Positions 1-64,000 of a DNA stretch of 64,000 nt are shown here, piece by piece. Source of the DNA: Cyanophora paradoxa CCMP329 (taxonomy: Eukaryota > Plantae > Glaucophyta); the NCBI GenBank assembly GCA_004431415.1, contig QPMI01000101.1, forward strand, positions 290,756-354,755, read 5' to 3'. How positions within the stretch are numbered: the first letter of the stretch is position 1; every line of letters starts with the position of its first letter. The notes beneath the pieces were generated by a model. That model saw only the letters and a program-made list of their open reading frames with translations, ran no database searches and was not told where the DNA came from. The position numbers were made by a program, and so were the translations under genes.

Positions 1-179
1 CCTCCCGCCCGCCGCCGGCGCCGGGGCCGGCGGCAGCGGCCCCGGCAGCGGCGGCAGCAGCGGACGGGGAGGAAGACTCGGAGGAGTCCGAGGAGCCGTC
101 TGAGGACGAGGGGATCAAATCCGCGTCGGACCGATCTGGGGCCTCGGCCCGCGATGAGGAGGACGAGGAAGACGACGAG

Positions 180-211
<32 letters not shown>

Positions 212-1332
212 GGAGGAGGAGGAGGATTCGGACGAGGAAGGGAGCACTAAGGGTGCGCGGCGGGGAGGGTGGGCGACGGGGCGCGCGGGGCCGGCAGGGC
301 GCCTCTGACTGCTCCGCAGCCGACGAGGGGCCCGCGAGCGAAGCGCCGGTGAAGCGGAAGCGCGGGCGGCCGCCGGGCTCGGGCCGGGGCGGGGCGGCCG
401 CCGGGCCGGGGCCGGGGCCGGGGCCGGGGTCGGGGCCGGGGCCGGAGGACCACCTCGGGGACGAGGCCCACGAAGAGGGGCCCGAGGAGGGTGCGTGTCC
501 GTCCCGCCCGCCTCCCCCCGAACCCCCGCGCTCACGCGCCCCGCCCGCCTGGCGCAGACGGCGACGGCAGCTCGCCCCCGCGAAGCGCGGGCGGGGCCGG
601 GGCCGGGGCCGGGGCCGAGGCCGGGGCCGGGTCGGGGGCCGGGGAGGGCGCCCCACGCGGCCCGCGAGCGGGGAGAACGAGTCGCAGCCGGACGGCTCGC
701 CCGACGCGCCGCCGCCTCCCAGGCGGGGCCGGGGCCGCCCCCGCAAGAACCCCCCGGGGCCCGAGCCACGCCGAGGCCAAGGCCCGGCGCGCCTCGGCCG
801 TCTCGGCCGTCAGCGACGAGGCCGCCGCCAACGGTGCGTGCTGGCCGGCGCGCCCCTCGCTCGCCCCTCGCTTCGCCCGCCTCACCGCCGTCCTCGCGCA
901 GGCTCCGGGGAGGGCCCGAGCGACGAGGAGATGGCGGCGGCGGCGCCGCCGAAGCGGGGCCGGGGCCGGCCGCCCAACCCGAAGCCGGCGCCGGGGCGGG
1001 CAGGGTCGCCGGAGGGGAGCGGGGACGAGGGGAGCCTGCAGGGGCCGCTGCCGCTGGTGGAGGCCTCGGGGGCCCTCTACTACGTGCGCCTGCGGCTCCT
1101 CACGGAGGGCTCCTCGGGGCGCGTCCTGCCGTGCCTGGTGACGCCGAGCCGGCCGCTGGAGGAGCAGCTGCTCTCCAAGGCGCGGCGGGCGTTCGGGGTG
1201 GCGGGCCCCGTGCAGGTCGTCTCGCGCTACGGGACCCCCGTGAACCTCGGCGGCGACCTCCTCGCCGACCACGAGCACCAGTTCCTGCCCCACGCCGCCC
1301 CCGAGCGCTTCTGGGACCTCTTCCTCAAGTGA
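1..1332 (+). CDS. AT-hook-containing, acidic, putative chromatin protein (5' part outside the window, spliced)
   Basis: Asp/Glu-rich tract at ~70-240; AT-hook-like motifs KRKRGRPP, RRGRGRPRK and KRGRGRPP; compact C-terminal domain LYYVRLRLL...FWDLFLK; stop TGA at 1330-1332. Confidence 0.65.
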
Positions 1333-1725
1333 CCCCCGCCCCCGCCCCCCGCCCCTTGTAGAGTTCCCCCACGCATGCGTAGCCGTAGCCCTAGATGTCC
1401 GCAGCATTTTCGATTCGCCTCTCTCGCTAGAATGATTAGAGTCGGTACTACTGCTCTTTAGCATTGCGCAGTGTGTATATTCGCGCTCCACTAGGCAAGA
1501 TCTTTTGCGTTCGGTCCCTAACCATTACGGAGATGTACAACGCGCGGCACGGGGTCAAGAAGGCGGGGGGTCGGGCCGGGCCGCCGCCCAGAAGCTAACT
1601 TACAGGTGGGGTGGGGCGGGGCGTCCGGGGCGGGGGGGCAGGGGGAGCGAGCACATGGCTGAAGCGGAAGGAGGCATCAGAGGCGGGGGGCCTTTGGAAG
1701 AAAACCTAATTTAAGCTCAACGCGA

Positions 1726-2738
1726 CTAAGCGGACTGGAGCTGGTCCTGCTGGGCGCTCTGGGCCCGCGCGGCCGTGAGCATCTTCCGCAGCTGCCGGCG
1801 GGGTCAGAGGCGGGGCGGAGCGGCGCGGGAGCGGCGCGGGCGCACATCGGCGACGCGGCTCTCGAGGGCGGCGATGGTCTCGCTGCCGGCCTCCTGGACG
1901 GCCTGGACCTGCTGTTGGAGGAACTCGCACAGGTCTCGCGAGGCCGCCAGCTCCCGCCGCAGCTCCTTGTTCTCCCGCGCGAGCTGCTCCGGGTCGGCCT
2001 CCGCCGCCGCCTCCTCCTCGTCCGCCGCCGGCGCCGCCTCCGCCACCACGGCGTCCGCAGCGATGTCCATCGCCGTCGCCGTCTCCGACTCGGTCGGCGA
2101 GGCGGAGAGGCGGGGCCCGCCTAGCGAGGATGTCCGCCGCTGCGGCCGCCCCGCGCGCAGCGCCGCCTGCAGCTCCGCGTTCACCAGCTTGTGCTGCGCG
2201 CCGAAGCCGCGTGCACGTGAGGCGAGAGCGTTACCGAGCGCGGGTGCGGGGCGGGTCGGCGGAGGCGCACCTGGAGGTCGTTCCAGATCTCCATATACAC
2301 GCGCGAGGAGTCTTGCTGCCGCTCGCGGAGCTCATTCAGCTCCGTCTTGAGGGATTCGGCCTCCTCCCGCGCCGCGGCCGCCTCCGCCCTCGCGTCCCGC
2401 AGTGCGGACCTCAGCTGCTCGACGTCGGCAATGCCGATAGACACGTCTGATCCCAATTCCGAGGCCGGTGCCGACGCTGAGCGTCTGCGTTTTTGCATGG
2501 AGTCGGACAGAAGATAAGACGACTCGCGGGCAGGCGCGTCGCCGAGCGTGTCCAGTTCTTCGTCAGGCGCGTTTTGTTGAGGGCTAGGAGGGTTCAAATC
2601 AAGCTCCGCGACGTGGAGCCGCTTGAAGAGCGGGCTCGCGGTGGTCTGAGTGGTGCCGACGAGCTGGGCCCGGTCCGGGCTGGACGTTCCGAGCTCCAGA
2701 ACCGTTCCAGAACAGTTCAGGTTCTCCAGTCCCGACAT
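1726..2738 (-). CDS. Hypothetical coiled-coil protein (spliced)
   Basis: ATG at 2738 (MSGLENL...); heptad-rich exons (VEQLRSALRDAR...LNELRERQQ; LARENKELRRELAAS); short GT-AG introns; last exon LRKMLTAARAQSAQQDQLQSA, TAG at 1728-1726. Confidence 0.6.
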
Positions 2739-3338
2739 ACTCGAAGGGCTGCTTCTCGTTCGGACTTCCGGACTAGTCGTTCCACGAGACTAAGATCGTA
2801 TCGTTTTCGCCACTGCGATCGCTTTTCGACACTAAGAAAGGTCTTGTAAAGGCTGAGAAAGCTCGAAGTCGATCGTTGTTGCGCTGGCTGAGGGGTACTG
2901 CCCTCTCGCGACTTCGTGCGCCGCCAGCCGCTGAGCGCTTCAACGCCGGCGCCGGCGCCAGCGCTGGATAGCGCCAGCGCCATGCAACTCTTGCGTAGTC
3001 GACGTCGACGTCCGCAGCTAGTATATAATGCACAATAATGCTCCGAGGGTTCTTGCTTTAGATTGGGCGCGGGCGCGAGATCGAGCGTAATGGTAACGAT
3101 CGTACTAACGTATATCGGTACATTCTGAAGTTCGGTTCTTTCCGCAGGTTCGGCACGACTTTTGAACGCTAACACTAACAGCGCTGCAACCCTGGGGCCG
3201 CGGGCGGCAGGCGGATCTAATAACAATATGGAGACCGTTAAACAACCTGGCTGGCCCCTTCGGGCCGGGGCAAATGCGCCCCGAGGCCGTGAGGGTGCAG
3301 GGCAGGCGCGGGGCGCCGGGGCGCCGGGGCGGGGAGCC

Positions 3339-5159
3339 TCAGTGGAAGCCCTTGCAGCGCTCGAGGAGGCGCTCGCGGGCGCGGAGGGTCCGCTCCAGCG
3401 TGGAGGCCCGATCTTCCGCCTCCTCCTTACCCGTCGCCAGCGCCTTGGCCGCCGCCAGCTGCCGCGAGCGCGCGTAAGACAGCGCTCAGGGCGAGGGCGT
3501 GCCTCGGATTCAATTTGATGTCGCGCCTTGGACTCGAGGGAGGCGATCTTCTGCTGGAGCCGCTCCACCTCCGCCTCCTTCGCCTTCAGCTGGCTCTCGG
3601 CGACGGCGTACCCGGGCAGCCGGTGCGCCGCCACCGGGCCCTCCCCCGCCTCGCGGCCCGCCTCGGGCAGGGGCGGCGGGATGGCGATCTGCGGCCGCTG
3701 CAGCGCCGACGCGTCCTTGTCCGCGGCGTCCCGCTCCTCCGACTTGGGGCCCTGGCGGGGCGGGGCGGGGCGGGGTCGGGGAGGCGGGGCGGCGAGCGCC
3801 TGGTGCGGCGCGGCCCGCACCTTGACGGCGTCGCACCAGAAGTCCCCCTCCTCGCCCCGCGAGGCCGCCCCGAGGCTCCGGCCCAGGCACCGCATCAGCC
3901 GCGTCGCGCTCGTCTCCACGGCCGGGGCCGGGGCGGGGGCGTGCGCCGGGGCCGGCTGCGGGCCGGCCGGGGGCGCGTAGTAGGAGGTGGAGTGCTGCTC
4001 GCCGCGGATGTGGCGGATGCGCCCCAGCACGCCGGGCTCCGCGAAGAGCTCGTGCTCGCACCCTGCCGCCCGCTGAGGGGGGCCCAGGGGCGCGCGGCGG
4101 GCCCCCGCACCGGCGCAGTCGACCTTGAGGAGGGCGAGCTGGTCCGGGACGTAGGAGAGGAAGAGGTCCTCCAGCGTCGCCGTCCGCACCCGCTCCACCC
4201 GCCCCAGGTGCGCCCCCGCCACGCTGTCCGGAGGCACCAGGCTCCGCACCGCCACGTCCCGCCCGTCCGACGTCACGCCCTGCGCGTGCGGGGGGCGGGT
4301 GTGAGGGATGGAGGGGAGGGAAGGCGCCCGGGGGTGCGCGGCGCGCCATGTGGAGGGCGATGACGTTCGTGACGCCGTTCGCGCGGATGTTGTGGAGGAG
4401 CAGGGCGTAGCTGAGGGGTACCGGCTCCAGCGCAACCACCTGGTCCGCACCTCAGGAAACGCGCAGAGCGTCGAAGAAGCAAGTGCAGGGGGGGTACGGT
4501 GGCGCGGGGGAACATCTTGGCGGCGGCGAGGGCGAACCAGCCCGTGTTGGCGCCCACGTCGACGACGACGTCCCCCGGGCGCACGTCGACGTGCTGCAGG
4601 GGGGTTCGATGGGGGGCGGGGGCCGAGGGGAAGGAAGCGAGGAGTAGAAACGGGGCGAGGACCTTGAGGCCGTAGTGGTCGCGGGCCATGCGCTGCTCGA
4701 GGGCCCGCACCTGAGCCGCGCGTGAGCTGCCTGCCTCCCGCAGGGGCCAGGGGGGGCGCGCCTGGGCGTCGGCGGCGTGGAGCTCGCGGATCGTGAGGTC
4801 GAAGTCGAGGAGGCGGACGCGGTGGTCCGAGGCCTGGGAGGGCACGGCGACGGGCGCCTCGTCGCTCTCCGCCGGCAGCTGCCGGTACTTGCGCACCGCC
4901 ACGCCCTCCCCGGGGCCGCTGGGCGCCGCCAGCCAGGCGCGCCCCGCCTGCTCGAGGCGCTCGCGGACGCCGCCGGGGAGCGGGAGGGCGCCGCGCTCGA
5001 CGGTGACGTGGTGGGGCCGGCGGGGCGGCCGGCGTCGGCGCGCCCGGCGGGGCGGGGCGCCGGGGGCCTCGTCTTCGGGCGCCCGCCCGCTCAGCATGCG
5101 CTTGATTAGGTCGGGAATGTTCGGCAAGAGCCGCCGGCCCTCGCCCTTCGCCCCGGGCC

Positions 5160-5196
<37 letters not shown>

Positions 5197-6376
5197 CGCC
5201 GGCTCCGCTGGCGGTGCCTTCTGCTGGGTGTCGGCCACCGGCGGCGCCTCCGAAGCCGGCGTCGCCTCCTCCACGCGCACTGCAGCCGGCGCCCCCTCAT
5301 CCACGCCCGCCGCCGCCGCCTTTTCCTCCGGCACTGCTGCTCCTGCCTGCTCCGGCTCCTCCGGCACAGCAGCCGGCGCCTCCTCCGCCGCCGCTGCCGG
5401 CGCCTCCTCCGCCGCCGCTGCCGGCGCCTCCTCCGCCGCCGCTGCCGGCGCCTCCTCCGCCGCAGCTGCCAGCGCCTCCTCCGCCGCAGCTGCCGCTTCC
5501 CCCTCCTCCTCCTTTTGCTCGGCCGCGGGCGGTGCGGGATCCTCGGCGGGCGCTGGCGCCTGGGCCTGCTCCGCCGGCTGCTCCGCCGCAGGGGCCTCGG
5601 CCGGCGCGCCCTCGGCGGGCGGCTCCGCCTCCCCGCCGCCGCGCCCTCCGCGGCGCCCGCCTCGGACTCGCCCGCCGCCTCCGCCGCCGGCACCGCGGTC
5701 GCTCCTTCTTTGGCGACCGGCGCCTCGGCGGCCTGCTCCGGCTGCTCACCCGGCGGCGCCTCGGGGGCCTCTCCGCCCTCCCCCGCGTCGCCCGCCGCGG
5801 CGGCCGCGCCCTCCCCGTCTCCGTCCACGTCCGCGGAGCGCTCTGCCACCGCACGCTCCCTCGGCGCATCGCCGGCTTCTGCGGCGCTAGCCGCCGCCGC
5901 CTCCGGAGCGGCCGCCGGCTCCGAGTCCGATGCCGGTTCTGTCGCGTCTCCCGCGACGGCCGGCTCCGCCTGTGCGCTCCCTGCGCCCGCTTCGCCTGCT
6001 GGTATCTCCCGCGCGTCAAGGACGACCCGCTCCGTGTCCGCGTCGCTTCCGTCCAGCGCGGCGGCGGCAGCGGCCGCCGCCGGTGGCGCCTGCCCCTGGG
6101 CGGCGGCCGCCCCGCTGCCACTGCCGCTGAGGACCGATCCCAGCAGGTCCTTCACCCAGTCCGAGGAGCGCTCCGGCCCCCGGCTGTCGACCGCCGCAGC
6201 TGCCGCCGACAGGCCATCGGGGAAAGCGGGCTCGTCTGCGCGCGCGAGCTGCGCGGCGCGGCGCAGATCAGCTCGCGGCATCCGCGAAGCATCGCGGCGC
6301 TCACCGCTGCGAGGCCCGCGCAGAGGAGCGCGATCTGGAGGAGGACTGCCCAGGACCTAGAGCGACGGCGGAGCAT
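3339..6376 (-). CDS. FkbM-family SAM-dependent methyltransferase with signal peptide and long Ala/Glu-rich stalk
   Basis: Motif I VVVDVGANTGWFAL, then VALEP..SYALLLHNIRANGVTNV and LLKVDC..CEHELF. Spliced N-terminus MLRRRSRSWAVLLQIALLCAGLAA|LARA-DEPAF looks like a signal peptide. C-terminal coiled coil; TGA at 3341-3339. One apparent frameshift near 5635. Confidence 0.8.
5372..5491. repeat. Coding tandem repeat, 24-nt unit x5, encoding AAAAEEAP on the minus strand
   Basis: GCCGGCGCCTCCTCCGCCGCCGCT repeated, with the last copies slightly diverged. Confidence 0.85.
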
Positions 6377-6695
6377 CTGGGGCCGAGTCCGATGCGACGC
6401 CGTATGCCTTGCGCAGCTTGCGATACTTATGAAACTTGTTGAAGGCCTCGATCTCCTTCGCGACGTAGTGCCCGCGCGCCACGAGGTCGGTGATTCTCTT
6501 TGACGGTGCAACATCAGCAGCGGCGAGGGGGGGCGCATTCGCATGCCAAGCGTGCATTCGCACCTGTGGGTCTGTTTCCTGGGCGTTCTTGAGGAACGCG
6601 CGTTTCGCCTTAGAGCGCACGACGTCGAGTCCTTCCGGGTACGAGCGGCCGAGCCAGAGGAGCGTCCGGTAGAGCTCGCGGACCTCGCAGCGCAT
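6357..6695 (-). CDS. LYRM5: LYR-motif protein 5 / electron transfer flavoprotein regulatory factor 1
   Basis: MRCEVRELYRTLLWLGRSYPEGLDVVRSKAKRAFLKNAQETDPQ|RITDLVARGHYVAKEIEAFNKFHKYRKLRKAY matches the ETFRF1 pattern (EV..LY..LL.LGR.YP.G ... KE.EA....KYR...Y). One 66-nt GT-AG intron at 6563-6498. Confidence 0.85.
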   Translation of the reverse strand: MRCEVRELYRTLLWLGRSYPEGLDVVRSKAKRAFLKNAQETDPQVRMHAWHANAPPLAAADVAPSKRITDLVARGHYVAKEIEAFNKFHKYRKLRKAYGVASDSAPDAPPSL

Positions 6696-6841
6696 TAGGA
6701 GCCCCAGCCCCTTGCGCCGCTGAACCTCCGCTACTGTCACAGTGCGCACGAAGCCGGGGTACCGCGCGCGAGGGGCCAGTTCGCGTGCTCGCCGACGACG
6801 CGACGACTGCGCGTATTTGGGAGGGGGTAGCCGCCGCGGAG
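6696..6841. promoter_or_regulatory. Putative bidirectional promoter (LYRM5 / ABCB)
   Basis: Divergent ATGs at 6695 (-) and 6842 (+), 146 bp apart. Confidence 0.55.
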
Positions 6842-9800
6842 ATGCGTTCGATCCACGCCGCCGCCTACGCGCTATCGGCGAAGCACGCGACACCTGTCGC
6901 CGCCGTGCGGCCCAAGCAGCGCACGACGTCGAGTCCGCACGCGCATCGCGTGGCGCTGGGCTCCCTGACGCCATGCACCGGGCCGCTGCGGATCGCACCC
7001 AGCCTTCTCGCGCGGGCGGCGGAGTCACGGCCCAGCACAGCGCCGGAGAGCTACGTATACGCTGGGCTCGCCCGCCGCGGGATTCGCTCGACGGCGCCGG
7101 CTCTTTCGCGCTCGCCACCGGCGGAGAGCGACGAGGAGCGGGCGCGCGAGCAGCGGCAGCTGGAGCGCGAGGAGCGGCCGCTGGGGCAGGTCATCCTCGC
7201 CCTCTTCAAGCGCCTCGGGCGGGTGCCGGCGGAGGGCCCGCTTCTCCCGACCAAGGCCGAGATCCTGCGCCTCTTTCGCATGGCCATCCCCGAGAGCAAG
7301 CGCGCCCGCCCCGCCCCGCCCCGCCCCGCCCCGCGCGGCGCGGCCTGCCGCCTTGACCTTGCGCGCAGGCTGCTCTGCCTCGCCATCGGGGCGCTGGCGT
7401 GCTACTCGGCCTCCGGAATTGCGATGCCGCGCATCACGGGCCAGATCCTCGACGCCGTCTCCAACCACGCGGCGAACGGGCTCGGCCCCCTCCAGAGCGT
7501 GCGCCCTCCTCGCCCAGCTCGCCAGCTAGCTTGCGCCCCGGCGGCCTTTGAACCATCGCTCGCGCGTGCGTGCAGGCGGGCACGGCGATGCTGGGCGTCT
7601 CCCTCGTGGGCGTACTCTCCTACAGCACCCGCGAGCTCTCCCTCGGCCTCGCCTCGGCGCGCCCCCGGCACCGCCGGCCCCGCCCTGCCCTCCCCCAGCT
7701 TCTAAGAGCCCTGCGAGCTTCTTGCCTCCTGCGCCGCCTCGCGGAGAGTGTGAGGGGTGGCGGCAGGAGCGGATCGCGGCGCGCTTCCGCAAGTCGATCT
7801 TCAACGCGCTGCTGGCGAAGGAGACGCTCTTCTTCGACCGCAACCGCGCGGGGGAGCTCACCAACCGCCTCTCCGCCGACGTCATGGTCGTCACCAACTC
7901 CATGTGCCAGGCCCGCGCCCCCGCCGTCGGCTCCCCCTCGAGCCGCGCCCCCCTCCCGCTCACACCGCCCCCGTCTTCCGGCCCGCAGAACATCCCGTAC
8001 GCGCTGCAGAACGTGATCTCGCTGTGTGGCGGGGCCTACATGCTCTTCTCGCTCTCGCCGCCCCTGGCGGCTTTCGCGCTGGGCCTCTACTCGTCGCTCT
8101 CGCTCGCGGCGGCCGTCTACGGGCGCGTGGCCAAGCGCCTCTCGAAGCAGCAGCTGGACGCCCTCGCCCGCGCCACCGCCATCGCCGAGGAGCGCATCGC
8201 CAACGTCCGCCTCGTGCGTCGCCCCCTCCCCCCTCCCGCTCCCCTCCAGTGCCGCCGCCGGGTTGAGAGGCGGCGCGCTGCGGGTGCAGGTGCGGCTGTT
8301 CGTGCGGGAGGCGCAGGAGCGGGAGCGGTACGCCGCGTACGTGGACCGCGTCTACGCCGCCGGCTCCGCCATGGCCGTCGCCTCCGCCTGCTACTGGGGC
8401 TTCATCACCGGCATCGAGTACGTCGCCAACCTCGCGGTCCGCCCACGTACCCCCCTCGCCCGTTCCCGGGTCGCTTCGATCCCCTTCCTCGCGCAGGTGC
8501 TGTGGGGAGGGGGGTACTTCACGACGACGGGGGCCCTGGCGCTCTCGATCGGGGAGCTCACGTCTGTCGCCATGTACACCGTCAACACGGGGTACGGTGC
8601 GGGAGCCCCCTCCGCCCCCCCCTCCCCCGCCCCCCTCTGCCCCTCCGACCGCGTGCGCGGGGAAGCGATGGGGGGGCTCTCGGGGACGTACGGTGAGATC
8701 ATGCGGGCGGTGGGCGCCTCGACGCGCATCTTCGAGATCCTCCAGCTCGACGCCCCGCCCGGTGCGAGCGAGGCCCCTTCCCCCGCCTTCAACCAGAGCT
8801 CAACGTCGCTCTTGCTGCTCGCCCCTCCTGCCGCTTCCCTATCTTCTTTCGGGCCCCCGTCTTCTTCTCCCTTGACTCGCTCCTCTTGTGCAGCGCCCGC
8901 GGTCGTCCAGTCGCCGGCCGCCGCCCGCGTCCAGGCCTCCACCGCCTCCGCCCGCCGCATCGCCTTCGAGGGGGTACACCCTCCCCGACCTCTCCTCTCC
9001 CTCCCCTCGTCTCTTAGCGCTCGGCAGGTCCACTTCTCGTACCCGAACCGGCGCCCCTCGGGCCCGCGGTGCCCCGACGACGCGTCGCGCCCCAGCGCCA
9101 GCCCCTCCCCTGCCCCCTCGCCCCCCTCCTCTTCCACCGCCGCCGCCGGCTCGCCCGCCCCTGGGGAGGAGGAGGCGGTGCTGGAGGACTTCAACCTCTC
9201 GCTGAACCCCGGCGAGTCGGTCGCCCTCGTGGGGCCCAGGTCCGCCCCACCCCGCCCCGCCGGGGCCGCCCCCGCGCAAAGCGGCGAGGGGGCGGGCAGC
9301 GGGAGCGGGAAGAGCACGGTGGTGCTGCTGCTGGCGCGGCTGTACGACCCGACGGCGGGGCGCATCACGATGGACGGGGCCGACGTCCGCGAGCTCGACC
9401 CCGCCTGGCTCCGCGAGCAGGTCCGCCCCGCCCGCCCGCCTCGCGCCCGGCCAGCCCGCGCTCCCCCAGGCGCTAGAGCAGGCCCCGCCTCTCTCCGCGA
9501 GGGCGCGCGTGGACGGGGTGGGCGGCGCAGGTGGGGGTGGTGACGCAGGAGCCGGTGCTCTTCGACGACACCATCCGGGAGAACATCCGCTACGGCCGCC
9601 CCGGCGCCTCCGACGCCGACGTCGAGCACGCCGCCCGCCAGGTCCCCCGCACCCCCTCTTCCTCCCCGCCCCTCCGACGCCGAAGGGCGCACGCAGGCGA
9701 ACGCCGCCGGCTTCATCGAAGCGATGCCGGCGGGGTACGACACCGTCGTGGGGGCGCGCGGGGCGAACCTCTCCGCCGGCCAGAAGCAGCGGTGCGCGCC

Positions 9801-10596
9801 GCTCTCCACGCCCCCGGCCGGCCCTGGAGCTCTGCATCCCCTCCCATCCACCCCGCCGTCTCGATGCTGCCCTTCTCGGCCTCCTCCGCGCCACCCCCTC
9901 GCCCCCTCCGCCGCCTCGGTTGGACGGGGCGGGGCGGGGCGGCTGCAGGGTGGCGATCGCGCGGGCGCTGCTGAAGGACGCCCCCGTCCTCGTCCTCGAC
10001 GAGGTGCTGCGCCCCGGGCCCGCCCCGGCCCCGCCCGGCGCGGCGCTGCGCCTGACGGGGGGCGGCGGGGCAGCCGACGTCGGCGCTGGACGGGGAGAGC
10101 GAGATGGCCGTCGAGGACGCCCTCCTCAAGCTCATGCGCGGTCCGCCCCGCCCCGCCCCGCCGCCCCCCCCGCCCCCCCCCCCTCAAGCATCTTCTCCCC
10201 AGGGCGGACGACGCTGATGATCGCTCACCGCCTGCACACCATCCAGCGCCTCGACCGCACCGTCGTCGTCCGCGTGCGCCGCCCCGCCCACGCCCCCCCC
10301 CCGCCACGCCTCACTTTGTAGCCCCCTCCAAGCCCGCCTCCCCTCGCTCGCCCTCGCCGGCCCCGCGACGGCCGCCCCTTCCTTTAGGCCTGCACACGCG
10401 CCCGTCCGTCCTCACTCGCCCCGCGCAGGACGGGCGGGTGGTGGAGGAGGGCCGGTTCGGTGCGCGCCGTCCCTCGCGCGCCCCCTCCGTCTCGCCGCTC
10501 GCCAGGCGCTGACGGGGGCCCCCGGGCGCAGAGGAGCTGATGGCGGACGAGCACTCGGCGCTCCGCTGCCTCGTCAACCGGGCCGCCCAGATCTAG
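6842..10596 (+). CDS. Mitochondrial-type ABCB half-transporter (ABCB10/MDL1-like), multi-exon
   Basis: Basic, Ala-rich presequence; TMD motifs [51 protein letters not shown]; Walker A VGP|SGSGKST; Q-loop [19 protein letters not shown]; signature LSAGQKQR; Walker B VLVLDE; H-loop IAHRL; TAG at 10594-10596. Confidence 0.9.
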
Positions 10597-11025
10597 GCCC
10601 AGAGCCGCCCGACCAGATCCAGGAGGCCCGCCGCCTCGGCTTCCGTTTAGCTTGATCATCCCCTCGAGTAGCTCGAGCGGCCGGCGGCCGGCGGCAGGCC
10701 TAGGCGCGACAGTACTCTCATCGCGCCGCAGCCCGGATTCAGGGGCCTCGAAGGAAGCCGGCATGCGCAGGCCTAGGAGTCCGCGCCGCCAGAGCCCGGG
10801 CGGCTTACAACATTACTGCTTGGACCAACATGCATATGCTTAATAAGAGACAAATATACGTACAGATCTAGAAAAAGATGGCGGCGCCAGCACGAGAGGG
10901 GGCGGGCGCCGCGGGATTCTGCCTTCCTGCCACGGGGCTCGGGGGGCCCGAACTCAGGTAACGAAGCGTCACAACCGCAGAACACGCGGCCTGCGGTCGC
11001 TCCTGGCCACGGCGCGGCCGGGGGC

Positions 11026-12347
11026 CTAGAAGCGGAGGGGCCGGAGGGCGCGCTCGCGGGCGGGCACGCCGACCGCCGACGGGGAGGCGTCCCCCTCGCC
11101 GTACCCCTCCTCCTCGAGCCCCGCCTTGCGGTGCGAGCGCGGCTGCTGCTTCCGCTCCGAGGCGCGCCGCTGCGCCGCGAGGGGCGTGGCGGGGCGCTCC
11201 TCCTGGGGCGAGGCGGCAGCGGCCGTGGCCGGCTCCTCCATGCTCGCCGCCTCGAAGGCGCGCAGCAGCGTCGGCCGCCCCGCGCTCTGCGCCGCCGGCA
11301 TCGTCGAGTAGTGCGAGGGCGCGAGCTGCGACTTGCGCTTGCGCTGCCGGCTCGAGCCGGTCGTGTGCGCCGCCCGCGGCCGCTGCGCCGAGCGCGTCGC
11401 GCTCCGCGGCGTGCTCGGCGCGTCGCTCTCCGACGGCGGCGGCGTCGCCGACGTCGCGCCCCCGTCCGAGGGGCCCGTCCCCGCGCCCCGCTCCGGCGCC
11501 GACTGCGTCGCCGCCTCCTCCCGGTACCCGTCTGCAGCGCGGCGTCAGCCCGCGCAGCCGGGAGGGCTCATCGGAGCCAACGGACGCACCGAAGCCCTTG
11601 AGTAAGGTCATGAGTCTGCGGGGGGCGGGCGGGCGCAGCGTCAGGCGCGAGGACAGTTGCATCGCGGGGCGGGGCGGGGCCGCCGCACTTGGCCCGCATG
11701 TTCTCGCGCTCGAGGTGCGCCTGCTCCAGCTCTCTCTGCACGCGCGCCAGCTCCGACTTGTGCTGCGCCTTGAGGCGCGCCACCACCTCGTGCGCGTGCC
11801 GCTTCTCTGTGCACGCGCGCTCGAACGGTGCCAGCGGCCGGGCGTTGCGGGCGGACGCGCTTGGCAGTCGCCGCACGCACCCTGGTTGAGGTCCTTCTCG
11901 ACCAGCACAAGCGCCATTTCGAGCTTGTCCTTTGAGCGGCTCAGCTCCGCCGTGCGCGCCGTCTCGCGGTCGAGCCGCTGCCGCAGCTCCTCCGAAGCTC
12001 GCCGCAGGCTCTGGATCTCCGACTGGTACCGCTCCGAGATGCTTGCGAGCTTCGTGCTGAGGTCGTCTACCGTCTTGGCGAGCCTGCGGGGCGGGCGTTG
12101 GCAGCTTGCGCGGGGGCTGGGGGAGCGGGGGCCGCAGGGATTACAGATAGAAGTTTTCGGCACTCAGCGCCTCGCTCGCTGTCGATCGCGCGGACAGGCC
12201 GCCACCGCTGCGAGGGCTCCACTCTTCGCGCGGCGAGGACTGGCGTTGCAGCTCATCGTCAGCGGCGGATGGTTCTGCTTTCGTTGGCGTCGGTCGATCG
12301 TTCTTGCTTCGAGGACAAAGACACGCGAACAAGCGGGCAGAGTCCAT
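11026..12347 (-). CDS. Hypothetical coiled-coil protein with low-complexity C-terminus
   Basis: ATG at 12347 (MDSARLFACLC); spliced heptad exons LAKTVDDLSTKL...EKDLNQ and HEVVARLKAQHKSELARVQRELEQ; stop at 11026. Confidence 0.55.
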
Positions 12348-12470
12348 GGCTTCACGCCCGCCGGCGCTGCTCTCGCTTCGACTCACCGCACCGGCCTAGA
12401 TCAGCTAGCTCCGTCGCTGGGCTGGCCGCCTGGCGCCGGCTGGCGGGAGTCGGGGGGTACGCGCACTCAG

Positions 12471-13674
12471 ATGCTTGCGCGGTGTGCGGCGGCCGTAGCA
12501 AGGAGGACGCATCTCGGCAGCGTGGCGCGGCGCGGCGCGCAACTGTACCAGCTCAAAGCTTCGCCGACAGCAAGCACGATGTCGGACGAGGCCGCCGCTC
12601 GGTGCGCGGTCGTCCGGCAAGCCCGGGCACACGCGGAGAGACGGGCTAACAGCGGTACACGCGCAGCTTCAAAATCTACACGAGGACGGGCGACAAGGGT
12701 CCGTCCCGCCTCGCGGCGCTTCCGTGCCGGGTGCCCGCGAGCTGAGCGCGTGCCGCGCGGTGCAGGCTCGTCGAGCTTGTACACGGGGGAGCGGAGAGAG
12801 AAGGACGACCTCGTGTTCGAAGCGCTCGGCGCCGTTGACGAGCTTAATTCCGCCATCGGGTAAACCCCGGTCCCTGCCGGATTGCGCCCCTCTCACGCGC
12901 CTGCGCGTTCCGCAGCGTGGCGCACGAATTCTGCGAAGAAGCGGCGAACGGCATCCACAAGAAGCTTGAGCAGGCAGCCGCTCGCGCACTCCCCTTGGCC
13001 GCGGCGCGGCGCTGCCGCCTGACGCGCCCGGCGCAGCTGCAGTCGGCGCTCCTCGACGTCGGCTCTGCAGTGGCGACGCCGAAATCGTCCGCCGCGGAGC
13101 ACAAGCTCGGTGCGCCCCTCTCCGCCCGCCCACGGCTCGCCCCCTCCTCGGCCCCCGCCCCGCTCAGAGGGGACGGGCCCGGCGCTGCGGCAGCGCGCGT
13201 GCAGTTCGACGAGGGGTGGATCGGGCAGCTGGAGGCGTGGATCGACGAGGCGGACGCGCAGCTGCCCCCCCTCCGCAACTTCATCCTCCCCGTGCGCCCA
13301 GTGGAAAGCGAGCGAGGGGCGGCGGGGGCTGACCCCGGGCGGGCCGCGCAGTCCGGGGGCAAGTCGAGCGCGTTCCTGCACGTGGCGCGGACGGGGTGCC
13401 GGCGGGCGGAGCGGCAGGTGGTGCCCCTAGTGCGCGCCGGCGAGGTCGACGACGTCGTCCTCCGCTTCCTCAACCGGTCCCTCCCGCTCGCCGCGGCCCC
13501 GGGCACGGCCTCTTCCCCGCCCATCCCACCCTTACCCTCTCGAGCAGGCTCAGCGACTACCTCTTCACGGCGGCGCGCCTGGCGGCCCTCAAGGAGGGCA
13601 AGACCGAGGTCGTCTACCAGAAGGGCCGCACCGGCGCCGGCTCCTCCGCCGCCCCCGCCGCCGCGACCAGCTGA
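12471..13674 (+). CDS. MMAB: PduO-type ATP:cob(I)alamin adenosyltransferase, mitochondrial precursor
   Basis: Spliced motifs [10 protein letters not shown]|[56 protein letters not shown]|[30 protein letters not shown]; Arg-rich presequence from ATG 12471. Confidence 0.93.
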
Positions 13675-13799
13675 TGTATTCGTATTCGCCTTCTTGTTAT
13701 TTCGAGATTGAATACAGATACGGACGACAATTTCTTTAGCTGTGCTTTTTTCGCTGACAGTTGATTAGAGGAGGGAGGAGCCTGGGGGAAGGGCGCGGC

Positions 13800-16436
13800 C
13801 TAGTGGCGGGGGCTGATGGCGATGCGGACGTAGGGGGCGGGCCAGCACATGGTCGTGGCCCTGCGAGCGAAGTCGGCGGGAGGGGGTACGCGTCAGCGCG
13901 GCAGAGGGAGGGGAGGGGGGGCACGTGCACGCACTCGAAGCGGACGTCGGGGTGGCCCTCTTCAAGGCCCACGCGGAACCGCTGGAGGATGGCCACCAGG
14001 GACAGCGCCACCTCCACCTAGGACGGGGGATGAGGCGGAAGGGGTACGGGGTATTCCTTTAATCATCGCGGCCTACGTTCGCGAAGTTGCTCCCGATGCA
14101 GTGGCGGGGCCCCGCGCCGAAGGGGATGTACGCGTGCTGGGCCTCAGGCGGACCGTCCCGGAACCGCTCCGGATCGAACTCTGCGTGCGCCCCCTCCAGA
14201 AGTCAACGGGGAAGAGCCGGGGAGAGGGGGCCGGGCACCCTCGGGCCGCTCCCAGAAGTGGGGGTGCCGGTGCACGAGGAAGGTCGAGATCAGAAGCCCG
14301 CTGCCAGCCGGGATCGGCACACCCCCGATCTCGTCTGCGGCCCCCCTGATCATGAACCGCCGGGGGGGCTACGGGGCGTAGGGGGGGGGGGGGGGGGGGG
14401 TTACCGTCCTCGACGGCGTCGCGCATGAACACCCAGATGGTCGGAAAAAGCCTCATGACCTCCATCATAAATAGGCGCATGTACCCCAGCCGCGGCAGGT
14501 CCTCCACCGTCGCCTCCCGCCCCTGCAGAAGGAGCATCTCAGGGGGTACGGGATAAGGAAGAAGGGTACGGGAGCAAGCACCCCCAGGACGTCGTCGATC
14601 TCGGCGACGGCGCGCTCGAGGACGTGCGGGTTGCTCGCGAGGGCGTACAGCGCCCACGTCAGCGTCGTCGCGCTCGTCTCGTACCCCCCGCCGACCTGCC
14701 GGCCACGGACCTAAGTGGATGCGGAGGCGAGGGGGGATATATATATACAGGGAGAGGGTTGGAATACCATGGTGATGACCTCGTCACGGAGCTGCTTGCG
14801 TGTGAGCGCCCCGCCAGTCTCCTGCGGCGAAAGTTAAAAAGAAGGGGGGTGAAGAGGGGGGTACGGGCCGCACGGGATCGCGGGCGGCGATGAGGAGGTC
14901 GAGAAAGTCGCGCTCCTTCCCCTCCCCCTCCCTATGGGGGTACGGGTCGGCCTGGGTAGACTGAGATTGAGGGGTGTTGGGCCGCGCGCACCCCGTGGCG
15001 TCCCGAGCGGCGAGGCGGGCGTCGACGATGCCGTACACAAATCTGCGGGGCGGGTTACGGGGTCCGGAACGGAGGTGCGGGGGGTACGGTGCGCCTGTCG
15101 ATGGCGGCGAGGGTGTCGTTGAAGCGGCGGTTACGGGGGGTAGGGACCCAGGTGGGCGGCTGCAGCGGGTTCGTGACAAGGTCGCCCGCGTACGCGAACG
15201 CAAACGCGAGCAAATCGTGTATCCCGCTCGCGTCCGTCCTGTGGGGGTAGCCAATCTTTAGAATGGGAGGCAGCGGATGTCTTTCTCTGGGGAGACGGGG
15301 GTACGGGGCGCGCCTGATGTCGACGTCGAGCATGAGGCGGGCGATCACGGACATCGTCAGCCGCAGCATCTCCGTCTTCGCATCCAGCACCGTCGTACCC
15401 CTGCCGCGCGGGTCGAATGCGGGGGGCGCTGGAGCCGCAGAAGAGAGACGCGGCGCACCCGGCGGCCGTGACGCGGGCCTGCCACTCGTCGAGGGACTTG
15501 TGTGCCTCGCGCGTGACCACCTCAGCGAGATCGGACACCTGGGGGGTACATGAGTTAGACGGAAGGCGGGGAAAGAGGGGGCTGCTCGTGGGGGGGAGGG
15601 CGCGCCCTCTTCTGAGCGAAGACAGGCTGGATAAGGCGGCGGCCTGGCGCACGAGCGCGGGCGTCAGGTGCAGGCGCGGGCGACGGGGCTTCACGCGGGG
15701 GCAGCGCGCACTGAAGGGCCAGTTCTCGGATTCGGCGGCGGTGGCGAGGCCGCGGCCGAGGACGAGGGAGAGCTCCTTGGTGCTGTTCTTCTTCACGTAG
15801 TTCGCCTTGCGGTCGACCAGCACGTGCTTGATGTACTCCGGGTGCGCCAGCTGCGCACCCCCTCACCCCTCAGAGCGCGCACAGGTCAGGATCGATATGT
15901 ATATATCTACGGGGCGCGCACGGTGAAGAAGGGCGGCTTGGTGGGGACGGAGGTGCGGAAGATGTCCCCGTTGACGGCCCACGCGTCCAGAAACGTGGGG
16001 AGCAGCCCGCGGGTCTTGAACGAGACGAGGCTCCCAAGCACTGGCCACTCCGAGGGCGCCGCGTACCAGTCGCCCGCTTTCAGCGCCGGCCCCCGCGGCG
16101 GGAGCGCCACGCGACGAGGCTCGGGGATCTGCGCCCGCGGGGGCGAACTCTAAACTCGCGCTCCCGGGCTGCCTCGGCGTGGCGCCGGCCGCGCATGCTC
16201 ACCTTCGGCTTCGAGCTCTCCGCGGGCCGCGCGCGCTCCGTCGTGTCCGCGCCTGCATCCGCCCGCGGCTTGCCCGCATGGAGCGCGGCCGGCCGGGGCC
16301 TGTGCGAGCTAAGACGTGCGCTCGCAGGAAGCGCGTCGCCGAGCCTGGCGCCGGCGAACTCGCCCCGCCACGCGCCGGCCACGTGCGCGCGCCTGCGTTC
16401 GCCGATGGGCGCGGCAGCAACTGATACGAACGCCAT
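13800..16436 (-). CDS. Cytochrome P450 with plastid-type transit peptide, multi-exon
   Basis: I-helix [11 protein letters not shown]-helix EVMRLFP, PERF, heme-binding [14 protein letters not shown]; [21 protein letters not shown]; starts [10 protein letters not shown]; TAG at 13802-13800. Confidence 0.92.
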
Positions 16437-16725
16437 CGCCGTCGCTTCTGCTGCCGTCGTCCCGACTTGGGTTCGTGCCGACCGCGACGTTTCGATCCCG
16501 ATGGTCGCTTCGGATCGGAACTCGACGCGCTGCTGCGAGACGCACGGAGAGTCTTAAGCTTGCACCGCTTCCTCTGCCGCGCGGGGAATCTCCGAACCTC
16601 AGAACCTGAGCGGGCCGGGTACAACCGTACAACGTCGGTACAAGGAGCGGCTCGGTCTGAGCCACCTGCACCCTCCCATTAGCGCCCGGCGGGCCGGCGG
16701 AGACCAGCTAGCGCCCCGGATTCCG

Positions 16726-19700
16726 ATGGAGGTGGCAAAAGCGCAAGCGCACGGCGGAGACCACGAGCTGCGTTTTACGGGAACCGTGTCTGAGGGTTGC
16801 GCGTTCGTGCGGGCCCACATCGACGACGGCAAATCCACAAACGCCTCGTTAGTGCTTCAAGCGTTGTTCGGCGGGCTCGAGGGTCGCAGGTTCGCCAGAA
16901 GCGTTTGCCTGCATTTCAGACACGACCAACGACATCTGGACTAGCCCTAGCAGCTGTTTGGCTAGCAGTTCGGCCTGGCCTGCAATGAGCTCGGCCTGAT
17001 CGCCCCGCAGCGCATGGGTCGATTCCGTCCTCCCAGGCGATGCAAGCGCTCCAAGCTTGGCCGTCGCGGGCCAGGCTGGGCCCGCTAGCGATCACTTGCG
17101 AACTGACGCTCGAGCGCAGGATCTTGGCGCGCTCTACCGGCTTATGAACGCGCACGGCCCGATCATGAGCTCCCTGACGAGGATCGAGGCACTTCGCTCG
17201 TCCCGCGCTCGCAACCCCCGTGGCCCAGTGGCTCGCTCCCGAGCGCGCGCGCGCAGCTGACTCGCCTCGCCACGCCGCCGCAGGACGGCAACGCTTCCCC
17301 CTCGGCTCTGGAGACTTTCCTCTCTGCCCTCTGCGTGCACTTCCGCCAGTGCCGCCCACCCAGGGGCACGGGTGCATGCGCCCCTCCTGGAGTGGCCAGC
17401 GCTGCCGCGCGACAGCCACGCCCGTGCTTCATCATCCTCGCCTCGTATCTCCGCGCCGCGTATCTCGTGGGGTCGGCCCCCCTTGTGGAGGCCTCCGGGC
17501 CTTCGGATCCGAGGGCGGCGCTGGCCCGCGCCTTCACGAAGACCGCCGTGAGGAGCTGGCTCGCTCACGTGCGCGCCGCCGCCTTCGAATTCCCGCGCTT
17601 TTCGAGCCCCGAGCCCGCCCCGCAGAGCCCGGCCCCGCCCCCGCCCGAGCTCCTCGAAGCCGTCCGCGTGCGTACCCGCCCCCTTCCCCCCCCCTCCGCC
17701 CTCCCCCGCCTTCCCCCCCCCACCCCCCTCCCCTTTTCCGTCCACCGACCGTCCGCACACCATCGCAGCTGCTTGTGCTGCACCTGCACACGGGCGTGAC
17801 TCTGCCCGCCATCGCGGACCCCTGTGGGCGCGACGCCGCCCTCGCTCCTAAGCTGCTCGAAATCGTGAGGGTGCGCGAGCGCTCGGCCCGCCCCGCCCCT
17901 TCCTCCCTTACTCCGACGCACGTGCCCCGCCTTCGCGTAGGTACCCCTGCGCCGTTTCCTTCGGAAGGTCATGTCCCAGGCGTCCTCGCCGGCCGTGTTT
18001 CTCCTTGCCGTTGGTCCAATTCGCGTGCCCCCCTCTCCCCGCACTGTAGCCCCGTGAATCAAACTCCGTCCCGTCATCAGATATTTGGCTGAGCTACCTC
18101 GAGCCAGGGGCCGCGCCAGAGGCCCTCGCCGGGTACGTTGTACCCCCGGGAGTTTCCCCCTCGCCCGGCCATATGGGGGGTACCGCAGCTGGGTGTCGAC
18201 GAACCTGGACCTTTCCCTCGGCGAGGCGGCGTACCCCCCACCAAATCGCAGTCCGATTCTCGAAATCCGTTCCTTCGCCGCTGACAACCGCGACTTCTAC
18301 GTACCCCTCCACGAAATCTTCGTTGGAAAGGTCCGCCATTTTGTTCCCCGAGGCCTCGCGTCCCTTGAGGCTCGCACGCGACCACCTCGGAGCAGGTCGA
18401 CACGATGGACTGGGGGTCCCTCCCCCCGCATGCGGCGGGGGTCTACCCACGGCTCCTGCGCATGCTGGTGCGCCGAGCCGCCCAGCGACGCGCGCCCCGC
18501 GACGTCGGAGGCGAGCCCCGCGCCCGCAGGTGAAGCGAGTCGTGGAGGGACCCGCCGCATCCCTCACCGCCCCGAACACCACTGCGAGCCCCACGCACGC
18601 GACCCGGTACGGGTGCGCTCGGAAGCCCGCGGTGCAGCGTGTTTCTAACCATGCCTCCTGCGCCGGCAGCGAGGGCGGGTGGCGCGGCTGGTTCAGCGCT
18701 CTGGGGCGCGCCATCGGCTTCGCGAGCTCCGCGGCGACTCGCGGGCGCAATCCCACGGACCGTGAAGAATGCGGCGGGGGCGAGGACGAGGAGGAGGCGG
18801 TGTGGGATGCGGAGGACGCTGGCGACGGGGGCGGCGCACCTGCAGAGGTGGCGGCCAATGGCGACGTCGGCGCCGGGCTCCGGGGCCCCGCCGCCAGCGA
18901 GGAGAGCCTCCAGTCGGACGCGGCCCCCGCCGAGCCCGTTGCCCCCACCGACTCTGCCCCGGCTCCGGCGGCTCCGGCGGCCCCGGCGGCTCCGGCGGCG
19001 CCGGTGGATGCGACGGTGGCCGCCGCTCCGGCGGCTGAGGCGACCCCCGAGGCGCCGACGGCCCCGGCGGCTAATCATGAAGCGCTGGCGGCGGCGGGGG
19101 CGGCGGCGGCAGCGGCGGCGGCTGGGGCAGCGGCGGCGAGGGCGGCAGCAGCAGCGGCGGCGGCGGCGGCGGGCGAAGATCTAGCCGAATGCATGCCTGG
19201 GCAGGACGTTGCTATTCGCAGCGCCGCGGGGGCCTTGCGGGGCTGGACTGGCGACAAGGGCAAGCTGAACCTTTCGGGGGAGGAGCGGGCGGCGTGGCCG
19301 GTACACGAGGTCGCGCTCGTCGGCCCCGAGAACATCCGGGCGTTGGACCTCAGCGACAACCAGCTCGCCTCCATCCCCGGGGGCGAGCTCGCGAGGCTCC
19401 GCAACCTCGAGGAGCTGCACCTCGAGTGCAACCGCCTCGCCGCGCTCCCGCCCGAGATCGGAGCCTTGACGGGCCTCAAGCGCCTCTGGCTCGCCTCGAA
19501 CCGGCTCACCGAGCTGCCGCAGGAGCTCGCGCGGCTCTCCCAGTTGACGGCTCTCTTCGTCAGCGAGAACCATCTGGCAGCGCTGCCAGCTCAGGCGATC
19601 GGGCAGCTGACAGCGCTTGAGCAGCTGGACGCAAGGAGCAACCGGCTGACCGCCCTTCCGCCGGATATACGACGCCTCTGCAGCCTCGAGGACCTCAACG

Positions 19701-20026
19701 TCGGCTTCAATCGGCTCGAGGAGCTGCCGCCGGAGATCGGGCAGCTTCAGCAGCTCAGGAGGCTGTGGCTGAACGGGAACAAGCTGACGGCGCTGCCTCC
19801 AGCGATCGGGCAGCTCTCGCTTCTGAACGAACTGACCGTGAGCGGGAATGAGCTTACGAGCCTGCCTTGGGAACTTGGTCAGCTTCCTCAGCTCAGCGCG
19901 CGCACGTTCTTCTTGGCCGACAATCCTCTCACGGCCATGCCGGAGCACGCAAGGCAGTCGGGGTTCGCCGCACTTGCGTACCTCCGTTCTGCTCCGCCTC
20001 CGGATCCTGCGGCCACATGCACGTGA
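16726..20026 (+). CDS. Leucine-rich repeat protein (about 11 typical LRRs at the C-terminus; unrecognised multi-exon N-terminal region)
   Basis: Repeats of LxxLPPEIGxLxxLxxLxLxxNxL at 19330-19930; stop at 20026. Start and upstream exons uncertain. Confidence 0.75.
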
Positions 20027-20526
20027 CTCGGTGAGTCCTTCTGAACCGAAATATGAATTCTTTCGTTGCTCTGCTTACGACTTCCTCTAGATCTCCTCCT
20101 CAAACCCACCACCACCACCAGCGGCACGACTAATTCGAGTTTATTCGCCGAGTCTCATCCTAAATCCAACAGTTTGTTCGAATTCTAGATCGTAGTTATA
20201 AACTATTTAAATGTTCCAGACGTTCAACAATCACCAGGTTTCACAAACCGGTTCAATATTATATATTGTGCCGCAGTGCCGCAGCCTCCCGCAGAACTCG
20301 AAGGCGCCGGCTTGCAATTGGAACTACCTCAGAGCCTCTCTCCTTCCCACCCAACCCCGCCCCCTGCAGCTGCATTCTAGCTGCGAGGGATAGTCGCAGA
20401 CCGTCGGACTATACATGAACATGCACTTGTGTTCAAGGGCTCAATGCAATCAGAAGATTTCTGTGCAACAGGTTCGGGGCGTGAGGAGCGCTGGCAGATC
20501 TACTAGAGGCTGGTTCATGGGATAGG

Positions 20527-22723
20527 CTAGCGCTGGAAGAAGGGCTGGCCGGCGTGGTGCTGGAGGATGCGCGCGTTGGCGAGCGGCGAGTAGCGCAGCA
20601 GCAGCAGCGCCGACCGCGTGTACCGCAGCGCCCCCTTTCTCCTCCTCGCCGCCGCCGTCGGCTTCGAGGAGGCAGAGGGGCGCTGCGGGCTGCAGCCGCC
20701 GGCGGGTAGGTGGACGGGGCGGGCGAGGGGCGAGTCCCGGAAGCGCGCGGCCTCGGGGGAGAGGGGGAAGGCGTAGTCGGCGGGGGCGGAGGTGCCGCGG
20801 GCGGAGACGGAGCGGAGAGCCGGGCAGGGGGCGGCGAGGGCGTCGAGCCCGGCGGCGGAGACGGCGCGGTTGTCGGAGACGGCGAGGGAGGCGAGGCGGG
20901 GCAGGGCGAGGGTGCGCAGGCCGCGGTCGGAGACGAGGGTGGCGGACAGATCGAGTGTTGTAAGGGCGGGCATCGCGGAGAGGGCGGCCGCCGCGTGGTC
21001 GCTGACGTGCGTGCGCGCCAGCGAGAGCTCGGCGAGCAGCGGGCAGCCGACGAGCTCCGCCACGCCCGAGTCCGTGAGGGGCGTCCCGCAGAGGGAGAGG
21101 GCGGTGAGGGAGGGGAGGGCGCGCAGGAGCGGCGCCGCCTCGTCGCCGGCCTCTGTGCGGTCGAGGCGGAGGCGGCGGAGGGCCGGCAGCGAGAGCAGCG
21201 CCCCGCAGGCCTCGGCCCCCGCGGGCGTGCCGGAGAGATCCAGCGACGTGAGGGTTCGCATCGTCGAGAGGGGCCCCGTCGCAGCGTCCCCTCCCACCTC
21301 CGTCCCAGAGAGGTCCAGGCTCGTCAGCGCCGGGAACGACTGCGGCGAGAGCGTTGGGAGGGGTACTGGGGGGACCCGCTGGGGGCGGGGCGGGGCGGGG
21401 CGGGCCTCGGGGCCGAGGAGGGCGGCGGCGGCCTCGCCGATGCCCTCCGCCTCCCGCAGCGACAGCGACTCCAGCGCCGGCAGGCGCCCTGCGAGCACAC
21501 GGGCGGCTGCTCAGCGGCGGGCTGCGGGGCGGGGCGGGGCGGGGCGGGGCGGCGGGAGCGCGCGCCGGCGAGGGCGGCGAGGCCGGCAGCGGTGAGGGGC
21601 GTGCGGGAGAGGTCGAGGGAGCGGAGGGACGGGAGGCGGCAGAGGGCGGCGGAGGCGGCGCGGTCGCCGGCGGCGGTGCCGGCGAGGTCGAGCGAGGTGA
21701 GGGAGGGGATCGAGCCGAGCGCCTCGGCGCCGGCCTCGTCGAGCGGGGTGCAGGCGAGGGAGAGGCGGGCGAGGCGGGAGAGGCCGGCGAGGGGCCCCGC
21801 GGTGGAGACCCGCGTCCAGTCGGCGGCGAGCGAGGCGAGGGCGGGGAGCTCCCCGACGCAGAGCAGGCCCTCGTCGCCCAGGCCCTCGCACCCGCACACG
21901 TCCAGCCGCTCCAGCTCCTTCAGCTCTGCGCCGGCGCGCGTCTGAGCCGCGCACAAGCGCGCCGCCGGCGCCGGAGACGCGGAGCTACCGAGCAGGTGGT
22001 GCGCGGATGCGTCGGAGAAGCCCGTGCCGCTCACGTCGAGCACTCGGAGCGAGCGGAGGGCGGCCAGCGGCGCGAACTCCGACACCGACGCGCCCCGGAG
22101 GACCAGCGTCTGCAGGCCCTGGATCTGCCCGATCCTCTGCACAGTCGCGTCGCCCAGCCTGCGGGGCGCCAGCGGTGGTGTTCATATGCAGAAGGAGAGA
22201 AAGCGCACGCGCCCGTATCCGCGGCGCACTTTGGCATTCCCTCGAGGCGCAGCTCCCTCAAATTCGGAAGCGGACCATCGCCAAGTAGCGCGAGAAATCC
22301 GTCCTCGCTGATGCGCGGGTTCTCGCTGAGATCCAGCGCTGCAGCGGCACATTGGAGCCAAGCTTTAATGCGTTTAACCGTGGAAGAAAAGCACCGGTCA
22401 GATTCCCGACGTGCGACCTCAGATTCCGCAAGAACGCGTCGCTCAGGCCGGGATACGCTCTCATTTCCAGCTGTGCACGCGCGTGGGCACAAGCTGGGAT
22501 GGGGCGGGGCCGCTGCGCGCGCGACGTGGACCCTGGAAACGTATAGATCGACGACGGTCAGCAGGTCGAGGGGCTCCAGGAAGGCACGCGACAAGACGAG
22601 GTTTCGCATGACGAGGTGAGCTAGCTCGGAGGGTAGCTTTTTGAGACACCCCCAAAGGGCCGGGCGCCGCGCCAGCGCTCCCACGGCGAGCTCCAGCAGC
22701 GCGGGCGGCTCGGTGATTTCCAT
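20527..22723 (-). CDS. RNI-like / AMN1-like LRR protein
   Basis: Many LxxLDLSGT repeats (LTSLDLSGTEVG, LTTLDLSATLVSDRGL); N-terminal PALLELAV...LKKLPSELAH. The true start may lie further upstream (to ~24.1 kb). Confidence 0.8.
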
Positions 22724-24418
22724 ATCGCTGGTCGCAGGATGCTCGCGAAATGACTTGCACGATGGATGGCGCTTTGGAAGCGTCTCTACGAGCGCCTTGG
22801 GGGGGTAATCGTCCGCGCTTGGTTGGGGTACAGTCGTCCGAGACTTGGAGCACAAAATCAGCTTTAAGCGAGCGTCCGCGTTCGCGACATCGCAGCGATC
22901 GCTCCCGCGGCTCTGGAGAAACGCAGCGACACGAGGGACGGCGCTGCAGGTCATTTTCTTCGCGAATGGTGCGCGCTGCTTTCGATCACGGGGAAGCGAT
23001 AGTGCGGGCCCTTCCGGATGATGCTTCCGTAAAAGGTCTGAGGCCTTGGTCAAGGCGTGCCATAGCGCGGCTCCGCGACGCCCTCCCCTTGCTCGCCAAT
23101 CTCTCCGCGGCGCATGAGACATCGCGCCGCGGCGTAAATGCGAGCATAGATTTTTCGTGCTCTAGACACTTGGTCGTCCCCTAAGAGCCACAAGGTCGGC
23201 GATAAAGGCGAGCACTACAGCGCCGGGTCGGCGCACAACCCCCGCGCTTTTCTCTTGATGGAGCGGGTTTTCTCAAGCACAGCATCTCCGCACAGATATG
23301 TAAAGCAGAGCAATTGCTATCGCCCACGGCCGAGTGCCACCGAGCTTGCCCATTGCGGTGGATCCTCAGGTATCGTGGGCGCACATCGGGCTTAGCGGGC
23401 TCCGTCGCGCTACGGCCGTCAGGCTCTTGCGAAAGAGCCGCCGAGTGCCCACGTGACTTCTCCAGATACTTCTGACGGATTAGCGGGCCCCTTCCTTTCT
23501 TTCGCGTACCGATTGCTCCTTGCCTGTTGCTGACCACAAATCGCCCCTCTAGATCGCGACCATCGATCGGAATCAACGCACGAAGCGCATCCCGGGCCGG
23601 TTCGCGTCCCCTCCCCTTCCCGGGCACCCGTTCAAGAGCGGCAAGAGATGACAAAACCATTCTCACAACGCAAAACTCTCTGAATATTTCTTGAGGACAC
23701 ATTTAACCCAGCTCGCTGATGCCTGCCATTGAGCGTGTTAGACTTATGTGCCCCCGATTCCTGCCCTTTCACTGCGCTGACTGTTGTCCCCTCCCGAGCA
23801 GGATGGTTTTGCCTGCCCTCCCCGCGTGTACTGTCGCTGCTGCGGCATTGTACTGCTCGAATATATGCGCGTTTTGTAGATTCCGGCTTCGTGCTGTGGT
23901 CCGGGATTTGGAGCGAGTGCTTTCAGTGGGTTCTGCTGGCAGCCTGCCTGAGCCTGCTGCTGGGCCGAGTCTAGCTATGACGTCTAGCTTTGGTTTGTCA
24001 AGTCTGAATCGGGGTAAGGAACTCGGCCCGCGGCAGAGCACGAGCGGTTTATAATTAGCCTAGTAGGGGAGTGGAGGGCGAGGCGAGGCCAGCTTGGCAA
24101 GGTCGTGCCACGGTGGCCATGGTCACAACTTAAACTTCGTGGCTCATGATCAGGCCTTGGCCTCGGGACTGTAGTCTGTACAAACAACCGTAGTTGAGTC
24201 TATCTGTCATAAACACGCACTAGCACTGAGAGAAGGGAACAACGCAGGCGAAGAGCGGGCCCCGGCCGGCCCAGCGGGCCCATTGCGCAGGGGCCTCACG
24301 AAGAAGGGCGGGCCCCTTGAGCTCGCCGAATCGGCGGGGGCCCGCCCTTCGAGAAAAAAAGAGGGGCCGCAGTCCTGTAGGCTGCAGCTGTGCCGAAACA
24401 GGTCCCGAGCGTTGGAGC

Positions 24419-25158
24419 TCACTTCTTGGGAGAGGTGGCCGATTTCACGGCGAATTGCGAGGGCGAGCACATCGTCGTGTCCAGAGACGCGGCTGCATAT
24501 GCAAGGGAGAGGTTAGCGCGGGACGCGCGGCGTGGCGGCGCGGCGGCAGCGGCAGCGGAGCGGACCTTTGCTCTTGCCGTAGCTCCAGCCGTACTCGTGG
24601 GATGTCAGCAGCGGGCTGCCGTACTTCTCTGTGGGGCTTTTGTCGTTCATCTCCTTGGGGAAGAGCTGCGCGTGGGGGCGGTCAGCTCGCCGCGGCGCGG
24701 GGGCGGCGGGGCGCGGCGTGCGGCGCGCGGGATTAATGTCTTGCCGGCTTAAAGTCGAGAGTCGACGCAACTGCGCATGCCAGGGCCCTCTGCTGCGGCC
24801 GGGCGCCGTGCAGCCAACCGGCCCGGCGGCGCAGCACGAGCTATTGTTGCCCCTTGACTAAAAGCATAGCTTGCGCACCCGTGTCATCAATTCTGGTGTG
24901 CTGACCCTTTGTCTCCGTCCTTTGGTGTGCGGCGCCGGCGGCTCTGGAGGAATCTGTGGCATCTTGTGCGGCTCCTGTCGCGGCGCGTGAGCTTGTACTC
25001 TACCAGCACTCTGGCCGGCGCGCTAGCAGCAACAGTACCTTGATCAGGAAACCGTACGTGCCCTCGAAGGTCTTCGCGGCGTCCAGCTCACTCCGGATGC
25101 GTTGACGCCAGTTTGCGTCCGCATTTACGGCGCTCACCGGCTCTGGCGCCTTCGCCAT
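24419..25158 (-). CDS. Small ciliary microtubule-inner-protein-like protein (C20orf85/FAM183-like motifs)
   Basis: N-terminal AVNADANWRQRIRSELDAAKTFEGTYGFL and SPTEKYGSPLLTSHEYGW motifs; TGA at 24421-24419. Family assignment is from recalled motifs only. Confidence 0.55.
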
Positions 25159-25227
25159 CTGGGATCCGCGAATTCCGAATTGCGGTAGCCTCCAGTTCCG
25201 GGTTCCCCTGACCCGGGGTACAGCGCG
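25159..25227. promoter_or_regulatory. Very short divergent intergenic region / bidirectional promoter
   Basis: Only 69 bp between ATG 25158 (-) and ATG 25228 (+). Confidence 0.5.
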
Positions 25228-28200
25228 ATGTACGGGCAGGGGGAGGAATGGCCATCGCTCCCCGGGGCGCCCGCGCGGCCGTCGCGTGCAGCGCCATTTC
25301 CCGCGGCCGCGCCGTCCTACAGCTCCGGAGGGTCCCACAGGACCGTGTACGCCCATGTTCCAACGTACGGCGGCTACTCGTCGAACGCCCGTGGTCGGGG
25401 GCGCGGGCGCGGGAGCGGCGCCACGCGCGGACGTCCGCAGAAGGTTGCGGGAGGAATCTTTCGTGACGACGACCCCGCGGCCGGCAAGTATGCCTACGAT
25501 AAGCGCGTCGCTCGCCGCGCAGCTGCAGATGCAGCAAATGCCGCTGCAGCCGCAGTGCAAGCGCCGGTCGCGGCTGCGGCTAGCGCAGCAGCGCCTCAGA
25601 ACGGCGCCGGGGCCGCGCCATCGCCTTTCGCCGCGCTGGCGCCAGCTGCAGCCGCGGCCGCGGCGAGCTCGAGCCCCTTCTCCTTCTCCGCGCTGCAGGC
25701 GGCCCTTGCTGATCACGGTGAGCGTTACATCGAGATGGAGAACCTGGATAAGGCGATAGCCGTCCTGAAGGAGCTGGGCCCCGTAGGATCAGCATCGAAT
25801 CTCAAGCTTTCGCCCGAAGAGGTCCTATGGGCACGATTCCAGCTTTCGGGGGATTACGGCTGGGAAGAGGGAGGCGAAGACGAGGAATACGAGGAGCTGG
25901 AGCCCGTCGCGCCTCCGGCTGCCGCCGCCCCCGCCCCCGCGACTCCGAAGCCGCGCGCCGTCCCGTCCCCGCCGCCCCGCCCGCCGCCCGCGAAGCGCCC
26001 GAAGGAGATCACTTTCGACCTCCTCGTCGATCTCCCCGCCGATGAAGAGGACGAGGACGAGGACGAGGAGGACGAGGACGGCACGCCGAAGTCCGTCCCC
26101 GCCGCGCGTGCGTCCGCGCCCTCTCCAGGTACCGCGGCCCGGGGCCCGCGCGCCGCGCCTCACGCCTTACCGCGTCAGGCGCTGCGGCCGCGGAGCAGTC
26201 CAAGAAGAAGAAAACGAAGCGCCCCGAGAAGAAGAAAGAAGCGGAGGCCGGCCAGTCCACGAGCTCGAGGAGGCCGGAGCCGGAGGCGGAGCCCGAGCCC
26301 GACCCGAAGCAGACGAAGCTGCCGTCGGGCTTCGCGTCCTACATCACCGGCCGCCCCGTCCCAGACAAGTACCCCGGTATTCTCGAACCGCTTGATCTTT
26401 AACCTTGCTTCCTGCAGCTGGTCACGAGTCCCGCGGCTCACCTTCGCGCAGGCATGCCAAAGCACCATCCGAGCGTGGAGGCGGTCATCTACTCGGCGCT
26501 CGCGCAGATGGCGTACCACGGCAGGGAGGAGTGGCGCTTCTTCGAGCGGGACGGGAGTCTGACAGGGGAGGGTCGCGAGCAGCGCCGGCGCCTGCTCGAC
26601 TACTACCGGGCCGAGTGGGGTCCGGAGCTCGTAGACGCCATCCTCGACCACGACGAGGGCTTTGTCCGCGCGTGAGCGTCGCCTCCGTCCTCGTCCTCAT
26701 CCACGCGTGCATGCGCATGCGCACAGCCCTCTGACTGCGCGCAGCGTCCTCGAGACGCCCTTCGGGAAGATCCCGCGCCTCGATCGCGAGCGGTATGCTA
26801 GCGCTAGCGCTCCCCCGTCTCTTTGATTTGATTGCTCCACGTGCAACCTGTGACGTCGACGCCGCGCCCTCTCAGAATCTGCACCACGGTGTCAAGCGGG
26901 CGGCCTCTGCTCTACGCCGCCGTCCTGAACGGCTGCACCGACGCGATGCTCCGCCTGCTCGCCCCCCCGCTCTGGAGCCAGGTCTCGCTCGAGGACAAGT
27001 CGACGAAGGAATCCGTGCGCGGGACGCCTAAGCCTTCACCGCCGAACGCCCTCTGATTCCCCGGGGACAGGCCCTCCGCCTCGCCGTGCGCCTCCGGAAG
27101 CGGTCCCATGTGCGCGCGACTGGGTTCGATCCGGGTCCCCCGCCCAGCCCTTTCCTCACCACACCGCAGGTCCAGATCCTTGTGGAGGCCACCCGCGGCC
27201 GCAAGGACTCACCATCGGCTTTGGACGAAGATTTGTACTCGGGTGGGGCCCGTCTGCAGACTCACAACTCGCCCTCTGACTCTAGATCTGGCCGCAGACG
27301 GCGACTCGATCCTCAAGCGAGTCGTCTCGGAGGGTGAGAAGTCCCGCGACTTCGCCATCTTCCTCGTCTCGCTCGGCGCCGACCCGTCGCGCAAATGCGG
27401 TCCGCCCTCAATCGCCACCTGCACGCCCGCACCCTGGCCTGACGACGGCAATGACGGCAGGCAAGAACGGCCCCACGTGCACGCCCCTCGAGGTGGCCGC
27501 CAAGGCGTGCGACGTACCTCTCCTCCGGGCCATGATCTCCTCCATGTCCGCGAAGAGGCGCGTGCCCCGAAACTTGTTCTCCTCTAGATCTCCGCTTCAC
27601 TTCGGATTCGCTGAGGTGCCTCGCAGCAACAAGCAGGACCTCCTCCGCCGCCCCCTCGCCCTCACGTGCAGCGCGCACTCCAACCCGTCCGCCGCCGACG
27701 CCGTCGCCCTCCTTCTCGAGTCCGGCGCGGTCCCCGACGGTGCTTTCCCTCCCAAGGCTCTGCTGCCGCAGCGCTAGCGTTGACGTTGACGGGTCGCCGC
27801 AGCCGACTCGTTGGGCGCCGCCGCCGAGGGCGGCGACGTCGCGTTCCTCCAGCTCGCGTGGTCCGGATCCGCGGCCGGGCGACGCGGGGGGCCGGACTCG
27901 AGCTCCCGCGCCGCTTCGCCGCCCCCGCGGCCGGCCGCCGCTGCCCCTGCCTCGAGCTCGGCTCCCGGCATCCCCAAGAAGGGCCTCATCTCCGCGCTCT
28001 TCTCCAACGTGTACCCCCCCTCGTACTCCGCCCCGTTGGCCCCAGGCCCGGTCGCAACCTTCAGCTCCGGCACCTCGAGTTCTTCGCCGGCCAAGGGCCT
28101 CATCTGCGGCGTCCTGCAGCCCACACCGAAGCCCGAGCCCGAGGCGGCCGCTCTGACGAGGAGAGCTCCGTCGGGCCCGCCCGACGAGCGCACTGCCAGC

Positions 28201-30639
28201 GCGTGCCTGCACCGCACTATCGGCAAGGTCAAATCTCCTCTAGATCTCGTGCATGTCTTTCGCGCGTGTGCTGACCCTGCGGGACATGTGCAGGGCCCAT
28301 CGCGCAACGAGGTCTCGAAGTTCGTCGTCGAGGGGTGGGGCCTGCGGCCGCGCCTCCTGCCGGCCAACGGCGCGCTCCTGGACCGGCTGCTCGAGCGCCG
28401 GCTGCTCGACGAGGAGGCGGAGCTGCCTCTCTGCGCCCCCCGCCGCGACGTCGTCGGCCTTGCCGCGCTCCTGCCGCGCGCCCAGGGCGCCGCCGGCCTC
28501 GCCTCCCGCCTCGCCGGCGTGCCGCTGCAGCCGCTCGCGGCTAGCGCTGCTGGGCGAACCGAAGAAATCGAGCGGCTGGTCGCTCTGGGTGCGGGATTGG
28601 ACACCGTGACTCAGGATCATCCCGTACCGGCGCTTCTCGTCGCTGCAGAAAAGAAGCAGGTGCAGTCTCTCGCCCTGCCTGCTCGGGAGCGCAGCCAACG
28701 ACACCGCGTCGCCTCGCAGAGCGCGACGGCGCGCCGGCTGATCGAGCTTGGCGCTGCGATCCACGTCGCCCGCCCCGAGGACGGGTTTACTGTCCTGCAC
28801 ATCGCGGCCACGAAGCAGGACCGCGACCTGTTGCGCGCCGTGCTCAACCTGGTCCGCTCGCGATCGGCCGCCTCAGAAACTTTGCTCGCTTCCTTAGGAG
28901 CTGCCGCGCGCACTGCGGCAGGGCGCGCGCCCCTGGCCGCTCCTTGCGAAGCAGGCCAAGGGCCGCAGGACGCCCCTCCAAGTGTGCAAGGACAGGCAGC
29001 TCTCCCCCTTCCTCGCCGGTGTGAATTTTCTCTGCTGCGGCTCCGGGAGAGGTCGAGGCGGTCTCACCGCCTTGCAGATGCTGAGCGCCAGGCGAAGGGC
29101 CCCGCCAAGAGGCCCCAGGCCGCTCCGGCGCCCGCCCTCCCGCAGTCCCCAGCGCCGAGCACTCCCCTCGCCCCCGCGGCCGCATGCGCAGCCCCTGCCA
29201 GCCCCCCGAAGCGGATCGAGGTCGAGGAGGCAAAGGCGGGCCCTTCGACACCGCGGCAGCAGATCGACCCCGCGTTGGCGCGCAGCGCTCTGGGGCACCT
29301 GCGCGCCAAGGTGCAGCGCTCGGCGCTCTCGATCTGTCGGCAATTCGTCCGCTGAGCTTCCGCGCAGATCGGAGACGAGGCCGCGGGCATTGAGCCGCTG
29401 CCCGCCATCGCCGTGGAGAGCACCCGCGAGGGCGCGCCGGCGCCCGCCGCAGCGCGCGCTCCCCACCGCTGACCCAGCGCAGCGCCGGCGCCGCGTGGGG
29501 GCGATCGCGAGAGCGACGAGGAGGAAGACGAGGAGGGGTGGATGGAGGGCCTCGATATATATCGATGCGTGCGCGGCTCTCTTGTTGGGGCCGGGGCGGA
29601 GGGAGCGGGCCCGGGGGTGCTGACTCCCCGCAGCTCCTCGTCGCAGGCGACGGTGGCCGGCATCGTGGCGGCCGTCGGCGAGCAGGCGCGGGAGATCCAG
29701 GCGCGCCTCCCCCTCCCGCACCTCCTCCACGAGGCCCGCGCAGCTGACGGCCACTGCGCAGCTTCCCAAGGACCTCTACGCGACGTGCAAGGCGATCGGA
29801 GCGGCCGGGCCGCCGTCGGGGACGGTGCAGCGCCCCTTGCGACCCCTGCGCTGCCTTCCCCGATGGCGGGGCGGGGCGGGGGCAGGCCTCGTGATGGTGG
29901 AGTGGAAGGAGGGCGGGCGGGCGCAGGAGCTCCGGCTCGAGATCTTCGCGTCAGGCACAGCGGGGGCGGCCCGCGAGCCGCCCCCCAGGCCCAGCCGCCC
30001 GCAGCCGCTCCCCCGCAGCAGCCGCCCGTGGTTGCCCGCCCGTCGCCCTCGCCAGCGACGGTTCCCGCTCCTCCGCAGCCGCAGCCGCAGCCGCTGCCGC
30101 TGCCACAGCCACAGCCGCATCCGCCATCGGCATCGCTTCAGGAGGCGTCCCTCATCCTTCAACAGCAGCAGGCGGCTGCGGTGGCCGTGGCCGCGCAGCA
30201 GCAGGCGTACCAGCAGCAGGCGCCACCCCATCCTTTCTTCTGCGCCCTTGTTTTGTTCACTCTCGGCGTACGCATCGCAGGTGGCGTATACGTACCAGCA
30301 GCAGCTAGCGTACCAGCTGCAGCAACAGGTTTCTTTCTTCGCCGCTGCCGAAGTTATCGTGCACATGTGCGCCTTCTGAAACGATCGCACGCAGGCTGTC
30401 TACCAGCAGGCCCTCTACCAGCAGCTCGCAGCGGGCGCGAATCCGTACGCTCAGGCGCAGGGCCACAGCTACCCAGACACGGGAATGTACTACGGGTATC
30501 ACGCGGAGAGAGCGCCTGTGCAGCAGGAGGCAGAGGTCGTCTATATGGAAACAGTTCAAGCGCGTGCACTTACCCCTTTCTCTTCTGGCAGCCATTCGCG
30601 CGTCTCGCGATGGTAGCTTCGATTCTAGCTGATCAATGA
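25228..30639 (+). CDS. Large ankyrin-repeat protein with RG-rich N-terminus and Gln/Tyr-rich C-terminus
   Basis: Ankyrin-like motifs PLLYAAVLNG, TPLEVAAKAC, PALLVAAEKK, LIELGAAIH...DGFTVLHIAA; many short introns; last exon 30592-30639. Confidence 0.7.
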
Positions 30640-32259
30640 GCGAGCAGATCAGCGATGCACCGGCGCCCGTCCCGGCGGGGTGCGTCGCTCGCCCTCTGCC
30701 TTAAGCTTGTTGAGCTGCTCTAGATCTCTTGCTGACGTCTCCTGCAGGGAGCTCGAGGTCCAAGCGTGGGGAGGGCAGGACGCGGCGCAGGAGGAAGAGG
30801 AGGCCGCGGCAGAAGCGGCCGTGACGTGCGCCCCTCCCTCGTTTCCTTTCGTTTCCTTCCCCCCCCCCCCCCCCCCCCCCTCCTCTCCCGCCGCCGAACC
30901 CGCCGTCGCAGGGAGACCCTTAAGCACCTCGTCGAGACAGGCGTCAAGATGCGCCCGGACCTCTGTTCAGTGTGCAACGTAGCGCAGGAGCCGGGCCACT
31001 CGACCGGAGCCAAGGCTTCCGTGCGCCCCTCCGCATCTCTGATCTCGCCCTTTCTCTGATCGCAGCGCCTCGCTCGGCAGGCGCATTGGGAGAACGTGGG
31101 CGCGCGAGATGCGCTCTACAAATTCTGCGCCGAAGTCGGCGAGCAGCTCCGCTTCCGCGTCCGCGCTCTCGCCCAGGTGCCCCGCGCGCCCCGCGCCCGG
31201 GGCCCGCCACGCCTCCTCTCCCGCCCGCTGACATTTCAAAGGAATCCGCCGCGCGCGCACGGGTGACGGAGGGCGACCCGGGGACGCAGGATCGGCTCAT
31301 CGACATCTGCCAGGCGGTGCGGACGGCTGCGGGGCGCAAGCCGGCGCCGGCCTTGATGCGCGATATCGATTGCGGCTGCAGGCGTCGAGCGTGGAGGAGG
31401 AGCTGGCGCGGGCCTCGCGGGAGGCCGGCGCGGCGCGCGCCTGGCGCGAGCACCTCGCCCGCCTCGAGGCCCGCCCGCCCCCAGCCCCTCCCCGCCGAAG
31501 AGGAGCCCCTGGGCGCGCAGCCGCCGCTCACTCGCCGTCCCGCAGGAGCTCTTCGCGGAGAGGCAGAGCTGCCTCCGCGACCCCGATTCCTTCCTCGGCA
31601 TAGCGCACCGCGCACCCGCGAGAGGTCTCCTCCGCTGCCCGCCTGCAGTTAGCTTGCCCGGCCGCCGAACGCGGCCGCCTGAGCGGGGCCGGGGCCCGGG
31701 GGCAGGAGGGGGCGGGGGCGGCGAGGGAGGGCCCGTCGGGGGCCCCGCGCAGGCGCCCCGCCTGCAGAGCCTCGCGGTGAGAGTCTTCGGAGTCTCCGGC
31801 CCGCTGACCGCGCGCCCTCTCGGGGCCTCTGATCGTGGTGGGGGCGGCAGTCGCTGCTGGAGGCGACGTCGACGGCCGCCGCCGGCCGCCCCGACCCCGA
31901 CGCCCCGCGTGCGCCCGCCCCCCGTTCGAATCGCTCCGCGTGGCGCTGCGGCGCTCATGATGCGGGGAGGGCAGAGCTCGAGGGCGGGGAGCAGGTGGGG
32001 GACGAGGAGGAGGTCGGCTGGGAGCAGGTGCCCGCGCTCCGTGCACGTGCCTCTGCGGTGGGGGGCGGGAGGCCTCACCCGCGCCCAGGAGAAGCGGAGG
32101 CCCCGCAAGCGCGCCTCTCGCGGCCGCGGCCGCGGCGCCGGAGCTCGTGCTGCTGCTGGCCCTGCCCGAGCTCAAGGCGGCGGCGGCGGCGGCAGGGGGG
32201 GCCGAGCAGGGCGGGGCAGGGGCGAGCCCGGCCCGCCCTCCGGCGCACCCCCACGCTAG
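30636..32259 (+). CDS. Hypothetical protein with a U1/matrin-like zinc finger
   Basis: ATG at 30636 (MSEQISDAPAP); CSVCNVAQEPGHSTGAK..HWEN pattern; downstream exons read only approximately. May be the 3' part of the ankyrin gene if there is an indel error. Confidence 0.4.
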
Positions 32260-33109
32260 GTTTCCTTTCCCCCCCCCTCCCTCCCCCCCCCCCCCCGGCA
32301 CCCCCTCCCCCACCCCATCCCCCCTCCTTCCCCATACCCCTCCCCTCCCTCGAGCTCGTGATCCTTCCCCATACCCCTCCGGATCCTCTCCGGATCCCCA
32401 ATCGATACAATGCATATGAGCATTTGATCATTGCAGTTCAGGGCCGGGGCGATTATTAGTTAGAAAAATAAATTACAGAAGCTGAGAAATGACCTCAAGA
32501 TTGGCCTGAGGCTTGGGAACGTTAACCCTTCAGCCTTCACCTCAGGCGGCTGCAGCTGCTCAAAGGGAACACTATACTCCATACTGCGTATTAACTGTAC
32601 GTGTACTGGCCATATGCATGGCGCGGCGGGCGCCATGGTAGCCGATCGCGATAAAAAGATCCTGGAAGATCGAGCTCGATCCGGGTCGAAATCGCGGCCC
32701 GCGGCGGGCTTGCAATTGAACTTCAAGGCTTGGATCCGGCCGGGCTCATGATCATGCGCAGATCCTGGACCGCGGGGCCGGGACTGTGGAATTCGAAAGC
32801 GAACGGAAAAAGGGGCCTCCTTCGGAAAGACTAGATGGTCTATAATGCATATGTCTTGAGAAGAGAGGGGACGGAGAGGCATGCGCAGTTGCGACGTCGA
32901 CGGGCCCGCAAGATCATAACTCAGCGAGGCCCTCAAAGCTCCAGAGCATGCGCATGCGCATCATGGCCAGCGTGGCGGCGTGCGCGTTCGCTAGAGCTCC
33001 TCGAACTCGGAAGACCGATATCTAGACCTCCTGTGCATGCACGAAGAGCTCTTGCACGCACATCTCAAGCTTAAAGGGCTAGGGGAGAGGGCGGCGCGCG
33101 GAGGCTAGG

Positions 33110-33395
33110 GGACGGGCGGAGCGGCTGGCGCGCCCGAGGCGCCCTGATCGGATATCATGAGGCTCCGCCAGCTCTGCCCTTGAGCTCCAATCGCAGGTAT
33201 AGCGAGTTAGTTTTGTAATAATCGCCGATACTCGATGCGCGTATTAAGCCAGCGCCCACGCGGCGCGCGCCCCCCCAGCTGCAGCTCCGGGCCGGGGCCC
33301 CCGACGCACCGCTCGAGGGGGTTTACACCTCCCGTGGCCGCACCCGAGGTGACGTCGACGACGAAGTTCCAAATGTTGAAAACGTTCTAGCACAC
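33110..33395. pseudogene. Degenerate, internally deleted copy of segments of the neighbouring 33.8-38.3 kb gene
   Basis: 33110-33245 resembles 34935-35070 (GCGCCCGAGGCGC, CTCCGCCAGCTCTGCCCT, GATGCGCGTATT); 33320-33390 resembles 36421-36483 (GGCCGCACCCGAGGTGACG..GACGAAGTTCCAAATGTT). Confidence 0.7.
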
Positions 33396-33532
33396 GTACG
33401 GGGCCTTGATCATGAGAAAGAGTTCAACAAGACTTGCAGACGTGCGAGATACCCCCCCCCCCCCCCCCCTTCTGGTGGCCATGGGAGGACAGGGCGCTGG
33501 TGGAGGCGCTCGGGGCGGGGGGGGTGACGCGG

Positions 33533-33563
<31 letters not shown>

Positions 33564-33703
33564 CGGAAGGGGGGGGGGAGAGAGAGGATACGTCCTCGCG
33601 GACGACTCGGCCCTCGCCGACGCCGCCCGCCACGCCGCCTCGCTCCTCTAAAGCCCGAGGGCCCGCTGCAGACCCCTCGAATCCCCCGCGTCCTCGCGAG
33701 CCG

Positions 33704-33770
33704 AATCCGATGTCATCATTTACGTAGATATATAATCCGATGTCATAATATGCGTTTAATCCGATGTCAT
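33704..33770. repeat. Three direct copies of AATCCGATGTCAT with AT-rich spacers (17 and 11 nt)
   Basis: Copies at 33704-33716, 33734-33746 and 33758-33770. Confidence 0.9.
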
Positions 33771-33848
33771 TATTATGACGTATACGTATGCAGAATACAT
33801 ACGGGTCCCGGAGGCCCAGGGGTGTCGACGTGCGGGCCGGGATCGAAT

Positions 33849-36800
33849 TCAGGCGGGCCCGTTGGCGAGCCAGGCGCTGATCTGGAGGACGGTGTCGGCG
33901 GGGTACGTGGCCAGGAAGACCTCCTGCAGCTCGGAGTCGATCCCGCGGCTCGCCCAGAAGTCGGGGTCCAGGGCGGGGCGCCACGCCAGCCCCAGCCCGC
34001 CCATCCGCCCCGCCAGCCCCCGCGGGCGCTCGTTCGCGTCGTACGGGTACGGGTGCACGAGCTGGGGGGGCACGGGCCGCCCGAGGCGGGCAGCGACCCA
34101 GGTGGCGGCGCGGCGGAGGTTGCGGATGCGGGGGTGCGAGTCGCCGAAGCAGGCGGCGAGCTCGGGCGTGCACGTGTACTTGGCCATCGACGCCACGAAC
34201 GTGTCCAGCGCCTCCGCCAGCTGCCCGTCCAGCGCGCTGCCGTTTCGTACAAGCCCGTGCGCAGTTAATATAAAGCCAATAGCCATGAATTCAAGTATGA
34301 GTCCGAACTCGGAATTCTGTCCCGCTGACGCGCGGGCGCGCGCACCAGAGGAGGCCGATGTGGTAGAGGGCGGAAGCGACCTTGGTGGGGCCCCACGGGC
34401 CGTGGAGCCCCGCCTGCGCGCGCCCGAGCCCGGGGCACGCATCGGTCGCACACCCCAGGCCGGCGCCGGCTGCGGGGGCTGGAGGGGGGCGGGGCGGGGC
34501 GGGGGCGGGCGCCTCGAAGAGGAGGAGGCAGCTGCGGACGATGCGGATGGCGTGGCGGAGCTTGAAGCCGCCGGGGCGGAACACGACGCCGCACGCTGCC
34601 GGGGACGCGCTAAGAGTAGGCGGCGTGTGCGGGGGCCATGCATCGCGTGGATGGGGTGCGAGAGTGGGATGCGGAGGGGGTGACCGGCGAGGCAGAAGTC
34701 GTCGTGGTCGGAGCTCGTCACCTCGCAGACGGCGTCGAGCGCCTGCGTCCCCGCCCGCAGCGAGCGCCCCCAGCGCGCAACCAGCCCTGCCCACGCCCCG
34801 CGCCCCCCCGCGTTAGCGGCTCCTCCACCTCCATCTCACGTGCACGCGTCTCTCTCGTGGGCGGCCTCGTGAAGGGTTCGGGAGGGCGGGGAGGGGGGCG
34901 GGGGCGGGCGGACCGGCGGCGAGCTCGGCCAGGGAGGCGGAGCGGCTCGCGCGCCCGAGGCGCATCACGTAGGCGGGGTTGCCCCCCGAGCGCTCCGCCA
35001 GCTCTGCCCTCCAACATATGAGTCGCACGCACAGCGAATTGATTTTATAATGTTCGCCGATGCGCGTATTTCGGCCAGGATCAGGATCGATCAGATCAGA
35101 TCGCAGTTCAGATCGCGAATCTAGATCGGGGCGACGGGGGGCGGGGCGCGGGCGGACCGCGGGCGATGTCGGCGGCGCGGCGGTAGCCCTCGGCGGCGGC
35201 GGCGGGGTCGCCCTCGTGCCAGTCGATGTACGCTGCGGCGCCTTCCGATGAGCGACGCGCAGCTGGAGGGGCCTTGGAGGGCGGGGCGGGGCGGGCGGGC
35301 CGAGGGTCTGCAGGCACGACGCCTTGAACTCCGTGTCGTCGTCCGTCTCCTCGAACCTGTCCGCCGCGTCGCGCAGGGACCGTAGACGTCAAATCACGGG
35401 CGAACGAGCGCCAGCGCTAGATTTGAGTCTAGAGGCCGCTTCCCAGCGTGCAATGCAGGCCCCAATGCAAGCCCTCCCCGCACCAGTAGAGGCGCTCCGA
35501 GAAGTGGCGAGCGAGGTCCGGCCGCTCGATTTGCACTGCGAGCCCCGCGCCTCGCCCCGTGAGCGCGGCCGGCCGGGCATCGGAGGGGGGGTACGGCGGC
35601 ACCGTGCAGCTCGCAGAGGTCGCGCAGGACCTCGCACTCGAGCCGGTGGGGGTACACCTGCGCGCGCACGCGGGGGCCCCGGGCTGCTCAGCGCCCGGGC
35701 GGGGCGGGGGCAGGAGACGCGGGGCGGAACACAGCAGCACGTACCCGCAAGCGGAGCAGGGCGTCCCAGGCCTGGTATGGGCGGGGGGGGGGGGGGGGAG
35801 GGGGAAGGGGGGGAAGGGGGGAAAGGGGGGGGGGGAGGCGTGTCGGGGTCGGAAACGTGAGACCCCGTGGCCTGTGCTGGCGCGCGCGCCCGGCCCCGCG
35901 CGCGCACCTCGAACTGAAGCTCCAGAGCGGCCCGCACGTGCCCGAACTGCCGCAGGCTGAACCCCGCCCGCACCTGCCCCCGCCACCCGCTCACAGCTGA
36001 TCACGCACACGTACCGCAGGCGCAGTTCGAGCCGCCGCTTTGGCGTTAGCTCGCCCACCTTCGCAGTCGTCGCGAGAAGCTCCGTTCGCACGTCCCGTCC
36101 AAACCTGCCGTCGCGATCGGCCCCGCGCGCCCGGTGTGGTAAGCTGATTGTAAGGCGCCTCTTGCGGGCGTGCGCACCTCTCGACGGCCTCCATTGCAAT
36201 CTCAATCGCGCGCTCGTGTAGCGCGAGGACCTGCGCGTGCCGATCGCGAGCGTACGCACGTGAGGCCACTGCCGGTCGAATTGCGATTGGGGAGGGGGGC
36301 CGGCGGGAGAGGCGTGCGGCGCGCCTCCTCCAAGGGGAGGAGCATGAAGTTGGGTGATATGACGACGAAATCTGCGGGGCACGCACACGTGAGGGGGGCG
36401 GAGCCGACAGCTACGGGGGGGGGGTACGCCTCCCGCGGCCGCACCCGAGGTGACGACGATGACGAAGTTCCAAATGTTCTCGCAGGCGCGCTCCGCCTCC
36501 TCCCTGGAGCAAAACAATTAGAAGGGGAAGGCAGGGGGACGGGGTAAGGTGGGGGGGGGGTACATCGAACTCACAGCGTGGGATACGAGGAAGGGCCGGC
36601 GAGGAGGTTCAGTGCGAGGGAGCTAAGGATCGAGTCGAACTGAACATAGGGAGGGGGGGGGGGGGGGGGGGCGGATTAAAAAATAATGAGCCCCGGGCGG
36701 GAGTAAAGAAACGCTTGCAAAAAGCGGCGAGCAGACCGAAGGGGGAGGGAAGGAGGCGCGGGGCCACCCGGGGCCAGAGGAGCGGGCGACAGCGATTCGA

Positions 36801-38275
36801 ACGAGCTGGGCGAACGCTCTCTTCGCTCTTCGAGGAGGATGGCGAAATGCGGCGCTCACCACGAAGAGATGACGGGTACGTATTCTCCCAGCAAGCGTGC
36901 GGAAGAGGGGGGTACCCAGGACGCTTCCATGGGGTGAGTCTCGGAAGCCGGGTGGGCCGGGGGCGGAGCGGGGAGGGGTACCGGGGGTCGCCCAACAGGA
37001 CGGCGAGGGCTGAGCCGGCGCCGGCCGCCTCCGCGGCGGTCACGCGGCGCTGCGGGCCCGGGGTTGCAAGGCGGCGGGGCGGGGTGGGAGCAGCAGGGGG
37101 TTACCATGAACTCGTCCTCCTCGTGGGGGCTCAGGATGTAGGGCGGGGGGGAGAAGGGGACGGGGGGCGGGAGGGGCGGGGGCGGGGGCGGGGGCTCGTC
37201 GAAGGGGGCGGGGGAGCCGGGGACGAGGGGGACGGGGGCGGGGGCGGGGGCGTCGGAGTTGATGGCGAGGCTCGAGAGCTTCACGAAGAGCGCCTCCACG
37301 TCCGCCTCGGGGAGCGCCACCGGCCCCGCCCCCCGCCCCGCCCCCCGCCCCATCTCCGCCGGCACCGCGACCCCCCAGACGGCCGGCGGGGGGGGCGCCC
37401 CCCGCGAGCTCGAGCCCTCGCCCCGCAGCTCGGCGCTCACGAAGAGCTCCCAGAACTTCTCCTCCGCCGAAGAGAGGAGGTCGGCCACGGAGCGCCGGTC
37501 CCTCGCGGGGGCCGAGCGCGCGAAGGCGGAGAGCAGCGAGTCGAGGTAGCCCGCCTCCTGCAGCACCTCCGCCTCCTCGCGCCCCCCCGGCACCTCCGAG
37601 CCCTGCCTCGACCCGGGGAGCGCCGGCGGAAGAGGAGGCGGAGGCGGCAGCTGCAGCGGATACGGGAGGAGGGGCGGCGGTTCGGGGGTCCCGAATGCCG
37701 GTCGACGTCGACGTCCGGAGGGGGAGCGGGGGCGACGGGAGCTGGAAGGGGCCGGCGGGCTGGGGAGAGACGCCTCGGAGAGCCCGGCGCTCTCCCAGAT
37801 GAGGGCGAGGGGCGCGAAATCGAGGGGTCCGGCGCGAGCGCGCTTGAGGGCCGGGGCCGCCTCATGCCCGTGTCGCGACTCGAGCTCCCCGGGGCCGTGC
37901 TTCGCCGGGAGGGCGCCCGATCGGCGCGGCGTCGCCGGTCCGGATGCGGGGGGAGGGAGGGGGGATGCGGGGCCGGCCCCGCCCTCCAGCGTCGCCTGCG
38001 ACGTCGCCCTCTCCCGCTCCGCCTTGCATCCCGCCCCGGGCATTGCCCCGCAGCGCACGAGCTGGAGCTTGATGCGGCCCTGCGCACACACCCGCGCATC
38101 CGCTTCGGATTGGGCGGGGAGCGGGGCGGGGGAGGGAGCAGGGGGCGCGCGCCCGCGGCTGATGGCCGGTGACGGGGTCGCGAAGGCGGAGCTCGAAAGA
38201 GGCGTCCCGGAGGCAGCGGCAGGCGTCCAGCGCAAAGCACGCCGTCTCTCCCACCGCGTCCACCCTTGTCTCCAC
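33849..38275 (-). CDS. Large multi-exon hypothetical protein, partly helical-repeat-like
   Basis: Coherent coding exons (EAGYLDSLLSAF...EEKFWELF; CENIWNFVIVVTSG; YIDWHEGDPAAAAEGYRRAADIA; final exon ...LQISAWLANGPA*). No family recognised; start uncertain. Confidence 0.5.
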
Positions 38276-40130
38276 GCTTGTCCCCTGCCCGACGCGCGAA
38301 GAGACGCCGGGGCGTAAGAAAGAGCGGTAAATTCGAAGGCGAGTGCTCAGAAAACGATGTAAATTATATAATGTCGTCTAGGCCTGCGCATGTGTATGCC
38401 TGCAGGCTATAGCTAGTCCAGATGATCACGCCCCAACGTCAACTATCCAAAATAACGCAAACCGGTAGCGGACGACACCAGGCCGCCTGTAGCTTTATAT
38501 ATATAGAGAGCGGGAGCCCGGCGCGGGGCAGGCCATGGCCAGCCTGCAGGGCGGCAAGGCCTGGAAAGCGGCCAGAAATAGCCCGAAAGAGAGGGGGACT
38601 TGAAGCTAGGGGGTGGAGAGGATGCGACGGTGCTCGCGATCACCTGCACGAACGGGAGAGAGAGCCGGGTCGATGTTCGCGTCCTCCTCGAGCTCGCGCC
38701 CACGCTCAAGCCGGCGGCGGCGGCTGCTGCTGCCGCCGCCGCCGCCTGCGCAGCCTCGCCGCACACGCACGCAGGCCCAGCGTACACCGCCCCCGACTCT
38801 GCGCTCGCAGCGTGATCATGAGCGCTGGTCACGGCGGGGCGCGGCCGCGCGCGCGGGGGAACTCTAGATCAAAAGGGCGGAGGCATGGGCTCGCCCCAGT
38901 CGGCGAGCTCGATAATCAACTGGCGGCCGATCCACGGGCTCCCTGCCTCCGCCTTCAGCTTGTACAGCCTGCGAGCCCTCAGCTCATTATGAAGCTTTGC
39001 ATTCGCTCATGATCATGATCAAGAGCATTCAATTCAGCTGCAGTTGCCAAGCCCGCTAGAAATCCGGGACGGGCGGCGGACCTTTGCTTCACGACGGCAT
39101 GGTAGTGCACGTGGGGGCCGCTCTTGTCGCGCTCGGGCGACCAGGGAAGCGGAGCGAAGGGCTGGAAGGAGCTCTGCACGGTGCTCTGGAGGGAGACGAA
39201 CTGGCGGCGGAGGAGCGAGAACTCCGCCGTGCACGTGCCCAGATCAGGGTCGAGAGCTCCGGGGTTCGGCGGCCGGTCGAACGGCGACATTCGCGCGTGC
39301 GCGGCGACGTCCGGCGCTGCCGCACGCGCGATCGACCGAACCTCAGCCAGTTCACGCACTGACCGATATCACGATCGAATCAGATCGATACATATCGGCC
39401 GCAAACTGCACATTCGATCGCAGATGTACCTCATTCGCATGATGGAGACCGAGGCGCCCGCGGCCCGGGCGTTGCAACTGCAAGTTCCGCATGCATATGC
39501 GGACGGCATACTATGATACGTCCAAAGCTACTCTACAAGTTGAACTGAAGCTCGTGCTGCAGCCTGCAGGCTGCAGGCTCAAGCTGCACTGCGCCGTGAC
39601 TGCGGGGAGTCCGAGAGTCCGATGCTCACCGCGGCCGCCGGCCGCGGGCACCGCCGCACCGGTCTGCCGCACTGCGGCACTGCGCACGTGCTACTACGGT
39701 GCTAGGGATTAGCCTACTTGGCCTAGGCTTGTATGGCTGGGCTAAAGCTTATTCCGGTAACACCCCGTGCGGGCCGAGTAAGGGTAAAGTGAGCAGCGAG
39801 CCGCCGGGCCGCCGAGCCCCAGGCCCCCACTGGCCCCCCAGCGCTAGCTGCAGCCTGCAGTGACTCAGTGACTCTCGAAGTCCGACGGTCTCGCGATCTC
39901 GCAGCATACAGTATATACTCACTGAGTCAGTCACTGAGTGACTGGCATAGCGGCGCCGGGCGCTAGCGCTGTCGAAGATCTTACGTTTACAGTACCCACT
40001 ACGGTATACGGTATACCCCGGAGGGTAAGCCCGGTTGGCATTGTTTGTTCAACTCGGCAATGCTTTTAAATTTGCTAGCGCGGCGCCGCTAGCGCTAGTA
40101 CCGCTAGCGCGACGTCGACAGTTACTAGTA

Positions 40131-40392
40131 CCGTAAAACACAATATTAATGCGCGCATAATATTAATGCGCCCCCAAATTAATGCGTTTTTTACCGTCAA
40201 CACGCATTAATTTGGGGGCGCATTAATAACAGAACGCTAAGAAACTGGAGATAGTAGGACGTACTCAGTACCCCCCTCATGCAGGCGAGAAAGCGTAAAA
40301 ACGCATTAATTTGGGGGCGCATTATTAGCCATACGAGGGGTCCGGGTCCAAAAACGCATTAATATTGAGCGCATTAATATTGTGTTTTAAGG
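40131..40392. mobile_element. Tc1/mariner-pogo-like MITE, 262 bp
   Basis: TIR CCGTAAAACACAATATTAATGCGC / GCGCATTAATATTGTGTTTTAAGG (1 mismatch); TA on both flanks; internal inverted copies of TAATGCGCCCCCAAATTAATGCGT. Confidence 0.85.
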
Positions 40393-41149
40393 TATAGTGT
40401 TTTTTTTGTGTATTGAGGCGTTATTAAAAAATTGCAGTGTTCTTATAATTAATTAAATTGTCGAATTCGCAAAAATTGGAATTGCCGAGTCTATAATTTT
40501 AAATTGCTAAGGCCAGACGTTCATCACTCTACATTTCAAGTTGTAACTTGTAATAGGCCTGATGCTTGACCCCCCCCGGCTTCAAGCCAAGCCAAGCCAA
40601 ATTTTGGCCTTCCGGAGTCAAGCCAAGCCAAGCACCCCGTTAGTGAATTCGCACACACCGAGACAATACGGCTAATGATAGAACTGAGGAGTCCGTAAAG
40701 TGTCAAGTCGAAAGATGAGCCTACTGGTTACGCCGGGTAGGGAACCTATCAGCCATCGGACAGGGTGGAGCTAGTCAAGGAGACGTAAACTAAAGCAAAG
40801 CTAACCCAGAGCAGAGAGCTACTACCTATACATCTAGCCTAGCTTAGGACTAGGCTACCGAGAGGACTACCCAGGGTCTACGAGAGGGAGGTAAATTAAA
40901 ACACTACTACTGCTAGTGCTGCCTGCCTAGGGACCGTCGGGACGTCCGGCCAAGCCAAGCACCCGAGCCGGCTGGCTCAAATGCTTGGCCCCTCGGCTAG
41001 GTCAAATATTTGTCAAATGCTTGAGGGGGGGGTACCCCATGTACGCCCCTCTTCCCCTCTAGATCTAGCTATAGATCTTCCCTAAGGCGCGCGCTAGCTA
41101 GCTACGCACGTACGCGTACGTATACGCCGAGCGTCGCCTGCCCTGCCGC

Positions 41150-42097
41150 GTGCTGAGCGGATTCGCCATCTGTCGGCGCGATCGCGAACAGCCCGTGCTG
41201 CGTGTTGCAATTGAAATGGCTGTCGATCGCGATGCTCGATGTCGCGCTGATGTTTTTGAACACTGTCTTACAAGCGAACTGCCGGCCGTGCTTCTCCTTG
41301 TTGACTCAGTGAGCAGGCACATCGCTGCTTTAATTTCTTCCCGTGCATGCGCATGCGCAGCTTCCCCTGGATGATCTTAAGCTTGTCGCCCTGCCAGACC
41401 CACGAAGTGAGAATGTGGATCTGCCGCTTAAGCCAGAGGTGGCTGTCACAGCGGAACGGCGTTGTATGGCGCCATATACGCTGAAGGAAAAAAGTCCTCT
41501 ATGTAAATCGTTAACTTAAATCGCGTGTTCGCGTTACTGCAAAACTGGGCGAACTCGACTTGAACAATTACGTACCCCCCTTTTGGACTTGGTCGCGGCG
41601 CCGCGCGGCGCAACGAGCTCGCTCATTCTACAAAATCCAGCGCCACCATACAAAACTACGGTAGAGCAGCTGATTGGTAGGCCAATGGCGCGCCGGCGCG
41701 CGATTCGGTCTGGCCGTTTTCGATTTGCTCTGGAGCGAAGTTCGAACGACTTTTTTCCCAACGGCACCCGACTTCACCCCCCCGGTTAATTTTTCAAGTT
41801 GAATATGTTTCAAATATATATTAAGCTCTAATAGACTTGACTTGAAAAATTAAACTTGAGCGTATAGGGCGCCATACAACGCCGTTCCGCTGTGTGTCCA
41901 TCGGCTCGAAGTCGTCCGCGTCCGTGCGCGGCCCTTGCGCTGCTGCAGGCGCCCCTGGCGCAGCTGCAGCTGCAGGCGCGGCGCATCGCTGGAGCCGGCG
42001 ATGGGCTGCGCGGGGGCACGGAATGAGATGTTGCCGGACGCGTCCTTGCCGATGACTGACTGCGTGGCTTTAATTTGCCCTTCTCCTTCGGCGGCAT
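41150..42097 (-). pseudogene. Decayed ORF inside the hAT element, possibly a transposase N-terminus with a BED-finger-like segment
   Basis: MPPKEKGK start at 42097; frame DFEPMD-SHLWLKRQIH...WVWQG is restored when 41447-41894 is removed; downstream C...CKTVF...SHF..QH pattern with frameshifts. Confidence 0.4.
41447..41894. mobile_element. CACTA/CMC-like non-autonomous element with CACAG termini, 448 bp, nested in the hAT element
   Basis: ~36-bp TIR CACAGCGGAACGGCGTTGTATGGCGCC(A/C)TATACGCT; 3-bp TSD TGT (41444-41446, 41895-41897). Confidence 0.85.
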
Positions 42098-43046
42098 TGC
42101 TGCTGGCTGCCTGGCTGAGCCTGCTTCGCTGTGCCTAAGTATGGCCCTTCCCCCCCCTGCCCCCCCCCCCCATAATATTTGCAAGTATCTTTAAGCACGG
42201 CTTTCTGCCTCAAATGCTTGGCGCTAGAGGTCAAGCCAAGTGCTTGAGGCAAATGCTTGACCCCAAGCAGCAGGCCTAACTTGTAAGTTGTAATCATTGA
42301 ATATGGTGGTCTACTATATAGCTACTACTAGTCTACTAGTAACTTAAAAAGCCGCCTACTAGCCTAGTAGGCTAAGAAACTCTCGAGTCTATAGCTAGCA
42401 GTGCCTAGCACTATAGCTAGCCTACTGGATCTCTAGATCTTCCCCCGGGCGGCGGGCCGGGCCCGAATGCCATGATATCGATGCCGCGGCATTGCCGCCC
42501 CATGCAGCCTGGCAGGCCCCCAGCAACATTAATTTAATATTGCCGAGTCGTGAATTTTCAAAATTAATTTAATAATTGCATGCACGTGCACGCGCGCGTA
42601 CGTATATACTTCGTTTACGTACTTCAAGGCCGCCCCCGATGAGCTCGTAATCCGAGAAATAATAACAATGTGCGCTCCGGCCCCTTAGCTTCCGAAGCTG
42701 CCTTGTCGTGCATGCGCAGGTACAGTATACGTAGTACGTATACGTAGGGGCCGGTAGTACCGGTACGGACCGTACGGCCAATCATTGAATTGCAAGTTGC
42801 CAGGCATTGCGGGCAAGCGCTCGCCGCTCGCCGCTTGGCGCCGCTTGCAATTGGCAAGTTGCAACTTGCAATTCAATGATTGCACTGGATCATCAGTCGA
42901 CATCCGACATGGTACGTCCGAGTCTGCAATGACTCTGCATAAAAGACTGCATTGACCGTCGGACTCTGCAACTTGGATGGGGCCCCGGCCCTGGCTGAGC
43001 CACTGTCAGCTGCAGCCTGGCAGAGCCAGTGAGCCTGCGAGCCGCG

Positions 43047-43475
43047 CAGTGTTGTCGTTATAACGTTAACGGAAATCGGGTCGTTATAGCGTGACCGTTA
43101 TAACGCGTTATAACGGATAATGACGCGTTACTTTCGTCATTTTGAATATTTTATTATATTAAATATTCATTAAATATATTCCATTTCCTGCACGGGTACT
43201 TCCGCTCGTACGTGACCGCGGTCTGCCAGTGAACGCCGGCGCCGGCGAGCTTCCTAAGCCTTCCTTGCATGTGCAAACATCTTCTTAGCTGTTCTATCAT
43301 AGTTTCATATCAGAAATGCGTTAAAATGCTACGAAATACGCGAGTTAAGGGGGGGTGAAGCTCGTTAATAACGACTGTCCGTCATATTGACTGGGGTCGT
43401 TATAGCGCTAGCGCGTTATTAACGTGACGTTATAACGTCATCCGCTATAACGGTGACGTTATAACGACAACACTG
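43047..43475. mobile_element. hAT-type MITE, 429 bp
   Basis: Perfect 20-bp TIR CAGTGTTGTCGTTATAACGT; 8-bp TSD GAGCCGCG (43039-43046, 43476-43483); subterminal GTTATAAC palindromes. Confidence 0.9.
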
Positions 43476-43632
43476 GAGCCGCGCCTCAGCGGCGCCTGCA
43501 TGCGCAGGCTGCAGACTGCAGCCTGCAGTGCCGGCGACTCGGCGGCGAGTCGGCGGCGACTGTGCCGCTGCACTAGTACTGCCGCTCAGCAGCCGCTGCA
43601 GCCTGCATGCGCAGCTGGGCCGCCTACTAGTA

Positions 43633-43842
43633 CTGGAGAACCAGAAATATTTAGTGGGCTGCATATTTATAGTACTAAAAAGTTTTGGGCGATCTACTAA
43701 ATATTTCCCGCCTGCCAAAGTCCCGTCTCCGCCATACAAAAGCCCTGCGAAGACCGACCTACTAAAGATTTACCATCTGCTAAAGTGGCAGTTTTGGCGA
43801 AGTACTAATTATTTTCCTGTACTAAATTAACCAGTTCTACAG
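43633..43842. mobile_element. Degenerate TA-flanked MITE, 210 bp
   Basis: Imperfect TIR CTGGAGAAC / GTTCTACAG, TA on both flanks, AT-rich interior with repeated TACTAAA. Confidence 0.55.
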
Positions 43843-44108
43843 TAGTTAAAAAACGTTACTTTACTACTAAAGTTAGTACGCGGCGGCAGTGCCGCCGCGC
43901 ACTGCGGCACTGCCGCGGCACTTACCCCGGCGCCTACTACCGGTAGGCGGCGGTAGCTATAGTATGCATATGCCGATATATATCGCCGAGTCGATGGTAT
44001 GAATCATATGATCACGATATATCAATGCATATGCATTTGCAAAATCCCGTTATTTCAATTTGATCAAATTTACTTGATTTCACCGAGTCAGGTTCCGCCT
44101 ACGTACTA

Positions 44109-44349
44109 CTGTAAAACGAGAAATGTCCGGCAGCACTTAATATTCGGCGCTTTTCGGCATAGCCTCGCGGTGCCGAATATTTGAAACTGCCAGAATTGTG
44201 CAAATGTATGGCGAAAGAGGGATCAATGTACCCGCCGCCTAGGCGGACTGGCTGTGTTGCCGAAAATATGATGCCGATGAACCACAATTTCGGCGCATTT
44301 TTCAGGTTTTGCCGAAATAAAGTGACGCCGGACATTTCTCGTTTTACAG
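44109..44349. mobile_element. Tc1/mariner-pogo-like MITE, 241 bp
   Basis: Perfect TIR CTGTAAAACGAGAAATGTCCGGC (the inverted match extends to 44103/44355); TA flanks; internal TTCGGC/GCCGAA repeats. Confidence 0.88.
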
Positions 44350-44970
44350 TAGTACTCCGATCCCTCGGCATCTTACTAGTTAAGTTTCTTAATTGTAAAC
44401 GTAGTTGCAATTGACTAGCTCACTGCCAGGCTAAGTCAGAGGCTCGAACTTCGGAAAGCGATTCGATCGCTTGCAATTGTCGCGACTGCTGACGAGCAGC
44501 ACTCACATTGGGCACCAGTGCGCCCCCTTCGTCTTCGATTTCGTATGTTTTCTATACTTAATTTGATTTCGCGCGCGGCGTCACGCAGGCGATCCGCACG
44601 GATTGCGATGGCCCCAGCTCCGGATCCCCAGCTTCGATCCGACGCGACGCGATGCGGCTCCACCTTACGCACCTTCGGGAGCGGGGGAGGCCTATAGCTA
44701 GGCCCGGTACCGGTCTCCCGGTCCGGGGCTCGTTGGGGTTCCGGCCCCCTGGCCTCGGGCAGCATTCCTCCTCCTTAGCGGCCAGTCCGTGGCGGGAACG
44801 GGCGAGCCTCCGGATCCGGGCACGGCCCGCACCTTTGATCTTTTGATCTTAAGCCCGTAGGGTAAGTAGACCTAGGTTTCGATCTCGAGCTTCCGAAGTT
44901 CGGTATTCGATTTCGATTTTCGACGTCACTTGCCTATCTGACTGAGCCCTTACGATTCGACCGGCGGCCC

Positions 44971-45030
44971 ACTGCTAGCCAAACAGCTACTAGGGCTAGT
45001 CCAGATGTCGTTGGTCGTGTCTGAAATGCA
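44971..45030. repeat. 60-bp inverted dispersed copy of 16910-16969
   Basis: 59/60 identity to the reverse complement of TGCATTTCAGACACGACCAACGACATCTGGACTAGCCCTAGCAGCTGTTTGGCTAGCAGT. Confidence 0.9.
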
Positions 45031-45915
45031 ATTGCCGAAGCCTTGAAGTCATATCTTATATTAGTGAGCTCTAGCTGATATCGATATCCGCGGCAATATG
45101 ATTCGGTATCCATGCCGCAGTGCTCGGCGCGCGTCGCTCGCCGATCGGATCGCGATAGACGGATCCCGGATCGACGACGGTCCTACATAAGTACTACGTA
45201 TACGGTATACGTAATACGGTACACGCGTACGTAAGCGGTCCTAGCAATTGCAGTTACGTATACAAGCTTAAGCTAATCATGATCATCGCCGATCCCAGTA
45301 CTAGTGGCACTGTGCACGTGGCAGGCAGGTTCCCATGGCCAGTCATGCAGTCTCTCAGATTAAAAACAAATGATCATGATATTGGGGAAGGACCCCCTTC
45401 CCCTTCCCCCACTTTGGGGTGTTCGGGTGCCCACCCTAGGCCAAAATGAAATGTCCCGACCTCCAAAAACCCGGGTTTTCTCGCCGGATCCTAGCAAGGC
45501 ATGTCCCTAGGAGTCCGAAAACGTGTGCCGGAAGTTCTGGGTCATATCCGGTCAACCAGGAATGGGCAATAACACGTTTTCAAAAAATGCAACCTAGCGC
45601 CTCACCAGGTGGCGGTATATCTGCCTGACCAAGTGCGCCTGAATGCGCCTGATACGCCCGATGATTCATGTCATACATGCCGAGAGCGGAGGGGCACAGG
45701 GTGGCCCGCTAGGCCGCCTCAAGTACCTGTTGTACCGAGCGCCGAAAAAAATCGCTCCTGCGAGTTGGATTTTTTCGAGACTCGAGCAGGGGGGAATGGA
45801 GGCGATATCGTGTTGCAGTACCCGCGCTTTAAGCCGGCTAGCTAGCCGACAGGCTGGCCAACTAGCTGAGCTCCGGCTATCGGCTTGCTGGCCGCGGCAT
45901 GTGTCTGCGATCGGG

Positions 45916-45998
45916 GTGCGAATGCGTCTGCGCCCGCCGAGTGCGCGCCGAGGTACGTTTACGTGCGAATGCGTCTGCGCCCGCCGAGTGCGCGCCGA
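45916..45998. repeat. Direct duplication of a 36-bp unit
   Basis: GTGCGAATGCGTCTGCGCCCGCCGAGTGCGCGCCGA at 45916-45951 and 45963-45998. Confidence 0.9.
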
Positions 45999-46334
45999 TC
46001 GCGAGGTTGCGCGCCTGGGCGGGGCCACTCGAGACTCACTCGCTCGTGCGCTCGCCGCGCGCGGCGCTGCCGTCGGCGCTGCCACGCTCCACGCTCCGCC
46101 GATTCCGGCCGCACCAGGTACGAACCCGTCCTCCTCCGCCGCGCCGCCCTCTCACTTCCCGCGACCGCGGCCGCGAGACGCAGCAGCGAACGTCGCAGCT
46201 GCAGCTGGGCATCAAACTCGCATCTGTTCCATCGGTGCGCATGCTGCACAGCTGTGCTCGTCGCTCCCTCGAGCTCTAGATCTGCCGCGGGGGGAAGGTC
46301 TGCCGCGCGCTGCGCCTAGCCTCCCGCTCCTCGG

Positions 46335-46690
46335 GGGCGGAGGCGTAGCGGGCGGCGGCGCGGCTCGCCGGGCAGGGCGGAGGCGCGGCGGGCGGCGGCG
46401 CCGGCGCGGCTCGCCGGGCGGGACGGAGGCGCGGCGGGCGGTGGCGCCGGCGCGGCGCGCCGGCCAGGGCGGAGGCGCGGCGGGCGGCAGCGCCGGTGCG
46501 GCTCGCCGGGCGGGGCGGACCGGAGGCGCGGCGTGCGGCGGCGCAGCTCGCCGGGCGGGGCGGGAGGCGCTGCGGGCGGCGGAGCGGCTCGACGGGCGCG
46601 TCTCGACGGTCAGGGCGGAGGCGCGTTCGGGGGCGGCGCGGCTCGCAGGGCGGGGCGCCGCGGCGGAGGCGCGGCGGGCGGCGGCGCTTC
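46335..46690. repeat. GC-rich degenerate minisatellite (~35-45 nt period)
   Basis: Recurring GGAGGCGCGGCGGGCGG and GCGGCTCGCCGGGCGGG blocks. Confidence 0.7.
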
Positions 46691-47583
46691 TCAAGATCTA
46701 GCTAGAGTCCTCCGCTGAGCTAGATCTCGTCCTCCCCCCACCCCCCCCCCCCCCCCCATGATCGAGCTGCTATCAGAGTCCACACTATATATATCTCGGC
46801 TCAAAGATAACGTGATCATGACCAGCCGCAGGGGTTTATAACTTTCCTGCTCAACCTTTAAGAGGTCCTTCCCCTTCAACAGGGGCAGTGCAACTGCAGT
46901 GTCCCTGTTCCGTTCATATATCTTCTATCATAAGTATTTCTATATTCGGCCGCTGGGTAAAATATTAATGCGGCGTCATGATCACGACCGTCGGACTCAC
47001 GAGAAGTCGACTTCGTTGCGCATGCTGCCTGGCCATGGCAGCTGCAGGCCTGATATCGACGTCGATGGCCTCGGGCCGCTTTCGATCACAAGATTTACTC
47101 GACTCGAGCTCACGATCATCATCTATATATTGCTAATTATAACGAGGCAAATGATCACGATGATCAAGATCTATAGAGCTAGAGTATTGCAGCATGGCAT
47201 GTATTGCGTGACCATAAACTTGAAACTGTACATGTAATGTTGCACGTGCACTGACTGTCACTGTGGAGCTGCAGGATCTGGAGCTGCAGGACTGCCGTCT
47301 GTGAAAAATGGATACCGAGTGTATCTGCAAGCATATATATAATAGAGCTGCGCGCGTGAAACATCGATCTAACAGAGCAAATCTATGCAGAATTCAGCCG
47401 ACGGGTTTCTCGCACATTAAACGATGCATGTCCGATGCTGCGGCCTCGCGAGGGAGATGGGACTCGAAAAACAATCTAGACACAGTGCAAGAAGCCACGG
47501 GACCGACTTGCGTCGTCCGCTACAAGGCCCGAGGCCTCACTTTCAGCTGCGCGGGGTGTGCACAGCGGGCGCGAGGCCAACGC

Positions 47584-49710
47584 CTAGGCCTCGGGCGGCC
47601 TCGGAGGCAGGCGTGCGGCTCGGAAGGCGCCGGGCGGGAGGCTGGGAGCGGGGCCCCGCGGGGGCGTACGGGTGGGGGCGGGGTGGGGCGAGGCCGGGGC
47701 CTCCGGGGGGGCCCGCGGCGTCTCGAGGGGGGGCTGGAGGAGGGGGAGGACGAGCGCCGGCTCCCGGGAGGGGAGGGGGCCCCGGGCGCGGGGCGGGGCT
47801 GCCGGGGGGGATGGCCCCCTCGAGGCCCGCCCCAGCAAGGCCTGCGAGGCGATGGAGGAGAGGGAGGAGGAGTTGGGCGAGGCCAGGAGCCCGCAGGCGC
47901 CCCCGCCAACCATCCCCGCCGGCGACTGCTCAGCGGCCCAGTGAGGCAAACTTCTGGACGGGAGGGGGGGGGGGGGGGGGGGGGGGGGGGTGCGGGGGAT
48001 CGCGCACGGGCTGCGGCTCGGGGGATGCGCGGCAGGGGGCTGCGGAGGGGTGCGAGGAGCTCAGTTGAGCGGCGCCGCTGGGGCCTTCGGGCGGGCAAGG
48101 AGGCCTCAGAGGCGAACAGAGGGAGCAGAAGCGAGGCGCGGGGCCGACGCACCGGTCGCCCAGAAAAAGGACGGCTTGCGGCGGGGCTCGCCATGCCGCT
48201 CGCAATCGCGGAGCGAGCAGCCGCCGCCGCTGCCGGCAGCGCCACTGCCAGCGCCACAGCCACCCTCCTCGCGATCGAGGGCGCCACCCGGAGGATGCGG
48301 GAGGATGAGGTCCGAGACGGGGGCGGGGACGGGGACGGGTGCCGGGGAGACGCCGGCTCCTGCGCCGCGGGTGGTGGCACAGGTCGCGCACGAGTCCCTG
48401 CGCGGCGCGGAGCGGGGCCGGCGCGTCAAGTGAAGGCGGCGCTGGAGGCGGCCGGGGAGGGTGCTGCGCCGCCCACGCCCTTTCCCCGCGCGCTTTCAGG
48501 GGCCTGGGGGCCCAGGGGCTCGAGCAGCTCTCTGACCCCGTGCCCGCAATCTTCTCCCAGCCCCTGAGAGCGACCTCTCCCCCATCCCCTCCCTCTAACC
48601 CCCCTCCACCCCCCTCCCCCTCCCCTCCACCCCCTCTCCCCCCCCTCCCCCTCCCCCCCCTCTCCCCCCTCTCCCCCTCTCCCCCCTCTCCCCCTCTGCC
48701 CCCCCCCCCCCCCCCCTCGGAGCAGCTCTCTCGAGCCCCGTGACCCCGTGCCCGCAATCTTCTCCCAGCCCCTGAGAGCGACCTCTCCCCCATCCCCTCC
48801 CTCTAACCCCTCTCCACCCCCTCCCCCCCCTCCACCACCCCCCTCTCCCCCCCTCTCCCCCCTCTCCCTCTCCCCCCCCTCCCCCCTCTCTGCCCCCCCC
48901 CCCCCCCCCCCCCCCCGACCGGAAGCCCCGCCCTTCCTTGGGGCGCGCGCGGGGGCGCACCGGAAGGCGGAGCGGAGGGGGAGGAGCGGGGCGACGACGT
49001 GGGGGAGGAGCTGGAAGTCGGGGCGAGCGGCGAGCAGCTCCTCCACCCGCTCCTCCAGGTCCAGTGAGTTCGCCCCCGAGAAGCTGACGCCCCCCGGGGC
49101 GACGCCCCCGCCCCGTCAGCGAGGGTCGAGGAGAGCGCGCAGAGCTGCAGCTGGGCTCTATATGGTTCGGGCGCGCGCTGGCCGAGCTCGACGAGGCCAG
49201 CTAGCGGGCTCCAGAGGGCCCTCCGGGGAGGGGCCGGGGGGAGGGGACGGGGGGAGGGGCCGGGGCGGGGCCGGGACGCGGGCGCGGGCTCGCCTCTCCT
49301 TCCACTCGGCGATCTCGCGCTGGATGGCGGCGGAGCGTGCGGGGTGCTCGCGGGGCCGGTCCGCGAACCAGAGCTGGAGGACGCGCTGGTGCCGCACCAG
49401 GTCCAGGGCGATGATCCTGCCCCGCCGCCCCCCCGCCCCCTCACAACCACACCAGGGCGGGGGCCCCCCCGACGAGCTTCTCTTGGGCGTCCACCGCGCG
49501 CATCCCCGCAGCCTCGACTTTCGATGCCACGATGGGGCCCGGGGCGCGGTCGCGGGCGGCGCGCACCGGCCGCGGTGGGAGAGGAAGACGTGCCGCCCCT
49601 CCTCCCGGACGAGGCCCGCTGCTCAGATCACCTCAGATCAGATCGGATCAGAATGTAGGCGAGTCAGCGAGCTCTCCACGGGGGCGACGGTTTCGGTCAG
49701 ATCTGACTGC
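47584..49710 (-). CDS. Hypothetical multi-exon coding region (separate gene, or cytoplasmic tail of the upstream receptor)
   Basis: Exon-like segments IIALDLVRHQRVLQLWFADRP...IAEWKE, LEERVEELLAARPDFQLLPHVVAPLLP and EVALRGWEKIAG. Boundaries uncertain. Confidence 0.4.
48522..48916. repeat. Tandem duplication (~200 bp) containing an exon-like block and a C/T-rich tract
   Basis: TGACCCCGTGCCCGCAATCTTCTCCCAGCCCCTGAGAGCGACCTCTCCCCCATCCCCTCCCTCTAACCCC occurs at 48533 and 48741. Confidence 0.85.
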
Positions 49711-49749
49711 TTCCTCGGACTGGGGAGGGTTGTCGGTTTGGTTGGAAGA

Positions 49750-52700
49750 CTAGCTCGGGGGATGGCTAGAGGGGCGTGCGCGAGCCGTTGGGCTCGATTG
49801 CAAGCACCGCGTGCAAGCCAGGAGTATCGGGATCGGCTCTCTCAAAGCGGGGCCGCGGGCGGGGGCGGGGCCGGGGGCGGGGCCGGGGCCGGGGGCGGGG
49901 GCGGGCGGACCGGCGCTAAGGGCAGCGAGCTCGTCGCGCAGGCCGGCCTCGTCCATGCCGAGCTCGGCCCCAGCGCCCCCCGCTCCGCCCGGCCCCACGC
50001 CCGCGTCAGCGCGAACACCTGCCGCGGACGTTCGCTCAAAAGGAAGGGGGGGGGGTTGTTCGTGGGCGGGCGGGCGCGGGCCTCGGCGATCATGCGGAGG
50101 TGCCCGAGGACGATCGGGCTCTCGCTCGCCGCCGCCTGCCGCACCCCCGCGAACCGGCCCCGCCGCACCTGCCCCCCGCCCCCGGCCCCCTCAGAGCCCA
50201 CGAGAGCTAGCGGGCGGGCGCGCGGGCGGGCGGGGCGGACGAGGAGGGGCAGGCGGCGGCGGCAACGGGGCGCCCCGGGCCGAGCGGGCCCCCGCCGAGG
50301 GCCGAGTCGATGGAGCCTCGGGCCCCGCCCCCTCCTCCCCCTCTCCGACGGGCGACCCCTCCGCCGCCCCCGGCGAGCCCCGAACGGGCTGGTCCTGCGG
50401 GCCCACCTGCGCCTCGCCGGACCCGACGCCGCCGCCGCCGCCGCCGCCGCCGTGCGGGTGGCGGCAGGGCGAGCGGGCCCACGGCGAGTCGCCGGCCTGC
50501 GCGGGGCTGCCGCGCGCCGACGGGCCGGCCCGTCGCCGCGCGGGGCTGCGCGCCTCGGGGGCGGGGCTGGGCGCCCCCTCCGCAGACAAGTCTAGGAAGG
50601 GGTGGCGAGCGAGGCCAGGGCTGAGCGGGGCGGGGCGGGGCGGGGAGGGGGCGCAGGGGCCGGCCTCCTCGTCGGGGGCCTCGCGGGCGGTGTCGGGGGC
50701 GGGGGCCTCCTTGAGGGAGCGCACCACCTCGACGGCGAAGCGCGCCGAGGCGGCGATGCGCCGCAGCGCCCCGCCGCTCCCCCGCCGCCCCGTCCCCGCC
50801 GGCGTGAGCGAGAACGAGGCGCGGCGCGAGGAGCCCGGCGTGCCGGCGCCGACGAGGCCGCCGGCGGGCGCGGGGCGGGAGGGAGTGAGGCTGGAGGCCG
50901 GGGAGAGGAGGCCCGAGCCCGAGCCCGAGCCCGAGGAGAGGGCGGCGAAGAGCACGCGCCGCTCCGCCCCCCCGCCTCCGAGCCGCCCCCATCGAGCACG
51001 CCGAGGAGCTCTTGCGCGGGGCCCCGCGCCGGGGCGCCACGCGGAGGGGCCGGGGCAGGCCTCGCCCTCGCCCTCGCAGACGTTGATGGGGGCGCTGGGC
51101 GGGCGCTCCTCGCCGAGGGGGCGGGGGCCCCGGCCGCGAGGCGGCGCAAGGCGAGGTGCGGGGCGGGGCGGGGCGGGCGGGGAGGGGGCGGGCGGCGGGG
51201 CGCGCCCGCGCGTTGAGGTCGACGAGCTGCGCGAGGCGGGGCGAGGGAGAGAGGCGTCGGCAGGGGCGGCCCGGCGCGCGGCGGGCCATGAAGGAGAGGA
51301 AGAGAGCGGCGACGGCGCAGTTGGTCGCCAGCACCGCGAGCGAGAGGCCCCCGCGCAGCCCCTCCCGGCCCCCGCCCCCCGCGCCCCCCACCTGCCCTCC
51401 GTTCCAGAACCGTCTCAGGGTGCTTCAGTTCGAGAAGAACGCAATTTAGTTGGCGAGAATGGTTTCAGTCTTAGAATAGCTCAAGAAGAACTCGGTTTGG
51501 TTAGTTTGAAAATGATCTTATTCGGGGAATAGTTTGGTCTGAAGGTGCGCGTGCTCCCTTCCCTCGGGCGCGGACGCGTGAGGGGAAGAGGGGCGGGGGG
51601 CGCGCGGGCCTGGGCGACGAGCATGGCGCCGAAGTAGGTCCAGGCGACCCCGAGGCACGAGAGCATCTCTGCGCCCGCCCCTCCCCCAGTCGCCCCCCGC
51701 CCCTCGCCCGCGCAGGCGGCGGCGGCGGGGGCGGGGGGCGCACCGAGGCGGTTCTCGAGGCTCTCGCGGTAGGGCCGCACCCAGGCGGCCGCCACCGCGG
51801 AGAGGGCCGAGATGCAGACCCCGGCCGCCGCCTGCGCGCGCGCGTGCCGGGGGCGAGGGGCCGGCTCGGAGGGAGGCGAGGGGAAGAGGGCGGGGGCGGG
51901 GGCGGGGGGCGGGGGGGCGGGCCTGGAGGAGGGGCACGCCGGGCATGAAGACGGAGACGGCGACGAGGGCGAGCTTTCGCGTCATCACCGCCCCCTCGTA
52001 GTAGAAGCAGCGCAGCTTGTACGAGCCCAGCACGAACCCGAAGCGCTCCCGCAGCGCCCCCCGCAGCTCCTCCCGCTTCGTCTGCTCCACCTGCCGCCGA
52101 GGGGCGGGGGCGCGCGGGGGGTCGGGGGCCGTAAGCCGGCGCTGGGCTGAGGAGGGGGAGGGGCGAGGCGGTGGAGAGGGAGGGGCGCGCGCCTCGTACT
52201 TGAGGCGACGCATGGCGCGCCAGAGGAAGAGGACAGAGGCGGCCGGGACGCCGGCGCAGAAGAGCAGCAGCGCCGGCCCCGCCACCAGCGCCCTTCCCCG
52301 CCCCGCCTCGGGGGCCGGCGCCGGTGCGGGGAGGGGCGGAGGGGGCACCGGTGGAGGGCGTAGCGCGGGGAGGCGCAGGAGACGGTGAAGTCGCCGCGCA
52401 GCAGCGCCGCCCCGCCGGCCCCGGGGTCCCCCAGCTGGCGCGAGGCGAGGCGGCGTCGGAGGGCGCCGGCGCGGGCCGCGCGCGGGAGGCACGGCACACG
52501 GAGGCTAGCTCGGGCGGGAGAGGGGGGAGGGGGGGGGGGAAGAGGAGGAAGAGGAGGAGGAGGAGGAGGAAGGGAGGGAAGGGCGGGGCGGGGATGCGGG
52601 CACCTGGAGGCAGTTGAAGGCCTCGAGGACGCGACGGGAGATGGCCGGGTAGCACAGGAACACCACGATCACTGCCGGCACACGTCGGCACCAGCGCGAG

Positions 52701-52957
52701 GCGCCGCCGGGGCCCCCTGCGCTGCCACGGGGTCGGGGCTGCCGCGCGCGCACCCGTCTCGGCGCGCAGGCGGCGGTAGAGGGGCGAGGCGAGGAGGCCG
52801 CGGGGCGCTCCGGCCGCCGCGCACGCCACGCAGTCGCACGGCGGGGCCTCCGTGGGGGGGCCCACTCCGTGGGGCCAGGGAGCGGGCCGTCGTGGCGGGC
52901 CCGGCGTGGCGCAGGTCGGGGACGAGGGGAGGCGTAGGCGGCGACGCGGCGGGAGAG

Positions 52958-53003
<46 letters not shown>

Positions 53004-56000
53004 GCGAGGCGGGCGGCGGCGAAGAGGGCGATGATGATGAAGGGGAGGGCCACGAACACCAGCAGGACCTCCAGCTGGTCCCTGCGCCCCCGGCCCCGCC
53101 CCTCACCCGCCGCGAGCCGCCCGCTCTGCTTAGGCAGAGGCCGCCGGGGCGTGGGGGCGTGGGGGCGGGGGGGCGGGGGCGGGGCGGACAGCTCGAGGAA
53201 GCACTTGAGCTGGGAGGCGCCGATGCCGCCGGAGAGGGCGAGGCCCTGGCCCGTCATGATCGACCGCACCCGCGACTCCAGCCCGTCCGGGATGTCTGCC
53301 CCCGCCCCGCCCCGGCCCCGCCCGTTCGGGAGGGAGAAGCGGGGGGCCGGGGGCGGAGGGGCGGGGCGGACCGGCGGCGAGGGAGTTGAGCTGGAGGAAG
53401 GAGACGAGGATCTTCCCCGTCGTGCTGAAGCGCGACGTCGGCCGCTGCCCCCCCGCCCCCTCACATGGCGGCCCCGCGGCGGCGGGGCGGGGCGGCGCGG
53501 CGCGGGGCGCGGGGGCGCGCCCTGGCGAGCTGGGGGAGGACGAGGAGCACGCAGGCGAACGCCAGCGCCGTCATCACCGCCCCCGCGTACCCCGCCGAGC
53601 CCCGCGCCGGGCACTCTGGGGGGGAGCGGGTCACAAGAGGGGCGGGGGCGTGGGCTGGCGGTGGGGGCACGCGCCGAGGCAGGCGTGGTGCGCGCGGAAG
53701 TAGCCCGGGGCGCAGGCGCCGCAGAGGAAGCCGGTGTACCCGGGGGCGCACCCCTCCGGCGCGCACGCGGCGTAGGCGCACGAGCCGTTGCCGCCGCTGC
53801 CGTCGCCGCAGCCGCCGCCGCCGCCCTCGCCGCGGCCGGGCAGCTGGCGGAGGGCGGGGACGGGGCCGGCGGCGAGGGGCACCCGACGCAGGCGCTCGCC
53901 TCGAGGCACTGCATGAAGGAGAGGCCGACCGGCGGCAGCGCAGGCTCCTCCCCGCCGGCCTCGCCGTCCTCGTCGCCAGGAGAGGAGGGGAGGGGGGACT
54001 GGAAGGCGCCAGAAGCCGTCGAGGGCGCGCACGCCGGCGGCCGTGCCCGCGGTGGGGGCCCGGGGCACCACGCCCCCGCGGGCACGGCAAGCAGGCCGCC
54101 CCCTCGGCGGCGAGCGGGAGCGGGCCGCGCGAGTAGAAGCCGGCGGCGCAGGCGCAGAGGGCCGCCGAGGCCTCCGCCGCGCCCGTGGCGACGCTGTTGG
54201 GCGGGCAGCGCTCGCAGCCCGTCGCCCCGGGGCGAGCGAGTACTCGTTGGGGCGGCAGGCGAGGCAGGGGATGGCGGCGGGGCGGTGCTGGAAGCTCGCC
54301 GGGGGCAGGGCTGGCAGGCGGGAGGCCGCGGGAGGCGGCGGCGCTCCCGGGGCGGCAGAGGGCGCACGCCGCCGACCCGCTGCCCGCCCGAAGCTCCCCA
54401 GCCCGCCCGCCCCGGCGAGGGCCGAGGGGAGAGAGCGAGGCGCGGCGAGGCGCGAGCGCACCCGCACGGGACGCAGCCCGTGCTGCCGGCCTTCTCCGCG
54501 AAGGAGCCGGGGGGGCAGGGCAGGCAGGCGCGCCCGGGGCCGGCGGCGAAGGTGCCGGGGGCGCACGGCTGGCACCCGGCCTCGGGTCCAGGCGGCGCCC
54601 GGGGGGCACGTCTCCGGCAGGAGCGCCCGCAGCGCGCCGCAGGCGGGGACGGCGAGGGCGGGGGCCGGCAGCGGGGCGAGGCGGCCGGCGCGGGCCTCGA
54701 GCAGCTCGACGGAGCGGAGGCCCTGCGTGCAGCGCGCGAAGCCCGAGGCCGGGGCGGCGGGGTCGACGAAGGGGCCCACGGGGGTCCCTCGAGGCTGAAG
54801 AGGCCGACGGCGTACACGGCCCCGCGGCGTCCCGCAAGGGCCCCGCGGGTGCGCCTGCTCGACGGCGCCGTGCACGAGCGCGGCGGCGGCGTAGCCCTCG
54901 AGCGCCGCCTGCGTGCCCCCGCCCCGCTCCCCCTCGGGGAGCAGCGCCAGGTCGGCCGCGAGCGCCCCCGCGAGGCCGCTCGCGCCCCCGGCGAACGGCA
55001 AGGGGGCCGAGAGCACGAGGGGCGCGGGGAGCGGGCGAGGGCGGCGGCGAGCTCGGCCGGCTCGCCGGCGGGGAGAGGGCGAGGACGAGGCCGGCCCCGG
55101 CGGCGGCGGCGGCGGCGGCGAGGCGGAGGGCGAGGGGCCGCGGCGAGCACGAGGACGGGCGCCCCGGCGGCGGGCGAGGCGGCGAGCACGGCGGCGGCGG
55201 CGTCGGCCTCGGAGGCGCCCGGGGGGACGGGGTGGAAGAGGGGCTCGGCCCAGCCCTGAGAGCGCGCGACGAGGCGCGCCGCGAAGCGCCGCGCCCGTCC
55301 GAAGGCCTCCTCCGAGTAGAGCGCCACGGGCCGCGGCCCGGGGGCGCCGGCGGCCGCGGCGAAGGAGCGGGCGTGCTTCAGCAGGGCCCACACCTGGCCT
55401 CGAGATGAGAGAGGCGGGGCGCAGCGCCGGGCGTGCCCGCCGAGGCGGCGCGGCGGCGGCCCCTCTATCCCCCAGCCACGCTCTAGCCCCACTCCACTGG
55501 TCTCTAGCCTCTGGGCTAGCCACGAGCGGGGAAGGGGCAGAGGGCGGGCAGGCTCCAGCCGCGGGGGCCGCACCTCGTCGTCGGCAGAGGCGCGGAGGTG
55601 GAGCACGTGCCGCGGGGGCGGCGCCCCCTCCGCCGTCCCCTCGTCGGGCTCGTCCCGGGCCCCGGCGTGGGGCGCCAGCAGGGGCACCCCGGCAGCGGCG
55701 GCGACGGCGGCGGCCGCCTCGCGCGCCGCGTCGCTCGTGGCGCCGAGGAGGGCGACGGCGCCGAACTCGGCCACCAGGCGCCGCGCGTTGGCCGCCGCCC
55801 GCGGGCCCTCGCCCCCGTCGTCCAGCGCCACAACGTAGACCCGCCGCCCCTGCCGCCCCGCCCCGCCCCGTCAGCCGGCCCCGCCCGCATCGCACGGAGG
55901 CGGGGGGCGGGGCGCGGGAATCGCACGGCGGTGCCCTCGACCCTGCGGTTCTCGCACGCCTGGCGCTCGCCCGCGTGAGCGGGCGGGGCGGGGGGAAGCG

Positions 56001-57975
56001 GAGAAGGGAGGGAGGGAGAGGGCGGAGGAGGGACCGCGCAGGTCGGCGGTGAGGCCGACGGTGAGGAAGCGCTCGGCGAGGGGCCCCGCGGCGGCGCCCC
56101 CGAGGGAGAAGGCGGGGACGGGGGCCGCGAGGGCCGCCTCGACGGCGGCGCCGGCGGCGCGCAGGCGGAAGACGTGCACGGAGGAGAGGCCCTCGTTGCG
56201 GCGGCAGGCTCCCGGGGCGGGCGGCTCGGGCTCGCCGGCGGGGCAGGAGCGGGAGTAGGGCCCGATGGAGAGGCCGCCGACGCGGAAGAGGCCGGAGCCC
56301 TCGAAGCCCAGCGGCGCGTACACCGCCTCCAGCAGCGCCCCCCGCGCCCCCGCCGGCCCCGCGGCGGCCGAGGCGGCGGGCACGCGGCGGAGGGCCTGCA
56401 CGAGGAGCTCGCCGGCGAGGAAGGCCTCAAAGGAGAGGAACGAGGGGGCGGCGGCGGGGCCCTCGCGCGCCCGCAGCGCCGCCGCGTAGCGGGCGACGGC
56501 GGGGGCGGCGGGGTCCAGCGGGGACGGCACCGCCGACGTCACGAAGGCCCGGTCGAAGGCGCCCAGGCCGTACCCCGCCAGCGCCGAGTAGAAGGCGCGG
56601 TGCTCCAGCACCGAGACTGGGGTGCGCGCGTCGCTCGGAGGGGGAGGGTACGGGGCTCGGAGGCAGCAGGGTGATGGGCACGGGCGAGGAACCACGGGAG
56701 GGGGGCGCTGAGGGCGGAGAAGACTTGGACGGCCCGCGCCGCCGCCTGCGCCGCCCCGCACACCGTCGACGTCAGAGCCGCCCGTGCCCGGCGCGCGGGG
56801 GCGCGCGTACCCCGTAGGTGGCTCCCAGGAGGACGACCTGGGGGAGGTCGGCGGCGAGGAGGGCGACCGCGCCGTCGACGTCGTCGGTGTTGCGGGGGAA
56901 GGGGGCGGCGGAGGCGGGGCGGAGGCCGCGGCGCGCGAGGGCGGCGCGGGCGGCCTCGAGGACGGCCTCCCCAAAGGCGTCGGCCTGGTAGAGGACCGAG
57001 ACCCGCGCCGCCTGCAGCCCGTCCAGCGCGAACCTGCGCGAGCGGAGTGAGCCGAGGTCGGCCGGGCCGCGCGAGCTTTAAAGCTCGGCCACGGCTCTCG
57101 CTGGCCGAGGGGGCAGCTTTTGGGAGGGGGCGGCGGGGGCGGACGCGATGGCGGCCTCGCCCTCGTCGTCGTAGCGGGGCCGCAGGTGCACGGCCAGCGC
57201 GTTGAAGGGCTCCCGCCCCACCCCCGCCGCCCCCGTCACCGGCCCTGCCCCGCACCCGCTCGCCACCGCGCCGCTCGGCGCGGCGGCGGCGCCGGGGCGC
57301 GCGCACCGAAGAAAGGGGCGCCGGCTTCGGAGGCGACGGCGAGGGCGGCGGCGGCGGGGAGGGTCCCGAGGCTGGCGTCCGCGGGGCGCGGGTGAGCAGG
57401 GGCCGCGTCGAGGGGCAGGGTGCCGGGGGCGGGCGGGGGCCGGGCGGACCAGGCGACGAAGCCGAGGGCGCCGGAGGCGAGGAGGGCGCCGGCGTTGCTG
57501 GCGGCGCGCGCCGGGTCGTAGCCGTCGTCCAGCGCCGCGAGGCTCACGTTCCCGAAGGCCCCCGCCCCGCCCTCCGCGTTCGCGAGCGCGAAGCTCGCCT
57601 CGACGCCCCGCCTGCGCCCTCGGGCGGGGCGAGGTCGGACTCGGCGGGGGGCCGGGGGCGCGCGGGGAGCGGCTCCGACTCGGCGGGCGCACCGCAGCTC
57701 GAGGCCGAGGTCCCTCGTGGCCCCCGAGAAGGCGGCCGACTGCGCGGCGCCGCGCCGTCAGCGGCGATCGAGCTCGAGGCCGTGTGCATATGTCCCGGCC
57801 GCACCTGCCCGAAAAGAACCGCCGCGCCGACGTGGGGCCAGATCGCCGCGAGGAGAGCCAAGGTGCCGATCCATGGAGGCCGCTCTCGCAGCCGGAGCTG
57901 GAGCTGTTGCAGTCGCGATCTCCGCGACGCAGCTGCAGGCGGACCAGCGCAGCGCGGCAAAATTGCGATCGCCAT
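49750..57975 (-). CDS. Large membrane receptor-like protein: signal peptide, two type-I periplasmic-binding (Venus flytrap) modules, Cys-rich GCC2/GCC3-like repeats, ~7-TM domain
   Basis: Signal-like ..TLALLAAIWPHVGA-AVLFGQ; two LDDG motifs (LDDGYDPARAASN, LDDGGEGPRAAANARRLV) each followed by HLR(PRY/ASA)DDE; CQPCAPGTF, CLPCPPGSF, CAPGYTGFLCGACAPGYF; TM motifs KILVSFLQ, FLCYPAISRRVLEAFNC, RFGFVLGSYKLRCFYYEGAVMTRKL, RPYRESLENRLE. Several apparent frameshifts; 3' end uncertain. Confidence 0.75.
51424..51543. mobile_element. 120-bp AT-rich intronic insertion
   Basis: Flanked by GGTGC direct repeats (51419-51423, 51544-51548); TTCAG...CTGAA termini; made of two diverged ~52-bp units. Confidence 0.45.
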
Positions 57976-58889
57976 GAGGCAGCAGGTCACATGCTGTGAC
58001 CAGTATGGCAGCGCCGGAGCCGCGGTTGTGCAGCTGCTGTTGCTACTGCGCTGCGGCTGATGTCAGCGTACGTATACGGCGCTGCTCGTGAGATCTCGCT
58101 CGGGATTCCGGAATCGAACTGTAACCGCTCTGAGACGAGGGCTGTGAGCTGTGATCATAAGTCGCGTCGCGCTGCTTGTGCATACGCCGCGATATCGATT
58201 GCAACCGAGTTGCCCCTTCATGGCTTCATGCCGGAAAATCCGGATCCGAGGGAAGCGGCTGCGGTGCTGCCGCAAGCGCTCTCGTACCACAGAGTCGACG
58301 TCGCTGCAGCCTGCATGTCCCAGTGTAACGCTCAGCGGCTGCGCATGCGCATGAGCTGAGCCTCGCGCCGGCTCGGCGCCGAGTCGGCGGCCTTGAGCTT
58401 TGCTTCGCCGGCGCTTGCTTCCCGCGAGTCCCTTACCACCAAAACTGAAGTACCCCATCTTCGAATTCATTAATTAAGCTAAAGTTAGAGCTAGATATTA
58501 AATAATATATTTCAAGCTACGTATACGTACATTTATGTTTACGTTTTATCATAAACAAATTATAATTGCACGTCGCAATTATATAAAAGCATTAAGAGTT
58601 ATGCCATGATGGGCCTCTCGATGCTGGGCCATTGCCGGCGGCGGAACGAGGAACGACGGGCGTCGATATCGATTCGCCGTCGAAGCGAGGGAGCAGCTGC
58701 AGTTTACACAAGATCTAAAGCTGCAAAGAACGAGTACAAGTGGCCGGGCCGGCTCACGGGGGGAAGCAGCGCTAGCGGCGGGGCTGCGAGGGGGTGCCGA
58801 AAGGGGGGAGAAGCGGGGTGATGGGAGGGCGGAGGGGAAGGGGAAGGCGGGGCGGGCGGAGGAGAGGGGTCGCCTGGGCGCAGGGGCCC

Positions 58890-61800
58890 CTAGTCCTCGC
58901 CCTCGGAGCCTGCCTCCTCCAGCTTGTAGTTGGAGCTGCGCGCGGCGCGCGTGAGGGGCGCGGTGCAGGGGCGGGGGGGCGGGGCGGGGCGGACGGCTGG
59001 TCGGAGTAGATGTCGAGCTGGGTGCGGGGGATGATGGGCCCGCCCCCGTAGCACTTGTGGAAGATCTCCCAGACGCGCCGGTTGACGCCGCGGTAGTCGC
59101 GGGCCTTCTGCAGGCCGGGCTTGACTTGCCCGTTGGGGAGGAGGAGGCGCTCGTTGGAGATGGGGCCGGGGCGGGCGGCGCGCGAGTCGGCCTCGAGGGC
59201 GAACTCTCGCCACTGGTTGAGCCAGCGGGCGTCGATGATGAACCAGCAGTCGCCCTGGTCGATGAACGTCCGGTCGCTCTCCTGGATCATCTTCTTCTCG
59301 TACTCCCGCTGCCGCCGCACCGCCTTCTGCTCCTCCACGCACGCCACGCACTCGCTCAGCTCCTTCACCGCCGGTCCGCCCCCGTACGTCGCCGCCAGCA
59401 GCTCGTACGCCGAGCGCGGGATCTCGCGGGTGCGCTGCTTGAGGATCTGCACGCCCGTCGGGTCCTCCTCGCTAGCGTACGCCGCGAAGCGCTGCAGGTC
59501 CACCCCCCGGTGGTGGCACAGGAATTCGTAGTTGTTGATCGGGCCCGGGTCGCTGCGCCGCGCCGCGCCCGCTCAGAGGCCGGGGCGGGCGCGGGGGGCG
59601 GGGCGGGGGGCGGGGCGGGGGGCGGGGCGGGGGCGGGGCGGACCAGAGGGAGAGGAACTTGGAGTACCAGTACTGGGAGAGGACGTTCTTGGGCTCCTGC
59701 TGGAGGTCGCGGATCTGCTGGACGATGCGCTTGCGGAGGCGCGTCGTCGTCGTCGCCGGGCGCTTCTTGTAGAAGAGCATGTACGCCTCCGCCCGCGCCA
59801 CCTCCTCCCGCGTCGTCGGGTGCACCTGGCTGTCGTCGTACTCGTACCACTTGTTCGTCAGGAAGTTCTTGCACATCGCCGTGTAGTGCCCGCCTGGCGC
59901 GCCCCGCCCGTCACCGCCGGCCCGGCGCCGGCAGCGACGCCGCGCGCACCGTTGAGCATCCCGTGGTGCTGGACCATGCTGACGAGGTCGTACTTGAACG
60001 ACGTCGACCTGCGTGGCGCGCGAGGGCGGCGCGTCGGCCCGCCGCCCCGCGACCGGAAAGCGGGGCGGGCAGGGAGAGAAGCGGGGCGCGGGGCGGCGCA
60101 CTTGGTGTTCTTCTGGCAGAAGGGCCGCATGTCGAGCTCCTCGATGGGGAAGGCGACGTGGTTGCTGAGCTTCGAGCCGAAGAGCGAGTCGTAGCGGAAG
60201 CGCTTGATGTGCACGACGAGAACCTGCGATGACGATGAGCGTGGGGCGAGGCGGGCGGCCTGGCGGGGCGGGGCGGGGTGCGCACCTCGGGGAGCTTGAC
60301 TATGGTGAGGCGCTTGGTGGCCTCGTTGACGGACTTGCAGTTCTCGCAGCGGTACTTGTCGTCCCCGGTGAGCTCCTCGGTCGAGCAGAAGGCGTGGAGG
60401 CAGTCCTGCAGCGTCACCGCCTTGTTCTTGTCCGCCCTGCCGAAGAGCGACGAGGACGCCGAGGAGGAGGCCCGGCCCGGGGGCGACGAGGGGGACGGTG
60501 GTGAGCCGCGCACGGGCGAGGCGGCGGGGCCCAGCGGGGGAAGCGTGCCCCCCTCCCCGCCCCACTCCCCGGCCCCCGCCTCCGACTGCGCTGCCGCCAC
60601 TGTCCCGCGCTTGTCTTTGTTTGATCCCCTAGGGGCGAAACGACATATCAGAGCGCCTCGTGCGGTCGCCCGGGCCTAGCGCCCCCCGCTCCGTTCCGTT
60701 CCGGGCCCCCTAGGTGCCGGCCCCGGGGCGGGGCGGGGGCGCACGTAAACCAGCCGGAGATGGTGGTGAGTAGGCCGGTGCCGCGGGTGCCCTCCTTGCT
60801 CGAGCCGGCGGTGGAGCTCATCGAGGAGGTCGGCGTCGTGCTGCCCTTCTCCGTTGCGATCTTCTGCCGCTGCTTCTTCGTCGGCATCGACACCGACAGC
60901 TCGTACACCTCGTCCACCTTCGCCGACACCTGCCCCCCGACCCTCAGCCTCCCGCTTGCCTCAGGGTTGAGCGCCGGCGGCCGCGCCTTCTTGCAGCTGA
61001 GGCACGTGACCTCGCTGAGGATCGTCCCCTCGAAGATGTCGGAAATGACGCTCACGACCTGCTTCTGCGGCGGCTTCGGCTGCTGCGCCTGCTGCTGCCC
61101 GTTCCCCCGCCCGTTCGCCGCTGCCCGTTGATCAGCGCGGGCAGGGGCGCGCGAGGGCGGGGTTCGGGGCTGGGACGGCGTACAGTCGGTGGGTGACTCG
61201 TTGCCGAGTCCCGACGATGGCTTCTTCCCCGTCTTACTTTTCCGCTGGAGGCTCGAGAGGCTGGAGGAGGAAGAGGAGTTGGAGGAGTTGTCCAGCAGGG
61301 GCGTGACGGACGGCGCTGCGGCGGGACTGAGCGACGCGCGGCGCGAAGGGATGGAAGGCGGGGGGCACGCACGGGCCATCGGCTCGTCGGGTCGCAGCGG
61401 CAGCTCCATCTTTAGCTCCTCGTGCAACGCGCTCAGGAGGCAGCGCAGAAACTCCTGCGAGTCTTGCTGCCCGTATCCGCGGAACTGCGAGTTCAGCTGG
61501 AAGATGTCCCGAACGATCTGGTTTGGCGCCAGCGTCCGCCTGCCGGGGAGCGCGCGGTCAGCGCCGGCGGGCGCGCAGAAGGCAGAAGACCGAGGAAAAA
61601 CGGATGCGCACTGCTTCCCTCCCCACATCAGCTGCATGAGCTCCGCGAAATGCTGAACGATGCCGCTCCTCTTCCCGTCGCCCTTGTCGGACTGACGTGG
61701 AACGTACAGCAGCGCGTACTTCCGGAAGAACTTGTTCAGTGGCCTCAGGTTGCTCAGTGCCTGCAATGCCGCGTTCAAGTAGCACGTGTTGCCGAGGTTC

Positions 61801-62676
61801 GTGAGGCCGCAAAGTCCTGTGACGCGCAAGGGGCGCAGTCAGCGGCGGCAAGGCGCCTTATGGCCGACTCGCCGCATCGCGGCCGGCAGCGCGGACCCCG
61901 CTGCGTGCGGATGTTCTTGCGTTGGCTCCTTTCGTCCTCGTCCAGTTCCGAATCGTCCTCTTCAGAGTCGTTCATCTCGTCCGATGGCGCGTCTTCGCCC
62001 TCTTGCTGCTCGGGCGGCTGCGGGAGCGTGAGATCACACGGCGGAACAATTGAACAACAAATCGCAGTTTCGCGCACCCTGGACGGGTCGAGCATGAGCC
62101 GGAGCTCCTTGAGAAGAAGCACATTCGTCGAGGCGCCGGTCACAGCGCGGTTTCGATCGTTGTCCACGTTGTGGTCGATATCCTCGACGATTTCATCGTC
62201 GCAGCCGTAACACCATACCTGCCTGCTGTAGATGTTCACGCAAACCGCGTGGGCCTGAAGGCAGGAAGGGGTTAGCTGGCATCGGGGCGCCGGCCAGACG
62301 ACCTGCGGGCGAAGTCTACCTTATCGGATTGCTCATAGTGGTGCAGGGAGTGCTTGTTGAGCGAGCGGCCACACGAGAACTGATCGCACTGCGTAATGGG
62401 AGGCACATTCCAGGTCAGGCGGGGTGGCGTGCCGGGGGTTCTAGCGCACGTGAAGACAGGCCCAGATGTCGTGAGTCGTCGTGTTGCAGGAGCTACAGGC
62501 GACCGACTTGTTGCGCAGCTCCTCCTGCACACCAGTTAGGGCGGGATGCGACGGGGCGCGCGCTTCGCGACGCGGTCGCTGGATTCAGAGCCGCCGCGAA
62601 CCTGGAACGGCTCCCCGAACTTGCGGACAAGGGACTGGAGAGCTACGGACTGCAGATGCGGGCACGGACCCAGCAT
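58890..62676 (-). CDS. Ubiquitin-specific protease of USP20/USP33 architecture (ZnF-UBP, USP catalytic domain, two DUSP domains)
   Basis: CPHL...CSSC..IWACL..CGR..HSLHH..VWCYGCD; Cys box GLTNLGNTCYLNAALQAL; QQDSQEFL; YRCENCK; His box HHG..|GHYTA..WYEYDDS; DUSP motifs GPINN and PGPISN..YGGGP. Confidence 0.92.
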
Positions 62677-62793
62677 GATGCAGCGGTAGGGCGGCGATAG
62701 TACAGTCTGTCCGACCGCCGCTCTCGCCGAGCGCTCGCCCGCGACAGCGCGCCAGAGAGGCCCTCTGAGGCCAGCTGAGGGGGGTACGCAGCG

Positions 62794-64000
62794 ATGGCTG
62801 GCTTCGTGGCTGGAGCGGTGCCCCCGGTGGCCGGCAATGCTGCCGAATGGTGCGTACACTCCCCAGGCTGCTACGTATAGTACTTGACTCGTCCCGCATT
62901 GCAGGCTTGGAGACCGGAAAGTGCGCAATGACAAGAACCTTCGCCGCGGCAAAAGGCCGGCGGAGCTGTCGGCTGGCAGGCGGTTCACATGTGAGGCTTC
63001 GAACGATAGGTGCGAAATTGATCGCCGAGCCGTTGCTGGACCGGCGGCGTTGACGCGTCCGTCGCAGGCCGAAGTTCGAGGCACCCTCCCCGAATGAGCG
63101 CCCGATCGCCGAGCAGAGCCAGAAGCCGTGGTTCACCTTGTCTCTTTGCGCCCTGGTGGCCGCTGTGTCGGTCACCGCCATAGCCCAGGTGCTTAGTACT
63201 AGTGCATATACAGCCCGAAGTGCATAGCCCAGGCGCGCCATAGCGACGGCGAGCGCGGGGCGCAGGTCGGGGGCGCTTTCACACAGCAGCTGTACGAGAC
63301 TGCGAACGATATCCCGACGGAACTCGTGGCGCATCAGGGGACCATCTACGGTAAAATTACCTGGATGAAGAATATGATGATCATTTGAAAAACGATCCAG
63401 GTAAAATGATCTCGGTGGCTGACGGCGACACGGTTCGACAATTTGATCCCGGGGCCCTGCTGCCCCGACACGGCACCAACGATCTTTCGATGGGGCGCGG
63501 CAGTTTCGGCTGAGGCACGCGCCGGATGGGAAGTCGGCGACGCCCTTCAAGGGCAAGAAGTCGGAGCACAGCATCAGCGTCCGCCTCGCCGGCGTGGACT
63601 CTCCCGAGCTGCCGCACGGGTCCAACCCGGGGCAGCCCTTCGGCCCCGAGGCCCGCGCCGCCCTCTCCAAGATCCTGGGCGACCAGACGCTCTCCGTCCA
63701 GCTGTGCGCCGCGCCGCGCCGGCCCGCCTCCTCTGGCCGTTCCCCTCTCACTCTCTCCGCCGTGGGCGCAGGCTGCGGCGGGACCAGTACGGGCGGGTGG
63801 TGGCGCACGTGACGACGGAGAAGGGGGAGCTCCCCGCGGCGGTCCTCCTGCGCGAGGGCCTCGCCGTCGTGTACGAGGGCGGCGGCTCCGTCTACGGGCC
63901 CGGCAAGGCCTCCAAGGTCCCTCCGCCCCACTTCTCAGCGAGGCTCGGCTCACGTTTCGGCGCAGGACGAGCTCTTGAAGGTGCAGGCGGAGGCGCAGAA
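62794..64000 (+). CDS. Thermonuclease (SNase-fold) Lcl3-like endonuclease with plastid-type presequence and one hydrophobic segment; truncated by the window end
   Basis: Spliced YETANDIP...IYG|KMISVADGDT|FRLRH, VRLAGVDSPE, QPFGPEA, RDQYGRVVA, LLREGLAVVYEG; starts MAGFVAGAVPP. Confidence 0.88.

Follow-up and report, generated by a model that had tools for sequence, protein, structure and literature searches.

A candidate bicistronic nuclear locus in the glaucophyte Cyanophora paradoxa: LYRM5 overlaps the start of an FkbM-type gene

On the minus strand of a 64,000-nt stretch of DNA from Cyanophora paradoxa CCMP329 (contig QPMI01000101.1; hereafter the window), the gene for LYRM5/ETFRF1 runs into the start of a larger FkbM-type gene (ORF2) which is read in another frame, and continuous spliced RNA leads from the first gene into the second. 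The two genes are likely to share one mRNA, and a bicistronic mRNA translated by leaky scanning is on balance the best reading of the locus. In this model a single transcript of about 3.1 kb would start near position 6750, lose nine introns and end near 3100. Some scanning ribosomes would start at AUG 6695 to produce the 90-aa mitochondrial ETF regulator LYRM5, while others would bypass this codon, encounter no other AUG over the next 250 nt and initiate at 6376, yielding an 851-aa FkbM-type methyltransferase that would enter the secretory pathway. The features of the locus are collected in Table 1.

Table 1. Features of the LYRM5-ORF2 unit in window coordinates, with the rotifer-type LYRM5 pairs (locus:positions) for comparison
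Feature	Position	Strand	Evidence or remark
5' leader, at least 54 nt, without AUG	6696..6749	-	RNA contigs reach 6749 in X15 and 6740 in X17
ORF1 LYRM5/ETFRF1 exon 1, 44 codons, start context CTA-ATG-C	6564..6695	-	ORF and exon alignment
Intron 1, 66 nt, GT-AG, phase 0, branch-like CTGAT at -20	6498..6563	-	absent from RNA contigs
ORF1 exon 2, 46 codons and TAG (6359-6357)	6357..6497	-	alignment; uninterrupted in RNA contigs
20-nt overlap, ORF2 AUG 6376 in the +1 frame within the LYRM5 tail	6357..6376	-	no indel in DNA contig
ORF2 exon 1, with basic n-region and first part of the putative hydrophobic signal/anchor	6305..6376	-	local sequence analysis
Intron 2, 56 nt, GT-AG, branch-like CTGAT at -23	6249..6304	-	absent from RNA contigs
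ORF2 exon 2, end of putative signal (ARA|D) and Ala/Glu/Pro-rich stalk	4762..6248	-	DNA and two RNA runs
FkbM-type exons	4710-4663, 4593-4498, 4439-4347, 4279-4111, 4062-3821 (span 3821..4710)	-	PF05050
Last ORF2 exons, coiled-coil-like end	3751-3527, 3458-3339 (span 3339..3751)	-	reads and frame check
3' UTR, AT-richer, TGTA at 3122	3098..3338	-	RNA contig; putative poly(A)-signal role
Model-only intron of tig00000403_g351.t1	6357..6426	-	unsupported: RNA contigs keep 6305-6497 unbroken
Brachionus plicatilis LYRM5-FAD synthase	L001:3001-4473		AUG -25 nt from LYRM5 stop end
B. calyciflorus LYRM5-FAD synthase	L010:1501-2972		AUG -19 nt from LYRM5 stop end
Three related contigs, LYRM5-FAD synthase	L011:8-1524, L012:1512-3296, L013:2-1307		AUG -22, +10, -19

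ORF1 comprises 90 codons (6695-6357) interrupted by one intron. Its identification as LYRM5 in the first-pass annotation, together with the ATG and stop positions given there and the intron, is borne out: the named reference ETFRF1 aligns with exon 1 at 59% and with exon 2 at 43% identity, and among the 187 matches listed the best named ones are LYRM5. Near-invariant residues of the family are retained, including the LYR domain, Y, G-x-x-x-P-x-G, RG and the C-terminal YR..Y, the last of which is found in exon 2 together with a variable 14-aa tail. The Cyanophora copy differs from other LYRM5/ETFRF1 proteins in having no internal Met and in that its tail overprints ORF2. The queries of these searches were single exons or genomic references reading through in-frame introns; a word-index search returned no close LYRM5 relatives, and look-ups in PDB and Atlas gave nothing useful. 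Folding of the LYRM5 coding pieces is no better than that of shuffles (z +1.4, +1.9).

The ATG of ORF2 lies 20 nt inside the 3' end of LYRM5 in a different frame, as had been claimed, and the two ORFs are colinear and closely spaced, each with its own stop, which is one of the features by which green-algal bicistrons are recognised. After correction of the bases described below, ORF2 is an open frame of 851 aa ending at a TGA (3341-3339). Its N-terminus consists of a basic n-region and a hydrophobic stretch; an Ala/Glu/Pro stalk and an FkbM domain follow, and the protein ends in a coiled-coil-like part. Strong hydrophobicity is confined to residues 10-26 (KD17 2.41). AUG 6376 is needed for this signal-like element, as the annotation had stated, because the next in-frame Met is residue 409. 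The label “secreted” for the methyltransferase fits the signal-like N-terminus but goes further than a prediction allows, since judged from sequence the stretch could equally well be a signal peptide or a membrane anchor.

The FkbM assignment comes from a PF05050 match with an E-value of 1e-8 and a score of 36 bits, above the cut-off of 22.7, obtained in a Pfam scan of the public model of the locus (P0001). The FkbM exons carry the motifs VDVGANTG, ALEP and KVDCAGCE, and the SAM-binding motif D-x-G-A-N-x-G is found at residue 548. The FkbM consensus also includes K-x-D-x-E-G-x-E, the ORF2 counterpart of which is KVDCAGCE, with Ala in place of the first Glu. Together, exons 4710-4663, 4593-4498, 4439-4347 and 4279-4111 add up to 406 nt, which equals the unlisted span of the RNA contig. 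A search for ORF2 orthologues among proteins near the query length found the Cyanophora model alone and thus offered no glaucophyte synteny comparison. GC-AG ends are found in three of the nine introns of the LYRM5-ORF2 unit (4761-4711, 4346-4280 and 3526-3459), which is a high share.

The read evidence was obtained by comparing one DNA run and three RNA-like runs with window positions 3000-7300. Two of the latter, X15 and X17, are presumed to be RNA, and their contigs lack exactly the introns. Against the window, the DNA contig (5434-7300) shows no substitutions and a single indel, at 5630. As this is far from the overlap of LYRM5 and ORF2, the overlap is no assembly error, and an indel creating it, the circumstance that the first-pass annotation had wanted checked in reads, is ruled out. 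Elsewhere the assembly misses four single bases in G/C runs (after 5012, 5021, 5048 and 5630), on which the DNA and both RNA runs agree. At one of them the public model inserts a false intron that masks the gap, and at the other three about 12 codons are mistranslated.

X15 and X17 each contain one spliced contig (1195 and 1186 nt, respectively), listed over 5434-6248 and 6305-6497. The unlisted 186 nt of X15 and 177 nt of X17 fit the bin depths when placed at 6564-6749 and 6564-6740, with agreement to within 0.1 in five of five bins for X15 and four of five for X17, and the depths at 6312-6743 cannot accommodate a second contig. Because the placed segments reproduce the bin depths, the spliced RNA can be regarded as unbroken from the LYRM5 leader into ORF2. 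In both runs this joint contig takes in the leader, crosses the junctions of the two introns and extends 816 nt into ORF2 exon 2, and it stops at 5434, in the same repeat where the DNA contig stops. The leader ends follow from the length of each contig and the bin depths, and a contig end does not equal a mapped transcription start.

A contig spanning two genes is not the same as a single transcript, and rare variants drop out of contigs. The joint contig therefore does not prove one mRNA, as short-read contigs also join overlapping transcripts of the same strand. An alternative that we regard as possible but doubtful is a pair of overlapping mRNAs, in which the LYRM5 message would end in the 5' part of ORF2 and the ORF2 message would start inside LYRM5 exon 2, from a promoter within LYRM5 coding or intron DNA; such overlaps are merged in short-read contigs. 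Against it, X15 has no contig retaining intron 2, and read depth is alike in both parts. In the two RNA runs, depth, a poor measure, is 33.9 and 24.6 for the joint contig, 30.9/32.1 and 25.5/22.5 for ORF2-only contigs and 19.2 and 11.4 for the ABC gene. The similarity between joint and ORF2-only contigs weakly favours one mRNA, but by hand arithmetic two mRNAs could give the same depths if LYRM5 stood at about 0.55-0.7 of ORF2. The shallow run X19, which covers the 3' part of ORF2 only and not LYRM5, likewise speaks weakly against two mRNAs.

The sequence following LYRM5 bears on the same question. Seven neighbouring gene ends have a GC content of 0.60-0.64 with dips to 0.33-0.47, and in six of the seven (window 1332-13800; background 0.25) a TGTA follows within 300 nt, one of these matches abutting the stop codon. 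Downstream of LYRM5, by contrast, GC is 0.77 and no TGTA is found within 300 nt, the nearest being 3.2 kb away. The TGTA at 3122 is the sole one on the minus strand between 7624 and 2299 and precedes the end of the ORF2 contig by about 22 nt. The missing AT-rich or TGTA-bearing zone after LYRM5 argues against two mRNAs, although it is suggestive only, because the motif was picked post hoc and LYRM5 is followed by coding DNA. TGTA is a candidate UGUA-type poly(A) element resembling the green-algal UGUAA; a poly(A) consensus for Cyanophora was not found in the literature. As a separate observation on base composition, a stretch of about 6 kb at window positions 39800-45900 is low in GC (51-54%), gene-poor and rich in short palindromes and repeated blocks, and probably consists of transposon remnants.

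One point against a bicistron is that a stop codon 5' of eight introns might trigger nonsense-mediated decay. The earlier argument that there is no intergenic room for a promoter or poly(A) site carries little weight. The contigs of LYRM5 and the divergent ABC transporter start 13-22 nt apart, so promoters here must for the most part occupy transcribed DNA, and a gap between genes is not a prerequisite for one; this also favours two mRNAs, as does the C. paradoxa genome at large, with its dense genes, short introns and many overlapping UTRs, annotated with AUGUSTUS models (Price et al. 2019, PMC6704402). The interval 6740-6769 appears to be a very compact bidirectional promoter between LYRM5 and the ABC transporter, the latter having its first ATG at 6842 and a mitochondrial-like N-terminus. 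Taken with the unbroken contig in two runs, the absence of a terminator-like zone after LYRM5 and the anatomy shared with green-algal bicistrons, a single mRNA for both ORFs stands as likely though unproven.

How ORF2 would be translated from this mRNA depends on the AUGs ahead of it. In the spliced message AUG 6695 is the only one 5' of 6376; the 54-nt leader has none, and neither does the 250-nt interval that separates the starts. The four remaining ATGs (6557, 6544, 6538 and 6514) all lie within intron 1, which is spliced out in the contigs of both runs. The first-pass annotation was thus correct in its count, but chance gives the same result in 8-39% of null sequences. The probability of zero AUGs is 0.09 from base composition, 0.39 from a dinucleotide shuffle, 0.32 from a codon shuffle, 0.08 in windows of equal GC and 0.085 in back-translated homologues, so that the absence of AUGs is only mildly beyond chance and not significant. 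The AUG-free signal stems mostly from the missing internal Met of LYRM5; 75 of 85 homologue cores have one and 10 have none. Three of the intronic ATGs (6544, 6538 and 6514) are in the frame of ORF2 with no stop before 6376, and retention of intron 1 would permit an N-terminally extended ORF2 as well as an in-frame 22-aa insert in LYRM5.

The start contexts are CTA-ATG-C for ORF1 and CAG-ATG-C for ORF2, with C at -3 and +4 common to both. The ORF1 context had been described as unlike that of neighbouring genes, and it does differ from the GAG, GCG, CAG and ACG found at likely neighbouring starts, but one neighbour has AGT-ATG-T and ORF2 shares the C at both positions. This contrast rests on about 10 unverified starts, and no Kozak consensus for Cyanophora was found in the literature. 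What speaks for leaky scanning is an anatomy that matches the nuclear bicistrons of green algae, in which this mechanism has been shown by mutation (Gallaher 2021, PMC7896298; Duenas 2025, PMC11892635). For LYRM5 and ORF2 the mechanism is inferred from this analogy. Likenesses include an ORF1 of about 270 nt, a short leader and no AUG before a larger, unrelated ORF2; differences are the glaucophyte host, the 20-nt overlap against listed spacings of zero or more, the FkbM partner, and evidence that consists of sequence and short-read contigs.

A single mRNA might also yield ORF2 by termination-reinitiation, with ribosomes stepping back about 17 nt from the LYRM5 stop to AUG 6376. It is the shortness of this step that keeps reinitiation conceivable, and five rotifer-type loci likewise keep the ORF2 AUG at -25 to +10 nt from the LYRM5 stop. 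Coupled reinitiation on overlapping cellular ORFs has been reported (PMC3923131). We consider it unlikely here, as no calicivirus-type UGGGA motif of the kind that defines a TURBS lies upstream of the stop/start site, the tail has no Asp-rich repeat and there is no Rfam match, while an AUG-free ORF1 suits scanning and the green-algal tests favour it.

The top match of the LYRM5 searches is the locus itself, present in EukProt as Cyanophora paradoxa tig00000403_g351.t1 (P0001), an 889-aa model in which both proteins are fused. Its junction from 6427 to 6356 removes the YR..Y tail and stop codon of LYRM5 together with ATG 6376, and in an alignment of 31 LYRM5 sequences the residues lost are at least 90% conserved. 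This loss, the unbroken RNA over 6305-6497 and the lack of a branch-like motif at the model acceptor rule out the fusion model as the major form. Besides the model intron, two further routes to a single fusion protein can be envisaged, namely splicing of donor 6563 to the AG that immediately precedes ATG 6376, and +1 frameshifting. The model junction and the skipping junction both use GT-AG and preserve the frame, and the frame of ORF2 stays open along LYRM5, but this last feature is at chance level (P 0.56) and is no signal. The branch-like motif that marks seven of the nine real introns is missing at both acceptors, and a matrix protein followed by a signal peptide would be an implausible arrangement, which renders fusion very improbable; minor fused isoforms may be lost from contigs. 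Even less credible is the resolution of a joint precursor by spliced-leader trans-splicing at the AG before ATG 6376. A CAG stands immediately 5' of this AUG and a short leader could be trimmed off contigs as a tip, but the site lacks the branch-like motif, CAG-ATG is also an ordinary start context in the window (25158), that bin holds no additional contig and we know of no spliced leader in Cyanophora.

NCBI models fusing LYRM5 to a neighbour exist in other lineages, namely in the rotifers Brachionus plicatilis and B. calyciflorus (FAD synthase) and in Myrmecia bisecta (SET). In B. plicatilis the fusion runs across the LYRM5 stop; in the DNA, an unbroken FAD synthase frame of 375 aa opens at an AUG lying 25 nt ahead of the end of this stop. 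The N-terminal sequence of FAD synthase is conserved across the rotifer-type loci. The pair is a candidate for a conserved, functionally linked bicistron; no paper on it was found. Rotifer-type LYRM5 copies contain one or two internal AUGs each, and the mechanism may therefore differ from that in Cyanophora. Since LYRM5 overlaps its partner in spite of these AUGs, gene overlap does not require clean leaky scanning, a further point for two mRNAs. In M. bisecta, KAK9829856.1 fuses LYRM5 to a SET-domain protein (L004:2001-3384); LYRM5 ends there in its own stop at 2334, and about 70 nt further on ATG 2407 opens the SET frame with a transit-peptide-like start. An AT-rich contig (L005:173-964) contains LYRM5, a gap of about 120 nt, a small SET-like gene and then a Med28-like gene, and probably just reflects a compact genome. 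No close same-strand partner of LYRM5 was found in Acanthamoeba, Capsaspora, a beetle or two environmental loci. As the loci were chosen by the length of the homologue and these five have no partner, the pairs speak for recurrence, not frequency.

Several known systems precede the Cyanophora pair, and its presentation as a non-green novelty was overstated. Polycistronic nuclear transcripts have been reported in Cyanidiophyceae (PMC9812998), which are also non-green Archaeplastida but red algae with streamlined genomes, and whose mechanism may differ. The human MIEF1 mRNA has an upstream ORF of the LYR family (PF05347; PMC4383229), again a small LYR ORF 5' of a larger one, although of another LYR subfamily and with a mitochondrial partner. 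In human MOCS2, ORFs overlapping in different frames are translated from one nuclear mRNA by leaky scanning (PMC9607355); MOCS2A and MOCS2B are subunits of one enzyme with an overlap of 77 nt, whereas the Cyanophora products look unrelated and are predicted for different compartments. LYR proteins are common in green-algal bicistrons, five LYR subfamilies being found on such transcripts (PMC7896298), and five ORF pairs in Auxenochlorella have zero gap (Duenas 2025, PMC11892635). Nor is the pairing of a mitochondrial with a secretory-type protein new, as LYRM9 (Cre08.g363695) precedes a sugar-phosphate transporter annotated to Golgi/endosome (PMC11892635 supplement). A literature search covering few subscription papers found no report of glaucophyte nuclear bicistrons or of a bicistronic LYRM5. 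What is new is the glaucophyte lineage, the kind being already known in green and red algae.

The work corrects a public gene model and recovers a missing LYRM5 and an 851-aa predicted secretory-pathway protein. It also offers a cheap screen for fused models whose “intron” removes a conserved C-terminus and stop codon. We tentatively suggest, without expecting it to be the likelier outcome, that leaky-scanning bicistrons are regular in glaucophytes, hidden as fused models, and that LYRM5 is repeatedly the upstream cistron across supergroups. If this is true, leaky-scanning bicistrons would occur in all three lineages of Archaeplastida, LYRM5 would have acquired varying partners (in Cyanophora an FkbM protein, in rotifers FAD synthase and in Myrmecia a SET protein), and the rotifer mRNA would couple an ETF flavin regulator to FAD synthesis. 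Within the literature that could be searched, no earlier protein-coding nuclear bicistron is on record for a glaucophyte, so that the Cyanophora pair would be the first; it bears on whether this mode of expression is old in Archaeplastida or arose repeatedly in compact genomes.
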